Shown piece after piece: positions 1 through 64,000 of a DNA stretch of 64,000 bases. The notes beneath the pieces were generated by a model that did no database searches, was not told where the DNA came from, and was given only the letters and a program-made list of their open reading frames with translations. Within the stretch, counting starts at the first letter, position 1. Each line of letters opens with the position of its first letter. Both the position numbers and the translations under genes were made by a program. The DNA is from Spirochaetia bacterium. Lineage in GTDB: Bacteria > Spirochaetota > Spirochaetia > SZUA-6 > Bin103. The stretch covers positions 160,001-224,000 of the forward strand of contig CBDAOI010000004.1 in the NCBI GenBank assembly GCA_965198005.1, written 5' to 3'.

Positions 1-305
1 GCCGCTCCTGCGCCTCCGGAATGGCGTCCGCCGTGATCGGGCGCGCGCGCTCACGCCCCGGCTGGTGGCGGAAGCAGGCGTCGTAGCACAGCGCGTTCAC
101 CAGCCACGGCTGGCCGGCGGTGCGGGTCAGGATCAACGTCTGTGCTCATCGGCCACGTTTCTCGCGCATCGCCTGGCCATCCTCGACGTTGGCGTACACG
201 CAGCGGAAGTCGCCCTGCCCGCCGCCGTTCAGCAGATCGCGCAGCGCCAGCAGCGCCGAGGTCTTGCCGGTCTGCCGCGGCGCGTGCAGCACGAAGTACT
301 TCTTG
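1..305 (-). pseudogene. AAA+ ATPase (AAA_35-like) fragment, internally deleted
   Basis: Minus-strand translation KYFVLHAPRQTGKTSALLALRDLL (Walker A) joined to TAGQPWLVNALC; in-frame stop; runs off the window edge. Confidence 0.6.
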
Positions 306-339
306 TGGTACGGTCGGTCCGACCGTGCTACAGTGTGTC

Positions 340-744
340 ATGGCCGCGCGCTACCGGGACTGGCTTCGGCAGGCGGACGCTGATCTCCGGCACGCCCGCC
401 AGTCGTGCGACCATGGCGCGCACGAGTGGGCCTGTTTTGCCGCCCAGCAGGCGGCCGAAAAGGCACTCAAGGCGGTCATCCTGAGCCGAGGAGCGGATGC
501 CTGGGGTCATACGGTTACCGCTCTGCTCGGTGTGGTGGCGACCGCGGCGCAGGCCGGGGAGGACCTGATTACGTGCGCCAAGAGCCTCGACAAGCACTAC
601 ATCCCCACCCGCTACCCGAACGGCTTCGACACCGGCGCGCCGGTCGACTTCTACACGAAGAAGGATTCTGACGATGCCATCCTCTGTGCCGAGCGGCTCA
701 TCAGCTTCGCTCGTGGTCAAGTCGAACAACCAGAGGACCGTTGA
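340..744 (+). CDS. HEPN domain protein
   Basis: MAARYRDWLRQADADL..WACFAAQQAAEKALKA..LDKHYIPTRYP; overlaps the downstream MNT gene. Confidence 0.85.
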   Translation: MAARYRDWLRQADADLRHARQSCDHGAHEWACFAAQQAAEKALKAVILSRGADAWGHTVTALLGVVATAAQAGEDLITCAKSLDKHYIPTRYPNGFDTGAPVDFYTKKDSDDAILCAERLISFARGQVEQPEDR

Positions 745-1048
745 AGCCGCGCTTCGACGCTGGGCCTGTCACGTCGGCGAGAGCCGACCGGAGGTGCGCA
801 GGATCATCTGGTTCGGCTCACGGGTGAACGGCACTCCTGCGCCAAGCAGCGACGTCGACGTGTGCGTAGTGCTTTCCGGATCGAGCCGGCCCGTTCGGGA
901 CCGCGTCGCCGACTACCTTCCGTTCGGATTCCCGGTCGGAATCGACCTGTTTCCCTACACCGAGGCGGAACTGGAGCGGCTCAAGAGCGAGCATCCCCCG
1001 TGGTACGGTGCGATCACCGCCGGCATCGATCTCCCGATACGCCCGTAG
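674..1048 (+). CDS. Minimal nucleotidyltransferase (MNT), partner of HEPN
   Basis: WFGSRVNG..SDVDVCVV GSx10DxD motif; start codon uncertain. Confidence 0.85.
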   Translation: MPSSVPSGSSASLVVKSNNQRTVEAALRRWACHVGESRPEVRRIIWFGSRVNGTPAPSSDVDVCVVLSGSSRPVRDRVADYLPFGFPVGIDLFPYTEAELERLKSEHPPWYGAITAGIDLPIRP

Positions 1049-1087
1049 GGATCTGGGCCTGCGCCACGCGGATTGATGCCGCGTGTG

Positions 1088-1981
1088 TTACGGAGCGGGC
1101 TGCGGGGCCTCCGGCTGCTGCGGTTCGTGCCGTTCGCGCGCCCAAGCGCGGGTGAGCTGCGCCAGCTCGCCGGCGGCGGTCGCGCCAACTTCCACGAATC
1201 GAGTAACCCGGCCGAAGCGGAGGTCGAGATACTCGTGCGCCAGCAGGTTGCGCAACGGCGCCAGCGGCTGCAGCCGTCCCGACAGGCTGCTAAAGGCTTC
1301 CAGGGCTTCCAGTTCGCCCAGGATTTGGCCGTAGGTATACGGAACCGGTCCCGGCGCGGCGGCCAGCACGATCTTGCCGATGTCGATCGCGGCGTTGATC
1401 AGCGTTTCCACCCAGCGGTCCAGGTTGCGGCGGAAGTCGCGATCGGAGCGATAGCGCTCCAGCGTGCCATCTCGAAATCGGGCGCGGTCCTCCAACTCGG
1501 ATTCGATGAAATCGACGATCCGTAGCAGCCGGCTGCGGTCGACGGCAGACAGCGACCGACCGCGGTCACGGATGGTGCGGTATTCGCGTTCGGTTTGGAG
1601 GAAATCGATCGCCACCGTGGTGACGGCCAGGAAGTAGCGGGTATACAGCGCCCGATCGCGCATCAGGACCACGTGTCCGCGACCTAGCGCCTCCGCACAC
1701 ACCGTCGCCGGTGCGCGATTCAGCACGAGGAGTTCGACGTTGCGCCCGGTGGCGCGCTCCAGGGCGATCTGGATCTCGGCCTCACTCTCGATCTCCCGTT
1801 CGCGCTCTACTTCGAGTGCTCCGGCCGACGCGCCGTAAACCGCGACGTCGAGGTCTGAGTCGACTCGCAGCCGGCCGGTGGCGGCTGATCCGAACAGGAC
1901 GGCGAAGACCAGTTGCGGGAAACGTTCCAGCTCCGTGCTGATCGTCGCGACGATCTCATCGGTTGCCTGCGGAGGCCCCAT
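1088..1981 (-). CDS. Fused MNT antitoxin / HEPN (DUF86, HepT-like) RNase
   Basis: N-terminal LFGSAATGRLRVDSDLDVAV; C-terminal RNLLAHEY (Rx4H HEPN motif). Confidence 0.85.
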   Translation of the reverse strand: MGPPQATDEIVATISTELERFPQLVFAVLFGSAATGRLRVDSDLDVAVYGASAGALEVEREREIESEAEIQIALERATGRNVELLVLNRAPATVCAEALGRGHVVLMRDRALYTRYFLAVTTVAIDFLQTEREYRTIRDRGRSLSAVDRSRLLRIVDFIESELEDRARFRDGTLERYRSDRDFRRNLDRWVETLINAAIDIGKIVLAAAPGPVPYTYGQILGELEALEAFSSLSGRLQPLAPLRNLLAHEYLDLRFGRVTRFVEVGATAAGELAQLTRAWARERHEPQQPEAPQPAP

Positions 1982-2020
1982 CGTAACGTCCCATCGACCC
2001 CAGGTGTCCTGACCGGCTGC

Positions 2021-2278
2021 CTACCACACCTCGCCGAGCTCGATCACGAGCGCATCGCCGTCGGGTTTGCGGGCGCACGCGACGGCGATGCGCTCGGCGT
2101 GTTCGCCGGCACTCCGGAACACGCCGTCGGTGAGCTCCGGACACCTCTGATGCGACACGAACGGTGCTGCACTCGCGTAGTGAGCTCCATCGATGATCTC
2201 ATGCCTGCGCCCATCCTCGGGGAACTGCAGGTAGTCCTCGTAGGTGAGCCTGGTTTCCGATCGACGACGACTGCCATG
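2021..2278 (-). pseudogene. Uma2-family endonuclease remnant
   Basis: LTYEDYLQFPEDGRRHEIIDG..HQ joined by deletion to a C-terminus ending LGEVW*. Confidence 0.6.
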
Positions 2279-2538
2279 GCCGCGCCCAGCATACCATGAC
2301 TTCTCGACACGCGCGCGCCGGGGGCGGTGACATCATTCGTGCCGATTGATGCCCTTGATCGGGCCGCCGGTGCGGCGTATCGTGGACCCATGAGCAAGCT
2401 GTTCGCAAGCGCTACGCTGGCGGATCGTCGGCTCGCCGATGTCACAGATGGACACCACCGACACGCTGGAGCCTCTGGGCGGCTCCGGCTCCCGCCGCGG
2501 CTCCCGCCGCTGAAGGGCGTGTCCGTCCACCCCGCGCC

Positions 2539-3166
2539 GTGAACGTCGTCGTACTGATCTCCGACACCTTCCGGCGCGACTACCTGGGGTTCTCGGGCAA
2601 CCGGCGCATCTACACGCCGCAACTCGACCGGCTGGCGGCGCGCAGCGTGTTCTTCGAGCAGGCGTACTGCGCCTCGTTCCCGACGGTGCCCGCACGAGCC
2701 GTGGGACCCGCCGCGCCGGGAGCGGGCCCTGGTCTCGCTGCCGGACGTGCCGGCCACGATCCTCGACGCGTTGGGGCTGGCGGTGCCGGCCACCATGCAG
2801 GGTCGTTCGTTCTGGCCGCTGCTGCACGGCCGGGCAAGCGGCCACCGCGACTTCACCCTCTCAACCATGGAGCTGCGCAACCCCGGCGAGACCTCCCGCA
2901 TCGTGGACGACGCCGCGCGGCTGGTGACCGAGTACACGCCGGCGACCCTCACCACCGACCAATGGTCGCTGCTGCTGGCCCCGGCGAGCAGCGCGCACGA
3001 GCTGTAGCACCGGGCCCGCGACCCGCGCCAGCAGCGCAACGTCGCGGCCGACCACCCCGACGTGATCCGCCGCCTGCACGCGGACTACGTCGCGTTCCTG
3101 GAGGCGTTCGGCACCGAGGAACGGCTGCTCGGCCCGCGCCGGGAGTTGCTCCTGCCCGACCGGTAG
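2539..3166 (+). pseudogene. Sulfatase remnant 1
   Basis: NVVVLISDTFRRDYLG..TPQLDRLA..PTVPAR, then out-of-frame DVPATILDALG..MQGRS and RNVAADHPDV; internal stop. Confidence 0.7.
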
Positions 3167-3174
3167 GCCGCAGG

Positions 3175-3640
3175 ATGCCACGCATGCCACGCACCGCAGC
3201 ATTGTCCCCACCCCGGCAGCCGCGCGCCGCACCGCGGCCGCCGAACATCCTGTTCATCATGGCCGACCAGCTCGCGGCCTGCCGCCTCGGCTGCTACGGC
3301 AGCGGCGTGCCGTCCACCCCGGTGCTGGACGGGCTGGCGCGGGCCGGCGTGCGCTTCGACCGCTGTTACGCCACCCACCCGGTGTGCGCCCCCTTCATCC
3401 GCCGGCAGGTGGCGGCGCGACCCGACCAGCCGTTCCTGTGCCACGTCTCCTACGTGGATCCGCACGACCCCTACGACCCGCCGCAGCCCTACGCCGCCCG
3501 GTTCGCGGCCGACGACATGCCGCCGGTGCTGCCGGCGGAGTGGCTGGGGCAGGGCTACCGCCTGCTGGAGGAGGCCCAGAGGATCGGTGGATCCCACCGC
3601 GTGTGCGACCGGCCGCAGGTGCTGCGGGCGCTGCAGCTCC
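3175..3640 (+). pseudogene. Sulfatase remnant 2
   Basis: PNILFIMADQL..TPVLDGLA..PVCAP fused by deletion to PFLCHVSYVDPHDPYDPP. Confidence 0.7.
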
Positions 3641-4700
3641 AGCCGCACCCCGGTGCCCGCCGGTTGGAGGCTGCAGCGCGCCGTCGCCGGCAGGGTGAGC
3701 ACCAGTTCCAGGCCGGCCGCGCCGTACGCCTCCAGCCCCACCGTCACCGCCCACCCGTTGAAGTTGTGCAGCACCAGGTAGCGGTCGCCGAACGGGTGCG
3801 CGCTCACCCGCGTGGGAGCGCGCAACCCGAAGCCGAACGGCGCCAGCAGCGCCGCGCGCAGGTCGGCCAGAGGCAGCAACCCGGGCGGTGGAGCGGGGCC
3901 GCCGCCGGCGAACGCGGGGTCCAGGTCGGTGCGGCTCAACTGGATGCCCAGCACGCGGGCGGCCATGCGCACGTCGCCCAGGTACTTCATCGAGAGGTCC
4001 CAGCCGGCGTCGTCCGCCAGCGCCTCCCACGCCGCGCGCGCGCCGCGGACCGGGCGCAGCCGATCGTGCGCGTCGTAGGGGTCGCGCACGCCGCCGAAGT
4101 CGACCACCGCGGGATAGTCGACGCTGGCTTCGATCACGTACACGTTGGGTCGCTCCAGGAACGCCGGATCCAGCGTGGCGGCGAGCCCGTCGGTCACCAG
4201 CACGGGCAGACTCGAGCCCCGCAGGAAGGCGATCTTGGCCGCGAAGTCGGGGAAGGATCGGGTGTGCAGGGAGAGGAAGAACCCCTCGGCGTCGTCCGGG
4301 AAGTCGCGCGCGGGCCGCAAGGGGATGCCCAGTTGACCGACGTAGTCGAACACGTTGGCGTCGCCGGCGCGCCCGAAGTCCCACGGCTCCGCTCGATTCG
4401 GCCGGGCCGCCACCAGACCGCGCACCGGGTTGGCGCGCACGATGCGGGTGAGCTCCCGGATCGGGCCGGCGTCTCTGAGGATGGCCGGAAACTGGCGGGC
4501 GCCGCCGGGGAACGCCCAGTGGTAGTCCGGACCCAGGCCGCCGTAGGGATGCAGCACCAGCTCGCGCGGCCCGCCGAGCAGGGTCTGGTACGCGGTATCC
4601 AGGGTGTGGGGCGTGTCCTGCAGCGGCATGATCCACGCTCCGCCGAGCCTGCTCCCCGCCAGCTCGTTGATCCAGCCCATCAGGAAGCAGGCGCGGTAAC
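3640..4700 (-). pseudogene. Fragment of an uncharacterised protein
   Basis: Protein-like, GC3-rich stretch (..DYVGQLGIPLRPARDFP..LVLHNFN..) lacking a native start and stop. Confidence 0.4.
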
Positions 4701-4865
4701 GTGAGCGAAGTCGTACGTGCGGGTCTGCGCCTGCTGGAGGACGAAGAGACGAAACGGCGTGCGTTGCGGGCGGCATTGCTGGCAGGCGAGGCCAGCGGAC
4801 CAGCAATTCCGTTCGACTGGGATGAGTTCATCGCACGCAAGCGGGCTGAGCAACACACCAGTTGA
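4700..4865 (+). pseudogene. ParD-like antitoxin, 5' truncated
   Basis: SEVVRAGLRLLEDEETKRRALRAALLAGEASG..FDWDEFIARKR*. Confidence 0.7.
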
Positions 4866-5052
4866 GAGTCCTCTACCGACCGGCCGCGCTCGACGACTTG
4901 GAACAGATCTACGATTTCACGTTCGAAATGTGGGGGCCGGCACAGGCGGAGAACTACCTGGCGCAGCTGCGGTCGGCTGCGGAACGATTGCTGGTGCATC
5001 CGCGCAGTTCGATCGCATGGACATCCGCTCGCGGCTCACCGGCAACGATTGA
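4862..5052 (+). pseudogene. ParE/RelE toxin, internally deleted
   Basis: LYRPAALDDLEQIYDFTFEMWGPAQAENY.. then out-of-frame RMDIRSRL. Confidence 0.7.
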
Positions 5053-5419
5053 CCGAAGCGACGAGTATCGCTAACTCACGCCGTGGACTCGGAGGGCGGC
5101 GCCGTCGATCGGGTCGGCGGCGGCCGAGGCCCGGAGCTGGAGGTCGCGCCCGAGCCGGAGGCTGAGCCGGGGCCGGAGGCGGGGCGCCAAGTGAGGTGAG
5201 CCAGCACCGTCGCTCCGTGCCCCGGGATTGGGGTGCCAGCTACCGTTGGCCGTTGGTCAGTGGGGGAGTAAAGCGCGCCCACCGGCTGGGGAACACATCA
5301 CCGACCGTCGCGACTCACGGGAGCCGGGCACGAGCAGGCTCCAATCGCTCTATCTGATTCCCACCAAACGAAATAAAGTTACCAGCAATACCCGTTCACC
5401 GAGAATTGCTGTACTTCGA

Positions 5420-5559
5420 CGCGGCTGGTTGACCCGGGCTGCAGGTCCGTGCTACGGTCGCACGGTAGAGCCATGAGCTGTCAGATTTCTTCGATGTTTT
5501 TGCCGCGGCTGGTTGATCCGAGTCGCACGTCCGTGGTACGGTCGCACAGTAAAGTCATG
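5420..5559 (+). repeat. Two imperfect 56-bp direct repeats (5420-5475, 5504-5559)
   Basis: cgcggctggttgaYccg...gtccgtgStacggtcgcacRgtaRagYcatg, period 84 bp. Confidence 0.75.
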
Positions 5560-5629
5560 CACGGCCCCTGTAGGCCCCCACAACAAGTTAGCGCTTATGC
5601 CCCCTGTACCCTTTATAGAGATTAGATAG

Positions 5630-5860
5630 TTCGCCAGGGACTGCTAGAATCCCAGGCGGGCAAGGCAGCCTACCGGGAGCAACCTTGAGCCCCCCGCGCC
5701 GTAGAGCGCCCGGGGGGGACATGTGCCCCGGTAGGAGTGCCGCGATGGATACCCAGTGAGGAGTAGTGCCAGGTGGGAAGGTGCCAGGAGCACCGGAGCA
5801 CCGGAGCACCAGTACAGGGGTGGAACGACATCGTGGCAGCCGAGCTCCACAATCTCGGGA
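5630..5860 (+). ncRNA. Putative IS110 bridge RNA
   Basis: 5' hairpin, stem cctaccggg/cccggtagg (5669-5735) with internal loop, and stem tgccgcgatg/catcgtggca (5738-5838) enclosing donor-matching segments. Confidence 0.7.
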
Positions 5861-5869
5861 GGTGACAGG

Positions 5870-7123
5870 ATGTCAACCGAACAGACCGAACAGTGGTTCG
5901 TGGGTATCGATTGGGCGACCAGGCAACATCAGATCTGTGTGCTTGAGGGTGACGGGGAGGTGGTCGCGGAACGGCAGGTGGACCATAGCGGCGCCGGCAT
6001 CGCCGACTTGTGCGCGTGGTTGCACGAGCTATCGGGCGGGCACCCGGAGCGCGTGCACGCGGCGATCGAGATGCCGCATGGCGCGGTGGTCGAGATGCTG
6101 CTGGAGCGGGAGGTGCAGGTGTACGCGATCAATCCCAAGCAGCTGGATCGATTTCGTGACCGGTTTACGGTGGCCGGCGCCAAGGATGACCGGCGCGACG
6201 CGCGGGTGTTGGCAGACTCGCTGCGCACCGACCGCCGCAGCTTTCGTCAGTTGCAGGTGCAGGCACCGCCGGTGATCGAGTTGCGGGAATGGTCGCGCCT
6301 GACTGCCGAGTTGCAGGAGGAACGCAACGGGCTGATCAATCGCATGCGCGAGCAACTGCGCCGCTACTACCCGCAGCTGATCGAGCTGGGCGGTGACCTC
6401 GGCGCGGGCTGGGTTCTGGAGTTGTGGGAGAAGGCGCCGACGCCGGCGGAGGCAGCGCGGGTCCGGAAGGCGTCGGTCGCGGCCATCCTGAAGCGCAACC
6501 GCATCCGGCGCCACGCTGCTGCCGGTGTGCTGGGCATCCTGCGGCAGCAGCCGCTTGAGGTGGGCCGCGGGACGATAGCGGCGGCTACGGCGCACATCGC
6601 GAGCGTGATCGCCCGGCTGAAGCTGGTCGACCAGCAACTCAAACAGGCGCACAGCCGGCTCGACGAACTGCTGGCCGAGATTGTGGCCGACGACGACTCG
6701 GGTGAACCAGAAGAGCGGCGTGACGCCGTCATCCTGCGTTCGATGCCCGGTGTCGGTCGGATCGTGCTCGCCACGCTGCTGGCCGAAGCCTCACAGCCTC
6801 TGGCTGAGCGAGACTACCACAGGTTGCGGATTCTGACCGGGGTGGCGCCGGTGACCAAGCGGTCGGGGAAGAGTTGCCAGGTGAGCATGCGCCGGGCCTG
6901 CAACCAGCGGCTGAGCAACGCGATGTATCACTGGGCGCGGGTGGCGATCCAGCACGATCCGGTGAGTCGGGAGCGGTATGCGGCGCTGCGCGCGCGCGGG
7001 CAGCGCCATGGCCGGGCGCTGCGTACGGTCGCGGACCGGTTGCTCGCGGTGGCGTGCGCGATGCTGCGTGACCGCACGCAGTTTGATCCACAGCACCGGG
7101 CTCCGCGACCGCTGACCGCCTGA
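5870..7123 (+). CDS. IS110-family DEDD transposase/recombinase
   Basis: FVGIDWA, AIE, AKDDRRDA (DEDD), MPGVG, GVAPVTKRSGKS; RBS gggagg. Confidence 0.95.
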   Translation: MSTEQTEQWFVGIDWATRQHQICVLEGDGEVVAERQVDHSGAGIADLCAWLHELSGGHPERVHAAIEMPHGAVVEMLLEREVQVYAINPKQLDRFRDRFTVAGAKDDRRDARVLADSLRTDRRSFRQLQVQAPPVIELREWSRLTAELQEERNGLINRMREQLRRYYPQLIELGGDLGAGWVLELWEKAPTPAEAARVRKASVAAILKRNRIRRHAAAGVLGILRQQPLEVGRGTIAAATAHIASVIARLKLVDQQLKQAHSRLDELLAEIVADDDSGEPEERRDAVILRSMPGVGRIVLATLLAEASQPLAERDYHRLRILTGVAPVTKRSGKSCQVSMRRACNQRLSNAMYHWARVAIQHDPVSRERYAALRARGQRHGRALRTVADRLLAVACAMLRDRTQFDPQHRAPRPLTA

Positions 7124-7290
7124 TGGGGGAAGGTGGGCCGGGCGCGGGAAGCGTCGTCCCCGCCGCTCACGGGAGCGACCGGAGACCCGGCAGGAGGCGC
7201 GGTGAGACTGCTCGGCGCGAACCGGCACCGGTGCACGGAAATCCGAACTTTTGACCTGTTACGTAACGGAGCGTAACGGGAAGGAGAGCA

Positions 7291-7578
7291 GTGGCGGTAA
7301 GTAACGCGGAACGACAACGGCGCTATCGAGAGCGCCGCAAGGCAGCGCAGCCCCGGGTGCAGTACCGCAGGCCGCAAGACCGCAGGTCCCGACCGCAGCG
7401 CTGGCAGGATGCGGTGGGCACCCTGCTCGACCTCCAGGGTGAGTATCAAGCGTGGCTCGACCACTTGCCCGACAGTCTCCAGGAGTCCGCGGTCGCACAG
7501 CGGCTGGAGGCGATGTGCGGGCTTGATCTTGCCGAACTGGAGAGCGTCGAGCCGCCGCGCGGGTATGGGCGCGAATGA
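7291..7578 (+). CDS. Small hypothetical protein with a basic N-terminal helix (NAERQRRYRERR)
   Basis: GTG start after ggagag; palindrome gttacgtaac at 7259-7268 upstream. Confidence 0.65.
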   Translation: MAVSNAERQRRYRERRKAAQPRVQYRRPQDRRSRPQRWQDAVGTLLDLQGEYQAWLDHLPDSLQESAVAQRLEAMCGLDLAELESVEPPRGYGRE

Positions 7579-8021
7579 GGGGGGCTCTGCAGCCCGCACC
7601 TCGCGTCGTTCCTGACCTGCAAGCGCTGATCAGTGCCGGTCTCGGATTGATGTTCGAGGTGGCACACGGGAGCCGGGTGGCGGACCGCGCGGCGTCAGCG
7701 GTGTCAGCGGTGGTAGGAAACGGCTTTGACGGGCATTTTGCGGGATTCCGGGGGGTACTGGGTTTGGAAGGCCGTCAGGGGGCCGCTATGAGGCCGACGC
7801 GGACGCCGCCGAGCGGCGGCTGCCGGCCAATCGGCGGTGAAACGGGATCGTGGCGGCGACTCGACCGGCAGCCGCGCGGCAGGCAGCCGGCTTGGAACAG
7901 CAGCCCGACGACCGCACGCGGCGGGGCCTTCGATTGCTGGTCCAGGTGAGAGCCGGGGTGAGCGGTGTCGGCACGGCTTTGACGGGCATTTTGCGGGATT
8001 CCGGGGGGTACCCTGGGGTAT

Positions 8022-9937
8022 GAGCGCCAGGCTAACTGGCATATGACAGAGGGTGAAAGTCCCTCGGAACGAAGGAGCAGCCAATCCACGTTTCTCCGCG
8101 AGCCGTGCGTTGGCACCTGCGAGGGTGCAGGCGAAGCGTCGGCAGCGGTGCGTGCGGGCAGAGTTATGGAGCGCCGCAAAATACGACATCTGGAGTGCCG
8201 AGACTCTGTACTCGGTCGAAGGCAACACCGGTCGAGCCAGTATGGTGAGGATCGACCGGGCTCCACGGCGTCGAAGAACTCAGGCACGTACGTACGTCAT
8301 ATACCGGGACCTGGGAGGTCTTCGGGTCGTCCCGGCGAGTCGTCGCCGGGACCGCGGAGGGAAGGCGTGAGGCTGGACCAAAGATGAACGACCCGAAGGA
8401 GTCGGACATGGGCATAGTAGCGGCGAAGCCGGCGAACAAGGGAGCGCAAGCGACTGCGGAGACGGTGGAGCGAAGGCCCATGACCAACGGGAATTCGCAA
8501 GGTCAAAGCACGGGCCGGACGCAGAGTCGGGCAACCGTGACACAGGCGGCCGAGCGGATACGGCAATTCGTAAAGAGAGAACCGCAGGAGAAACTCACTG
8601 CGCTGCTGCACCACGTGACGCCGGAAGCGCTGCGGGTGGCCTATTACGCGCTGAAGCGTGAAGCGGCCCCGGGGGTGGACGGGATGACGTGGCGGGAGTA
8701 CGAGACGGGGTTGGAAGTGCGCTTGCACGACCTGCACCGGCGAGTACACACAGGAGCGTACCGAGCGACCCCGGTACGGCGGGTCAACATCGACAAGCCG
8801 GACGGAGGCACACGACCGCTGGGGGTGGCCGCGCTGGAGGACAAGATCGTCCAGAAGGCCGTGGTGGATGTGATCCTGACACCGATCTATGAGGAGGAAT
8901 TTCTCGGGATCAGCTATGGGTTTCGACCGGGGCGCGGGGCACACGATGCGTTGGACGCACTGGCCTACGCCATCGAACGGCGCAAAGTGAACTGGATATT
9001 GGACGCGGACATTCGCGGCTACTTCGATTCGATCTCGCGGGACTGGTTGATCAGATTCCTGGAGCATCGGATTGGAGATCGGCGGGTGCTGCGGCTGATA
9101 AAGAAGTGGCTGCGCGCTGGGGTACTGGAAGAAGGCCGACAGATCGACGCGGGGCGGGGTACAGCGCAAGGGTCGGTGATTTCACCGATGCTCGCGAATA
9201 TATACTTGCACTACGTGTTGGACCTGTGGGTCACCAAGAAGTGGCGGCCGCAGGAGGCGCGCGGAGACATGATCATAGTGCGCTACGCAGATGACTATGT
9301 CGCCGGGTTCGAGCATCGTGACGATGCGGAACGCTTCCTGCGGGAACTGAAGGAGCGATTCAGAGGCTTCGAGCTGGAACTGAACGCCGACAAGACCCGA
9401 CTCCTCGAGTTTGGACGGTATGCCGAAAGGAACCGCCGAGCACGTGGGGAAGGGCGACCGGAGACGTTCGACTTTCTGGGTTTCACGCATTATTGCAGGA
9501 AGGACAGGAAAGGACGCTTCGGGCTGGGGCGGAAGCCAATTCGGAAGCGGATGAATCGTACGCTGAAGAGGATCAAGATCGAGCTCCGCAGACGAATGCA
9601 TGATGACGTGATGGAAACCGGGCGCTGGCTGGGACGGGTACTGCGCGGATGGCTCAACTACTACGCGGTACCCACCAGCTACCGCTATCTGCACCGATTC
9701 GTGTGGCGTCTGCGAGGAATCTGGGTAAAGATTCTACGCCGGAGGTCCCAGAAGGACCGATTCTCCTGGGCTTGGATGCTGGCGATCAGCATCAAGCTGT
9801 GGCCCCAACCCCGAATCGTACACTCATGGCCGGACCGGCGATTTGCCGTCAACCACCGAAGGTAGGAGCCGGATGGTTTAACGACCACGTCCGGATCTGT
9901 GCGGGGGGCGCCGGGTAACCGGCGTTCCTACCGCGCC
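8022..9937 (+). mobile_element. Group II intron copy 1 (IIB-like, endonuclease-minus)
   Basis: Boundaries from the empty site at 12541/12542; DV gagccggatg..acgtccggatc; DVI with bulged A at -8; 1916 bp. Confidence 0.92.
8384..9865 (+). CDS. ltrA: Group II intron reverse transcriptase/maturase (true start probably GTG 8537)
   Basis: APGVDG, RPLG, SYGFRPG, QGSVISPMLANIYLH, RYADD, FDFLGFTH, GWLNYY; no HNH domain. Confidence 0.95.
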   Translation: MNDPKESDMGIVAAKPANKGAQATAETVERRPMTNGNSQGQSTGRTQSRATVTQAAERIRQFVKREPQEKLTALLHHVTPEALRVAYYALKREAAPGVDGMTWREYETGLEVRLHDLHRRVHTGAYRATPVRRVNIDKPDGGTRPLGVAALEDKIVQKAVVDVILTPIYEEEFLGISYGFRPGRGAHDALDALAYAIERRKVNWILDADIRGYFDSISRDWLIRFLEHRIGDRRVLRLIKKWLRAGVLEEGRQIDAGRGTAQGSVISPMLANIYLHYVLDLWVTKKWRPQEARGDMIIVRYADDYVAGFEHRDDAERFLRELKERFRGFELELNADKTRLLEFGRYAERNRRARGEGRPETFDFLGFTHYCRKDRKGRFGLGRKPIRKRMNRTLKRIKIELRRRMHDDVMETGRWLGRVLRGWLNYYAVPTSYRYLHRFVWRLRGIWVKILRRRSQKDRFSWAWMLAISIKLWPQPRIVHSWPDRRFAVNHRR

Positions 9938-10286
9938 CTCCCTGGGTTTGGAAGGCCGTCAGGGGGCCGCTATGAGGCCGACGCGGACGCCGAGCGGCCC
10001 GCTGCCGGCCAATCGGCGGTGAATGCCGGCCCTGAACGGGTCCGAGTGCCGGGATCGTCGGCGTAGCGGCGCGCATGCTGGCGCGCGGGCGGCGAACTCG
10101 ACCGGCAGCCGCGCGGCAGGCAGCCGGCTTGGAACAGCAACCCGACGACCGCACGCGGCGGGGCCTTCGATTGCTGGTCCAGGTGGGAGCCGGGGTGGCG
10201 GACCGCGCGGCGTCAGCGGTGTCAGCGGTGGTGGGAAACGGCTTTGACGGGCACTTTGCGGGATTCCGGGGGGTACCCTGGGGTAT

Positions 10287-12202
10287 GAGCGCCAGGCTAA
10301 CTGGCATATGACAGAGGGTGAAAGTCCCTCGGAACGAAGGAGCAGCCAATCCACGTTTCTCCGCGAGCCGTGCGTTGGCACCTGCGAGGGTGCAGGCGAA
10401 GCGTCGGCAGCGGTGCGTGCGGGCAGAGTTATGGAGCGCCGCAAAATACGACATCTGGAGTGCCGAGACTCTGTACTCGGTCGAAGGCAACACCGGTCGA
10501 GCCAGTATGGTGAGGATCGACCGGGCTCCACGGCGTCGAAGAACTCAGGCACGTACGTACGTCATATACCGGGACCTGGGAGGTCTTCGGGTCGTCCCGG
10601 CGAGTCGTCGCCGGGACCGCGGAGGGAAGGCGTGAGGCTGGACCAAAGATGAACGACCCGAAGGAGTCGGACATGGGCATAGTAGCGGCGAAGCCGGCGA
10701 ACAAGGGAGCGCAAGCGACTGCGGAGACGGTGGAGCGAAGGCCCATGACCAACGGGAATTCGCAAGGTCAAAGCACGGGCCGGACGCAGAGTCGGGCAAC
10801 CGTGACACAGGCGGCCGAGCGGATACGGCAATTCGTAAAGAGAGAACCGCAGGAGAAACTCACTGCGCTGCTGCACCACGTGACGCCGGAAGCGCTGCGG
10901 GTGGCCTATTACGCGCTGAAGCGTGAAGCGGCCCCGGGGGTGGACGGGATGACGTGGCGGGAGTACGAGACGGGGTTGGAAGTGCGCTTGCACGACCTGC
11001 ACCGGCGAGTACACACAGGAGCGTACCGAGCGACCCCGGTACGGCGGGTCAACATCGACAAGCCGGACGGAGGCACACGACCGCTGGGGGTGGCCGCGCT
11101 GGAGGACAAGATCGTCCAGAAGGCCGTGGTGGATGTGATCCTGACACCGATCTATGAGGAGGAATTTCTCGGGATCAGCTATGGGTTTCGACCGGGGCGC
11201 GGGGCACACGATGCGTTGGACGCACTGGCCTACGCCATCGAACGGCGCAAAGTGAACTGGATATTGGACGCGGACATTCGCGCCTACTTCGATTCGATCT
11301 CGCGGGACTGGTTGATCAGATTCCTGGAGCATCGGATTGGAGATCGGCGGGTGCTGCGGCTGATAAAGAAGTGGCTGCGCGCTGGGGTACTGGAAGAAGG
11401 CCGACAGATCGACGCGGGGCGGGGTACAGCGCAAGGGTCGGTGATTTCACCGATGCTCGCGAATATATACTTGCACTACGTGTTGGACCTGTGGGTCACC
11501 AAGAAGTGGCGGCCGCAGGAGGCGCGCGGAGACATGATCATAGTGCGCTACGCAGATGACTATGTCGCCGGGTTTGAATACCGGGACGATGCGGAACGCT
11601 TCCTGCGGGAACTGAAGGAGCGATTCAGAGGCTTCGAGCTGGAACTGAACGCCGACAAGACCCGACTCCTCGAGTTTGGACGGTATGCCGAAAGGAACCG
11701 CCGAGCACGTGGGGAAGGGCGACCGGAGACGTTCGACTTTCTGGGTTTCACGCATTATTGCAGGAAGGACAGGAAAGGACGCTTCGGGCTGGGGCGGAAG
11801 CCAATTCGGAAGCGGATGAATCGTACGCTGAAGAGGATCAAGATCGAGCTCCGCAGACGCATGCATGATGACGTGATGGAAACCGGGCGCTGGCTGGGAC
11901 GGGTACTGCGCGGATGGCTCAACTACTACGCGGTACCCACCAGCTACCGCTACCTGCACCGATTCGTGTGGCGTCTGCGAGGAATCTGGGTAAAGATTCT
12001 ACGCCGGAGGTCCCAGAAGGACCGATTCTCCTGGGCTTGGATGCTGGCGATCAGCATCAAGCTGTGGCCCCAACCCCGAATCGTACACTCATGGCCGGAC
12101 CGGCGATTTGCCGTCAACCACCGAAGGTAGGAGCCGGATGGTTTAACGACCACGTCCGGATCTGTGCGGGGGGCGCCGGGTAACCGGCGTTCCTACCGCG
12201 CC
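10287..12202 (+). mobile_element. Group II intron copy 2
   Basis: 1916 bp, near-identical to copy 1, same target site. Confidence 0.92.
10649..12130 (+). CDS. ltrA: Group II intron reverse transcriptase/maturase
   Basis: As copy 1, with DIRAYFD and FEYRDD variants. Confidence 0.95.
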   Translation: MNDPKESDMGIVAAKPANKGAQATAETVERRPMTNGNSQGQSTGRTQSRATVTQAAERIRQFVKREPQEKLTALLHHVTPEALRVAYYALKREAAPGVDGMTWREYETGLEVRLHDLHRRVHTGAYRATPVRRVNIDKPDGGTRPLGVAALEDKIVQKAVVDVILTPIYEEEFLGISYGFRPGRGAHDALDALAYAIERRKVNWILDADIRAYFDSISRDWLIRFLEHRIGDRRVLRLIKKWLRAGVLEEGRQIDAGRGTAQGSVISPMLANIYLHYVLDLWVTKKWRPQEARGDMIIVRYADDYVAGFEYRDDAERFLRELKERFRGFELELNADKTRLLEFGRYAERNRRARGEGRPETFDFLGFTHYCRKDRKGRFGLGRKPIRKRMNRTLKRIKIELRRRMHDDVMETGRWLGRVLRGWLNYYAVPTSYRYLHRFVWRLRGIWVKILRRRSQKDRFSWAWMLAISIKLWPQPRIVHSWPDRRFAVNHRR

Positions 12203-13269
12203 CTCCCTGGGTTTGGAAGGCCGTCAGGGGGCCGCTATGAGGCCGCGAGCGGCCCGCTGCCGGCCAATCGGCCGTGAATGCCGGCCCTGAACGGGTCCGA
12301 GTGCCGGGATCGTCGGCGTAGCGGCGCGCATGCTGGCGCGCGGGCGGCGAACTCGACCGGCAGCCGCGCGGCAGGCAGCCGGCTTGGAACAGCAACCCGA
12401 CGACCGCACGCGGCGGGGCCTTCGATTGCTGGTCCAGGTGGGAGCCGGGGTGGCGGACCGGGCGGCGTCAGCGGTGTCAGCGGTGGTGGGAAACGGCTTT
12501 GACGGGCATTTTGCGGGATTCCGGGGGGTGCCCTGGGGTATCTCCCTGGGTTTGGAAGGCCGTCAGGGGGCCGCCATGAGGCCGACTCGGACGCCGAGCG
12601 GCCCGCTGCCGGCCAATCGGCCGTGAATGCCGGCCCTGGAGGGGTCCGAGTGCCGAGATCGTCGCCGCGGCGGCGCTCGTGCTGCCGCTCCTGTCCGAGC
12701 AGCCTCGAGCGCCGCGATGGCCGCAGCAACGGCCCATTCCCCCCGCGTGCGGCGACTGACGGAGCAGCGGCTCGACGTTCAAGGAGGTCTGCCGTCGTTA
12801 GCTGTCCTGGAGGTGGCTGCGACCCGACCAGGCTGGGCTGCGGGCGGTGGCGGCGCGGTCAATACGGAGCCAGCGGTGCCGGGAATCGGCGTTGACGGGT
12901 GTTGCCGGGGGTGCCCCAGGCTACCCCCGAGGGGCTGGAAGGCCCTCAGGGGGCCGCTATGAGGCCGCGAGCGGTCCGTTGCCGGCCAATCGGCGGTGAA
13001 TGCCGGCCCTGAACGGGTCCGAGTGCCGGGATCGTCGGCGTAGCGGCGCGCATGCTGCCGCGCGGTCGGCGAACTCGACCGGCAGCGGTGCGGCAGGCAG
13101 AGGCAGCCGGCTTGGAACAGCAACCCGACGACCGCACGCGGCGGGGCCTTCGATTGCTGGTCCAGGTGGGAGTCGGGGTGGCGGACCGCGCGGCGTCAGC
13201 GGTGTCAGCGGTGGTGGGAAACGGCTTTGACGGGCACTTTGCGGGATTCCGGGGGGTACCCTGGGGTAT

Positions 13270-15185
13270 GAGCGCCAGGCTAACTGGCATATGACAGAGG
13301 GTGAAAGTCCCTCGGAACGAAGGAGCAGCCAATCCACGTTTCTCCGCGAGCCGTGCGTTGGCACCTGCGAGGGTGCAGGCGAAGCGTCGGCAGCGGTGCG
13401 TGCGGGCAGAGTTATGGAGCGCCGCAAAATACGACATCTGGAGTGCCGAGATTCTGTACTCGGTCGAAGGCAACACCGGTCGAGCCAGTATGGTGAGGAC
13501 CGACCGGGCTCCACGGCGTCGAAGAACTCAGGCACGTACGTACGTCATATACCGGGACCTGGGAGGTCTTCGGGTCGTCCCGGCGGGTCGTCGCCGGGAC
13601 CGCGGAGGGAAGGCGTGAGGCTGGACCGAAGATGAACGACCCGAAGAAGTCGGACATGGGCATAGTAGCGGCGAAGCCGGCGAACAAGGGAGCGCAAGCG
13701 ACTGCGGAGACGGTGGAGCGAAGGCCCATGACCAACGGGAATTCGCAAGGTCAAAGCACGGGCCGGACGCAGAGTCGGGCAACCGTGACACAGGCGGCCG
13801 AGCGGATACGGCAATTCGTAAAGAGAGAACCGCAGGAGAAACTCACTGCGCTGCTGCACCACGTGACGCCGGAAGCGCTGCAGGTGGCCTATTACGCGCT
13901 GAAGCGCGAAGCGGCCCCGGGGGTGGACGGGATGACGTGGCGGGAGTACGAGACGGGGTTGGAAGTGCGCTTGCACGACCTGCACCGGCGAGTACACACA
14001 GGAGCGTACCGAGCGACCCCGGTACGGCGGGTCAACATCGACAAGCCGGACGGAGGCACACGACCGCTGGGGGTGGCCGCGCTGGAGGACAAGATCGTCC
14101 AGAAGGCCGTGGTGGATGTGATCCTGACACCGATCTATGAGGAGGAATTTCTCGGGATCAGCTATGGGTTTCGACCGGGGCGAGGGGCACACGATGCGTT
14201 GGACGCACTGGCCTACGCCATCGAACGGCGCAAAGTGAACTGGATATTGGACGCGGACATCCGGGCCTACTTCGATTCGATCTCGCGGGACTGGTTGATC
14301 AGATTCCTGGAGCATCGGATTGGAGATCGGCGGGTACTGCGGCTGATAAAGAAGTGGCTGCGCGCTGGGGTACTGGAAGAAGGCCGACAGATCGACGCGG
14401 GGCGGGGTACAGCGCAAGGGTCGGTGATTTCACCGATGCTCGCGAATATCTATCTGCACTACGTGTTGGACCTGTGGGTCACCAAGAAGTGGCGGCCGCA
14501 GGAGGCGCGCGGAGACATGATCATAGTGCGCTACGCAGATGACTACGTTGCCGGGTTTGAATACCGGGACGATGCGGAACGCTTCCTGCGGGAACTGAAG
14601 GAGCGATTCAGAGACTTCGAGCTGGAACTGAACGCCGACAAGACCCGACTCCTCGAGTTTGGACGGTATGCCGAAAGGAACCGCCGAGCACGTGGGGAAG
14701 GGCGACCGGAGACGTTCGACTTTCTGGGCTTCACGCATTATTGCAGGAAGGACAGGAAAGGACGCTTCGGGCTGGGGCGGAAGCCAATTCGGAAGCGGAT
14801 GAATCGTACCCTGAAGAGGATCAAGATCGAGCTCCGCAGACGCATGCATGATGACGTGATGGAAACCGGGCGCTGGCTGGGACGGGTACTGCGCGGATGG
14901 CTCAACTACTACGCGGTACCCACCAGCTACCGCTACCTGCACCGATTCGTGTGGCGTCTGCGAGGAATCTGGGTAAAGATTCTACGCCGGAGGTCCCAGA
15001 AGGACCGATTCTCCTGGGCTTGGATGCTGGCGATCAGCATCAAGCTGTGGCCCCAACCCCGAATCGTACACTCATGGCCGGACCGGCGATTTGCCGTCAA
15101 CCACCGAAGGTAGGAGCCGGATGGTTTAACGACCACGTCCGGATCTGTGCGGGGGGCGCCGGGTAACCGGCGTTCCTACCGCGCC
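13270..15185 (+). mobile_element. Group II intron copy 3
   Basis: 1916 bp, same target site, additional SNPs. Confidence 0.92.
13632..15113 (+). CDS. ltrA: Group II intron reverse transcriptase/maturase
   Basis: Same motifs; intact ORF. Confidence 0.95.
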   Translation: MNDPKKSDMGIVAAKPANKGAQATAETVERRPMTNGNSQGQSTGRTQSRATVTQAAERIRQFVKREPQEKLTALLHHVTPEALQVAYYALKREAAPGVDGMTWREYETGLEVRLHDLHRRVHTGAYRATPVRRVNIDKPDGGTRPLGVAALEDKIVQKAVVDVILTPIYEEEFLGISYGFRPGRGAHDALDALAYAIERRKVNWILDADIRAYFDSISRDWLIRFLEHRIGDRRVLRLIKKWLRAGVLEEGRQIDAGRGTAQGSVISPMLANIYLHYVLDLWVTKKWRPQEARGDMIIVRYADDYVAGFEYRDDAERFLRELKERFRDFELELNADKTRLLEFGRYAERNRRARGEGRPETFDFLGFTHYCRKDRKGRFGLGRKPIRKRMNRTLKRIKIELRRRMHDDVMETGRWLGRVLRGWLNYYAVPTSYRYLHRFVWRLRGIWVKILRRRSQKDRFSWAWMLAISIKLWPQPRIVHSWPDRRFAVNHRR

Positions 15186-15389
15186 CTCCCCGGGTTTGGA
15201 AGGCCGTCAGGGGGCCGCTATGAGGCCGACTCGGACGCCGAGCGCCCCGCCGCCGGCCAATCGGCCGTGAATGCCGGCCCTGAACGGGTCCGAGTGCCGA
15301 GATCGTCGCCGCGGCGGCGCTCGTGCTGCCGCTTCTGTCCGAGCAGCCTCGAACTCAACCGGCGAGCGGCTCGCGGTTGCACCTCCGGA

Positions 15390-15997
15390 GCGCCGCGACG
15401 GCCAAGCCGGAGGGTCACACCAGCCTGTACCAGGATATCGACGGGCTGCGCCGCGGTCGGCTGCTGGACCACCGCTGCACCATCGACGCGACCGGGGACC
15501 GGCATGAATACGAGTGGGTTACCGGGGTGCCGCTGAACGGCAACCCCCGCAGTCCCAAGATCAACTTCGTGCACTACCGCATCGTACGTGCGGGCACGCC
15601 CACCTATCAAAACGCCTGGGTGACCGACTTGGTGCCCAGCGCTGGCAGCGTGGCGCGGATCGTGCGTGCGGGACGAGCACGCTGGAAGATCGAGAACGAG
15701 GGGTCGATACGCTGAAGCGCTGAAGCGCTGAAGAACCAGGGCTATCACCTGGAGCACAACTTCGGCCACGGTGACAAGTACTTGTCGGAGGCGTTCTTCG
15801 TGCCGGGCCTGCTGGCCTGTTTCATGCACCGGATATTCGAGCTGGTGGACGGTCTGTATCAGCAGGTGCGGGCTGGGTTCGGGTCGCGCCGGGAGTTCTG
15901 GGGCGCGATTCGCGCCACGTTCCGGCTATTCCTGTTCCGGTCGTGGGACCAGGTGCTGGTGCGGATGAATTCGCCGCCGCAGCCGCTGTCCGGGTAG
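15390..15997 (+). pseudogene. DDE transposase (ISNCY-like) C-terminal half, frameshifted
   Basis: WVTDL..GRARWKIENEG / TLKNQGYHLEHNFGHG; cgctgaag x3 at 15710-15733. Confidence 0.8.
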
Positions 15998-16241
15998 CCG
16001 CTCCCTGGGGAACTGAACCTGCTCCCTGAACGATCCCTGACTGGGGCTGCGGCGCAGGTGTGCCGGCGGCGCGCGGGCAACCGGCCCCGAAGGGCCGATC
16101 GCCGCACCGCGCCAGCCCGCGGCATCGGCCGAGCGGCGGTGGCTGACGGTGGTCAGGTCATCGCACGGGGCTGCATGACGGTGGCTAAATACGTCACCTG
16201 CAATCAGTTACAGAATTTCTGCCGGGTCGGGCCGTGGGTGC

Positions 16242-16535
16242 ATTCACTCGGTGGGCCAACAGGTGGGCATGGTCGCGTTTCACACTCGGAGGGCTTGAGC
16301 TTATGACAGGGCTTGCGATCTCGCCCTCGAAACTTTTCTGTAACCTTTCGGCGCCCAATGTTGCCATATCTGTTTACGATGCACCTCTGCCCCCCGTTCT
16401 CCGAGAATCGCTGTCGCGCCGTGCGGGTGCTTGCCTCCCACGGGAAGAATGGGTATATTGAAGTCGTGTATTCACTTGGTGGGCCAACAGGTGGGCATGG
16501 TCGCGTTTCACACTCGGAGGGCTTGAGCTTATGAC
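16242..16535 (+). repeat. Two 66-bp direct repeats (16242-16307, 16470-16535)
   Basis: attcactYggtgggccaacaggtgggcatggtcgcgtttcacactcggagggcttgagcttatgac. Confidence 0.95.
16431..16459 (+). promoter_or_regulatory. Sigma70-like promoter
   Basis: TTGCCT-17bp-TATATT; same at 30401-30429. Confidence 0.55.
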
Positions 16536-16584
16536 CCTCTGCCCCTCTACCAGCGGTTCCCCGAGAATCGCTGCTGTTTGCCTG

Positions 16585-16614
16585 TTGACTTGTTTGCCGC
16601 AGGCGTGCCATACT
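16585..16614 (+). promoter_or_regulatory. Sigma70-like promoter with extended -10
   Basis: TTGACT-18bp-CATACT preceded by TGn; same at 30555-30584. Confidence 0.5.
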
Positions 16615-16715
16615 AAAAGCCTCGGGTTTGAACGGATGCAAAAGATGGGTGATAACACTACTCAGCACTGCCACCGGTTAGCGGCAACGCAGCCGGCGCG
16701 TCCTATCCTCGCCTA

Positions 16716-16743
16716 CCCCCCCCCCCCCCCCCCCCCCCCCCCC
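16716..16743 (+). repeat. C28 homopolymer
   Basis: Direct count; the paralogous site is C8. Confidence 0.9.
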
Positions 16744-16914
16744 GGCGGGAGCTCCAAGAATTCGTTTCGCGGGGGTTGAAAAATGGTGAGGAGTCCCCCG
16801 CGTGGCGTTGTGACGCAGGTCCCGACGTCCGCCGAGCGGTGGGCGTTTGCATGATGGGGCGCGCACGCGGGTCCCATCTTACGTCAGCCATCCGGCAGGG
16901 CACCCTGTGCCCCA

Positions 16915-17085
16915 AGAAGGAGGTGAAGATGATACTGAAAGAACCGCACGCGCGCGCGGCGTGAGCCCGGGTGAACCCGGTGAGTCACACGCCGCGCGCT
17001 TGAGGAATCTGACTCAGACTGGCCGTCCGCGTTGCGGGCGCGAGAGTAGCCAGGGAGCGGCAGGCCGCTACGCAATACTCTCAAG
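16915..17085 (+). promoter_or_regulatory. Structured 5' leader (type A) with short uORF
   Basis: aggaggtg + MILKEPHARAA*, hairpin 16952-16999, gagagta/tactctc stem; conserved at 31115-31285. Confidence 0.5.
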
Positions 17086-17091
17086 ATCAAA

Positions 17092-18906
17092 ATGATGGAC
17101 AAAACAATGAAAATCTTATTTAGAATGACCTTCGCGGTCGCGTTGGTCATGGTGCTGACCGCAACCGGCCTCTGGGCCGGCGCTGCCAGCGAAGAGGAGC
17201 CGGCGGCCGCCGCCGACAAGAAGTATGTAACCGACCCCACTACCGGCAAGGTGGTGAGCGCGCCAGAGTATGGCGGGACACTCACCTATGCCAAGATCGG
17301 CATGCCAACTTCGAGTACTGACGCTTGGACCGATGGTGGCGTTGTGGGATATCTCTTCCTCAGTCACACTCTAGAGAAGCTAGCCATCGGGAACTGGGCG
17401 ATAGATCGAGAAGAACATGGCTGGAATACAACGGCCGTACCTCTATGGAGCTTAAATGGGGCGCTGGCGGAAAGTTGGGAGATTTCCCCAGATGGACTCA
17501 CCTATACCTTCAAAATCCGACAGGGCGTCTACTGGCATGATAAGGCACCGATGAACGGTCGGGAGCTAACTGCCGATGATATCGTATATAACTATCACCG
17601 TTATTTGGGTCTGGGCAGTGGCTTCACCGAACCTAGCCCCCATTTTGGGGGTCTCGTCGTTCTGCCATTCGAATCGATAACGGCCACCGACAAATATACG
17701 GTTGTCATGAAGCTGGAGGAGCCACGCCTCTTTGCGATGGGTGATATCGTCGACTACTATATGGGTTATATGTATCCCCCGGAGGTAATCAAGGAACACG
17801 GAGACGCTAAGGACTGGAGGAACTTGGTCGGCACCGGGCCCTATATGATAACTGACTTGGTCAAGGGCAGCTCGGTGACCTATACCAAGAATCCTGACTA
17901 CTGGGGCTACGACGAAAAATACCCGGAGAACCGCCTGCCCTATATTGACCAGTTAGAGTTCCTGGTTATGCCAGAGGAGGCGACACGCCTGGCGGCACTG
18001 CGCGCGGGTACGCTTGATGTCATGGGTCGCAACGGCAACGCTTCAATACAGTCTATCGACGTACTAGAGAGTCTCCAGCGGACCAACCCCGAAATCGTGT
18101 TGTGGAAGTTTCCTTGGCGGTCGGATACTTCTTTTCATCTTAACGTGAGTAAGCCGCCCTTTGACGACATCAATGTGCGCAGGGCAATGCAGATGGCACT
18201 AGACCTTGGGACAATTAACGCTACCTACTGGAAGGGTTATGGATCTACCAGACCTCAGGGGACAGTTGCCGATGATGCGAAAGGGTGGGTCCTCCCATTT
18301 GAAGAGTGGCCGGAAGCGGTCAAGAAAGTCCATACCTATGACCCGACAGGTGCAGAAGCGTTGCTTGATGCGGCTGGATATAGACGTGGCGCCGACGGCA
18401 CTAGATTCAAGACCCTGGTCAACGTCTATGAGGCGCACGATGCGACCTTTGCAGAACTAGCCGCTGCATACTGGGGTGACATTGGCGTTGATGTCGAGAT
18501 TCAGATAACTCCAGGAGCTGAGTTTGTCGCCGCGAAAAAGGGCGGACTTTATGAAATGCTCTCTGGGACAACAGCCATCAGGGTGAGTGCTCCGTCACCA
18601 AACCAATATTGGTCGGGCAATCCACATAACCCTTCCTATGTCAAGGATCCGAATTATGACGCCATGTACGACGCCTGGCAGGAAGCTGACACTATTGAGG
18701 AGGCGCAGAGGTGGATGAAAGAGGCAAATATGTACGTGGAAGAAAGGCACTGGAGCCTATGGGGTGGCGAACTCCCACAGTGGAACGTGAGCCAGCCGTG
18801 GGTCATGGGTTATAACGGTGAAGTCTGGTTGGGAATGGGTCAACAAGATAACTTCTTCGCCCGCCTCTGGATTGATAGTGAGCTGAAGGAAGCAATGGGT
18901 CATTAG
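17092..18906 (+). CDS. ABC transporter substrate-binding protein, family 5 (A1)
   Basis: Signal peptide, PEYGG, LAESWE, GTGPY, PFDDINVRRAM. Confidence 0.92.
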   Translation: MMDKTMKILFRMTFAVALVMVLTATGLWAGAASEEEPAAAADKKYVTDPTTGKVVSAPEYGGTLTYAKIGMPTSSTDAWTDGGVVGYLFLSHTLEKLAIGNWAIDREEHGWNTTAVPLWSLNGALAESWEISPDGLTYTFKIRQGVYWHDKAPMNGRELTADDIVYNYHRYLGLGSGFTEPSPHFGGLVVLPFESITATDKYTVVMKLEEPRLFAMGDIVDYYMGYMYPPEVIKEHGDAKDWRNLVGTGPYMITDLVKGSSVTYTKNPDYWGYDEKYPENRLPYIDQLEFLVMPEEATRLAALRAGTLDVMGRNGNASIQSIDVLESLQRTNPEIVLWKFPWRSDTSFHLNVSKPPFDDINVRRAMQMALDLGTINATYWKGYGSTRPQGTVADDAKGWVLPFEEWPEAVKKVHTYDPTGAEALLDAAGYRRGADGTRFKTLVNVYEAHDATFAELAAAYWGDIGVDVEIQITPGAEFVAAKKGGLYEMLSGTTAIRVSAPSPNQYWSGNPHNPSYVKDPNYDAMYDAWQEADTIEEAQRWMKEANMYVEERHWSLWGGELPQWNVSQPWVMGYNGEVWLGMGQQDNFFARLWIDSELKEAMGH

Positions 18907-19098
18907 GGGTTTGAGCCCTTGTGGCTGAGCTCAGGGGAAGAGGGAGCTGGGAGCCTGTCGCTTGCAAGCGCGCCTCCCGGCTCCCATACTCATTGGATGA
19001 TGGGAGGGCAACCAGAAGACGCAACCATTTGAAATTACTCTGGTATGGTTGGCAATGAAGAAAGAAATGACGGGCGAAATTGCAATGAGGTGTGTCAC

Positions 19099-20100
19099 AT
19101 GCGAGCCTATATCATCAGGCGTTTATTGCTGATAATCCCCACCTTGTTCATATTGACCATCCTGGTCTTTCTCGCGGTCCGCTTCATCCCCGGCGATGTC
19201 GTAGACCTAATAATTAGTTTTATGTGGTGGGATGGGCAAGCAGAAATAGACCGTGAAGCTGTTGAGCGGATGCTGGGATTAGACGTGCCTGTCTACGTGC
19301 AGTACGTACGCTGGATAGGAGTGTTGCCGACCCCTGACTGGCTTACCGGTGAGTCCCGCTACAATGGTATCCTCCAGGGCACCCTTGGCGAGTCACTGAT
19401 GGGCGCTGGGGCGGTGGGGGAGAACATATTAGATAGACTGCCGGTAACCATTGAGCTTGGTGTCATGGCAATCGTAATCGGGCTCGTGATAGCCCTGCCA
19501 GTCGGCATCTACTCGGCGATACGCCAGGATACGGCTGCCGATTACACGGGGCGCGCCGCGGCCATCATCGGCCTGGCGGCGCCCAACTTCTGGCTGGCCC
19601 TCATGGTCATGATCTATCCTTCGATCTGGTGGGGCTGGGCGCCTCCGATGAGGTGGGTTCCCTTTGCCGAAGACCCGCTCGGCAATCTCAGGTTATTCAT
19701 CATTCCAAGCCTGATTCTGGGGACGGCCGGTGCCGCCGGCACCATGCGGCTGATGCGCACCACGATGCTCGAAGTGCTCAGGCAGGACTATGTCAGAACG
19801 GCGTGGGCCAAAGGTCTCAAAGAGCGGGCAGTCATCGTGAGACACGCCCTCAAAAATGCGCTCATACCGGTAATCACCCTGATAGGCTTGCAGCTGCCAA
19901 TCTTGGTGGGTGGATCGGTCATCATAGAGAACATATTCAACCTCCCCGGGTTGGGTCGTCTCTTTCTCGATGCACTCAATGGCAGAGACTACCTGATGGT
20001 CTCAGGAGTAAACCTGGTGTTCGGCGTCGCGGTCTTGGGGAGTAATCTGATGATCGACCTGATTTATCCCTATCTGGACCCCAGAGTCCGGTATCAATAG
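19099..20100 (+). CDS. ABC permease, OppB/DppB-like
   Basis: MRAYIIRRLL.., QDYVRTAWAKGL (EAA loop), LDPRV. Confidence 0.92.
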   Translation: MRAYIIRRLLLIIPTLFILTILVFLAVRFIPGDVVDLIISFMWWDGQAEIDREAVERMLGLDVPVYVQYVRWIGVLPTPDWLTGESRYNGILQGTLGESLMGAGAVGENILDRLPVTIELGVMAIVIGLVIALPVGIYSAIRQDTAADYTGRAAAIIGLAAPNFWLALMVMIYPSIWWGWAPPMRWVPFAEDPLGNLRLFIIPSLILGTAGAAGTMRLMRTTMLEVLRQDYVRTAWAKGLKERAVIVRHALKNALIPVITLIGLQLPILVGGSVIIENIFNLPGLGRLFLDALNGRDYLMVSGVNLVFGVAVLGSNLMIDLIYPYLDPRVRYQ

Positions 20101-20118
20101 AGCGAGTAGATCGTGGAA

Positions 20119-21021
20119 ATGAGTAAGGATCGAGGGCCTATTCGGCGGGCTGATTCCTTCGTAAGGCTGGTCAAGGGGAAACCGTTAGGCACCATCAGCG
20201 CGTTGATCATATTGATATTGATTCTCGTGGCCATTCTTGCCGATGTCTTGGCACCCTATCCATATGACGAAATACACCTGATCGACAGGCTTCAGGGCCC
20301 ATCGGCGCAGTATCTCCTGGGCACCGATCAGGCGGGGCGAGACCTCTTGAGCCGCCTCATCTTCGGGGCGCGCGTTTCGCTGCTCGTCGGTTTGGCAGTG
20401 ACCACTCTCAGCGTTGTCATCAGCACCGTGATAGGCGGCACGGCCGGTTTCCTGGGTGGCAGATTTGATATTGTACTGCAGAGATTTGTCGATGCGTGGA
20501 TGGCGTTCCCGGGACTGCTCCTGTTGTTGACGATGATGTCCATCGTGGGGCGGGGTGTGCCGCAGATAATAGTGGTCCTGGGGATAGCCGGAGGCATCGG
20601 CGGCAGTCGAGTGATCAGAGGCGCCGTAATCGGCATCAAAGAGAATGTGTATTTTCAGGCGGCCGACGCCGTTGGCTCCTCGAGATTGCGCACATTCATG
20701 CGACATGTGGTGCCGAATGTCCTGCCTATCGTGATCATAACGTTCAGCGTGAGCATAGGCGGCGTAATCCTGGCTTTGGCTTCTCTGGGCTTCCTCGGAT
20801 TTGGTCTGCCTCCTGGGATTCCTGATTGGGGAGGTCAGCTCAGCCGGGACGGACGCCAGTATATGGAGATAGCGCCGCGGCTGGCGTTCTGGCCCGGTCT
20901 GTGCCTGACTATCACCGTTTTCAGTCTCAACATGTTCGGCGACGCCGTGCGGGACCTGCTCGACCCGCGGCTGAGGGGCGGTGGGGGTCGTCTCGCTGGC
21001 AGCGGCGCCACGTCGGTTTGA
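20119..21021 (+). CDS. ABC permease, OppC/DppC-like
   Basis: LLGTDQAGRDLLSR, RHVVPN, GDAVRDLLDPR. Confidence 0.92.
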   Translation: MSKDRGPIRRADSFVRLVKGKPLGTISALIILILILVAILADVLAPYPYDEIHLIDRLQGPSAQYLLGTDQAGRDLLSRLIFGARVSLLVGLAVTTLSVVISTVIGGTAGFLGGRFDIVLQRFVDAWMAFPGLLLLLTMMSIVGRGVPQIIVVLGIAGGIGGSRVIRGAVIGIKENVYFQAADAVGSSRLRTFMRHVVPNVLPIVIITFSVSIGGVILALASLGFLGFGLPPGIPDWGGQLSRDGRQYMEIAPRLAFWPGLCLTITVFSLNMFGDAVRDLLDPRLRGGGGRLAGSGATSV

Positions 21022-21109
21022 GAGAGTGCGCGTGCGCTCCGCCCCCGCGGTGTCACGGCGGATGAACGGTGACTTGGCTATTCCGGAGGCGCGCCCGGAA
21101 CGCGGCCGA

Positions 21110-21452
21110 CCGCGACGTCCTGAGCCGCCTGCTGTACGGGGCGCGGGTGTCGCTCGGCGTGGGTTTATCGCCACCACCTTGAGCATCGTGGTGTCGTCGA
21201 CGCCTGGATGTCGTTCCCGGGGTTCGTGGGCGGCAAGCTCGACCTGGCGGTGCAGCGCTCGATGATCTGCGGCACGCCCTGGCCGATGATGGTAACTCGC
21301 GCGTGGCACGCGGCGCGGTGATCGGCATCAAGGGCAACCCCTACTTCGAGGCGGCGCACGCCATTGGCAGCCCCTCGTGGCGGACGCTGCTGCGCCACGA
21401 GGGGCCCAACATCACGGCGCCGATCATCATCATCTACTCGATCACGATCGGT
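21110..21452 (+). pseudogene. Scrambled OppC-like fragment
   Basis: Five pieces homologous to 39080-39503, reordered, one inverted. Confidence 0.8.
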
Positions 21453-21846
21453 GGGGTGGCTGATCCCGGTGGTGACGCAGCCGGTCGCGTGCCAGACGTG
21501 CCCGCGGGCGGGATGGAAACTTTGTTGTCGGACGTGATCGGAATCCGTAGACTGCGTCTGATGGCGAGCGATCTCAACGGCGAGTTGCGCGGGTTCGTCG
21601 AACGGTGGCGTATTGCCGGTGCCCCGGTGGCGCCCGGCCCGGTGACCTAGCGGTGACCTCCGCGTCGTCCGCGTCGTTGACAATTTCAGCCCGCGTGCGA
21701 CGGTGCAGAAGCGCCACGACGACCGCGTTCGTTGACGATGTGGAACAGGACGTTGGCGGGATCCGGTCCGTAGGATAGATAGCCGACTTTGGGTCAGGTA
21801 CGCAGTGTGCTTGTCATACGTACGTAACAGAGGTACCCTCGTTGCC

Positions 21847-22089
21847 ATGGACTCTATCAGCGCAACCAAACTCCGGCAGAACCTCTACAACATTCTCGAC
21901 TCGGTGGTAGACACGGGCGTCCCGGTGGAGATCGAACGCAACGGCCGGCTGCTCCGAATCGTCGCCGAGGAGCGGGGAACGAAGTGGGATCGGCTGACCG
22001 CGCATCAGGTCGTGGTCGGTGATCCCGACGACCTTGTGCATATCGACTGGTCCAGCGAGTGGCACGGCGACCGCGACAATGTACGTTGA
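21847..22089 (+). CDS. Phd/YefM-type antitoxin
   Basis: MDSISATKLRQNLYNILDSV..PVEIERNG; palindrome tacgtacgta upstream. Confidence 0.85.
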   Translation: MDSISATKLRQNLYNILDSVVDTGVPVEIERNGRLLRIVAEERGTKWDRLTAHQVVVGDPDDLVHIDWSSEWHGDRDNVR

Positions 22090-22450
22090 TACTCATGTGG
22101 TCGTCTGGCTCTACGAGAAAGACGAGGAACGCGTGTCGCCGCTGGCGCGGGAGCTGATCGAGAGCCACGATCTTCTGGTGTCGCCGATGGTGCTGCTGGA
22201 ATTGGAGTACCTCTTCGAGATCGGCAAGACCACGACCAAGGCGGCCGAGGTCTTTGATTACCTGCGCGAGACGATCCAGATCGAGGTGTGCAGTAAGCCC
22301 TTCGCGGCGGTGGTAAAGAAGTCGATCGGCATGAAGTGGACCCGCGACCCATTCGACAGACTCATCACCGCGCATGCGGCTATTGACGAGTCACCACTGC
22401 TGACGAAAGACGACACGATCCACACCTACTATCCCGACGCTGTCTGGTAG
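22079..22450 (+). CDS. vapC: PIN-domain toxin
   Basis: YVDTHVVVW..LELEYL..RDPFDRLI..LLTKD. Confidence 0.88.
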   Translation: MYVDTHVVVWLYEKDEERVSPLARELIESHDLLVSPMVLLELEYLFEIGKTTTKAAEVFDYLRETIQIEVCSKPFAAVVKKSIGMKWTRDPFDRLITAHAAIDESPLLTKDDTIHTYYPDAVW

Positions 22451-23282
22451 GTCTGGTAGGCAGCGGCTGCGCGGCGTGGCGGGAACCCACAGCCGATCAA
22501 CAACCCACGGCGCCGCAAAGCGCCCGACATGCGTCCGCCAAGCGAGGCGCGTCGACCTGCGCGACCCGGCGACGGAGCGCCTCCCGCCGGACCACCTACA
22601 CCAGTCTGTTGTACGAGTTGTACGAGAAGCTTATCGACGATAGCGTGCTGCGCATGGCAAGCTGCCGCCGCTGCCGATCGTCATCTGCAACGGGGGCAAG
22701 CGCTGGACGGCGGCCGAGGACGTGGCGGCGATGATCGCTAGCGGCGGCGAGCGCTGGCGCCGCATCAGCCGTCGCTGCGCTATCCGGCAGCCCCGGCAGC
22801 CCCGGGCCGGCAGCCGAGAGCGCTTGCCACATCTCTCGCGCTGGTCTATGCTCGCACGTGTATGGGTGGACCTTATGAGCCAGTCCAGCGGCCGGCTAGC
22901 GCTGGCGCGGCGAGTTAGCCGACAGCCGGCCGGAGACGGCCGGAGTCCTCGTATTCAGGGACCGCATTCGGACGTTAGCGCCAGCGGTGCGTCCTACCCC
23001 CCCCCTGGCGCGTGACCGAGTATCCAAGCACCCGGTAACACCTGAGCGCTCGTCGAGCCGCATCTATCACCCGTTCGCCATCAGCGCCGCTGACGACTTG
23101 GCGGCGCCCTTCGACATCCACACCCATCGCACCACGCTCGCGCAAGGCGGCGTTCGCGTCGCCGTCCGCTCCCAGCCGTCGGCTGCCCATCAGCACTATC
23201 TGAAACAGCCGGAATATCCGGCCCAAGAAAAACACGGGTACCGGGACCCAGTCCCGATCCCGAAAACGAGGAGGAGTACGTT

Positions 23283-24818
23283 ATGACTCCACGACTCATG
23301 TTGCTGCCGCTGGCGCTCGCGCTGGTGGCTACCGTTACGTTCGCCAGCGGCGAGAGCGACCAGCCGGCTGCCGCGGCCGAGAAGGAAATGGTGCGCGACC
23401 CGAGCACCGGCGAGATGGTCACCGTGCCCGAGTATGGCGGCACGATCAGAGCGATCGTGAACTTGAAGCTCGAGGGTCTCGACCCCTACTGGGCATTTAA
23501 TACGGGATACTTTATCGGGCTGGTCAACGAGAAGCTGGGCATCCCGGACTGGGCGATCGACCGGAGCAAGGTGGGCTATTCCACGATGTACATGCCCGGC
23601 GAGGCCCTCACCGGACAACTGGCCGAGAGCTGGGAGAACCCGGATCCGCTCACCTACGTGTTCAAGATCCGCGACGGCGTGGTTTGGCACGACAAGGCGC
23701 CGGTGAACGGCCGGCAGCTGACCGCGCACGATGTCGCCTACAGCTTCGACCGGCTCCTTGGTTTGAGCGGCGGCGAGAGGCGCCCCCACGTCAATACCAC
23801 TGCTATTGGCAGGCTCTCGTGGGAGTCGATTACCGCAACCGACGAATTCACCGTGGAATTCAAGTTGCAGGAGCCCAGTCTCGACGCCCTGGACGCCATC
23901 CTCAAGGGACCACACATGATGGTGATCGCCCGCGAGGTGGTCGAGCAATTTGGAGACATTCAAGACTGGCGCAACGTGACCGGAACGGGGCCCTATCAGC
24001 TGACCGATGTGGTTCAGGGCAGCTCCTGGACCTACACCAAGAATGGGGATTACTGGGGCACCGACCCGAAATTTCCCGAATACCGCTTGCCTTATGCGGA
24101 CACGGTGGAGTACGTGATGGTCAACGACCCCGCGGCCACACTGTCCTTGATGCGCTCGGGGCAGGCGGATTTTATGGGCGTCGCTTTGTTTTCACATCTC
24201 ACCAGTGTCGACCAGGCGGTCAATCTGCAGAAGACCAACCCCGACCTGGAGCTACACCCGTGGTCCTTTCGCGCGGAAACGGCGATCGGTTTCATCCCCA
24301 AGGGGCCCTTCAGCGATATCCGCGTGCGCCAGGCCCTGAGCTTGGCCATCGACCAGGAGGCCATCGCGGAGAACTACATGCAGGGTTGGGGCGATGCGAG
24401 CCCTTCCGGGCCGATCGGCCCAGCGGTGCTGGGGTACTTCATGCCGTACGAGGAGTGGCCCGATGGGGTCAAGCAGTACTATCGGTATGATCCCGAGGCG
24501 GCCGAAAAGCTGCTGGATGAGGCCGGCTACCCGCGGGGCGCGGACGGCGTTCGCTTTAAGACCATCTATGAGCACTACGAGTTCTTCGACCTCGGCTACT
24601 ACCAGATCGCCATGGATTACCTCAGGCAGATCGGCATCGACGTCGAGACCCAAATCGTTACTCGCGCGGAATATATCGACAAGGCCGTGAATCATACCTC
24701 CCTTGGCCTGCGCTCGGATGTATGGGCCATGGAGAACGGTGCCGTGGCGCCGCTTGACACATATTCTTTCAGTATCTCTGGATCGACCAGGATCTGAAGC
24801 GGGAGCTTGGCGGCTGAG
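23283..24818 (+). pseudogene. ABC substrate-binding protein (B1), C-terminal deletion and frameshift
   Basis: 504-aa ORF; the family terminus WIDQDLKRELG lies out of frame at 24779-24818. Confidence 0.8.
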
Positions 24819-24852
24819 CCAACGGCGCTTCGCGCGGCTGCTCTGAATCGAC

Positions 24853-24880
24853 GCGGGGCCCGCCTCCGGGCGGGCTCCGT
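24853..24880 (+). other. Conserved stem-loop after SBP genes
   Basis: gcccgcctccgggcgggc; similar at ~36022, ~37514 and ~46295. Confidence 0.6.
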
Positions 24881-25000
24881 TAGCAACAGCGAAGCTGTCG
24901 CGCCTTCGGGCGAGCGAGAGCTGCAGGCGGTTGCCCTCCAGCTCTCTCATTCTGACTTGGAGCAACATCGAGACATGACCTTTCCGCCATTTCCGCCGAC

Positions 25001-25982
25001 ATGAGAGCGTACGTCATCCGGCGCGTCCTGCTGCTGATCCCGACCGTCTTCTTGCTGACGATTCTGGTGTTCCTCTCGGTGCGGTTCATACCGGGCGATG
25101 CCGTCGACCTCCTCATCTTTAGGATGACGAGAGCATCGGGCGGTATGGGCACCTTCGACCGGGCGGAGCTCGAGCGCCGGCTGGGGCTGGATGTGCCGGT
25201 CCACGTGCAGTACGGCCGCTGGATGGGCGGCATCCTGCTGCACGGCAACCTGGGCACGCCGCTGCTGCGGCCCGAGCCGGTCGGCCAGCTGATCGCCGGC
25301 AGGCTGCCGACCACCATGGAGCTGGGCCTGGTGGCGCTGTTCGTGGGGGTGCTGATCGGGGTGCCGATCGGCATCTACTCGGCGGTGCGGCAGGACACCC
25401 TGGGCGACTACGTGGGTCGTTCCTTCGCCATCCTCGGGCTGGCCACCCCCAACTTCTGGCTCGCCACCATCATCCTGGTCGTTCCGGCGATCTGGTGGGG
25501 TTGGTCGCCGCCGCTACGCTTGGTGCGCCTGAGCGACGACCCGGTACGCCACTTCGCCATCTTCATCGTGCCGGGTCTGATCCTCGGCACCTATCTGGCG
25601 GCCAGTATCATGCGCATGACCCGCACCATGATGCTGGAGGTGCTCCGGCAGGACTACATTCGCACTGCCTGGGCCAAGGGCCTGCGCGAGCGCGTGGTCA
25701 TTCTCCGCCACGTCATCCGGACGTGCCGAGCTGGGGCACGATGCTGAGCCGCGAGGGGCGGCAGTACATGGAGATGGCGCCGCGGCTGGCGATGTGTGGC
25801 CGGGTGTCGCCCTGACCATCGTCGTCTACTGCCTGAACATGGTGGGCGACGCGCTGCGCGACCTGCTGGACCCGCGGCTGCGCGGCGGCGGCGGGGTGGC
25901 CGGCGGGGTAGGCGCCCGCGCCGCCGAGCGCGCCACGAAGGCCCTGCAGAAGCTGGAACGCAAAGAACGGCCGTCCAACTAG
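25001..25982 (+). pseudogene. OppB-like 5' part fused by deletion to an OppC-like 3' end
   Basis: ..LRHVI jumps to PDVPSWGTMLSREG..GDALRDLLDPR; frameshifts. Confidence 0.85.
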
Positions 25983-26040
25983 GCACGACATTCCGTTCGT
26001 GTGGATTTTGCTTGACGCAATGCGAGGTCTGTGGCCAGAT

Positions 26041-26379
26041 TTAGAGCGCGAGCACGAGCCGGAGCCCGGCCTCTACTTCGGCCAGGTTTCGTGGCGCGAG
26101 AGTTCCCGCCTGTTCCACCAGTCGTGCGCGATCGATGCAGGTCAATTGGGACACGACGACCACTGAGTCTCTGGGCAACAGCGTCTCGGCCGCGTCCAGG
26201 TACGCGTTGCCGGGTGCGTCAGCCAGCCTTGGATTGGTGGTGAACGGCACGCACAGCACGGAACCGATGCGGCTGCGATTGAAACTGTCGGCCTGAACGA
26301 TCAGGAGCGGACGCCGAAAGCCCGGTTCACTGCCGAAAGGGACGCCGAGCTCCGCCCACCAGATCTCACCACGAGTCAT
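26041..26379 (-). CDS. mazF: PemK/MazF toxin
   Basis: RGEIWWAEL..GSEPGFRRPLLIVQ..SQLTCIDR. Confidence 0.9.
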   Translation of the reverse strand: MTRGEIWWAELGVPFGSEPGFRRPLLIVQADSFNRSRIGSVLCVPFTTNPRLADAPGNAYLDAAETLLPRDSVVVVSQLTCIDRARLVEQAGTLAPRNLAEVEAGLRLVLAL

Positions 26380-26614
26380 CGCGGGTCAGGTTTCGGAGAC
26401 TCTCCAGCCCCGCGTCCATGGCGTGCTGCGATTGCCGGGCTGGTAGATCGCCGTACACGGCGTTGAGGCGTTCGGTCACTGCCTGCTGGCGGTGGTTGAC
26501 GAGGAACTGCTCGAGCGCGATGGCGAACAGCCGACTGCGCGGAATCCCCAATTCACCGGCTACCTCATCTGCCTTTCTGAACAGGTGTTCCGGCAGCGAT
26601 ACGGCCGTCTTCAT
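26366..26614 (-). CDS. RHH antitoxin (MazE/ChpI-like)
   Basis: MKTAVSLPEHLF..SRLFAIALE. Confidence 0.85.
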   Translation of the reverse strand: MKTAVSLPEHLFRKADEVAGELGIPRSRLFAIALEQFLVNHRQQAVTERLNAVYGDLPARQSQHAMDAGLESLRNLTRDDSW

Positions 26615-26870
26615 GGGGGCGAGTATAACCAAGGTATGACTCCTGGTCAACAGGCAGGCAGCGGCCGGGGGAGCGGCGGGGCAGGTGCGCGCAGTCGGGC
26701 GGTCCCTACGGAGAGGTGAGCGCGTGGCCACGACAGCCACCCCACGTGCAGCGAAGCGTCAGGTCGTCTGCCGCCACCGGTGCTGATCGTAGCGACGATA
26801 GAGCTCCGCCAGGGTCTCCGTCGCCAGGGACACCTACTACCGCCACCCGCCCGCCCGCGTAGCTGGCCTC

Positions 26871-27302
26871 GTGGTGGAGAAGCTCGGCATCGGTGACTGG
26901 GGCGTCGATCGCGACAGATTCGACTTCCGCACCACCTATCTGCCCGACGACATCATCGTCGGCCGCCTGGCCGAGCGCTGGGAGCAACCCGACCCGACCA
27001 CTATCGTGTTTCACACTGGTCGCCGAGGGCTACAATTACCGGTCCGAGACCTCGCCCGTCATCAACATGAGCAGGCCGCCGTTCGACGACGTCCGTGTAC
27101 GCCACGCCCTGCAGATGGCAATCGATGTCGAGGGCGCGGGTGGCACCTATTTCAAGGGCTATGCAGTCACTCAGCCGCAGGGCTGGATGGGCCGTGGGTG
27201 AAGGGCTACAACGGCGAGGCCGACCCCGGCGACATGGACCGAATGGTGATCTACTCGCGCATCTGGATCGATCAGGATCTGAAGCGCGAGATGGGATACT
27301 GA
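26871..27302 (+). pseudogene. SBP remnant made of three non-contiguous pieces
   Basis: VEKLGIGDW..TTIVF / RSET..PPFDDVRVR / PWVKGYNGE..WIDQDLKREMGY*. Confidence 0.8.
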
Positions 27303-27406
27303 GCAGCGCTTCGCCTTTGGCGTTCCCGTGCAGCAGCGGTCAGGGCGGCTGCCGAGCAATGCTGATGTGGGGTGGCGGGTGATCCCGTCATCCCATTTTT
27401 CTTGAG

Positions 27407-28371
27407 ATGAGAGCGTATTTGATTCGGCGTCTGCTGCTGACCATTCCGACGCTCACCATCCTGTCGATGCTGGTCTTCCTGTCGGTCCGTTTCATACCCG
27501 GCGACATCGTCGACGTACTGATGCAGGAGATGATGCTCAGCGGTGCCATCCAGGACGTGGATCGCGAGGCGGTCGAGCGCAGGCTGGGGCTCGATCAGCC
27601 CATCCACGTCCAGTATGGGCGCTGGGTGGGCGACATCCTGCTGCGCGGCAGTCTGGGGCGATCCCTGCTGCACAACTGGGAAGTGGGCGAGCGGATTCTC
27701 GGACGCATGCCGGTGACCTTCGAACTGGGGTTGCTCGCCATCGTCATCGGCCTGGTTATCGCCATGCCGGTGGGCATCTTCTCCGCGATTCGGCAGGACC
27801 GCGTCGGCGACTACGTCGGACGTTCGGTCGCTATCATCGGCCTGGCGACGCCCAACTTCTGGCTGGGCGTGATGGTGATGATCTACCCGGCGATCTGGTG
27901 GGGCTGGACGCCGCCGCTCAAGCTGGTCCCCTTCTTCGAGGACCCGCTGCGGAATCTGGGGGGCTTCCTCATCCCCGCCCTCATTCTGGGCACGGCCGGC
28001 GCCGCGGCCATCATGCGCATGACCCGCACCATGATGCTGGAAGTGCTCAGGCAGGACTCTACATCCGCACCGCGTGGTCGAAGGGAGTACGCGAGCGCGT
28101 CGTGGTGGTGAGGCACGCCCTCAAGAACGCACTGATCCCCGTCGTTACGTTGGTTGGTCTGCAGCTGCCGATTCTCGTCGGTGGCGCGGTCATCATGGAG
28201 AACATCTTCAACCTGCCCGGGCTCGGCCGGCTGATGCTGCTCGCTCTGCAAGATCGTGATTACACGGTGGTGTCGGGAGTGAATCTGCTGTTCGGGACGG
28301 TGGTCCTGTTGAACAACCTGTTCATCGACATGGTCTACGGCTTGCTGGACCCGAGGATACGGTACCGGTAA
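27407..28371 (+). pseudogene. OppB-like permease, frameshifted
   Basis: Extra ct at ~28058 (caggactctacatc) splits QD/YIRTAW. Confidence 0.85.
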
Positions 28372-28386
28372 TGGCGGGACGGCGCA

Positions 28387-29166
28387 CCGGCTTGTCGATG
28401 TTGACCCGCCGTACCGGGGTCGCTCGGTACGCTCCTGTGTGTACTCGCCGGTGCAGGTCGTGCAAACGCACTTCCAACCCCGTCTCGTACTCCCGCCACG
28501 TCATCCCGTCCACCCCCGGGGCCGCTTCACGCTTCAGCGCGTAATAGGCCACCCGCAGCGCTTCCGGCGTCACGTGGTGCAGCAGCGCAGTGAGTTTCTC
28601 CTGCGGTTCTCTCTTTACGAATTGCCGTGTCCGCTCGGCCGCCTGTGTCACGGTTGCCCGACTCTGCGTCCGGCCCGTGCTTTGGCCTTGCGAATTCCCG
28701 TTGGTCATGGGCCTTCGCTCCACCGTCTCCGCAGTCGCTTGCGCTCCCTTGTTCGCCGGCTTCGCCGCTACTATGCCCATGTCCGACTCCTTCGGGTCGT
28801 TCATCTTCGGTCCAGCCTCACGCCTTCCCTCCGCGGTCCCGGCGACGACTCGCCGGGACGACCCGAAGACCTCCCAGGTCCCGGTATATGACGTACGTAC
28901 GTGCCTGAGTTCTTCGACGCCGTGGAGCCCGGTCGATCCTCACCATACTGGCTCGACCGGTGTTGCCTTCGACCGAGTACAGAATCTCGGCACTCCAGAT
29001 GTCGTATTTTGCGGCGCTCCATAACTCTGCCCGCACGCACCGCTGCCGACGCTTCGCCTGCACCCTCGCAGGTGCCAACGCACGGCTCGCGGAGAAACGT
29101 GGATTGGCTGCTCCTTCGTTCCAAGGGACTTTCACCCTCTGTCATATGCCAGTTAGCCTGGCGCTC
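28387..29166 (-). mobile_element. Group II intron copy 4, 5' 780 bp only, inverted
   Basis: Reverse complement of the intron from GAGCG to ..NIDKP; 5' flank ccctggggtac. Confidence 0.92.
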
Positions 29167-30749
29167 GTACCCCAGGGCTACCCCCGAGGGGCTGGAAGGC
29201 CCTCAGGGGGCCGCTATGAGGCCGCGAGCGGTCCGTTGCCGGCCAATCGGCGGTGAATGCCGGCCCTGAACGGGTCCGAGTGCCGAGATCGTCGCCGCGG
29301 CGGCGCTCGTGCTGCCGCTTCTGTCCGAGCAGCCTCGAACTCAACCGGCGAGCGGCTCGCGGTTGCACCTCCGGAGCGCCGCGACGGCCAAGCCGGAGGG
29401 TCACACCAGCCTGTACCAGGATATCGACGGGCTGCGCCGCGGTCGGCTGCTGGACCACCGCTGCACCATCGACGCGACCGGGGACCGGCATGAATACGAG
29501 TGGGTTACCGGGGTGCCGCTGAACAGCAAGCCCCGCAGTCCCCAGATCAACTTCGTGCACTACCGCATCGTACGGGCCGGCACGACCACCTATCAAAACG
29601 CCTGGGTGACCGACTTGGTGCCCACCGCTGGCAGCGTCGCGCGGATCGTGCGTGCGGGACGAGCACGCTGGAAGATCGAGAACGAGGGGTCGATACGCTG
29701 AAGAACCAGGGCTATCACCTGGAGCACAACTTCGGCCACGGTGACAAGTACTTGTCGGAGGCGTTCTTCGTGCCGGGCCTGCTGGCCTGTTTCATGCACC
29801 GGATATTCGAGCTGGTGGACGGTCTGTATCAGCAGGTGCGGGCTGGGTTCGGGTCGCGCCGGGAGTTCTGGGGCGCGATTCGCGCCACGTTCCGGCTATT
29901 CCTGTTCCGGTCGTGGGACCAGGTGCTGGTGCGGATGAATTCGCCGCCGCAGCCGCTGTCCGGGTAGCCGCTCCCTGGGGAACTGAACCTGCTCCCTGAA
30001 CGATCCCTGACTGGGGCTGCGGCGCAGGTGTGCCGGCCGCGCGCGGGCAACCGGCCCCGAAGGGCCGATCGCCGCACCGCGCCAGCCCGCGGCATCGGCC
30101 GAGCGGCGGTGGCTGACGGTGGTCAGGTCATCGCACGGGGCTGCATGACGGTGGCTAAATACGTCACCTGCAATCAGTTACAGAATTTCTCCCGGGTCGG
30201 GCCGTGGGTGCATTCACTCGGTGGGCCAACAGGTGGGCATGGTCGCGTTTCACACTCGGAGGGCTTGAGCTTATGACAGGGCTTGCGATCTCGCCCTCGA
30301 AACTTTTCTGTAACCTTTCGGCGCCCAATGTTGCCATATCTGTTTACGATGCACCTCTGCCCCCCGTTCTCCGAGAATCGCTGTCGCGCCGTGCGGGTGC
30401 TTGCCTCCCACGGGAAGAATGGGTATATTGAAGTCGTGTATTCACTCGGTGGGCCAACAGGTGGGCATGGTCGCGTTTCACACTCGGAGGGCTTGAGCTT
30501 ATGACCCTCTGCCCCTCTACCAGCGGTTCCCCGAGAATCGCTGCTGTTTGCCTGTTGACTTGTTTGCCGCAGGGGTGCCATACTAAAAGCCTCGGGTTTG
30601 AACGGATGCAGAAGATGGGTGATAACACTACTCAGCACTGCCACCGGTTAGCGGCAACGCAGCCGGCGCGTCCTATCCTCGCCTACCCCCCCCGACGGGA
30701 GCTCCAAGAATTCGTTTCGCGGGGGTTGAAAAATGGTGAGGAGTCCCCC
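29167..30749 (+). repeat. Second copy of the 1.6-kb module (array unit, transposase remnant, 66-bp repeats, promoters)
   Basis: Near-identical to 15186-16799 apart from the junction head. Confidence 0.92.
29375..29967 (+). pseudogene. DDE transposase (ISNCY-like) C-terminal half
   Basis: GRARWKIENEG / TLKNQGYHLEHNFGHG, frameshifted. Confidence 0.8.
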
Positions 30750-30764
30750 CCCCCCCCCCCCCCC
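30745..30764 (+). repeat. C20 homopolymer
   Basis: Direct count; the paralogous site is C5. Confidence 0.9.
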
Positions 30765-31308
30765 GCAGCTTTTTCGGACCGATAAGCAACTAACCGCTCC
30801 GGCTGCTCGCCCTTTACGCGACCCCGCGCGCGCCGTCGCCTTCACCACCGCAGTAGCTCGCACTGTCGGTCGCGCCGGCTCGGTCCCGCGCCGAACCGAC
30901 CTGCGGGCCGCCCGCGCCCTTCCCGGCGACCGCAACCGTCCCGGCTTCCCGCCCGCGACTCCCCCGGTCGGCGTCTGCATGATCGGGCGCCCACGCGCTG
31001 CACGCGCTGTGCGCTGCGCACCCCAGCTTACGACTATTTCCGGCCCGAGACAGGCGGCCTGCATCAGGCATCTGACAGGGCCGCCTGTGGCCCAAGATCG
31101 CAAGATCAAGCTAACCAGGAGGTGCACATGATACTCAAGGAACCTTAGGCGCGCGCGGCGTGAGCCGGGGCGAACCCGCTGAGTCACACGCCGCGCGCTT
31201 TTGGTGAATCCGACTCGAACTGGCAGCCTGTGTTGCGGGCCCGAGAGTAGCCAGGGAGCGGCAATCCGCTGCGCAATACTCTCGAAAAATCTACATACGG
31301 AGAAACGT

Positions 31309-33102
31309 ATGAATATTACAAAAACGGGAATGACCTTCGCGATTGCGTTGGTCCTGGTCATGACCACAACCGGCCTGTGGGCCACTGGCGCGGAAGAGAC
31401 GCCGGCAGCCGCGGCCGACAAGCAGTACGTCACCGACCCCACAACCGGCAAGGTGGTGACTGCGCCGGAGTACGGCGGGACAATAACCTACGTCATGAAA
31501 GAAGAGCCTTCGCATGTCGACGCTCCGTTAGATTTGCACGGCCAAGCGATCGCCAAGCTGGTTGTAGAGTGGCTAGCCCTCCCCGACTGGGCAGCGCCCA
31601 GGGACGAATTGGACTTCGTGAACTGGGATCCTCCAAACTACACGAGGGGGTCTCTGGCGGAAAGCTGGGAAATGCCCGACGACACAACGATTGTCTTCAA
31701 CATCCGCAAGGGCGTTTACTGGCATGATAAGGCACCGATGAACGGTCGGGAGCTGACTGCCGATGATGTCGAATATAACTGGCACCGTGTGACGGGTACG
31801 GGCAGCGGCTACACCGAAATGAGCGAATTTGCTTGGTCTTTGAGGGCTTTGTCATTCGAATCGATAACGGCCACTGACAAATATACGGTTGTTTTCAAGC
31901 TGAAGGAGCCAAATCTCGTGACGCTGGGTGCTATCATGTCCGAGGGCATTACCCTTATATACCCCCCCGAGGTAATCAAGGAACACGGGGGCGTTACGGA
32001 CTGGAGGAACCTGGTCGGCACCGGACCCATGATGCTGACTGACTGGACCGCGGGCAGCTCTATAACATGGACCAAGAATCCTGACTACCGGGGCTACGAC
32101 GAAAAATACCCGGAGAACCGCCTGCCCTATATTGACCAGTTAAGAGCCCTGATTATGCCAGAAGTGGCAACACAGCTGGCGGCACTGCGCACGGGTACGG
32201 TTGATTACATGGGTCGGTTGGGGGCAGCTCAAATAAGGAATGTCGACCAGGTAGAGAGCCTCGAGCGGACCAACCCCGAACTCGAAATGTGGCCGTCTGG
32301 CAACCAGTCGGATAATGGTTTTGCTATGAACATTCAGAAGCCGCCCTTTGACGACATCAGGGTGCGCAAGGCAATGCAGATGGCACTGGACCTCGAGACA
32401 TTTAGCAATAGCTTCTTTAAGGGTTATGCAGATCCGATACCTCAGGGACGGTTGGGCCGTTTTATGACAGAGGTTGCCACCCAATTTGAAGATTGGCCCG
32501 AAGAGGTCAAGAAAGGCTATATGTATGACCCGGAAGGTGCCGAAGCGTTGCTTGATGCGGCTGGGCTTCCGCGCGGCGCCGACGGGATTAGATTCAAGAC
32601 CGTGTTGACCCACCTCGAGCGGTACGATCCGAGCTTTGCAGAATTAGCCGCTTCATACTGGGCTGCGATTGGCGTTGATGTCGAGGTTCAGGTAACGCCG
32701 TTAGCTCCATTTGTCGCTGCAAGAAGAAATCGGACTCATGAAATGATGAGTACCGAACCGGGGAAGAACCGTCCAAATGCTAATGCATTGGCGGAATTGA
32801 ATTACTTTCATCCGGATACTGCAGGGAACAGCGCCAACGTCAACGACGCGACTTTTGTCGCCATGTTTGAAGCCGCCGCAGCCGCTACCACCTGGGAGGA
32901 GAGGAACAGGCTTAGTAAAGAGATGAATATGTACGCGATAGAGCGGTTCTGGGGGATATATGGTCCTATGGCCCTACAGTTTTCGGCGACCCAGCCGTGG
33001 CTGATCGGTTATAACGGTGAAACAAGTTGGCCTTCTTTAGGCAACCTGGTCTTCACCCGCCTCTGGATTGACAGTGAGCTGAAGGAAGCCATGGGTCGCT
33101 AG
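31309..33102 (+). CDS. ABC substrate-binding protein, family 5 (A2)
   Basis: Paralog of 17092-18906; intact. Confidence 0.92.
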   Translation: MNITKTGMTFAIALVLVMTTTGLWATGAEETPAAAADKQYVTDPTTGKVVTAPEYGGTITYVMKEEPSHVDAPLDLHGQAIAKLVVEWLALPDWAAPRDELDFVNWDPPNYTRGSLAESWEMPDDTTIVFNIRKGVYWHDKAPMNGRELTADDVEYNWHRVTGTGSGYTEMSEFAWSLRALSFESITATDKYTVVFKLKEPNLVTLGAIMSEGITLIYPPEVIKEHGGVTDWRNLVGTGPMMLTDWTAGSSITWTKNPDYRGYDEKYPENRLPYIDQLRALIMPEVATQLAALRTGTVDYMGRLGAAQIRNVDQVESLERTNPELEMWPSGNQSDNGFAMNIQKPPFDDIRVRKAMQMALDLETFSNSFFKGYADPIPQGRLGRFMTEVATQFEDWPEEVKKGYMYDPEGAEALLDAAGLPRGADGIRFKTVLTHLERYDPSFAELAASYWAAIGVDVEVQVTPLAPFVAARRNRTHEMMSTEPGKNRPNANALAELNYFHPDTAGNSANVNDATFVAMFEAAAAATTWEERNRLSKEMNMYAIERFWGIYGPMALQFSATQPWLIGYNGETSWPSLGNLVFTRLWIDSELKEAMGR

Positions 33103-33197
33103 AAGGAGCGACTCCCCGCTGGCCACGCAAGAAAGGGGGCTGGGGGTTGCGCTTCCGAGCGCGCTCCCGGCCCTCACTCATTGAATAGGGTGTCCCC

Positions 33198-34163
33198 GTG
33201 AGAGCCTATGTCGTCAGGCGATTATTGCTGATCCTGCCCACGCTGTTCATCTTGAGCATCCTGGTCTTCCTCTCGGTGCGCTTCATCCCCGGCGATGTAA
33301 TAGACGTAATGCTGGGTAGGATGGAAATGTTCGCAGGCGCTTTTGAGGACATTGACCGTGAAGCTCTTGAGCATCAGCTGGGATTAGACGTGCCTGTCCA
33401 CGTGCAGTATGGACGCTGGATAGGAAATATTTTGCGGCACGGCAGCCTTGGCGAATCACTCCTTGGCGGTTACGCGATAGAGGAAAGGATATTAGATAGA
33501 CTGCCGGTAACCATTGAGCTCGGTTTGATGGCAATCCTCATCGGGCTGGTGATTGCGTTGCCCGTGGGCATCTACTCGGCGATTCGCCAGGATACGGCCG
33601 CCGACTTCCTGGGGCGCTCGGTCGCCATCATCGGCCTGGCCACGCCTAACTTCTGGCTCGGCATCATGGTCATGATCTACCCAGCCATCTGGTGGGGCTG
33701 GGCGCCACCGCTGGAGCTGGTTTCCTTCACCGCAGACCCGCTCGGGAATCTCTGGGGGTTCCTGATCCCGAGCCTGATTCTGGGAACGGCCTCGGCGGCC
33801 GCCACCATGCGGATGACGCGCACCATGATGCTGGAGGTGCTCCGGCAGGACTATATCCGGACCGCCTGGTCCAAGGGGCTGAAGGAGCGGGCCGTGGTGA
33901 TCCGACACGCCGTCAAGAATGCCCTCATCCCGGTGGTGTCCCTGATTGGCCTACAGTTGCCGATTCTGGTGGGGGGCGCCGTGATCATGGAGAACATCTT
34001 CAACCTGCCGGGGCTCGGGCGCCTCCTGCTGACTGCCCTCACTGACAGAGACTACCCGATGGTCTCCGGCATCAACCTGTTCTTCGCCACTGGGGTAGTG
34101 GTGATCAATCTGCTCATCGACCTGGTCTACGCGGTCCTGGACCCCAGGGTCCGCTATGACTGA
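33198..34163 (+). CDS. ABC permease, OppB/DppB-like
   Basis: Intact; EAA loop; LDPRVRYD. Confidence 0.92.
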   Translation: MRAYVVRRLLLILPTLFILSILVFLSVRFIPGDVIDVMLGRMEMFAGAFEDIDREALEHQLGLDVPVHVQYGRWIGNILRHGSLGESLLGGYAIEERILDRLPVTIELGLMAILIGLVIALPVGIYSAIRQDTAADFLGRSVAIIGLATPNFWLGIMVMIYPAIWWGWAPPLELVSFTADPLGNLWGFLIPSLILGTASAAATMRMTRTMMLEVLRQDYIRTAWSKGLKERAVVIRHAVKNALIPVVSLIGLQLPILVGGAVIMENIFNLPGLGRLLLTALTDRDYPMVSGINLFFATGVVVINLLIDLVYAVLDPRVRYD

Positions 34164-34620
34164 GTTCTTGCGCCGGCTGGTCAAGGAGAAGCCGCTGAGC
34201 ATCATCGCCGGGGTCGTCATCCTGCTGTTGATTCTCGTGGCGATCTTTGCCGATGTTCTGGCGCCTTTTCCGCATGATGAAGTAAACATCGTAGACCGGA
34301 TGCAGGCGCCCTCGGTCAGTGAGATCTGAGCCCTGGGTGCCGCTGCCGCCAGCTCGGTCTAAGGAAGCCCCGACGTTGATGGTGAACACGATGATGATCG
34401 GAGCGCCGATATTGGGCAGGACGTGGCGGATGAGGGTGCGCCACCTGGTGCTGCCGATCGCCTCTGCCGCCTGGAAATAGACGTTCTCCTTTACCCCAAT
34501 AACCGCGCCGCGGATTACCCTAGAGCCGCCGATGCCACCGGTGACGCCCGCGGTGCGGGATCTGCTCGACCCGCGGTTGCGGGGCGGTGGCGCCATCCCT
34601 GGCGCCCAGGTGGCATGTAG
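34156..34620. pseudogene. OppC-like remnant with an inverted central piece
   Basis: Plus-strand N-terminus (34156-34320) and AVRDLLDPR (~34548-34620) flank minus-strand GGIGGSRVIRGAVIG..RHVLPN (~34360-34545). Confidence 0.8.
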
Positions 34621-34973
34621 CTCCCGGGGTTCGACGGATCGATGACGAAGCCTGTGGCCGGTTGGCGGTGACGCGACCGGTGGATCATCCCCCCCTCCCC
34701 CCCCGGGGGGGCGCGTGACCGAGTACCCAAGCAACCGATAACTCCGGACCGCTCGTCGAGCCGCATCTATCACCCGTTCGCCATCAGCGCCGCTGACGAC
34801 TTGGCGGCTCCGTTCGACCTCCACACCCATCGCACCACGGTGCTGCGCGGCACCGTGCGCGCCGAGCCGTGGCCCGACCATCATCAGCATGCCACACCCG
34901 CCGGAGTTTCCGGCCAAAGAAAACACGGGTACCGGGACGCAGTCCCGATCCCGAAAACGAGGAGGAGTACATT

Positions 34974-36001
34974 ATGACTCCAAGACTCATGTTGCTGCCG
35001 CTGGCGCTCGCGCTGGTGGCTACCATTACGTTCGCCAGCGGCGAAAGCGACACCGCAGCCGCGGCCGAGAAGGAGATGGTGCTCGACCCGACCACCGGCG
35101 AGATGGTCACCGCGCCCGAGTATGGCGGCACGATCAGAGCGGTCGTGAACTTCAAGAACGAGGGAATCGACCCCTACTACCGCTACACCGCGGGGGCCTG
35201 GATCGGGCTGGTCAACGAGAAGCTCGGCGTCGCCGACTGGGCGATCGACCGGAGCGTGGTCGGTTATACCACGCTATTCCTGCCCGATGAGGCCATCACC
35301 GGACAACTGGCCGAGAGCTGGGAGAACCCGGATCCGCTTACCTACGTGTTCAAGATCCGCGACGGCGTGTTCTGGCACGACAAGGCACCGGTGAACGGCC
35401 GGCAGCTCACCGCGCACGACGTCGAGTACAGCTGGCAGCGGCTCGTCTGGGGTGTGGACGGCGGCGAGCCGAGCCCGGATGTCGGGGGGTCTGAAGTCGG
35501 CACGATACGACCCGACCGCCATCACCTCACTGATGCGCTCCGGACAGGCGGACTTCATCGGGTTCGGGCTCAACTCCCATCTGACCAGTGTCGACTCGGC
35601 GGTCAATCTGCAGAAGACCAATCCCGACCTGGTGCTGCACCCGTATGCCTACCGTTCGGAAACGGCGATCGGTTTCAACGTCCAGAAGGAGCCCTGGAGC
35701 GACATCCGCGTGCGCCAAGCCTTGACCCTGGCCATCGACCAAGAGGCCATCGCCGAGAACTACCAGCAGGGTTGGGGCGATGCAAGCCCGGTCGGCCCTG
35801 TTGGCAAAGCGGTCCTCGGGTATACGGTTCCGTTCGAGGAATGGCCCGACGAGGTCAAGCAGTACTATCGGTACGACCCCGAGGAGGCGGAGAGGTTGCT
35901 CGACGAGGCCGGTTATCCGCGCGGCGACGACGGCGTTCGCTTCAGTTGTCCTCATGTACCTGTGGGTGGACCAGGATATGAAGCGGGAGATGGGCTTCTG
36001 A
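34974..36001 (+). pseudogene. SBP (B2) with two large internal deletions
   Basis: Paralog of 23283; frameshifts at ~35505 and ~35945. Confidence 0.85.
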
Positions 36002-36156
36002 GCACAGCGTAAGCCCGCCGAGGAGCCCGCCTCCGGGCGGGCTCCTCGCTCCAACCGCCGAGACACGACACCGTCAACCAGCCGCCGGCAGTCTCGCCCG
36101 CGCTCAGCGCTCGACACTACGCTGTGGTATGCTCTGTGTGGAATGGAGGATAGCCC

Positions 36157-36250
36157 ATGGCCAGCCCGCTACCCGCTCCCGCCAAGGTTCCACTACCCCT
36201 CATCCGACGGCCGGCCGATGGCGGAAAGCGACTTCCAGCGCACGCCGCTA
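36157..36250 (+). pseudogene. Uma2-family N-terminal remnant
   Basis: YPSSDGRPMAESDFQ. Confidence 0.55.
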
Positions 36251-36348
36251 CGGCAGCCCGCGCAGCCGCGGAAGCACGGGTGGCCGGGTGCTGCATCATG
36301 AGTCACGACGCGAGGGCAGCGGGCCGATTCTACGAAAGAGTGGGCATC

Positions 36349-36633
36349 CGTGATTCCCACCGTGTACATTGAGACGACGGTTGTCAGCTACCTTGCGGCG
36401 CGATCTTCGCGCGATCTCGTGATCGCTGCGTATCAAGAAATAACGCGAGAGTGGTGGCGTGATGCCCCATCGCCGTAACGCACGGCATCGACTATCTGGT
36501 ACCGTGGAATTTCCGGCATCTTGCTAACGCAACCATGCGGTCCCGGATCGAACAGGTTTGTCGAGATGCGGGTTACGAGCCAACAATCATCTGTACACCA
36601 AACGAACTCATGGAGGATGATGATGAAGAGTGA
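36349..36633 (+). pseudogene. PIN toxin, internally deleted
   Basis: VYIETTVVSYL..TREWW / NFRHLANA..ICTPNEL. Confidence 0.75.
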
Positions 36634-36814
36634 GAGTGATCCCATAGTCGCCGAAGTGCGGGCGGCGCGTGCGAAGTATGCTGCCGAGTTCGGCTACGAC
36701 GTCAAAGCTATTTTCGAGGACATTCGATCCCGGAAACAGGCCACCGGTCGCACCTATGTGCGATATCCGGCTCGTCGTTTGGCAGCAACCACTCGACTAG
36801 CGTCAAACGAATAG
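36618..36814 (+). CDS. Small PIN-associated protein (putative antitoxin)
   Basis: DPIVAEVRAARAKYAAEFGYDVKAIFEDI. Confidence 0.6.
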
Positions 36815-37188
36815 GGACCGATGGAGCGCGAGTTGATGGTGGTAACCGGCCACGACGGCACGCGCTTCGTCGATCTGCTCAGCGAGTAACGTGGCGCTGA
36901 CGCTGGTGGTGTACGGCCGGTGGGCGCGGTCAGCGACGTGGTCGTGCTGCTGCTGTTCCTGCTGAGCTGCACACGGTAGACGTCATGCTCACGAGTGCGA
37001 CGAGCGCGTGGGTCACTGTGGATTGCGGACGTTTCAACACCCACGGCGCTGGGTACGCACGGTTGGTCGCCTTATCGTCGACTCCGATAATCAAGTCGAC
37101 GTCGCTGCCGACGCCCCAGTCCCCGCGCGCGTACGAGCCGAAGTATCCGACTCTTCGGGGCGGGAAGTGAGGTTACTACATTCCCCGG

Positions 37189-37300
37189 TCAGGAGTGCAC
37201 CTGCTTGCGATGTTTCCGAATCACCGGCGCCAAAGCTCGAAGAGCTTCATTTACAGCCGTTCCGTCGGTGAACACGTCGAGGAGATCGGGATCGTGGGCG
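37189..37300 (-). pseudogene. BrnA-like antitoxin C-terminal remnant
   Basis: DPDLLDVFTDGTAVNEALRAL. Confidence 0.55.
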
Positions 37301-37309
37301 CGAAAGGCC

Positions 37310-37489
37310 GACCTGCGCATCGCCGAGGGGATATGGGTGATACGGGGGCCGAGAGCTCCCCTGTTCAATGTCGGCCAGCCATGGCTCAAGGGCTACAACG
37401 GGGAAGGTGATCTGGGCGATCTTCAGAGAATGCCGATCTACGCCCGCCTCTGGATCGACCAGGATCTGAAGCGCGAGATGGGATCCTGA
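37310..37489 (+). pseudogene. SBP C-terminal remnant
   Basis: QPWLKGYNGE..ARLWIDQDLKREMGS*. Confidence 0.8.
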
Positions 37490-37653
37490 GAGCGAAATGC
37501 CGTAGCCAGCAAGGGGCCCGCCTTTGGGCCGGCTCACTGAATAAAATTGACCCGTAGACGCGAGCTGGGGGTCGGGCGCCTTCCAGGCGCGCGCCCTCCA
37601 GTTCATTTGTGCCAGGGGGAGTAACAGCAAGAAATGACAGTTCTTCCGTCGAC

Positions 37654-38619
37654 ATGAGAGCGTACGTCATCCGCCGCGTCCCGCTGCTGATCCCCACCTT
37701 CTTCCTGCTGACGATTCTGGTGTTCCTGTCGGTGCGGTTCATACCAGGGGATGCCATAGACACGCTTCTGTACCGGATGGAGGATGGGGCCGGCGGCGGG
37801 GACCACATCGACCGGGCGGAGCTCGAGCGGCGGCTGGGGCTCGACGTGCCGGTGCCGGTGCAGTATGGCCGCTGGATGGGCGGCATAATCTTGCGCGGCG
37901 ATCTGGGCAAGCCTCTGTTGAAGGCGGAGCCGGTCGGTCAACTGATCGCCGGGCGGCTGCCGACCACCATCGAGTTGGGCGTGGTGGTGCTGGTCGTAGG
38001 GATGCTGATCGGCGTGCCGATCGGCATCTACTCGGCGGTGCGGCAAGACACGGTGGGCGACTACGTCGGTCGCTCCTTCGCCATCTTCGGCCTGGCGACG
38101 CCCAACTTCTGGCTGGCCACCATCATCCTCATCTTCCCGGCGATCTGGTGGGGTTGGTCGCCGCCGCTGCGGCTGGTGCGCCTGAGCGACGACTTCGTCG
38201 GCCACTTCGGCATCTTCATCGTGCCGGGTCTGATGCTCGGCACCTACCTGGCGGCCAGTACCATGCGCATGACCCGCACCATGATGCTGGAGGTGCTCCG
38301 GCAGGACTACATTCGCACCGCGTGGGCAAAGGGGCTGCGCGAGCGCCTGGTCATCCTCCGCCACGTCATCAAGAACGCGCTGATTCCGGTGGTGACGCTG
38401 GTGGGGCTGCAAGTGCCTATCTTGGTCGGGGGCGCGGTCATCATGGAGCAGATGTTCGCCATCCCCGGCCTGGGACGCCTGATGATCGGTGCCCTGATCG
38501 ACCGCGACTACCCGTTGATCTCGGGGATCAACCTGTTCTTCGCCGGCGCGGTCATGGTCATCAACCTGCTGGTCGACGTGCTGTACGCCTACCTGGACCC
38601 GCGCGTCCAGTACGGGTGA
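37654..38619 (+). CDS. ABC permease, OppB/DppB-like
   Basis: Intact; close paralog of 25001. Confidence 0.92.
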   Translation: MRAYVIRRVPLLIPTFFLLTILVFLSVRFIPGDAIDTLLYRMEDGAGGGDHIDRAELERRLGLDVPVPVQYGRWMGGIILRGDLGKPLLKAEPVGQLIAGRLPTTIELGVVVLVVGMLIGVPIGIYSAVRQDTVGDYVGRSFAIFGLATPNFWLATIILIFPAIWWGWSPPLRLVRLSDDFVGHFGIFIVPGLMLGTYLAASTMRMTRTMMLEVLRQDYIRTAWAKGLRERLVILRHVIKNALIPVVTLVGLQVPILVGGAVIMEQMFAIPGLGRLMIGALIDRDYPLISGINLFFAGAVMVINLLVDVLYAYLDPRVQYG

Positions 38620-38788
38620 GGGGACACGACCGCTGCGTGACATGGAAGACGATGAAATCGAAACACTTGCGTTGCCCGCTGGCCGGCACCTTCGGACCAG
38701 GGCACGGTTACTCCGTGACACGGACGACGACGACAACGACGCACGCGGCCGGGCACGGCGGCCTGCACGTTCGGACCGGGAGACCGCT

Positions 38789-39803
38789 ATGGGTGAGGTG
38801 ACCGTGCGGCAGGCGCTACCGGCGCAGGGGGCGAAGCGGGCGAAGGGGCAGTCGTTCCTGCGCGACCTGCTGCGCCGGCTGATACGGGAGCGGCCGGTGG
38901 GCGCGGTCAGCGCCGCGATCGTGCTGCTGCTGTGCTAGCTAGCTAGCTAGCTAGCTAGCTAGCTAGCTAGTCGCCATCTTCGCCGACCTCCTGGCGCCGT
39001 TCCACTTCATGGACATGACCATGATCGACAGGCTCAAGGGGCCGTCGAGCACCTACCCGCTGGGCACCGACCACATCGGCCGCGACCTCTTCAGCCGCCT
39101 GCTGTACGGCGCGCGGGTGTCGCTCGGGGTGGGGTTCGCCGCCACCACCCTGAGCGTGGTGGTGTCGCTGCTGATCGGCGGGGTGGCGGGGTTCGTGGGC
39201 GGCAAGCTCGACCTGGCGGTGCAGCGCTTCGTCGACGCCTGGATGTCGTTCCCGGGCCTGCTGCTGCTGCTGACGGTCATGACCATCATCGGCCAGGGCA
39301 TCCCGCAGATCATCGGCATGCTGGGGCTGGCCTCCGGGGTGGCCAACTCGCGGGTGGTGCGCGGGGCGGTGATCGGCATCAAGGGCAACCCGTACTTCGA
39401 GGCGGCGCATGCGATCGGCAGCCCGTCGTGGCGGACGCTGCTGCGCCACGTGTGGCCGAACATCACGGCGCCGATCATCATCATCTACTCGATCACCATC
39501 GGCTGGGCGATCATCGCGGAGGCGTCTTTGAGCTTTCTGGGGTTCGGGCTGCCGCCGGACGTGCCGAGCTGGGGGACGATGCTGAGCCGTGAGGGGCGGC
39601 AGTACATGGAGATGGCGCCGCGGCTGGCGATGTGGCCGGGGGTGGCGCTGACGCTGGTGGTGTACAGCCTGAACATGGTGGGCGACGCGCTGCGCGACCT
39701 GCTCGACCCGCGGCTGCGCGGCGGCGGCGCGGTGGCCGGCGGCGGCGGGGTAGGCGCCCGCGCCGCCGAGCGCGCAACGAAGGCGCTGCAGAAGCTGATT
39801 TAA
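38789..39803 (+). pseudogene. OppC-like permease interrupted by (CTAG)9
   Basis: Stop at 38936-38938; the remainder is intact from 39009. Confidence 0.85.
38935..38970. repeat. (CTAG)9 microsatellite
   Basis: Direct count. Confidence 0.97.
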
Positions 39804-40204
39804 TATAAAGAAATGAGGGGTCCGAGCGAATCCTTCTAACTCACCGCCGGCCCGTGTGTTATGGATCTCGGTTTACGGTCGTGAGACGAGTTCTGTAGCT
39901 AGGCCAGAACGCTGTTGCTCGTACCAGCGCACCGCCGCAGCGAACTCTTCGCGAGCAGCCGCGAGGTTCCGAACGCGTCGGCTCACCTGCCAAGGATGCC
40001 GCGCTCGATCCTGCGCCTGGTGTCATCCCAAGACTCAAGTTCGGCGGAGCCTGACGAGACCGCACAGTACCGCGAGGCACGTTAGTTCACTGCCGGCCCC
40101 TCGCCTACTCTCAAGGTATGCCTGCAATCGCAGGTAACCGCCGATTCTTTGCCGCGAGGACCGTCGCAGCGGCCACCTCCCGGGGCGCACGGGCGGGACT
40201 GCTA

Positions 40205-40440
40205 TCTCGCCCGCCGACGGTCCTGTCGTCGTCACCGGCGCGAGCGGGTATATCGGCTCCTGGATCGTCTACGATCTGATGGCGCAAGGCTACCGCGTCC
40301 ATGCCTGCGTCCGGGATTTGAACAATGCTGCGAAGGTCGACCATCTGACCGCGCTCAACAACGATCGCGACCTTCGTGGCGAGGTCGAGCTGTTTCGTGG
40401 CGAGCTGTTCGAGCGCGGCAGCTACGACGACGCGTTCTGG
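40205..40440 (+). pseudogene. NAD-dependent epimerase/dehydratase N-terminal remnant
   Basis: VVVTGASGYIGSWIV..GYRVHACVRD. Confidence 0.7.
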
Positions 40441-40493
40441 CCGCAGCGCGGCGTGCTTGCGCCATGAACCACTCCGTGGTTATAGTATGAACC

Positions 40494-40748
40494 ATGAAGT
40501 CAATCACGATTCATAAGCTCGACGACGACCTCGCCGGCGAGCTGGAACGACATGCTCGGCGTGAAGGAGTGTCGATCAACCGGATGGTAAAGCGACTGCT
40601 GCGTGCATCGCTCGGTCTTGAGAAACCCGCCGCGGTCGATCGGCGGGCAGATTTCGAGGACCTGTTTGGCGGCTGGTCCGAGGAAGAAGAGCGACGGTTC
40701 AAAGACCGGCTGGCGGATCTGGAACACGTAGCTCCCGACGAATGGTAG
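40494..40748 (+). CDS. FitA/VapB-like RHH antitoxin
   Basis: MKSITIHKLDDDL..GVSINRMVKRLL..GGWSEEE. Confidence 0.85.
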   Translation: MKSITIHKLDDDLAGELERHARREGVSINRMVKRLLRASLGLEKPAAVDRRADFEDLFGGWSEEEERRFKDRLADLEHVAPDEW

Positions 40749-40754
40749 TATCCC

Positions 40755-41156
40755 ATGAAATCGATCATGCTTGACACCAACGCCTACAGTGCCTACCGCC
40801 GCGGAAACTCGGACGTGCTGGAAGCGCTTGGCAAGGCCGAGAGGGTGTACATGTCGGTGTTCGTTCTGGGCAAGCTTCTGTACGGCTTCCGTGGCGGAAA
40901 TCGATATGTCCGGAACCGGCGCGAGCTCAGTTCCTTTCTCGACAAGCCGTCGGTGTTCGTGGCCACCGCTACCGAAGAAACGTCCGAGCAGTTCGCGGTA
41001 ACCAAGGAGGCCCTCCGCCAAGCCGGCACGCCGCTGCCCATGAATGACGTGTGGATCGCAGCTCATTGTCTTCAGTTGGGCGCCACCATCGTCACGCTCG
41101 ACGGACACTTCAGCACCGTTCCGGGGCTGCGCGTCTGGCCGCCGGCCGCCTCATGA
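40755..41156 (+). CDS. vapC: PIN-domain toxin
   Basis: LDTNAYS..PMNDVWIAA..VTLDGHF. Confidence 0.88.
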   Translation: MKSIMLDTNAYSAYRRGNSDVLEALGKAERVYMSVFVLGKLLYGFRGGNRYVRNRRELSSFLDKPSVFVATATEETSEQFAVTKEALRQAGTPLPMNDVWIAAHCLQLGATIVTLDGHFSTVPGLRVWPPAAS

Positions 41157-41659
41157 GGGCCGGCAGCCACGCGCTCGCCGCGGCAGAGCGCGCCCGACTG
41201 CCCGGTCGTGCTGAATCGCCACCCGCGCCCCGGCGATACCCGGCGCCGATTCTGGCAATTGGCGCCCTCGGCGGGCCGTCATTCGCCGGCGATTGACTGC
41301 CTGGGTGTTGGCACACTCGCTGCGCACCGATCGTCGCAGCTTTCGTCATCTGCAGCTCCGGTACTGAAGATCGCCTGCAGGCATGTATCGACGGGGCAGC
41401 AAAGATTCGTCAAGAACCGACATTACGCATTCCTGACAATCGTATGTCGCGCTTGTATGGTTGATGGCGTGGAGTGGTGGGGTCCGGTCACCGCAATATC
41501 GGGTGCAGCAGTAGCGGTAGTGGCGATTGCGGCCGCAATCACCAGACCATTCAAGAGCATCCGGGATGAAGCTCGGCAGGCCCATGCCCTGATCGGGGAG
41601 AACATCAATGCCGTGCGCACCGACTTGGCCGCCAAGATCGACGGCGTGCGCACCGCAGG

Positions 41660-41910
41660 ATGACGAGCCCGGCGATGATGCTCAGTGGCTTCTCCTTGAC
41701 CAGCCTCGCAAGGAAATCAGTCATAGCGAACCCTGGGGTCCAAGACAGCGTAGATCAGATCGATCATAAGATTGATCCCCACCACCCCAGTGGCGAAGAA
41801 CAGGTTGATTCCGGAGACCACGGCGCCCCCGACGAGGATCGGCAACTGCAGGCCGATCAGGGACACCACCGGGATCAGGGCATTCTTGACGGCGTGTCGG
41901 ATCACGACCG
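41660..41910 (-). pseudogene. Inverted OppB 3' end / OppC 5' end remnant
   Basis: VIRHAVKNALIP..LVGGAV|VSGINLFF..LDPRVRYD then MTDFLARLVKEKP. Confidence 0.8.
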
Positions 41911-42239
41911 GAGCCCAACTCGGCGGGTCGGCGCCAGCACATTCGCAGGCGTCCGCGGTCATGCCACCGGAGCCCGCACCCGCGCCGCCGGCGGGAGCCG
42001 GGCCGTTGCTGCCCGAGCCTGCTGCCTCGGCGAGTGTTGCATCGGTGCCCGCCGCGGGACAGGCTGCGGCGTCAGGACCAGTGGGAGCCGGCCGCTTACG
42101 GCCCGAGCCGGCAGCTTCGGGGGGTGCCGCCGCGGTGTCGGCCGCGGGCGCGGCTACGCAGTCGGCGGGAGAGCCGCAGTCGCCCGCAGTCGTGGCGCGG
42201 GAGCCCGCACCGGCGCCGCCGGCGGTTGCACTCACCCCA

Positions 42240-42797
42240 GCGTGGACCGCGGAGCAGCAGGCCGAGCTGGTAGAGCTGGTTGCCAACAAGTCGGCGCGCG
42301 AGACGGAGAAGCTCCTGGCCGAGTTGGAGCCGGAGTTGAGGCTGCCGCGGGAGCGGGAGCGCGCCCTCGGCGGCGGCCGCTACGAGGTGCGGGTGATCCT
42401 GGACCAGACCAGCGTGGAGGCGATCTCAAACTTGAAGAGCTGGCTGTCGCACGTGAACCCGGGCTTTACCACTGGCCAACTGCTGGCCTATCTGCTGCAG
42501 CAGGCCCAGCGGACGTACGATCCGGTGCGCGAGCGGGGTCGCGCGGGGAAGCGGACGCCCGCGCCCGGCGGGCAACGCACTGCGCGCGAGCGGGGCACGG
42601 CACGTGAGACACGCGAGCACAGTAGCGCGATCAGCGGCGGCGGTGAGTCCGGAGGTGGCGCGATTGCCGCCGGTGCCCCTGATGACCGTGAGCCGGCGCC
42701 GGGTGCGGTAGCGCGAAGCTCGGCTCCCGCTGCTGCGGCTGCTGCGGCTGCTGCCGGGTCGCCGGCCGCCGGCCCGGCAGCAGCCCGGTCAGCCTGA
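42240..42797 (+). pseudogene. Fragment resembling the middle region of HNH-endonuclease-associated proteins
   Basis: KSARETEKLLAELEP..LKSWLSHVNP..YDPVR flanked by low-complexity Ala/Pro sequence; no HNH motif visible. Confidence 0.4.
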
Positions 42798-42860
42798 TAC
42801 GGCCGGCGGCCATGCCTGTCCGCCACCTGCATGCCGCCTCGTCGGGCACATCGGGCACGA

Positions 42861-43925
42861 TCACTCTGCGGGCGGTGGATGAGATCCTCGCTGCGGTTCC
42901 GGAACGAACCGTTCCCGAGTGGGACCGTTTGCCGGACACGCGTTCCTGAGCCGAGCAACGAGGTCGCCACACGCCGGCTGCGCGGGCGAGGTCAGCCGTC
43001 CTGGTCGCGGAATCGCCGGAGCGCGGCAAGGAATTCCGCCCCATCCGCGCAGCCAAGCGCCGCCGCCAGCAGCGCCTCCTCGGACGCCGCGGCGAACGCT
43101 TCCGTAGCGGTGGAGAACCTCGCCGACACTGCAATGCCGCGTGATTGCAGAATCTGACGGACCATCTGCGCACGACCTTCCGCACGGCCCTGCTCGAATC
43201 CCTGGCGCCGCTGCGAACGGAGCAGCGGATCGTCGTCCGGGCCGGTGCCTGCGCGCGCGCGCGGACGGCGCCGGCTCGTTCAGCGCCAGGTGAATCTCGT
43301 CCGCCCGCCAGCCGGGAAACGCCCGGCTCTCGGCCGCCACCCGGAACCGACCATGCTCCAGCAGATGAATCGTCAGTCCCGGGCGGCGCCCGCGTGCCCG
43401 CCTCGGCGACAGCGTGTCCGGCACCTCCACCCACACTTCCGGAAAGCCCCAGTCCTCGTACAGCGCCAGCTTGCCCCGCCGCGCGTCCGTGGTGTGATCC
43501 ACCTCCAGCACCACGTCGGGGAAGTCGTCCTCGCCCACCACCATGGCCGCCGGCCCTGGCTTGGCCCGCGCCGGATGCAGGTACACCGACTCGTCCGCCT
43601 GCATGATGCGCCGCGGCTCGCCGCCGGCGTCGCGCAGCAGCAGGTCCATCGAGCCGTAGCATTCGGTCGGTGAACCGCGCACCGTGGCGATCAACTCCGC
43701 CAATCTCGTGAACAGCCGCGACGGGCGCTCGTGATAGGGAGTGGTGGGCTCGCAGATCCAGGCGGTCTCGGTGGCCGCATCCCAATACTCGAGGCGCCCC
43801 TCGAAGCGGTCGATCTCGGTGCGCGGCAGGCGGACGGGCTTGCAGCCCGGGAATGCCGGCGGCTGGGCGTGCCGGGGTTGCGCTACTTCGTACCGCCTGG
43901 TTGGCGGTGCTTTGGTGCCGGCCAT
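42861..43925 (-). CDS. Uma2-family (PD-(D/E)xK) endonuclease, C-terminus probably frameshifted
   Basis: YHE..MQADESVY..PDVVLEVDHT..KLALYEDWGFPEVWV. Confidence 0.75.
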   Translation of the reverse strand: MAGTKAPPTRRYEVAQPRHAQPPAFPGCKPVRLPRTEIDRFEGRLEYWDAATETAWICEPTTPYHERPSRLFTRLAELIATVRGSPTECYGSMDLLLRDAGGEPRRIMQADESVYLHPARAKPGPAAMVVGEDDFPDVVLEVDHTTDARRGKLALYEDWGFPEVWVEVPDTLSPRRARGRRPGLTIHLLEHGRFRVAAESRAFPGWRADEIHLALNEPAPSARARRHRPGRRSAAPFAAAPGIRAGPCGRSCADGPSDSAITRHCSVGEVLHRYGSVRRGVRGGAAGGGAWLRGWGGIPCRAPAIPRPGRLTSPAQPACGDLVARLRNACPANGPTRERFVPEPQRGSHPPPAE

Positions 43926-44494
43926 GGCGGCAGCGTAGGCCAGCTCGCGCGGGCCTGCAGGGCCGGCGGGCCGGACCCGCCGGCCCTTCGAAAGCGAAGC
44001 GATCGAGACCGAGGCAGTTGCCGGCAGTGCCGTGGCGGACTCTGGCGTGACCGGGCGGGCTTGGTGGTGCAGCCGCCAGCGGCGCCAGGGCCGCCGGAAA
44101 AAAGTGAAGAAAGTGCAATTGAGCGCTTGATCGCTTTGGCGCGGGTGTGCGATGGTGTCGGGGTTGGGGACTCGAACGGATTACGGATGATGCCTGACTA
44201 CGCAATGCAGCCCTGCCACCGGCCAGACCCGTTCACGCCGCCGACCGGCGTCGACCTGCGTCTGACCGGTACGCATACAGGAGGTGCCCGTGAAGCTGTA
44301 ATCCACCGCGGGACGCGATCAACGCAGTTGCGCCTGACCGCCCCCCGGGGTCAGTTCGAGGTTGTCGCCCTCGTTGGAACCGCCTGCACCGCACACTACA
44401 CAGAGCGGCAGACAGGCAACGAGAGCAGGCGAGGGGCCGGCACGAATATCAGCACATGCTCTCGAACGAGAATCGAGAATCGGAGGTTCTTCTC

Positions 44495-46270
44495 ATGAAC
44501 TACGTTTCCAAAATCGGTTTACTGACACTGGCGCTCGCGCTGGTGGCTACCGTTACGTTTGCCGCCGCCGAGGGCGAGGAGGCTGCCGCGGCCGAGAAGG
44601 AGATGGTGCTCGATCCATCCACCGGCGAGATGGTGGAGGCGCCGCGGTATGGCGGGACCCTCAGCTACGCCCGACCCGGAGCCGCTGAGCATTGCGATGT
44701 CTGGTCGATCAGTGGCTTTGCAACCTTTTACATCGGCCCGGTAGTCGAGAAACTCGTCATCGGCGACTGGGCGATTGGCAGGAGCGAGCATAACTGGCGC
44801 AGCTATAACGTGCCGTTCTCGGTCATGCGAGGACAGTTGGCGGAGAGTTGGGAAACGCCGGACGACACCACGATCATCGTCAAGGTCCGCCCGGGCGTTT
44901 ACTGGCACGACAAGCCACCGATGAACGGTCGGGAGCTGACCGCCAGCGATATCGAGTTCAACTATCATCGCCTCTTGGGGCTCGGCAGCGGCTTCAGCGA
45001 ACCCACGCCGTTCAGTTGGACGCTCCCTGCCGTCACATCCGTGACGGCCACCGACAAATCGACGGTAGTCTTCAAGCTGACGAGGCCGGACCTCTTTGGG
45101 GTGCGCAAGGCATTCGACACGTGGGATACGTGGATCTACCCTCCGGAGGTCATCCAGCAACACGGCGACATAAAGGATTGCAGGAATCTGGTGGGTACCG
45201 GGCCCATGGAGCTGACGGACCTCGTGGAAGGCAGCTCCATGACGTGGACCCGGGTTCCCGACTACTGGGGGTTCGACGAGAAGTTCCCGGACAACCGCCT
45301 GCCCTACGTCGACGAGCTGAACGCCCTGATCATGCCGGATGCGGCGGCGCGGATCGCGGCCCTGCGCTCGGGTCAACTCGATATGTTGGCGACTTTCGGC
45401 GACTCTCAAATGAGGTCACTCGACCAGGTGGAGAGCCTGCGCCGGACCGATCCCGACATCAGGATGTGGGAGATCGCGTTTCGGTCCGACAACGCATTCT
45501 CGTTCGTAAACCAGCAGAATCCACCTTTCGATGACATCCGGGTGCGCCGCGCCATGCAGATGGCTCTGGACCCGGAGACGATTGCGAACACCTACTTCAA
45601 GGGTATGGCCGATCCGACGCCGCAGGGAATGATCCACAGCGACAATGTCGGGACTGGCACGCCGTTCGACGAGTGGCCGGAGGAGGTCAAGCAGTACTAC
45701 CGCTACGATCCGGAACGGGCCAAGCAGCTTCTGGCCGAGGCGGGCTATCCCGATGGCTTCAAGACCCGTCTGGACTATGGGAATCGCTTCGATGCGAACT
45801 ACGCAGAGCTCGTCATTGGCTACTGGGGTGAGATTGGCGTCGACGTCGAGCTGTCCGTTAAACCCGGGCCGGAGATGGTAGCCATCCAGCGGGGGCATAC
45901 CACGGACGGAATGATGCACTTTTCCAGCGCTGCCACCTATGCCGATGCCGGCACGCTTAAGGCGGTTTTCACCTCCGGCTCCACCAGCAACTTTGGCAAC
46001 ATCAACGACCCGGATTTCGACGCTCTGATCGAACGCGCGGAGGCAGCCGCGACGCTGGAGGAGCGGAATCGGCTCACCAAAGAGGCGAATCTGTACGCCA
46101 TAGCCCAGCACTGGGAAGCCGTGGGTCCGACCAGCCCACAGTTCAACGTCGCCCAGCCGTGGGTCAAAGGCTATAACGGGGAGATATCGCTCGGCATGCA
46201 GGGCCAGTTCTTGACGCTGACGGCCCGCGTCTGGATCGATCAGGATCTGAAGCGGGATCTCGGATTCTGA
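44495..46270 (+). CDS. ABC substrate-binding protein, family 5 (D)
   Basis: Signal peptide, PRYGG, LAESWE, GTGPM, WIDQDLK; RBS ggagg. Confidence 0.92.
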   Translation: MNYVSKIGLLTLALALVATVTFAAAEGEEAAAAEKEMVLDPSTGEMVEAPRYGGTLSYARPGAAEHCDVWSISGFATFYIGPVVEKLVIGDWAIGRSEHNWRSYNVPFSVMRGQLAESWETPDDTTIIVKVRPGVYWHDKPPMNGRELTASDIEFNYHRLLGLGSGFSEPTPFSWTLPAVTSVTATDKSTVVFKLTRPDLFGVRKAFDTWDTWIYPPEVIQQHGDIKDCRNLVGTGPMELTDLVEGSSMTWTRVPDYWGFDEKFPDNRLPYVDELNALIMPDAAARIAALRSGQLDMLATFGDSQMRSLDQVESLRRTDPDIRMWEIAFRSDNAFSFVNQQNPPFDDIRVRRAMQMALDPETIANTYFKGMADPTPQGMIHSDNVGTGTPFDEWPEEVKQYYRYDPERAKQLLAEAGYPDGFKTRLDYGNRFDANYAELVIGYWGEIGVDVELSVKPGPEMVAIQRGHTTDGMMHFSSAATYADAGTLKAVFTSGSTSNFGNINDPDFDALIERAEAAATLEERNRLTKEANLYAIAQHWEAVGPTSPQFNVAQPWVKGYNGEISLGMQGQFLTLTARVWIDQDLKRDLGF

Positions 46271-46382
46271 GCGAATTGCGACTCCACGAGCCGCGAGCCC
46301 GCCTGAGGGCGGGCTCCGCTGCCACATGACAGAGTGGGACGGCGGCGTGTGCTGCCGTCCCACTTTCGAGACCCCCTGCAAA

Positions 46383-47348
46383 ATGCGAACGTACATCATC
46401 CGCCGCGTCCTGCTGCTGATCCCGACGTTCCTCCTGTTGACGGTTCTGGTGTTTCTCTCGGTGCGCTTTCTTCCCGGCGACGTCATTGACGCCATGATGG
46501 ACCGGCTGGCGAGGAGCGAAGGCGGGATGGCGCACTTCGACCGCGAGAGGGTCGAGCGCATTCTCGGGCTGGATGTGCCAGCGCACGTGCAATACGTGCG
46601 CTGGCTGGGCGGCATCTTCCTGCACGGCACCCTGGGTGAGTCACTCCTCGGCGGAGTTGCAGTCGAAGAAAAGATCATCGGCCGGCTGCCGATCACCGTC
46701 GAGTTGGGTGTGCTGTCCATCCTCATCGGGTTGGTCATCGCCGTGCCGGTGGGCATCTACTCTGCGGTGCGGCAGGACACGGCAGGCGACTACGCCGGCC
46801 GCTCCATCGCCATCATCGGCCTGGCGACGCCCAATTTCTGGCTCGCCACCATGGTGCTGACCTTTCCCGCGATCTGGTGGGCGTGGGCGCCGCCGCTGCG
46901 TATGGTGGCGTTTGTCGATGATCCGATCCGGAACCTCAGCCACATGCTTATTCCCAGCCTCATTCTGGGCACCTACCTGTCGGCGACCGTGATGCGCATG
47001 ACGCGCACCATGATGCTGGAGGTGCTGCGCCAGGACTTCATCCGCACCGCCTGGGCGAAGGGACTGAAGGAGCGGGTGATCATCCTCCGGCACGTCATCA
47101 AGAATGCGCTGATCCCGGTGGTGACCCTGATCGGCCTGCAGCTCCCGATCCTGGTCGGCGGCTCGGTGATCATGGAGAACATGTTCGCGCTGCCGGGGCT
47201 GGGCCGTCTGATGCTCGACGCGCTCTCGGCGCGCGACTACCCGGTGGTGTCGGGCATCAACCTGTTCTTCGCGACCGCGGTGATGACGATCAACCTGATG
47301 ATCGACATTCTCTACGGCTACTTGGACCCGCGGGTGCAGTACCGGTAG
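46383..47348 (+). CDS. ABC permease, OppB/DppB-like
   Basis: Intact. Confidence 0.92.
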   Translation: MRTYIIRRVLLLIPTFLLLTVLVFLSVRFLPGDVIDAMMDRLARSEGGMAHFDRERVERILGLDVPAHVQYVRWLGGIFLHGTLGESLLGGVAVEEKIIGRLPITVELGVLSILIGLVIAVPVGIYSAVRQDTAGDYAGRSIAIIGLATPNFWLATMVLTFPAIWWAWAPPLRMVAFVDDPIRNLSHMLIPSLILGTYLSATVMRMTRTMMLEVLRQDFIRTAWAKGLKERVIILRHVIKNALIPVVTLIGLQLPILVGGSVIMENMFALPGLGRLMLDALSARDYPVVSGINLFFATAVMTINLMIDILYGYLDPRVQYR

Positions 47349-47359
47349 GAGTCGGGCGC

Positions 47360-47830
47360 GTGCGACAGACTCCTGGCGGAGGGTGGGGATGGGCCGCGAG
47401 CGCGGTGGTGGTCCTGCTGCTGGCGGTCGACCGGTTGGGCGACCCGTCGGCTACCTACCTGCTGGGCACCGACCAGCTCGGCCGCGACGTGCTGAGCCGG
47501 CTGATACACGGTGCCCGCACCTCGCTCGGCGTGGGCTTTGCCGCCACCCTGTTGAGCACCGTGGTGGCGCTGCTGGTCGGCGGCGTGGCCGGCTTCGTCG
47601 GCGGCAAGCTGTATATTCTCTGGTGCAGCGATTCGTCGACGCCTGGATGTCCTTCCCCGGTCTGTTGCTGCTGCTGACGATCATAACCATCGTCGGCCAG
47701 GGCATCCCGCAGATCATCGTCGTGCTCGGCGTCACTTCCGGCATCGGCAACTCGCGGGTCATTCGTAGCGCCGTGATCGGCATCAAGGAGCCGAGGCCAG
47801 CCTGAGCTTCCTGGGCTTCGGCCTGCACTC
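47360..47830 (+). pseudogene. OppC-like remnant
   Basis: LLGTDQLGRDVLSR.. frameshift.. VQRFVDAWMSFP.. deletions. Confidence 0.8.
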
Positions 47831-47921
47831 CCGCTGCACGCCGTAAATGCACACCGGAAAGGGGTGGCAGGTTCCATGACCCGCCACCCCGTGCGTGCGT
47901 TCGTAACGAGTTCCGCCTGCG

Positions 47922-48110
47922 TCAGAATCCCATTTCCGCCTTCAGGTCCAGGTCGAGCCAGAGCCGGACGAGTAGTGCGCGTCGAACTCGCGCGCGATCC
48001 GGATCCGCTCGTCCTCGCTCGTGACGTTGTTGAACTCGTCGTAGAGCCGCGTCATGGTCTCGTCGCCAAGCCCGCCCAGATACTCGACCTCCTGTCTGAG
48101 CCCCTGGGCG
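47922..48110 (-). pseudogene. SBP C-terminal remnant
   Basis: RLYDEF..EDERIRIAREFD / RLWLDLDLKAEMGF*. Confidence 0.7.
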
Positions 48111-48145
48111 GTCCTGGGCGGTTCCGGGCGGTGCAACGGCCTCGG

Positions 48146-49516
48146 TCAGCTTCGCGCCGCGGGCGGCGGGTGCGCGTTCCACGGGGGCAGATGGAGGGAG
48201 AAGGTGCTGCCGCGCTTGACGGTGCTGGTGATCTCCACCGTGCCGCCGTGCGCCTGGGCGATGTGCTTGACGATCGCCAGGCCGAGACCGGTGCCGCCGG
48301 TCGCATCCGGCGCCGGGTCGTTGCGAGCGCGCTCGACCCGGTAGAAGCGTTCGAAGATGCGCGGCAGGTGCTCCTCCGGAATGCCGATCCCGGCGTCGGC
48401 CACCTCCACCACCACCTCCCGGCGGTCGCGGCGGGCGCTCACGGTGACGGCCGACTCGCGGTGGCTGTGCTTGATCGCGTTGTCGATCAGGTTGCCGAGC
48501 GCCTGCACCAGGAGCTGCTCGTTCGCCCGGCAGGTAAGGGCGGGGTCGCAGGCGGTGCGCAGCCGCACGCGGTGGAGCGCGGCGGCCGGTTGACATGACT
48601 GCACGGCCGCGGCGATGACCGGCGCCAGGGCGGCCTCCACGAACGAGATCTCGCGCCGCTCCTCGCCGAGCTCCAGAGCGGACAGACTCAACAGATCCTC
48701 GATGATCGCCCCCAGCCGGGTGGCCTCCTGCTGGATGATGCGCAGGAACCGTTCTGCTTCGGGGCCGGCGTACGTCTTCCGGTCGAGCAGGGTCTCCACG
48801 AATCCGCTGATCGAGGTGATCGGCGTGCGCAGCTCGTGGGAGACGTTGGCCACGAAGTCGCGCCGCATGTGCTCCAGGCGGCGCAGGCGGGTGACGTCGC
48901 GCAGCACCACCAGCACGCCGGTGGCCGCGTCGGGCGCGCTGAACGGCTGGCTCTGCGCCTGCAGCCAGCGCATGCCGCCGGCGGCCACGTGCAGGTCGGC
49001 TTCGGCGCCGGCGCCCTCGCGCAGCGCCGCCTGCACCATGGTGTCCAACCCGTACTGCGACAGCGCGGCGAGCACGCGCGGACGGGCGGCGATCCCGGAC
49101 GCCGAGGCCACCCCCAGCATGGTCGCGCCGGCCAGGTTGATGTCGCGCAGGCGGCCGTTGCGACGGAACACCAGCACGCCCTGGGGCAGATCGCCGATCA
49201 CCGTGCTCAGCCGGCGGTAGCGGCGCTCCAGCCGCCGGTGGCGCTTGGCGGCGGCCGCGACCACCTGCTCCAGCGCCAGTCCGGCGCCCGGCTCGTGCCC
49301 CGCGGCCGGCGCGAGCAACGCCACCCCGCGCGCGGCGGGCGCAACGTACAGCCGGCGCACCAGCAGGTAGACCGCCGCCGCGGCCGCCAGCGGCGGCACC
49401 GCCACCAGCGCCGCGAACGCCGGGCCGCCCAACCCTCCGGCGACCGCCAGCGCACCGGCCGCCACCCCCACGGCGGCCAGCGCCGCCAGCGCTCCGGCAA
49501 CCGCGGCGGCACGCAT
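48146..49516 (-). CDS. phoR: PAS sensor histidine kinase, PhoR-like
   Basis: RRDFVANVSHELRTP, NLIDNAIK, GGTGLGLAIVKH. Confidence 0.8.
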   Translation of the reverse strand: MRAAAVAGALAALAAVGVAAGALAVAGGLGGPAFAALVAVPPLAAAAAVYLLVRRLYVAPAARGVALLAPAAGHEPGAGLALEQVVAAAAKRHRRLERRYRRLSTVIGDLPQGVLVFRRNGRLRDINLAGATMLGVASASGIAARPRVLAALSQYGLDTMVQAALREGAGAEADLHVAAGGMRWLQAQSQPFSAPDAATGVLVVLRDVTRLRRLEHMRRDFVANVSHELRTPITSISGFVETLLDRKTYAGPEAERFLRIIQQEATRLGAIIEDLLSLSALELGEERREISFVEAALAPVIAAAVQSCQPAAALHRVRLRTACDPALTCRANEQLLVQALGNLIDNAIKHSHRESAVTVSARRDRREVVVEVADAGIGIPEEHLPRIFERFYRVERARNDPAPDATGGTGLGLAIVKHIAQAHGGTVEITSTVKRGSTFSLHLPPWNAHPPPAARS

Positions 49517-49518
49517 CG

Positions 49519-50229
49519 CTAAGTGTCCTGAAACCGGTAGCCCACGCCGCGCACGGTCTCGATCAGCGCCCCGCCGCGGCCGAGCTTCTTGCGCAGCCCG
49601 GCGATCACCACGTCGATCGAGCGGTCGGTCACCGGGTAGTCGGGGCCGTGCACCGCCGACACCAGTTGATTGCGGGTGAACACCCAGCCCGGATGCTGGG
49701 CGAGAAAGTTGAGCATCGCGAACTCGGTGGCGGTGAGATACAGACTCCGGTCGCCGATACGCACCTCGCGTTTGCCGGGATGAATGCTCAGGTCGCCGAT
49801 CGCCAGCGGCGCCCGTTCGTCCCGCACCTCGGCCCCGTGGCGGCGCAGCACCGCCTTGACGCGGGCAATCAGCACGCGGATGCTGAACGGCTTGGTGACG
49901 TAGTCCTCGGCCCCCCGTTCCAGACCGGTAACGATATCCGCCTCCTCGCCCTTGGCAGTGATCATGATGATCGGGACGCCGCGGGTGAGCACGTTCGACT
50001 TGAGGATCCGGCACAGCGCCAGTCCGTCGATCCCGGGCAGCATGAGGTCCAGCAGGATCAGCGACACGGTGGTCCGGTTCACGATGCGCAGCGCTTCCTC
50101 GCTGGCCCGCGCGGCCAGCGTCGCGTACCCCTCGCGGCCGAGGTTGAAGCGAATCAGCTCCAGGATGTTGTCGTCATCCTCCACCACCAGAATCCGATTG
50201 CCCGGGTCCGCGGCGGCGCGACTACTCAT
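49519..50229 (-). CDS. phoB: OmpR/PhoB-family response regulator
   Basis: ILVVEDD, LLDLMLP, KPFS, ETVRGVGY. Confidence 0.8.
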   Translation of the reverse strand: MSSRAAADPGNRILVVEDDDNILELIRFNLGREGYATLAARASEEALRIVNRTTVSLILLDLMLPGIDGLALCRILKSNVLTRGVPIIMITAKGEEADIVTGLERGAEDYVTKPFSIRVLIARVKAVLRRHGAEVRDERAPLAIGDLSIHPGKREVRIGDRSLYLTATEFAMLNFLAQHPGWVFTRNQLVSAVHGPDYPVTDRSIDVVIAGLRKKLGRGGALIETVRGVGYRFQDT

Positions 50230-51535
50230 TTGGGGCGGCGCCGGCGATCGGTGCGCGCTTCGCCGCCAGGCGCGCTCCCTTCCACTCCGGCCGGACGCCG
50301 ATGATCGCGAGCGCGGTGACGTACGCGTAGAACCCCATGAAGAACAGCGTATAGGGGATGACGCGCGCCAGCGCGCGCAGGCGGCGGCGGGAGTGCAGCA
50401 GGGCTGCGGTGGCGGCCAGCGAGCCGATGCTGAGCAGCGAGGTGAGCGGCAGCACCGCCAGCCACGGCACCAGCAGCGCCCACGGCGCCGCGGCCACGCT
50501 CGTGATCAGGAACAGCGTGATGTAGCGGTAGCTCCACCCCGTGGCCGGGTCGTGGCTGAAGAAGGCGCCGCCGTTCCAGCGCACGTGCTGGTTGACGAAG
50601 CGGCCCCAGCTCTCCTGCGGCTCGGTGGTGATGCGGGTCTCGGCGAGCGTGGACCCGACGACCCGCCAGCCGCGCCGGCGCGCGGCTTCGATCAGCGCCG
50701 CATCCTCGGTCAGGGTGTAGCCCAGCGCCCGGAATCCCCCGATCTGGTCCAGCACGGTCGCGCGCAGCGCCAGGTTGTTGCCGAAGCAGCCGGTGGCCAC
50801 GCCGAGGCCGGCGGTGCCGGTGGAGTACTGGTGCACCAGCGGCTGATCGAACGCCTGATAGCGGTCGCGAAACTGCGGCCGGCCCGGCGCCCTGCTGCGC
50901 ACCGCCAGTTGCCCGAAGAAGACGCCGGTGCGGGCGGAATCGAAGTAGGCGGCGATCCGCTCCACCCAGGTCGGCGGGACGGTGCAGTCCGCATCGGTAA
51001 AGATCAGCAGCTCGCCGGAGGCGGCCGCCACGCCGAGGTCCAGCGCCTGCTGCTTGCCGTTGCACCCCTCCGGCGGCTGCCGGTTGCGCACGACCCGTAC
51101 CCGGTAGGGCGCCTCCGCCCGATGCGCCGCCATGATCGCCGCGGTGGCGTCGGTGGAGCGGTCATCCACCAGCACCAGCTCGAACCCGGTCCAGGTCTGG
51201 GCCGCCAGGGAGGCCAGCAGCCGCGGCAGCGCCTGCTCCTCGTTCATTGCCGCCACCACCACCGACACCGCCAGCCCGTACGCGGGGGCGGTCCCGGCGC
51301 CGGCAGCGGCCGCGGTGGAGGTGCCGGCGCCAGCGGCCGCGGTGGAACTGCCGTCGGCAATGGCAGTGCCGGCGGCAGCAGCGCGGGTGGTTCCGCGCGC
51401 GCGCCCGTGCGCCCGCCCGTGCGCCCGGTCCCGGACGCGGGCGGCCACTACGCCCACGACCAGCGCCCAGTGAATCAGCAGAATGGTGGCGCACACCGTT
51501 ACCGCGATCCACTGCAGTGCGCTGGCCGGGATCAT
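50222..51535 (-). CDS. Membrane glycosyltransferase family 2
   Basis: VDDRSTD, FTDAD, TED, QHVRW. Confidence 0.85.
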   Translation of the reverse strand: MIPASALQWIAVTVCATILLIHWALVVGVVAARVRDRAHGRAHGRARGTTRAAAAGTAIADGSSTAAAGAGTSTAAAAGAGTAPAYGLAVSVVVAAMNEEQALPRLLASLAAQTWTGFELVLVDDRSTDATAAIMAAHRAEAPYRVRVVRNRQPPEGCNGKQQALDLGVAAASGELLIFTDADCTVPPTWVERIAAYFDSARTGVFFGQLAVRSRAPGRPQFRDRYQAFDQPLVHQYSTGTAGLGVATGCFGNNLALRATVLDQIGGFRALGYTLTEDAALIEAARRRGWRVVGSTLAETRITTEPQESWGRFVNQHVRWNGGAFFSHDPATGWSYRYITLFLITSVAAAPWALLVPWLAVLPLTSLLSIGSLAATAALLHSRRRLRALARVIPYTLFFMGFYAYVTALAIIGVRPEWKGARLAAKRAPIAGAAPNE

Positions 51536-53406
51536 GGCAGCGCCCGCTCCAGCACGCGGTTGAGGCGCCGCGCGAACGCCACCGGGTCGTCGAGTTGCGC
51601 CCCCTCGATCAGCAGCGCCTGCTCCAGCAACAGGCGGCCGGCGTCTTCCAGCAGCCCGTCGTCGGCCTGGTCCGCCGCCAGCGCTTCGAGCCTGGTGACG
51701 ATGGCGTGGTCGGGATTGATCTCCAGCACCGGCTGAAACCGATCCGCCTCCTGGCCCAGTGCCCGCAACACGTGCTGCATCGACACCGTGGGATCGTTCT
51801 CGTCCGCCACGATGCAGCTCGGCGAATCGCTCAGGCGCGCGCTCGCCTTCACGTCTTTCACCCGGTCGCCGAGCACTTGCTTGATCCGCTTGAGCAGCGG
51901 TTCGACCTGCTTGGCGCGCTGCTTGGAAAGGTCGGTCTCGAGGTCGTCGGCGGTGTCGCTGCGGTTGACCGACTTCAGCTCATGCTCCTGGTACTTGCCG
52001 ATGGTGGGGATCACGAACGCGTCGATCTCGTCGTCCATCAGCAGCACTTCGAGGTTCTGCTTGCGGTACACCTCAAGCAGCGGCGACTGGCGCAGGTTGG
52101 CGCCGCGCTCGCCGGTGAGGTAGTAGATCGCCTTCTGCTCCGGCTGCATCCGCCCTACGTAGTCCTTGAGGCTGGTGAGGTCGTCGTCGTGGGTCGTGCC
52201 GAAGCGCACCAGCTCCAGCAGCGTGTCGCGGTTGGCGAAGTCCTGGTACAGCCCCTCCTTGAGCGGCCGCCCGAACTCGGTCACGAACGTGGTGTAGAGC
52301 TCGGGATTGTTGGTCAGGTCCTGGAACTCGCCGAGCAGCTTCTTGACCGAGGCGTTGCGGATGCTGGTCAGCAGCCGGTTCTGCTGCAGCAACTCGCGGC
52401 TCACGTTGAGCGGCAGATCCTCGGAGTCGATCACGCCGCGCACGAAGCGCAGCCAGGTGGGCAGCAGCTCCTTGTCGTCGTCGGTGATGAACACCCGCTT
52501 CACGTACAGCTTCACGCCGGGCCGGTAGTCGGCGTAGTACAGGTCGGGCGGCGCCTTCTTCGGCACGAAGAACAGTGTGGTGTACTCCTGGGTGCCCTCG
52601 GCGTGGGTGTGGACGTAGTGCAGCGGGTCTTCGTCGTCGTGCGTGAGGGCGCGGTAGAACTCGAAGTAGTCGCTGTCGTTCAGTTCCGACTTGGGCCGTT
52701 TCCAGAGCGCCGAGGCGGCGTTGATCTGCTCGCTGCGCCGCTCGGTCTGCTGGTCCCTGGTCTCCGTGTAGTGGAGGTGGATCGGGTAGGGGATGTGGTT
52801 GGAGTACTTCTTGACCAGGGAGTCGATCCGCCAGCGCGAGGCGAACTCGGCGCCCGCTTCGTTGAGCTGCAGGGTGACGGTGGTGCCGGCGCCGGTGTAT
52901 TCGGCAGGAGCGATCTCGAAGGAACCGCGGCCGTCGCTCACCCAGCGGTGGGCCTGAGTCTCGCCGGCGCGCAGGCTGAGCACCTCGACCCGGTCGGCCA
53001 CCATGAAGCTGGAGTAGAACCCCACCCCGAACTGGCCGATCAGGTTGCTGTCGCCAGGGGCGCCGGCCTTGGCTTCCTGCTGCATGGCGTCGAGGAACCG
53101 CTGGGTGCCGGAGTGGGCGATGGTGCCGAGGTTGTCGCGCAGCTCGTCGGCGCTCATGCCGATGCCGCTGTCGGCCACCGTCAGCGTGTTCGGCTTGCTC
53201 TCGCTGTCGAAGGAGATGTCGACGCGCGGCGTGAACGGCACGCCCTTGAAGTCGGCGTCGGTGAGCGTCAGGTAGCGCAGCTTGTCCAGCGCGTCGGAGG
53301 CGTTGGAGACCAGCTCGCGCAGGAAGATCTCCTGGTGCGAGTACAGCGAGTGGATGATGAGGTCCAGCAATTGGCTGACCTCGGTCTTGAAACGGTGCTT
53401 TGCCAT
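51532..53406 (-). CDS. htpG: Chaperone HtpG (Hsp90)
   Basis: [26 protein letters not shown]. Confidence 0.97.
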
Positions 53407-53472
53407 CGCTTGCTTGCGGTCCGTCCTTTGCTCAGTGTAACGGTCGGCCCGGCCCGGCCGGGCGCGCGGCGG

Positions 53473-54564
<1,092 letters not shown>

Positions 54565-54749
54565 GACGCGCCTTCAGAGTAACGACGCGGCGGCCCGCCG
54601 GTCAAACAGTCCGCGCCCGCCGCGCCCGCCGTGTCCGCCAGCCATGCGAGTTCTCAATTGACACGGGGTGCGATCATCGGGGAGCATGGTACTTGCCATA
54701 AATGTGGGAACAATGCAGTTTGAGGATCTCACTGCGGGATTGACACCCG

Positions 54750-54853
54750 ACGCCAAACAACTACCGGTGCGTATCAATGGATACCGCACGGTCTACGTGC
54801 GGTTCGTGGGGACCCACGCCGAGTATGACTCGGTAAACGTGGAGGAGGTGTGA
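54750..54853 (+). pseudogene. HigB toxin C-terminal remnant
   Basis: VYVRFVGTHAEYDSVNVEEV*. Confidence 0.75.
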
Positions 54854-54854
54854 G

Positions 54855-56075
54855 ATGGCCGAGGTCAAGCCGATCCGAACGGAGTCGGACTACGTAGCCG
54901 CGCTGGCCCGAGTCGACGAGCTGATGGATGCCGAGGTGGGAAGCCCGGAAGGGGAAGAGCTGGATGTTCTGGTCGACCTGGTCGAGCTGTATGAGAGCAA
55001 GCACGTGCCGATTGACTACCCCAGCCCCATCGCCGCGATCGAGTTCCGCATGGACCAGGCGGGTCTGGCGCCGCGCGATCTGGTCCCGTTCATCGGCAGC
55101 CGCGCCAAGGTGTCGGAAGTCCTGTCCGGCAAGCGCGCAATCACCATCCAAATGGCGCGTGCGCTCCATGAGCATCTGGGGATCTCCGCGGAGGTGCTGC
55201 TGCAGAGGCCGGGGTCAACTGCCGATCAGCGGCTGGACCAGATCCAGTGGAGCCGGTTCCCCCTCAAGGAGATGGCCAAGCGGAAGTGGATTCCGGACGT
55301 CCCTGACTTGGCGCAACGGGCGGAGGATCTGATCCGCGATCTGATCGACCGTGCCGGCGGTTGGCAGGTCGCCCGAGCCGCCTTGTACCGCAAGAACGAC
55401 CACCTGCGTACGAACGCCAAGACCGACCCTTATGCACTTGACGCTTGGTGCTGGCAGGTGCTGGCGACGGCCAACGGCAACCCGTCCGAGGCCGCGTACG
55501 CCCCCGGCACCGTCACGTTGGGGTTTCTCAGGCACGTAGCCCGGTTGAGTTGGCTGGAGGACGGCCCGCTTGTCGCCCAGCAGTTACTAGCGCAGCACGG
55601 GATCCCGTTGGTCATTGAGAGCCATCTGCCCCGTACCTGTCTCGACGGAGCCGCGCTCCGCCTCGGCGACGGCCGGCCGGTGGTCGCGCTCACCCTCCGC
55701 TACGACCGAATCGACAGTTTCTGGTTCTGCCTGCTCCACGAGCTGGCGCACGTAGGCCGCCACTTGGGCCAAGACACCGGAACCGCGTTCGTAGATGACC
55801 TTTCTCTCCGCAGACCGGAACGGGGATTGGAAGACGAGCGCGAAGCAGAAGCCGACGCATGGGCAGCCGAAGCGCTCATCCCCGGCGCGGAGTGGGAAAC
55901 CAGCCCGGTACGGACGAACCCGACCCCCTTGGGCGTCATGAGTCTCGCCCACCACCTGCAGGTGCACCCCGCCACGGTCGCGGGCCGGATCCGGTTCGAA
56001 CGCCAGGACTATCGCCTGCTCTCCCAATTCGTCGGCACCGGCAAGGTCCGCCAGCATTTCGGCCGAACCCGATGA
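54855..56075 (+). CDS. HigA-like HTH antitoxin fused to an ImmA/IrrE metallopeptidase
   Basis: KPIRTESDY..YE..IGSRAKVSEVLSGKR; FWFCLLHELAH. Confidence 0.88.
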   Translation: MAEVKPIRTESDYVAALARVDELMDAEVGSPEGEELDVLVDLVELYESKHVPIDYPSPIAAIEFRMDQAGLAPRDLVPFIGSRAKVSEVLSGKRAITIQMARALHEHLGISAEVLLQRPGSTADQRLDQIQWSRFPLKEMAKRKWIPDVPDLAQRAEDLIRDLIDRAGGWQVARAALYRKNDHLRTNAKTDPYALDAWCWQVLATANGNPSEAAYAPGTVTLGFLRHVARLSWLEDGPLVAQQLLAQHGIPLVIESHLPRTCLDGAALRLGDGRPVVALTLRYDRIDSFWFCLLHELAHVGRHLGQDTGTAFVDDLSLRRPERGLEDEREAEADAWAAEALIPGAEWETSPVRTNPTPLGVMSLAHHLQVHPATVAGRIRFERQDYRLLSQFVGTGKVRQHFGRTR

Positions 56076-56122
56076 ACCGCACGCGTGTCCGCTTCGAGCC
56101 ATGATCCCATCAATCTGAAGGC

Positions 56123-56240
56123 ATGAACCGTATGAAGGACAAACTAATCAAGCTATTCATGTGGGGTTATCAGCCACATTTTCGTCTCCACTATGAAATC
56201 TGTATGAACAATTCAAGAGGAGCCGATGGACGTTGGTGAG
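56123..56240 (+). pseudogene. N-terminal remnant, possibly of a diadenylate-cyclase (DisA_N) sensor protein
   Basis: IKLFMWGYQPHFR in an AT-rich patch; family assignment from memory. Confidence 0.45.
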
Positions 56241-56504
56241 ATTAGGAGAGAATGGAGAGTATTCTCTTCAGATCCCGGCCTCAACGACAGCTACTTTGAG
56301 AACGAGGCGACTGGCGATGACATCTCGTAGCATGTGGATGGCATAGCGCGCTCTCTGTCGCGATACGCTCGAAGGAGCCGAGTGCGTAGTCACAGTCAGC
56401 CTACTGATTTGCTGCTTGGTCCCGTAAGCTGCTTCATCTGTGCTGACTACTCGCAGATCAGGTTCTGCGTCGCGGCGGTAGCGCGGATGGTGCTATGAGG
56501 TGGC

Positions 56505-57569
56505 TTGGTGTACGGTCAGTGCCGCGCATCATGCTGTCACGACAAGCCCCGACGGCTATACTCCGTGGTCGTGCGCCACTCCTGTCCGCTCGATCCGTTT
56601 GTCCCCGAGTCGCTTCGCTGTCTGTCGGATCCGGCACGCGATCTTCCGCGCTTGGCGAAGAGCCGGTCGGCGGTTGCGGCGATCGAGGCTGCCGTGGTCG
56701 AGGTTCCCACGCGGCACCGGCTACTGCTCGGCGACGCCCGGCGCGCGTCTCTGCCCGCCGGGTCGGTCCAGCTCGTGGTCACCTCGCCGCCGTACTGGAT
56801 TCTCAAGGAGTACCGCCAGGCCGACGGCCAGTTGGGGTGGATCGAGGACTATGAGGAGTTTCTCAGTCAGCTCGACCAGGTGTGGCGCATGTGCTACACG
56901 GCACTGGTGCCGGGGGGACGGCTCGTATGCGTTGTCGGCGATGTTTGCCTTGCGCGGCGCAAGAACCGCGGCAAGCACACGGTCGTGCCGTTGCACGCTT
57001 CGATTCAGGAGCACTGCCGGGAGATTGGCTTCGACAACCTGGCGCCGATCATATGGAGCAAGATCGCCAACGCGGCCTACGAGGTAGAGCGCGGCACCGG
57101 TGGGTTCCTGGGCAAGCCCTATGAGCCCAACGCCGTAATCAAGAACGACGTCGAATTCATCCTGATGCAGCGGAAAGGAGGCGGCTACCGAAAGCCCGGC
57201 CTTGCTGCAAGGATACTCAGTCTGCTATCGGAGCCCTCCTTCAAGCGGTTCTTTCAACAGATCTGGACCGACATCCCGGGTGAGTCGACCCGCGACCACC
57301 CGGCCCCCTATCCGGTTGCCCTGGCGGACCGGCTGATCCGGATGTTCAGTTTCGTCGGGGATACGGTGCTCGATCCGTTCAACGGAACAGCGACCACTCA
57401 GGTCGCGGCTGCGGCGTGTGGCAGAAACAGCATCGGCATCGAGGTAGACCCCGTATACTTCGCAGATGGGCTCGACCGTCTACGCCGCGAAAGCGGCGGT
57501 CTTCTGAGCACGGCCCAAGTGTCCACCGGCGAGGTGGGCACCCGTAGCGGCCTCCCCGCCACGGCGTAA
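56505..57569 (+). CDS. Beta-class N4C/N6A DNA methyltransferase
   Basis: VTSPPYW precedes HPAPYP and VLDPFNGTATT. Confidence 0.9.
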   Translation: MVYGQCRASCCHDKPRRLYSVVVRHSCPLDPFVPESLRCLSDPARDLPRLAKSRSAVAAIEAAVVEVPTRHRLLLGDARRASLPAGSVQLVVTSPPYWILKEYRQADGQLGWIEDYEEFLSQLDQVWRMCYTALVPGGRLVCVVGDVCLARRKNRGKHTVVPLHASIQEHCREIGFDNLAPIIWSKIANAAYEVERGTGGFLGKPYEPNAVIKNDVEFILMQRKGGGYRKPGLAARILSLLSEPSFKRFFQQIWTDIPGESTRDHPAPYPVALADRLIRMFSFVGDTVLDPFNGTATTQVAAAACGRNSIGIEVDPVYFADGLDRLRRESGGLLSTAQVSTGEVGTRSGLPATA

Positions 57570-57578
57570 GCCGGACGC

Positions 57579-57740
57579 ATGATCACTGCCCAGCAAGCAG
57601 TCGACCACCTGTACCGCGTCGCCGTCACGGAGAACAAGGCAACCTCGACGGCACGCCTCGACACGCTCGCCGAGTTCTGCGTGCAGGAACTGAGCCGGCG
57701 CGGCCTGATCGGAATCGAGCAGGAAGCTTCGATTCCAGAG
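57579..57740 (+). pseudogene. Truncated downstream gene, probably the cognate restriction endonuclease
   Basis: ATG 10 bp after the MTase; protein-like for ~54 aa, then runs into antisense sequence. Confidence 0.45.
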
Positions 57741-57829
57741 TCATCCCAGCCGGCGTCGAAGCCGTTCGTAGACATCTCCGCGGCGTGCGGCTCTACCGGA
57801 ATGCGGAGCGGTGGCGGAGGGTGGGGAGC

Positions 57830-58378
57830 AGGGCCTGCAGGTAGCAGGCCCACTGCGGGGTGGTCGGCCAGGACTCGCCGTACCGCGGCGTCGATGGCGG
57901 CGCGCAGGGGTGGGGGGGCGGTGGCGGGTATCTCGTGGCGGTCGAGCACCTGTGGGGCGGCGTGCGGGGTGATGAGGATGTCCACCCACAGGTCGCGCCA
58001 GTCGAAGCGATGGGCGGTGAGCGCCACCCGGTCGCAGACGTTGAAGTAGAGGGCGCGCGGCGCGGCGAGGTCGGGCGCCATCCAGGCGTACAGGTTGTAG
58101 GGGCGGTCTTCCCAGAACAGGCCGAAGGTCACCGTGCCGCGCGGCAGGTACAGGCCGCCGACATCGTAGGCGCGGTCGCTGACGAAGTGCAGCACGCCGT
58201 GGCGCGGGCGGAGCAGCAGCACGCGGGCGCGGAAGCGGTTGCGGCGCCCGTCGGGGTAGCGCTTCTCCTCGAGGCACAGGCGCGGGTAGCGGCGCACGGC
58301 GCGGCGCGGCGCGGCGGCAGCGGCGCGGCCGGCGCCGTACGCTTCCCCGCGTGGGGCGGCGCCGCCGATGCCGGTCAC
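57830..58378 (-). CDS. DUF402-like protein (3' end uncertain)
   Basis: WEDRPYNLY..YFNVCD..WRDLWVDIL..VLDRHE. Confidence 0.7.
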
Positions 58379-58833
58379 GGGCGCCACCGGTAGGCGGCGA
58401 GGTCGACGTGGCCGGCGCCGTCCACGGCCACCCCTTCGGCCCGCAGCAACGCGCGCTGGCGCTCCAGCCCGTTGCCCTGCGGCAGGCGAATGACGCCGCC
58501 CGCGCCGAGCACCCGATGCCACGGCAGACCGCGTCCGGCGTAGACCCGCAACGCCCAGGCCACCTGCCGCGCGGCGCGCGCGTTCCCCGCCTGCGCCGCC
58601 ACCTGGCCGTAGGTCGCAACCCGGCCGTGCGGGATCGCCGCCACCACGCGGGCGATGCGCGGCAGCAGACCTTCGCCGGGTACCGGTGCCGCCGGGTCGG
58701 CTCGTGCAGTTGCCAGCGCCTCCAGCGCCTCCAGCGCCGCCGGTGCCGCCGGGGACAAGAGTTGCGCTACTTCGTCCTCCGCCGCAGACCGCCGGACAGC
58801 GCCGCGCCGGGAGCGAAGCGTCGGTACGCTCAC
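58375..58833 (-). CDS. Alkyltransferase-like (ATL) protein, MGMT family
   Basis: IPHGRVATYGQVA..ARQV..PWHRV (Trp in place of the catalytic Cys). Confidence 0.85.
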   Translation of the reverse strand: MSVPTLRSRRGAVRRSAAEDEVAQLLSPAAPAALEALEALATARADPAAPVPGEGLLPRIARVVAAIPHGRVATYGQVAAQAGNARAARQVAWALRVYAGRGLPWHRVLGAGGVIRLPQGNGLERQRALLRAEGVAVDGAGHVDLAAYRWRP

Positions 58834-59900
58834 CAGCGCAGGGCGCCGTGGAACGCCACCGTGCCGGGCCGGCCGCGCTCGGCCGCCACGATCCGGCCCA
58901 CCGGGTAGCAGGCCACGCCAGCGGCGCCAGCCGCCGACCGCACTGCGTCCTCGGCGCCCGGCGCCACCACCGCCACCATCCCCACGCCGACGTTGAACAC
59001 GCGCAGCATCTCGGCGTCGGCCACGGCGCCGGCGGCGCGCAACACCGAGAAAATCTCCGGCATCTCGACGCGGGACCGATCGAGCTCCGCGCGCACCCCG
59101 GCGGGCAGCACCCGCCGCAGGTTGTCGCCGATGCCGCCGCCGGTGACGTGGGCCAGCCCGTGCAGCTCGGCGCGGCGTAGGCAGGGGCGCAGGGCGGTCA
59201 GGTAGCAGCGGTGCGGTTGCAGGAGCTGCTGCAGCACCGTCGTTGCCCCCAACCGGCGCCCGCCCAGGGCGGGGTCGTTCTGCAGCAACTGCCGCACCAG
59301 CGAGAACCCGTTGGTGTGGACGCCGTTCGAGGCCAGCGCCAGCACCGTGTCGCCGGCGGCGATCCTGCTGCCGTCGATCACCGCCGCCCGCTCCACCACC
59401 CCGACCACGCTCGCCACCAGGACGTAGGTGCCGCGTTCCAGCACGCCCGGCTGCTCGGAGGTTTCGCCGCCGGTGAGGCTGCACCCCTGGGCGCGGCACG
59501 CCGCCGCCAGCGCCGCCACCAGCGCGGTCACCACCTCCCGCTCCAGGTGGCCGCAGATCACGGCGTCCTGCACCGCCAGCGGCAGCGCCCCCATCACCAC
59601 GATGTCGTTGATCAGGTGGTGTACCAGATCGAAGCAGATCGAGCGCACGGCCCCGTGCGCCAGCGCCAGCTTCTGCTTGCTGCCCGGTTCCTCGGTCTTG
59701 AACACCAGCACCGGGTGGTCGTAGTCCGGGAAGGCGGCGTCGATCAGGGTGGCGAACGGCCCGACTCCGCTGAGGATGCGGGGGTCGCGCGGCGCCAGCA
59801 GGGCCGCCATCTCCCGCTTGGCGGCGTCCGCCGTGTCGATGTCCACCCCGGCGGCGGCATAGGTCGAGCTGCTGCCCGCGCGCACTGGGTTGCGTGCCAT
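58830..59900 (-). CDS. purM: Phosphoribosylformylglycinamidine cyclo-ligase
   Basis: YAAAGVDID, GGETSEQPG, SNGVHTNGFSLVR, HVTGGG, FNVGVG. Confidence 0.92.
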   Translation of the reverse strand: MARNPVRAGSSSTYAAAGVDIDTADAAKREMAALLAPRDPRILSGVGPFATLIDAAFPDYDHPVLVFKTEEPGSKQKLALAHGAVRSICFDLVHHLINDIVVMGALPLAVQDAVICGHLEREVVTALVAALAAACRAQGCSLTGGETSEQPGVLERGTYVLVASVVGVVERAAVIDGSRIAAGDTVLALASNGVHTNGFSLVRQLLQNDPALGGRRLGATTVLQQLLQPHRCYLTALRPCLRRAELHGLAHVTGGGIGDNLRRVLPAGVRAELDRSRVEMPEIFSVLRAAGAVADAEMLRVFNVGVGMVAVVAPGAEDAVRSAAGAAGVACYPVGRIVAAERGRPGTVAFHGALRW

Positions 59901-59905
59901 CGGCG

Positions 59906-60793
59906 TCAGCGGTCGGGTTGGTCCTTGATGCGCACCATGATGCGCCGGTGCGTAGTGTCGCGCCGCACGTCGAACGCATCGCCGCGGGCCGCGATCAGCC
60001 TGGACAGCTTCGACGCTCCGAAGCTGCGCGGGTCGAAGGCGGGGTCGAGCTTGGTCAAGTTGTTGGCGATCTTGCGCAGGTCGACCCACGCCGACTCCTG
60101 GTCCACCATCTCGTGCGCCTCGATGATGGTCGCGATCAGGTCCTGATCGTCCACCGCCGCGGGATCGACGCTTAAGCCGTCACTTGCGGTGCCGGCTCCG
60201 GTGCCGGCTCCGGTGCCGGAGCCATCGCCGGCCCCCGCTCCATCGCCGGCTCCCGCTCCATCGCCGGCGGTGCCAGCTCCATCGCCAGTCTCGCCGGGAC
60301 CCTCGCGCCGCCGCGTGCGCCGCCGGCGGCTGTCCCCCTGGTAGGTCTTCATGATGTTCTCGACGTAGCGAAACTCGTTGCAGGCATTGACGAACGGCTT
60401 GGGGGTGTGATTCTTGCCGATGCCGATAACCTCCATCCCCGCCTCGCGCAGGCGGATCGCCAGCTTGGTGTAGTCGCTGTCGCTGGACACGATCACGAAT
60501 CCTCCGACGTGATCGCTGTAGAGGATGTCCATGGCGTCGATGATCATGGCCGAGTCGGTCGCGTTCTTGCCGACCGTGTTGCGGAATTGCTGGACCGGCT
60601 GGATCGCGTGGACCGGCAGTTTCCTTTTCCATGATTCGAGCTGGTTCGTGGTCCAGTCGCCGTAGATCCGGCGGATGGTCACGACGCCGAACTTCACGAC
60701 TTCCTTCATGACGAATTCGATTTGCGTTGCCTGCGCGTTGTCGCCGTCGATCAGGACGGCAAGGCGGCGCTCGGCGCCGGTACTGGTGTTCAT
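59906..60793 (-). CDS. NYN domain protein with OST-HTH
   Basis: LIDGDN, GKNATD, VSSDSDY, FDPRSFG; GDGAGA linker repeats. Confidence 0.9.
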   Translation of the reverse strand: MNTSTGAERRLAVLIDGDNAQATQIEFVMKEVVKFGVVTIRRIYGDWTTNQLESWKRKLPVHAIQPVQQFRNTVGKNATDSAMIIDAMDILYSDHVGGFVIVSSDSDYTKLAIRLREAGMEVIGIGKNHTPKPFVNACNEFRYVENIMKTYQGDSRRRRTRRREGPGETGDGAGTAGDGAGAGDGAGAGDGSGTGAGTGAGTASDGLSVDPAAVDDQDLIATIIEAHEMVDQESAWVDLRKIANNLTKLDPAFDPRSFGASKLSRLIAARGDAFDVRRDTTHRRIMVRIKDQPDR

Positions 60794-60872
60794 AAGTTGT
60801 CCCCTCTCGGTAAGTGTACCCGGCGGCCGGGTGGCCGTGCACCGCGGCCGCTGCCGGGCGGCAGGGTTGTAT

Positions 60873-61649
60873 TCAGCCCTGGTCGGTCGCACCGCCCGGC
60901 CCGTCGCCGTGGCGGTTGATGATCTCGATCTGCACGGCTCCCGAAGCGCGTGCAATATACTTCGCGAATGCCGCCACCCGATAGCCGCGGTCGAGCAGCC
61001 GCCAGAGCCGGCGCACCGCCGCCGCGGGGGTGTCCGGCAGCGGCAGCAGGAACGGCTCACCGGTGAACGGCGGCAACGGCGTGCCGTCGCCATCATAGGT
61101 GGTGATGCAGTGGCCCCACCCCGGCCGCGCTCGGCGGTACGCGTAGTGCTGGAAGCTCACCTGCCGCGGGTCGTTGGCGGCCGTCTTGATGATCGCCAGC
61201 TCGTACCCGCCGCCGCCCGGCACCGTCACCATCCCGGCGATGCGCGGCGTATAGTGCGGGGGGTCGGGCTCCACGTCCCGGCGCGCGAAGGCCGCCGTGA
61301 ACGAAGTGCCGCGCGCCAGCCCGTCGGCGATGGTGGCGGTCTGGTCACCGTTGCCGACCACGTGCGCCGGCCCCACTACTACGGTCGCATCATACAGGAT
61401 GAGACGGGGGTCGATCTCCCCCGCGGGTGACGAAGGCGCTGCCGGCACCGCCGCCGGGTCCGCGACCACGACCCGGACCGAGCCGTCCTCCCGCAGCGCA
61501 AAGCGCCGTTGCTGACTGCCCGCGCTGCGGCCCATGATCCAGTAGAGCTGGACGCTGGATGCACCGTCGGCACTGCAGCCGATTACCAGCCCGCGGCCGG
61601 GGTACGCGGTATCCGCCAGCCAGCTCTGATCCTTCACGCCCGCCAGCAT
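60873..61649 (-). CDS. IMP cyclohydrolase-like protein
   Basis: YPGRG, YWIMGRS, VGNGDQT, EPDPPHYTPRI, TTYDGDG.PLPPF.GEP. Confidence 0.8.
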   Translation of the reverse strand: MLAGVKDQSWLADTAYPGRGLVIGCSADGASSVQLYWIMGRSAGSQQRRFALREDGSVRVVVADPAAVPAAPSSPAGEIDPRLILYDATVVVGPAHVVGNGDQTATIADGLARGTSFTAAFARRDVEPDPPHYTPRIAGMVTVPGGGGYELAIIKTAANDPRQVSFQHYAYRRARPGWGHCITTYDGDGTPLPPFTGEPFLLPLPDTPAAAVRRLWRLLDRGYRVAAFAKYIARASGAVQIEIINRHGDGPGGATDQG

Positions 61650-61849
61650 AGCACACGGCCCGGCCGCCGGCATCCGGCCGCCCCGCCGCCCCGCCGCCGT
61701 GGGCAGCCGTGGGCAGCCGTGGAACCGCCGAGCTTTACAGCGGATTCGCCGCCGGTTTACCGTCGCGCCGTGATCTCGTCCGCCAACCGACCGCGGCACG
61801 CGCCGCAGCAGCCGCCAGCGGCAACGCCGGCAGCGCGGCCCGTTCCGGC

Positions 61850-63337
61850 GTGAGCTCGAACTCGGCCGCACCGGCCTCCGCGCCCGTGCCCGCGCTGCCG
61901 CCCGTGCCCGCGCCGCCGACCGCCGACCGTGCGTACGCCGCCGCGGTCCGGCGCCTGCTCGGCCTGACCGACTTCAACGCCGCTGGCAGCGCCGCTCAGG
62001 CCGAGCGCCAGCGGTACCGGAAGCAGCGTATGCAGGCACTGCTGGAGCGCCTCGGCAACCCCCATCTTGCGGTCCCTGCGATCCACCTCGCGGGCACCAA
62101 CGGCAAGGGCTCGACCGCGGCCATGATCGCCTCGATTCTCAGCCATGCCGGACTCCGCGCGGGGTTGTTTACCTCGCCGCACCTGCACTCCTTCGTCGAA
62201 CGCATCCGCCTCGGGCTGCGACCGATCAGCCGGGGCGACTTCGCCACCCTGTTGGCGCAGGTGTGGCCCCAGGCGCAGGCGCTGGCACGCAGTTCGCACC
62301 TGCCGGGGGCGGCCGGCGCGGTCACCACGCTCGAGCTGCTCACCGCGATGGCATTCCAGTACTTCCGCGCGGCGGGCGCCCACTACCAGGTGATCGAGGT
62401 GTTCGTCGGCGGGCGCGACGACACCACCAACGTGGTACACCCCGCGCTGGCGGTGATCACCAACATCAGCCGCGACCACCTCCCGGTCCTGGGCAGGACG
62501 CTGCTGGACGTGGCGCGGGCCAAGGCCGGAATCATCAAACGCGGCGTGCCGGTGGTAGTCGCCCCGCAACGGCCGCTCGTGCGCAGGTGTCTGGCCGCCA
62601 CCGCGCGGGAGCAGGCGGCGCCGCTGATCGAGGTGCCGCGCCGTCCGCAGGCGGCGCTCCCGGCGAGCGACCCGATCATGCACCCTTGCCAGGACCTGAG
62701 TTGGCACGGCCGCCGCGGCCACTACCGCGTGGCGCTCCCGCTGCGCGGCCGCGTGCAGCGGGAAAACGCCGCGCTGGCGATAACCGCAGCCGAGTGCCTC
62801 ATGGACCACCCCGGCGGCGGCGGCATTACCCGTGCCGCGGTCCACGCCGGACTGGCAAACGTCTCCTGGCCCGCGAGATTCGAACTGCTGCAGCGCGCGC
62901 CGGTCACCGTAATTGCCGACGGCGCGCACTGCCCGCGCGCCATGCGCTGTCTGGTCAGCGACCTCAAGCGGCTGCAACCTGAACGGAGAATCGTCGCCCT
63001 GGTCGGCGCGCAACGCGGGCACGACGTAGTGCCCACGCTCCGCCTGCTGCACCCGCTGGTGAGCCGGATGATCGTGACACGGTCGCATCACCCGCGCGCC
63101 GTGCCGGCAACCGAGCTGGCTGCGGCGTTGCACACGGGAGGCGTGACGGCTCAGGCCACAACGCTGCCGACGGCCGCCGCCCTGCGCCGGCTGCTTGGGG
63201 ATATGTCTGCCGGGGACCTGGTGCTGGCCACCGGTTCATTGTCCGTGGCGGCCGAAGCGCGCGAGGCGCTGCAGCCCGAGATCGAAGCCGACTGGCGCTT
63301 GCCCGCCGCGGGCGGGCGGAACGCGCCGGTCAGGTGA
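61850..63337 (+). CDS. folC: Folylpolyglutamate synthase / dihydrofolate synthase
   Basis: HLAGTNGKGST, FTSPHL..ERI, DGAH, TGSL; start approximate. Confidence 0.9.
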   Translation: MSSNSAAPASAPVPALPPVPAPPTADRAYAAAVRRLLGLTDFNAAGSAAQAERQRYRKQRMQALLERLGNPHLAVPAIHLAGTNGKGSTAAMIASILSHAGLRAGLFTSPHLHSFVERIRLGLRPISRGDFATLLAQVWPQAQALARSSHLPGAAGAVTTLELLTAMAFQYFRAAGAHYQVIEVFVGGRDDTTNVVHPALAVITNISRDHLPVLGRTLLDVARAKAGIIKRGVPVVVAPQRPLVRRCLAATAREQAAPLIEVPRRPQAALPASDPIMHPCQDLSWHGRRGHYRVALPLRGRVQRENAALAITAAECLMDHPGGGGITRAAVHAGLANVSWPARFELLQRAPVTVIADGAHCPRAMRCLVSDLKRLQPERRIVALVGAQRGHDVVPTLRLLHPLVSRMIVTRSHHPRAVPATELAAALHTGGVTAQATTLPTAAALRRLLGDMSAGDLVLATGSLSVAAEAREALQPEIEADWRLPAAGGRNAPVR

Positions 63338-63512
63338 TGTCAGTGTCTCGTACGGTCTTCCGCTTGGCCTCGCGGGCGTTCTCCATCGCCTCGTCACACA
63401 CCGCGCGTACCTTGTCGGATAGTGCCTCCGCGACCGAGGCAGCAGTATTCATTCCACCCGCAGTCTTGATGTAGTCCTTGACTTTAGATGTAACGATCAG
63501 AATGTCTGCCAT
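63330..63512 (-). CDS. Bacterial histone-fold protein (Bd0055/HBb-like)
   Basis: 60 aa; LIVTSKVKDYIK..MNT..L..A..A..KRKTVRDTD (RKTVxxxD signature); RBS aaggag. Confidence 0.88.
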   Translation of the reverse strand: MADILIVTSKVKDYIKTAGGMNTAASVAEALSDKVRAVCDEAMENAREAKRKTVRDTDIT

Positions 63513-63585
63513 GCTAGCTCCTTTTGGAAGATTGGCCTTACTGTATCAAGAACCGCCAATCGCGTCAGTCCTCGCGTGCAGACTC

Positions 63586-63650
63586 AGCAATTCCTGATGG
63601 CCGAACCGGAGAGAAACTCCGTAACTTGTTTGATAACATATTGTTATGAA
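63586..63650 (-). mobile_element. Orphan IS end related to the ISNCY-like remnant
   Basis: cagcaattcc..gaaactccgtaacttgtttgataacatatt resembles the reverse complement of 16187-16235. Confidence 0.4.
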
Positions 63651-64000
63651 GCTCCTGATTCAAGCGCCGCCCGCCGATTATCCGGTCGCGACCATGGCGG
63701 CCGCGCGGCGGAGGCGCTCGCGGGCGCCCTGCGGCAGCAGGGCGAGTTGCGACACCTTGGCGCCGGCGAACAGCATCGCCCGCGGGCCGCGGCGCGGGGT
63801 GACCGTAGCGGCCATTGATCAGCAAGCCGCAGCTGCCGCAGATCCGCAGGTCCCTTATGGCAGTCGTGCGCCTGGAGCGCGCCGCAGCTACACGTGATGG
63901 GAGCGGCAGGATGGCGGCGCGGAAGGGGCGTGATCGGAATCGGCGGGCGCGAGCGAGCTCCCCGCCGGGTAACTGCCGATGTGGGGGGCAGCACGAAGTA

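Follow-up and report, generated by a model that had tools for sequence, protein, structure and literature searches.

Group II introns that lack an endonuclease can reside inside insertion sequences. RmInt1 of Sinorhizobium meliloti is described as such an intron, with its home in ISRm2011-2, many near-identical copies and entry at the template of lagging-strand synthesis (PMC8914252, PMC1802570). Among the IS110 family, elements with stem-loop targets have been described (10.64898/2026.03.19.712850). The catalogue of 274 family members describes short right ends for the IS110 group (PMC11208160).

We analysed a window of 64,000 nucleotides of DNA from a Spirochaetia bacterium. It contains an IS110-family gene, a tandem array of repeat units and a group II intron inserted between units. 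With a probability of about 0.6, we read this locus as two superimposed layers of mobile DNA: the units would be cargo of IS110 elements, and the intron would home to the joints between units. In the first layer, modules of three types (X, Y and Z) would be carried in long IS110-family elements guided by a bridge RNA, and in sister species also in IS21 elements. In the second, an intron without endonuclease would home to the joint through pairing of GUACUC with GGGTRY, the first base of the 3' exon always being C.

An earlier note on this DNA had described six units, three introns and one empty, one deleted and one variant joint, and all of these are present. Sequence inspection and a repeat finder confirm the six-unit tandem array, whose members all lie on the plus strand. 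It begins with a short X unit of 264 bp (7758..8021). Two X units follow, one of 349 bp (9938..10286; head at 1-137, then middle and tail) and one of 339 bp (12203..12541). Next come a Y unit of 379 bp (12542..12920), which has its first ~147 nt in common with X and a tail of its own, and an X unit with a variant head (~12921..13269). The last is a partial Y unit (15186..15399), cut at Y-middle position ~71 by a transposase fragment. This fragment is the 3' half of an unrelated insertion sequence of ~1.9 kb, multicopy in the genome, which truncates the array (15400..16413, plus strand). The same Y/IS breakpoint is seen again at G000 C4:338461 and, inverted, at window position ~29386; window 29167-30200 repeats 15190-16200 in inverted orientation.

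The third module type, which we name Z, shares with X and Y a head domain of ~150-175 nt and a tail ending in CCTGGGGTAY. Unit lengths are 339, 349, 351, 352, 355 and 387 bp; in genome G003 they range over 340-343 bp. Because these lengths do not differ by multiples of three, coding is disfavoured. X, Y and Z units are non-coding modules.

Since the head is an imperfect inverted repeat of the tail, each tail-head joint is a near-palindrome centred on GGGGTACCC and offers a usable site on both strands. At joint 12541|12542, which is intact, empty and in the permissive orientation, the palindrome is real at the sequence level. Its arms (12453-12469 and 12590-12606) are 17 nt long and 82% complementary, and a second pair (12466-12474 and 12603-12611) has 9 nt at 89%. 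Folded as single-stranded DNA, the joints were no more stable than shuffled sequence on four window strands (z -0.6 to -1.6; 12 to 52 of 200 shuffles as good), and two sister-species joints gave z values of 0.06 and -1.57. Joint 7757|7758 has lost 15 bp of its core. The joint near 12915-12925 is a variant of mirror type; it reads CCCCTCGGGGGTAGCCTGGGGCAC|CCCC on the minus strand, ends in GCAC instead of GTAC and is empty. Mirror-type joints at other loci hold introns on the opposite strand. Of 20 tail hits, 18 are immediately continued by a head or by an intron; the other two are the joint that lost its core and a hybrid with a reverse-strand intron behind it.

The left part of the IS110-family element lies immediately upstream of the array (5600..7757, plus strand). 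Its left end, CCCCCTGTACCC at 5600, was placed by alignment across 8 copies. The left flank of the insertion is an R-type repeat (5389..5599, plus strand) ending in ...GCGCTTATG; this repeat end is followed by a poly-C run, directly or within 7 bases, in 9 of 13 listed genomic copies. On the plus strand, the element carries a transposase CDS at 5888-7123 (Pfam DEDD_Tnp_IS110, 2e-34, and Transposase_20, 3.1e-16; NCBIfam NF033542, 164.7 bits, cut-off 140), a small ORF of 95 aa (7291-7578) and the first tail after the transposase gene (7668-7757). Each X unit ends in ~100 nt that are 95-97% identical to this tail. A promoter-like TTAGAT-17-TAGAAT on the same strand was read by eye in the left part.

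A bridge RNA is predicted at about 5650-5885 (plus strand), using the guide rules given in PMC11208160. It holds GUGAGGAGU as the left donor guide, which equals the IS110 right end GGTGAGGAGTC, and GUACAGGGG as the right donor guide, which is complementary to the left end CCCCTGTAC. Guide and end covary in distant relatives: GUGGGGAGU with GGTGGGGAGTC (L113, L114, L115, L123), AUAGGAGGUC with ATAGGAGGTC (L119) and GGAGGAAGU with GGTAGGAAGTC (L122); L120 shows one mismatch. In the sister species G005, an empty-site comparison delimits an element of 2.9 kb (L111:1213-4111). It has a tail-head joint inside and splits an IS5-like gene, three paralogues of which are uninterrupted.

By the covarying guides and this empty site, the true right end of IS110 (…GGTGAGGAGTC) lies past the joint, so the units are internal cargo. 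As far as sequence comparison can tell, long IS110 elements of this genus contain them downstream of the transposase gene and before the true right end ...TTGACAAATGGTGAGGAGTC. This reading comes from other loci and sister species, the window copy having lost its right part to another insertion sequence. The first right-end-like motif after 5600, ATGGTGAGGAGTC at 16783..16796 (plus strand, then CCCC), may be a solo end and not the partner of 5600. A free-standing array, cassette-like or self-targeting, as proposed before, is not what we find. Its tail is shared with the IS110 interior, and relatives place joint and units inside IS110.

Similar arrays occur elsewhere. One, at G000 C1:19885-21246, has no introns. 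G001 has one array of order X-Y, and G003 has three with a period of 342-343 bp (3.6, 3.6 and 2.6 copies). In sister species such arrays also lie inside IS21 elements; a histidine-kinase gene of G003 is split by an insertion of ~4.1 kb that contains istA, istB and an array, and the same genome has another, identical copy of it. Content varies by locus, with 5+ units in the window, 3.5 at C1, X-Y in G001 and Y only at most others. A tail/Y-tail hybrid at G000 C4:1720749 has removed one Y unit. Arrays would grow and shrink through unequal homologous recombination or replication slippage between the shared ends. We favour unequal homologous recombination as the route to arrays, although the comparisons made do not tell it apart from a site-specific process at the joint.

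Three intron copies of 1,916 bp interrupt the array on the plus strand. Copy 1 (8022..9937) has an RT/maturase ORF at 8384-9865, the EBS1 GUACUC at 8208-8213 and, by eye, domain V at 9866-9897. Copy 2 (10287..12202; RT ORF 10649-12130) has 8 mismatches to copy 1, and copy 3 (13270..15185; RT ORF 13632-15113) has 27. All pairs considered, the copies differ at 8, 19 and 27 of 1,916 positions, and each keeps an intact RT frame of 493 aa. Each is preceded by ...CCCTGGGGTAT and followed by CTCCC (site GGGGTAT|CTCCC). They match Rfam RF02005 (group-II-D1D4-6) with 164-170 bits, for a gathering score of 49. At a mirror-type joint, ...GGGGGTAGCCCTGGGGTAC|, the minus strand carries a fourth copy, of which 780 nt are left (28387..29166).

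The intron RT scores 351 bits against TIGR04416 (cut-off 300), over residues 82-454 of 493. RVT_1 is its sole Pfam match, so the endonuclease domain is absent, as had been proposed. Its PDB matches include 7uim (2.5e-42) and 6ar1 (3.1e-42), which we take to be IIC RTs, then 6me0 (2e-35), presumably IIB, and 5g2x (2.5e-33), presumably IIA. Domain V, read by eye, begins with GAGC (AGC triad). The earlier note had ascribed IIB-like features to the intron, which it may have; EBS1 was found in it, and no convincing EBS2. The genome holds 15 full-length copies at 99-100% identity. The intron has been recently active without an endonuclease, and it presumably splices, which may, as proposed earlier, restore a continuous repeat RNA.

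Immediately 5' of the insertion site stands GGGTRY, with which loop GUACUC (8208-8213) pairs. Related introns at other targets show covariation between this loop and the 5' exon: UCUCAU with ATGAGA (L080, L082), CCGGCG or UCGGCG with CGCCGG or CGCCGA (L079, L081, L086) and UGCUGC with GCAGUG (L105), beside GUACUC with GGGUAY in the window intron. Across the genome, the 5' flanks end in GGGTRY in 21/21 cases, and the 3' flanks begin with C in 18/18. Ordinary base pairing, to judge from these sequences, lets the intron find its site.

The joints had been named as landing sites, and the genome bears this out. Of 21 intron 5' junctions, 17 lie in a joint, on either strand, and CCTGGGGTAY followed by C or intron, which has 35 genomic copies, is occupied in 15 of them (20 free). 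Minimal GGGTRY|C sites are occupied in 22 cases and free in 2,867. A 6-bp pairing plus one base cannot alone explain this preference for an 11-nt context; EBS2 was not found and the hairpin is no better than shuffles, so a determinant is missing. The other 4/21 junctions are in unrelated DNA. The earlier note had listed such targets, and a match of the units to an IS end, as evidence against its reading, which is thus partly weakened; the unit tail is shared with sequence internal to IS110, though no match to an IS end was seen.

Identity is 99.6% between introns 1 and 2 and 96% between the X units downstream of each (9938-10286 and 12203-12541). The introns therefore arrived after the units had diverged. 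This agrees with the proposal that the intron exploits the units. Co-amplification, proposed in the same sentence, is not supported: these figures speak against it, and so do sister-species arrays without this intron.

Intron occupancy tracks replication direction. Sites in the permissive orientation (site strand equal to the leading strand, assigned by GC skew on four contigs and not from a mapped origin) were filled in 14/18 cases, against 3/15 on the other strand (Fisher p = 0.0016, overstated since the loci are partly duplicates). The three non-permissive occupants are all truncated (1,091, 780 and 128 nt). The orientation of 14/15 full-length copies matches the sign of the GC skew around them (+/-150 kb); at the remaining one, skew is about 0 (-0.0002). 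On contig C4, when IS110 is on the plus strand, the intron is in the tail-head joint; when IS110 is on the minus strand, it is in the mirror joint and the tail-head joint is empty. Orientation is not sufficient, since the four unfilled permissive sites include one with a perfect core (C1:20335). The intron is found almost only on the positive-skew strand, on which the lagging strand is templated. Its route may be through DNA that is single-stranded at the replication fork, as described for RmInt1.

We considered four other explanations. The units could be MITE-like non-autonomous transposons whose head and tail are long imperfect terminal inverted repeats, inserting at each other's ends through another transposase. 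Their occurrence in two unrelated IS families would fit, as would their size, since 340-390 bp is typical of MITEs. Moreover, three heads (C1:203333, C4:269026, C4:943361) meet non-repeat DNA precisely where the unit begins. These boundaries, however, coincide with the intron insertion point and could reflect recombination between intron copies and then intron loss; one such hybrid retains its intron (C3:813795). Besides, 0/20 tail hits end at non-repeat DNA, no target-site duplication was seen at units, and the head and tail repeats match in patches only. We consider this explanation unlikely.

It is improbable, too, that selection maintains the units for a function, as DNA or RNA, in the host or the element, with the intron incidental. 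They might form a centromere-like or iteron-like protein-binding array, perhaps for the product of the 95-aa ORF, which lies near units in several contexts, or a regulatory RNA. Conserved blocks run along the whole unit at 72-79% identity across species. X units in particular keep 72-77% identity and their length, which hints at constraint, a point that weighs against a two-layer reading of purely selfish repeats. Contigs from RNA libraries cover parts of units at low depth; nevertheless, these libraries may contain DNA and the contigs are strandless. The head domain has no conserved RNA structure (8 predicted pairs, covariation term +0.19), structure over the whole unit is weak (-0.91, 4/87 pairs compensatory), and no Rfam match was obtained. 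The joint pattern is also limited to one genus among the genomes scanned.

The joints could instead be site-specific recombination sites and the units cassettes, moved by an integron-like recombinase or by IS110 with its bridge RNA. The layout resembles a cassette array, module order differs between loci, and an IS110 recombinase gene is always upstream of the joint in this genus (six species). But no IS110 gene lies within about 6 kb of the G003 arrays in L041 and L042. The bridge-RNA loops specify the donor GGTGAGGAGTC|CCCCCTGTAC and targets ...G|poly-C, and the joint CCTGGGGTAC|CCCC, by eye, fits neither guide. No integron integrase exceeded the cut-off in the genome (best 109 bits against 265) and no GTTRRRY/RYYYAAC boxes were seen at joints, so the earlier statement that the site is not attC holds. 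We regard cassettes as very improbable. Finally, an assembly artefact is least credible of all: three near-identical 1.9-kb introns with 340-bp repeats are hard to assemble, and short-read contigs from public runs break across the region, but intron copies (8-27 positions) and units (indels) are distinguishable, a related order (IS110, tail, X, X, Y, X) lies on another contig, and two sister genomes, of 1 and 5 contigs, have similar arrays.

Returning to the two superimposed layers, the window intron resembles RmInt1 in lacking an endonuclease, in its home inside an insertion sequence and in its many near-identical copies, 14/15 of the full-length ones being on the positive-skew strand and one at a skew of about 0. 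In contrast with RmInt1, its home is a non-coding, near-palindromic joint of modules and not a transposase gene, and both strands of one site are used. RmInt1 uses EBS2, which was not found in the window intron. With IIC and IIC-attC introns it shares a compact ribozyme (362 nt upstream of the ORF), the lack of an endonuclease, a short EBS1 pairing and a palindromic target, and its RT scores slightly better against IIC structures than against IIB or IIA. Nevertheless, it inserts inside the 3' arm near the palindrome centre and not after the hairpin; the target hairpin is no more stable than shuffles, and attC boxes and integrase are absent. Its domain V triad is, by eye, AGC, whereas that of IIC introns is CGC.

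The IS110 element resembles IS621 and ISPpu10, as these are described in PMC11208160, in its recombinase of DEDD type, a non-coding RNA at the left end in which the sides of two internal loops match the element's own ends, and insertion at repeated intergenic sites. Unlike them, the elements here are at least 2.9 kb long and hold at least 1.3 kb of cargo between transposase gene and right end, including the array-forming repeat modules. The association of an IS110-family element and a group II intron with a palindrome-punctuated array recalls IS1111-attC elements and IIC-attC introns in integron arrays (references cited in PMC11208160). Here, however, the IS110 element carries the array instead of targeting it, and its own targets are ...G|poly-C sites.

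The array begins with a 90-nt element, the tail (7668-7757, + strand), which lies 3' of an IS110-family gene. It is followed by a core-deleted joint and a short unit (7758-8021). By sequence comparison, the rest of the array, also on the + strand, comprises intron copy 1 (8022-9937), an X unit (9938-10286), intron copy 2 (10287-12202), an X unit (12203-12541) whose 3' joint at 12541/12542 is empty, a Y unit (12542-12920), an X unit with a variant head (to 13269), intron copy 3 (13270-15185) and a partial Y (15186-15399), where the array ends. The three introns measure 1,916 bp each, keep a 493-aa frame, match RF02005 and differ at 8 to 27 positions. The earlier note had described these units and introns accurately; the sequence and a repeat finder agree. 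A fourth copy, truncated to 780 nt and matching RF02005, is on the - strand (29166-28387). It sits at the inner edge of an inverted duplication of ~1 kb, in which 15190-16200 corresponds to 29170-30200 and which contains a partial Y unit and half an IS. This duplication was probably left behind by an inversion between copies of mobile elements.

The genome comprises four contigs (C1 to C4), 4.89 Mb and 66% G+C, with the window at C4:160001-224000. Its completeness is 90%. Four public sequencing runs contain the array region only as fragmented contigs. Contigs from RNA libraries cover parts of the units at a depth of 2-8, and strand, transcription, splicing and assembly are not readable from them.

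The ribozyme domains I-IV are present in all four window copies, where RF02005 covers 1-225 of 225 model positions with 164-170 bits (gathering score 49). The intron protein is an RT/maturase. It scores 351.2 bits against TIGR04416 (cut-off 300; residues 82-454) and matches RVT_1 of Pfam at 4.2e-35. Only ~39 residues follow the RT/maturase model, and neither Pfam nor NCBIfam shows an HNH or other endonuclease domain in it. So the intron is indeed endonuclease-minus, without a D/En domain, as the earlier note had proposed. Comparison by eye with the group II consensus suggested a domain-V-like hairpin of 32 nt (9866-9897) and a domain-VI-like stem; a Rfam D5-D6 family is absent among the gathering-score matches in the window. 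The 5' end consensus of group II introns is GUGYG. This intron departs from it with GAGCG. The ligated-exon sequence is identical to empty joints that exist as DNA, for example 12541/12542. Therefore, contigs cannot reveal splicing.

The genome carries 15 full-length intron copies and many fragments. One full-length copy is ectopic (contig C3:964601-966516; positions 1501-3416 of the retrieved locus L013). It interrupts, in sense orientation, an open frame of ~539 codons whose downstream part encodes an IrrE/Peptidase_M78 domain (Pfam 2.5e-07), and its 5' flank ends in GGGTGC.

We counted the 5' junctions of intron copies with at least 90% identity in the genome (n=21). Ten follow a tail ending ...CCCTGG(G)GTAT. 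At seven, the 5' flank is the mirror sequence ...GGGGGTA(A)GCCTGGGGTAC, read from the opposite strand of the joint between Y tail and Z head, and four are in unrelated DNA. Every 5' flank ends in GGGTRY (21/21), and every 3' flank starts with C (18/18). Relatives of the intron (74-83% identity) occupy different targets in other genomes. When 10 related introns were aligned, one hairpin loop covaried with the 5' exon in four loop/exon combinations. The loop UCUCAU is paired with ATGAGA, CCGGCG or UCGGCG with CGCCGG or CGCCGA, and UGCUGC with GCAGUG. Here, the loop GUACUC (8208-8213) pairs with GGGUAY or GGGUGC, allowing G-U pairs. Judged from this covariation, the loop is EBS1 and its partner IBS1.

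This pairing leaves part of the target choice unaccounted for, and one determinant is missing. GGGTRY/C sites are occupied in 22 cases and free in 2,867, whereas the longer CCTGGGGTAY/C is occupied in 15 and free in 20. A search by eye of the related-intron alignment gave no convincing EBS2. Compared with shuffled sequence, the predicted fold of the joint is no more stable (z -0.6 to -1.6). The upstream CCTG, or the GGGGTACCC motif, is a candidate location of the missing determinant. A segment of the predicted bridge RNA, GGAUACCCAG, is complementary to CTGGGTATC at the joint. It was rejected: most joints have a one-base mismatch, and the RNA segment varies in relatives. We treat this complementarity as chance or unexplained.

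The orientation of the introns follows the GC skew. The skew is positive in C4 to about 2.1 Mb and in most of C3, and negative in most of C2 and in C1 beyond 100 kb. Of the 15 full-length introns, 14 are on the strand whose local skew is positive; for the other, the skew is ~0. We also made a census of every intact site of both types (17 tail-head joints and 16 mirror sites). Sites where the intron sense strand would be the positive-skew strand are occupied in 14 of 18 cases. In the opposite orientation, only 3 of 15 hold an intron, in each case a truncated one (1,091, 780 and 128 nt). The Fisher test gives p 0.0016, which overstates the significance because some loci are duplicates. On C4 the intron is in the tail-head joint when IS110 is on the plus strand; when IS110 is on the minus strand, the intron is in the mirror joint and the tail-head joint is empty. 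These counts show a bias toward the lagging-strand template, with leading and lagging roles derived from GC skew alone. PMC8914252 describes RmInt1 as an intron that lacks the endonuclease and inserts, by reverse splicing, into single-stranded DNA of the lagging-strand template. By analogy, the strand pattern of our intron matches that behaviour. A near-symmetric joint would enable the intron to use whichever strand is exposed.

The gene just 5' of the array (5888-7123) encodes a recombinase of the IS110 family. Its product has the Pfam domains DEDD_Tnp_IS110 and Transposase_20, and scores 164.7 bits (cut-off 140) against NF033542, 'IS110 family RNA-guided transposase'. Downstream of it, 7668-7757 is 95-97% identical to the final ~100 nt of every X unit. 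Genome-wide, the tail gave 20 hits, and unrelated DNA adjoins none of them: 18 are directly continuous with a head or an intron, one is the core-deleted joint of the window, and one is a tail/Y-tail hybrid with a reverse-strand intron behind it. Loci are usually arranged as IS110, tail, Y unit, Z head, further repeats and an ABC-transporter operon. Six species of the genus have CCTGGGGTAC and a head within 100-140 nt after the transposase gene. The tail was considered as the right end of IS110. This was rejected since distant relatives end ...GGTGRGGAGTC and an empty site was found in another genome, G005. In relatives from other phyla (44-60% protein identity), the element ends ...TTGACAAA(Y)GGTGGGGAGTC shortly past the gene.

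The left end of the element, here and in relatives, has a predicted non-coding RNA with two matching segments on either side of its second internal loop. The left donor guide segment is identical to the right end (GUGAGGAGU here). In relatives it reads GUGGGGAGU, AUAGGAGGUC or GGAGGAAGU, each fitting its own element. The right donor guide, GUACAGGGG, is complementary to the left end, CCCCTGTAC. At least three sequence types of these matches covary in distant relatives. The donor-loop rule of bridge RNAs, as set out in PMC11208160, is that the sides of the loop match the two ends of the element. The predicted two-segment RNA is a case of this rule. The predicted circle junction of IS110 is GGTGAGGAGTC/CCCCCTGTACCC, and the predicted donor is GGTGAGGAGTC/CCCCCTGTAC.

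The GGTGAGGAGTC motif lies 1.3 kb beyond the transposase gene in G005 and in a further genome, G001. A 2.9-kb segment of G005 (positions 1213-4111 of locus L111) splits an IS5-like gene; three paralogues of this gene are intact and provide the empty site. The segment contains a tail-head joint, a single head domain and, named by eye, a small gene of ribbon-helix-helix-like type. Therefore, the joint and modules are internal cargo of the IS110 element. The earlier note had inferred a cassette-like or self-targeting repeat family; the empty site and the ends of the relatives speak against a free-standing array. IS110 itself has targets other than the joint: its left flanks are ...GCGCTTATG, ...CCTAC or ...GGTGAGGAGTC, and copies without the insertion have a C run directly after each of them. 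The window copy has its right part replaced at 15400 by the 3' half of another IS, and its nearest right-end-like motif is at 16783-16796.

Other sequences were observed around these elements. About 600 nt of conserved non-coding sequence (L111:3450-4060) separate the ribbon-helix-helix-like gene from the IS110 right end in G005, and a similar stretch follows position 1718143 of C4; the G005 stretch has no Rfam match at E <= 0.01. The motif ...TTGCTTAATGGTGAGGAGTC resembles the IS110 right end. It precedes C runs of ~5 to 30 bases, often with ACACAC after them, at about 30 loci in the genome, including window positions 16700-16800 and 30700-30760. Their sequence suggests targets or solo ends of IS110, and the C runs could be slippage-prone tracts. 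They are upstream of many solute-binding-protein ABC operons. Well over 100 loci have 65-80% identity to the operon region of a solute-binding protein (SBP_bac_5) and permease. They form a transporter family with a very large number of paralogues, and the mobile elements described here accumulate in its upstream regions. Repeat families of 200-234 bp start CCCCCT... and end ...AATGGTGAGGAGTC or ...GCGCTTATG(AC), in many copies with 91-99% identity. They occur at 5389-5599, 16238-16307 and 16466-16535, and as the R element at C4:685952-686185. These may be non-autonomous IS110 derivatives. Finally, a promoter-like TTGACT/TTGATT-17-CATACT/TATACT precedes an AT-richer stretch of ~110 nt with a hairpin (GCACTGCCACCGGTTAGCGGCA..), CCTAC and a C run. 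It is present at 16570-16720 and in the 3' half of the Z unit Z1 (C4:685727-685950). The sequence may be a small RNA gene; at 16570-16720, no Rfam family reaches its gathering score.

The same modules are present in other species. G003 has three arrays of X-like units with a 342-343-bp period (3.6, 3.6 and 2.6 copies) that are 72-74% identical to X. At one locus, L041, an IS21 element splits a histidine-kinase gene and holds the array between its istB gene and its terminal repeats; a second locus (L042) is an identical copy of this arrangement. G001 shows IS110, tail, X, Y and Z without introns, and also a joint with a 95-aa ORF after istB. We searched the joint pattern in one genome per species (185,579 species). 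It matched only G001 and G003, in a listing that may not include the genome of the window. The 95-aa basic ORF (7291-7578, + strand; it begins MAVSNAERQRRYRERRK...) is near units in IS110, IS21 and other contexts. It recurs in our genome, G001, G004 and G005. Its product has no Pfam or NCBIfam hit, and a protein atlas contains only widespread 'hypothetical protein' clusters.

All modules have their first 150-175 nt in common, together with a conserved tail end. The copy number and order of modules vary between related loci, one locus has a tail/Y-tail hybrid with the Y unit removed, and identity within the array is about 95%. From these sequences we infer that the arrays formed by unequal homologous recombination or slippage, which would need no dedicated enzyme. 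A site-specific process at the joint could also be their origin. Identity is 99.6% between intron copies 1 and 2 but 96% between the X units 3' of them, so the introns inserted later than the unit duplications. The paralogous array on C1 and those of the sister species have no intron. Therefore, the units were not amplified together with the intron, and the co-amplification that the earlier note gave as one option is not supported.

We consider it unlikely that X, Y and Z are non-coding mobile cassettes of a novel type, carried by unrelated insertion sequences (IS110 and IS21). Such a cassette would multiply in tandem and swap through its own near-palindromic joint with an unrecognized enzyme, for which the 95-aa ORF product or a host recombinase would be candidates. 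The intron would be a second-order parasite specialized on the joint. Other readings of the units were weighed as well. A MITE would have terminal inverted repeats, a target-site duplication and solo copies flanked by unique DNA; here, the inverted repeats are patchy, no tail hit (0/20) continues into unique DNA and no target-site duplication was seen. Protein-coding units are rejected because unit lengths in the genome differ out of frame, and the 589-codon frame across the G003 array (minus strand) has no Pfam match. Integron cassettes are dismissed, as no IntI integrase (TIGR02249) exceeds the 265-bit cut-off in the 90% complete genome (best 109 bits), the joints lack, by eye, the GTTRRRY/RYYYAAC pair of attC R''/R' boxes (as the earlier note had stated), and the unit boundary is near the palindrome centre, not at an attC-type crossover at the hairpin base. 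Rfam has no family matching units, joints or the IS110 left end. RNAalifold, applied to the plus strand alone, leaves the head domain unsupported and the whole unit weakly supported.

Other recombinase and toxin-like genes were also observed. Runs of three adjacent tyrosine-recombinase genes (C3:787484-790228, C3:906596-909340 and C2:907145-909889) resemble 'recombinase in trio' elements, and single ones flank a diverged unit locus (C4:1978874-1980829). A single ORF at 1088-1981 (- strand) has nucleotidyltransferase (Polbeta) and HepT-like RNase domains. This domain combination resembles a fused MNT-HEPN protein of toxin-antitoxin type.

The intron is well explained, and the genus-restricted cargo repeat beneath it is unexplained. 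The intron is a natural example of target recognition by a short covarying guide, of a 'safe harbour' inside other mobile DNA and of strand choice set by replication, visible from the filled face of a symmetric site. More unusual is the non-coding, array-forming cargo between the IS110 recombinase gene and the right end, with the same in IS21 of sister species. If this cargo is functional, or has a means of moving on its own, it would bear on the capacity of bridge recombinases and on the assembly of nested mobile DNA.

Compared with RmInt1 in ISRm2011-2, the intron likewise has no endonuclease, resides within an IS and probably enters at the replication fork. With IIC introns it shares compactness and a palindromic target. 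However, it differs from group IIC and IIC-attC introns: the site here is inside the 3' arm of a joint that folds at the level of shuffled sequence, and no T-run is present. The element that carries it is a member of the IS110 bridge-RNA family with an unusually long cargo, and these elements are two to three times the usual length.
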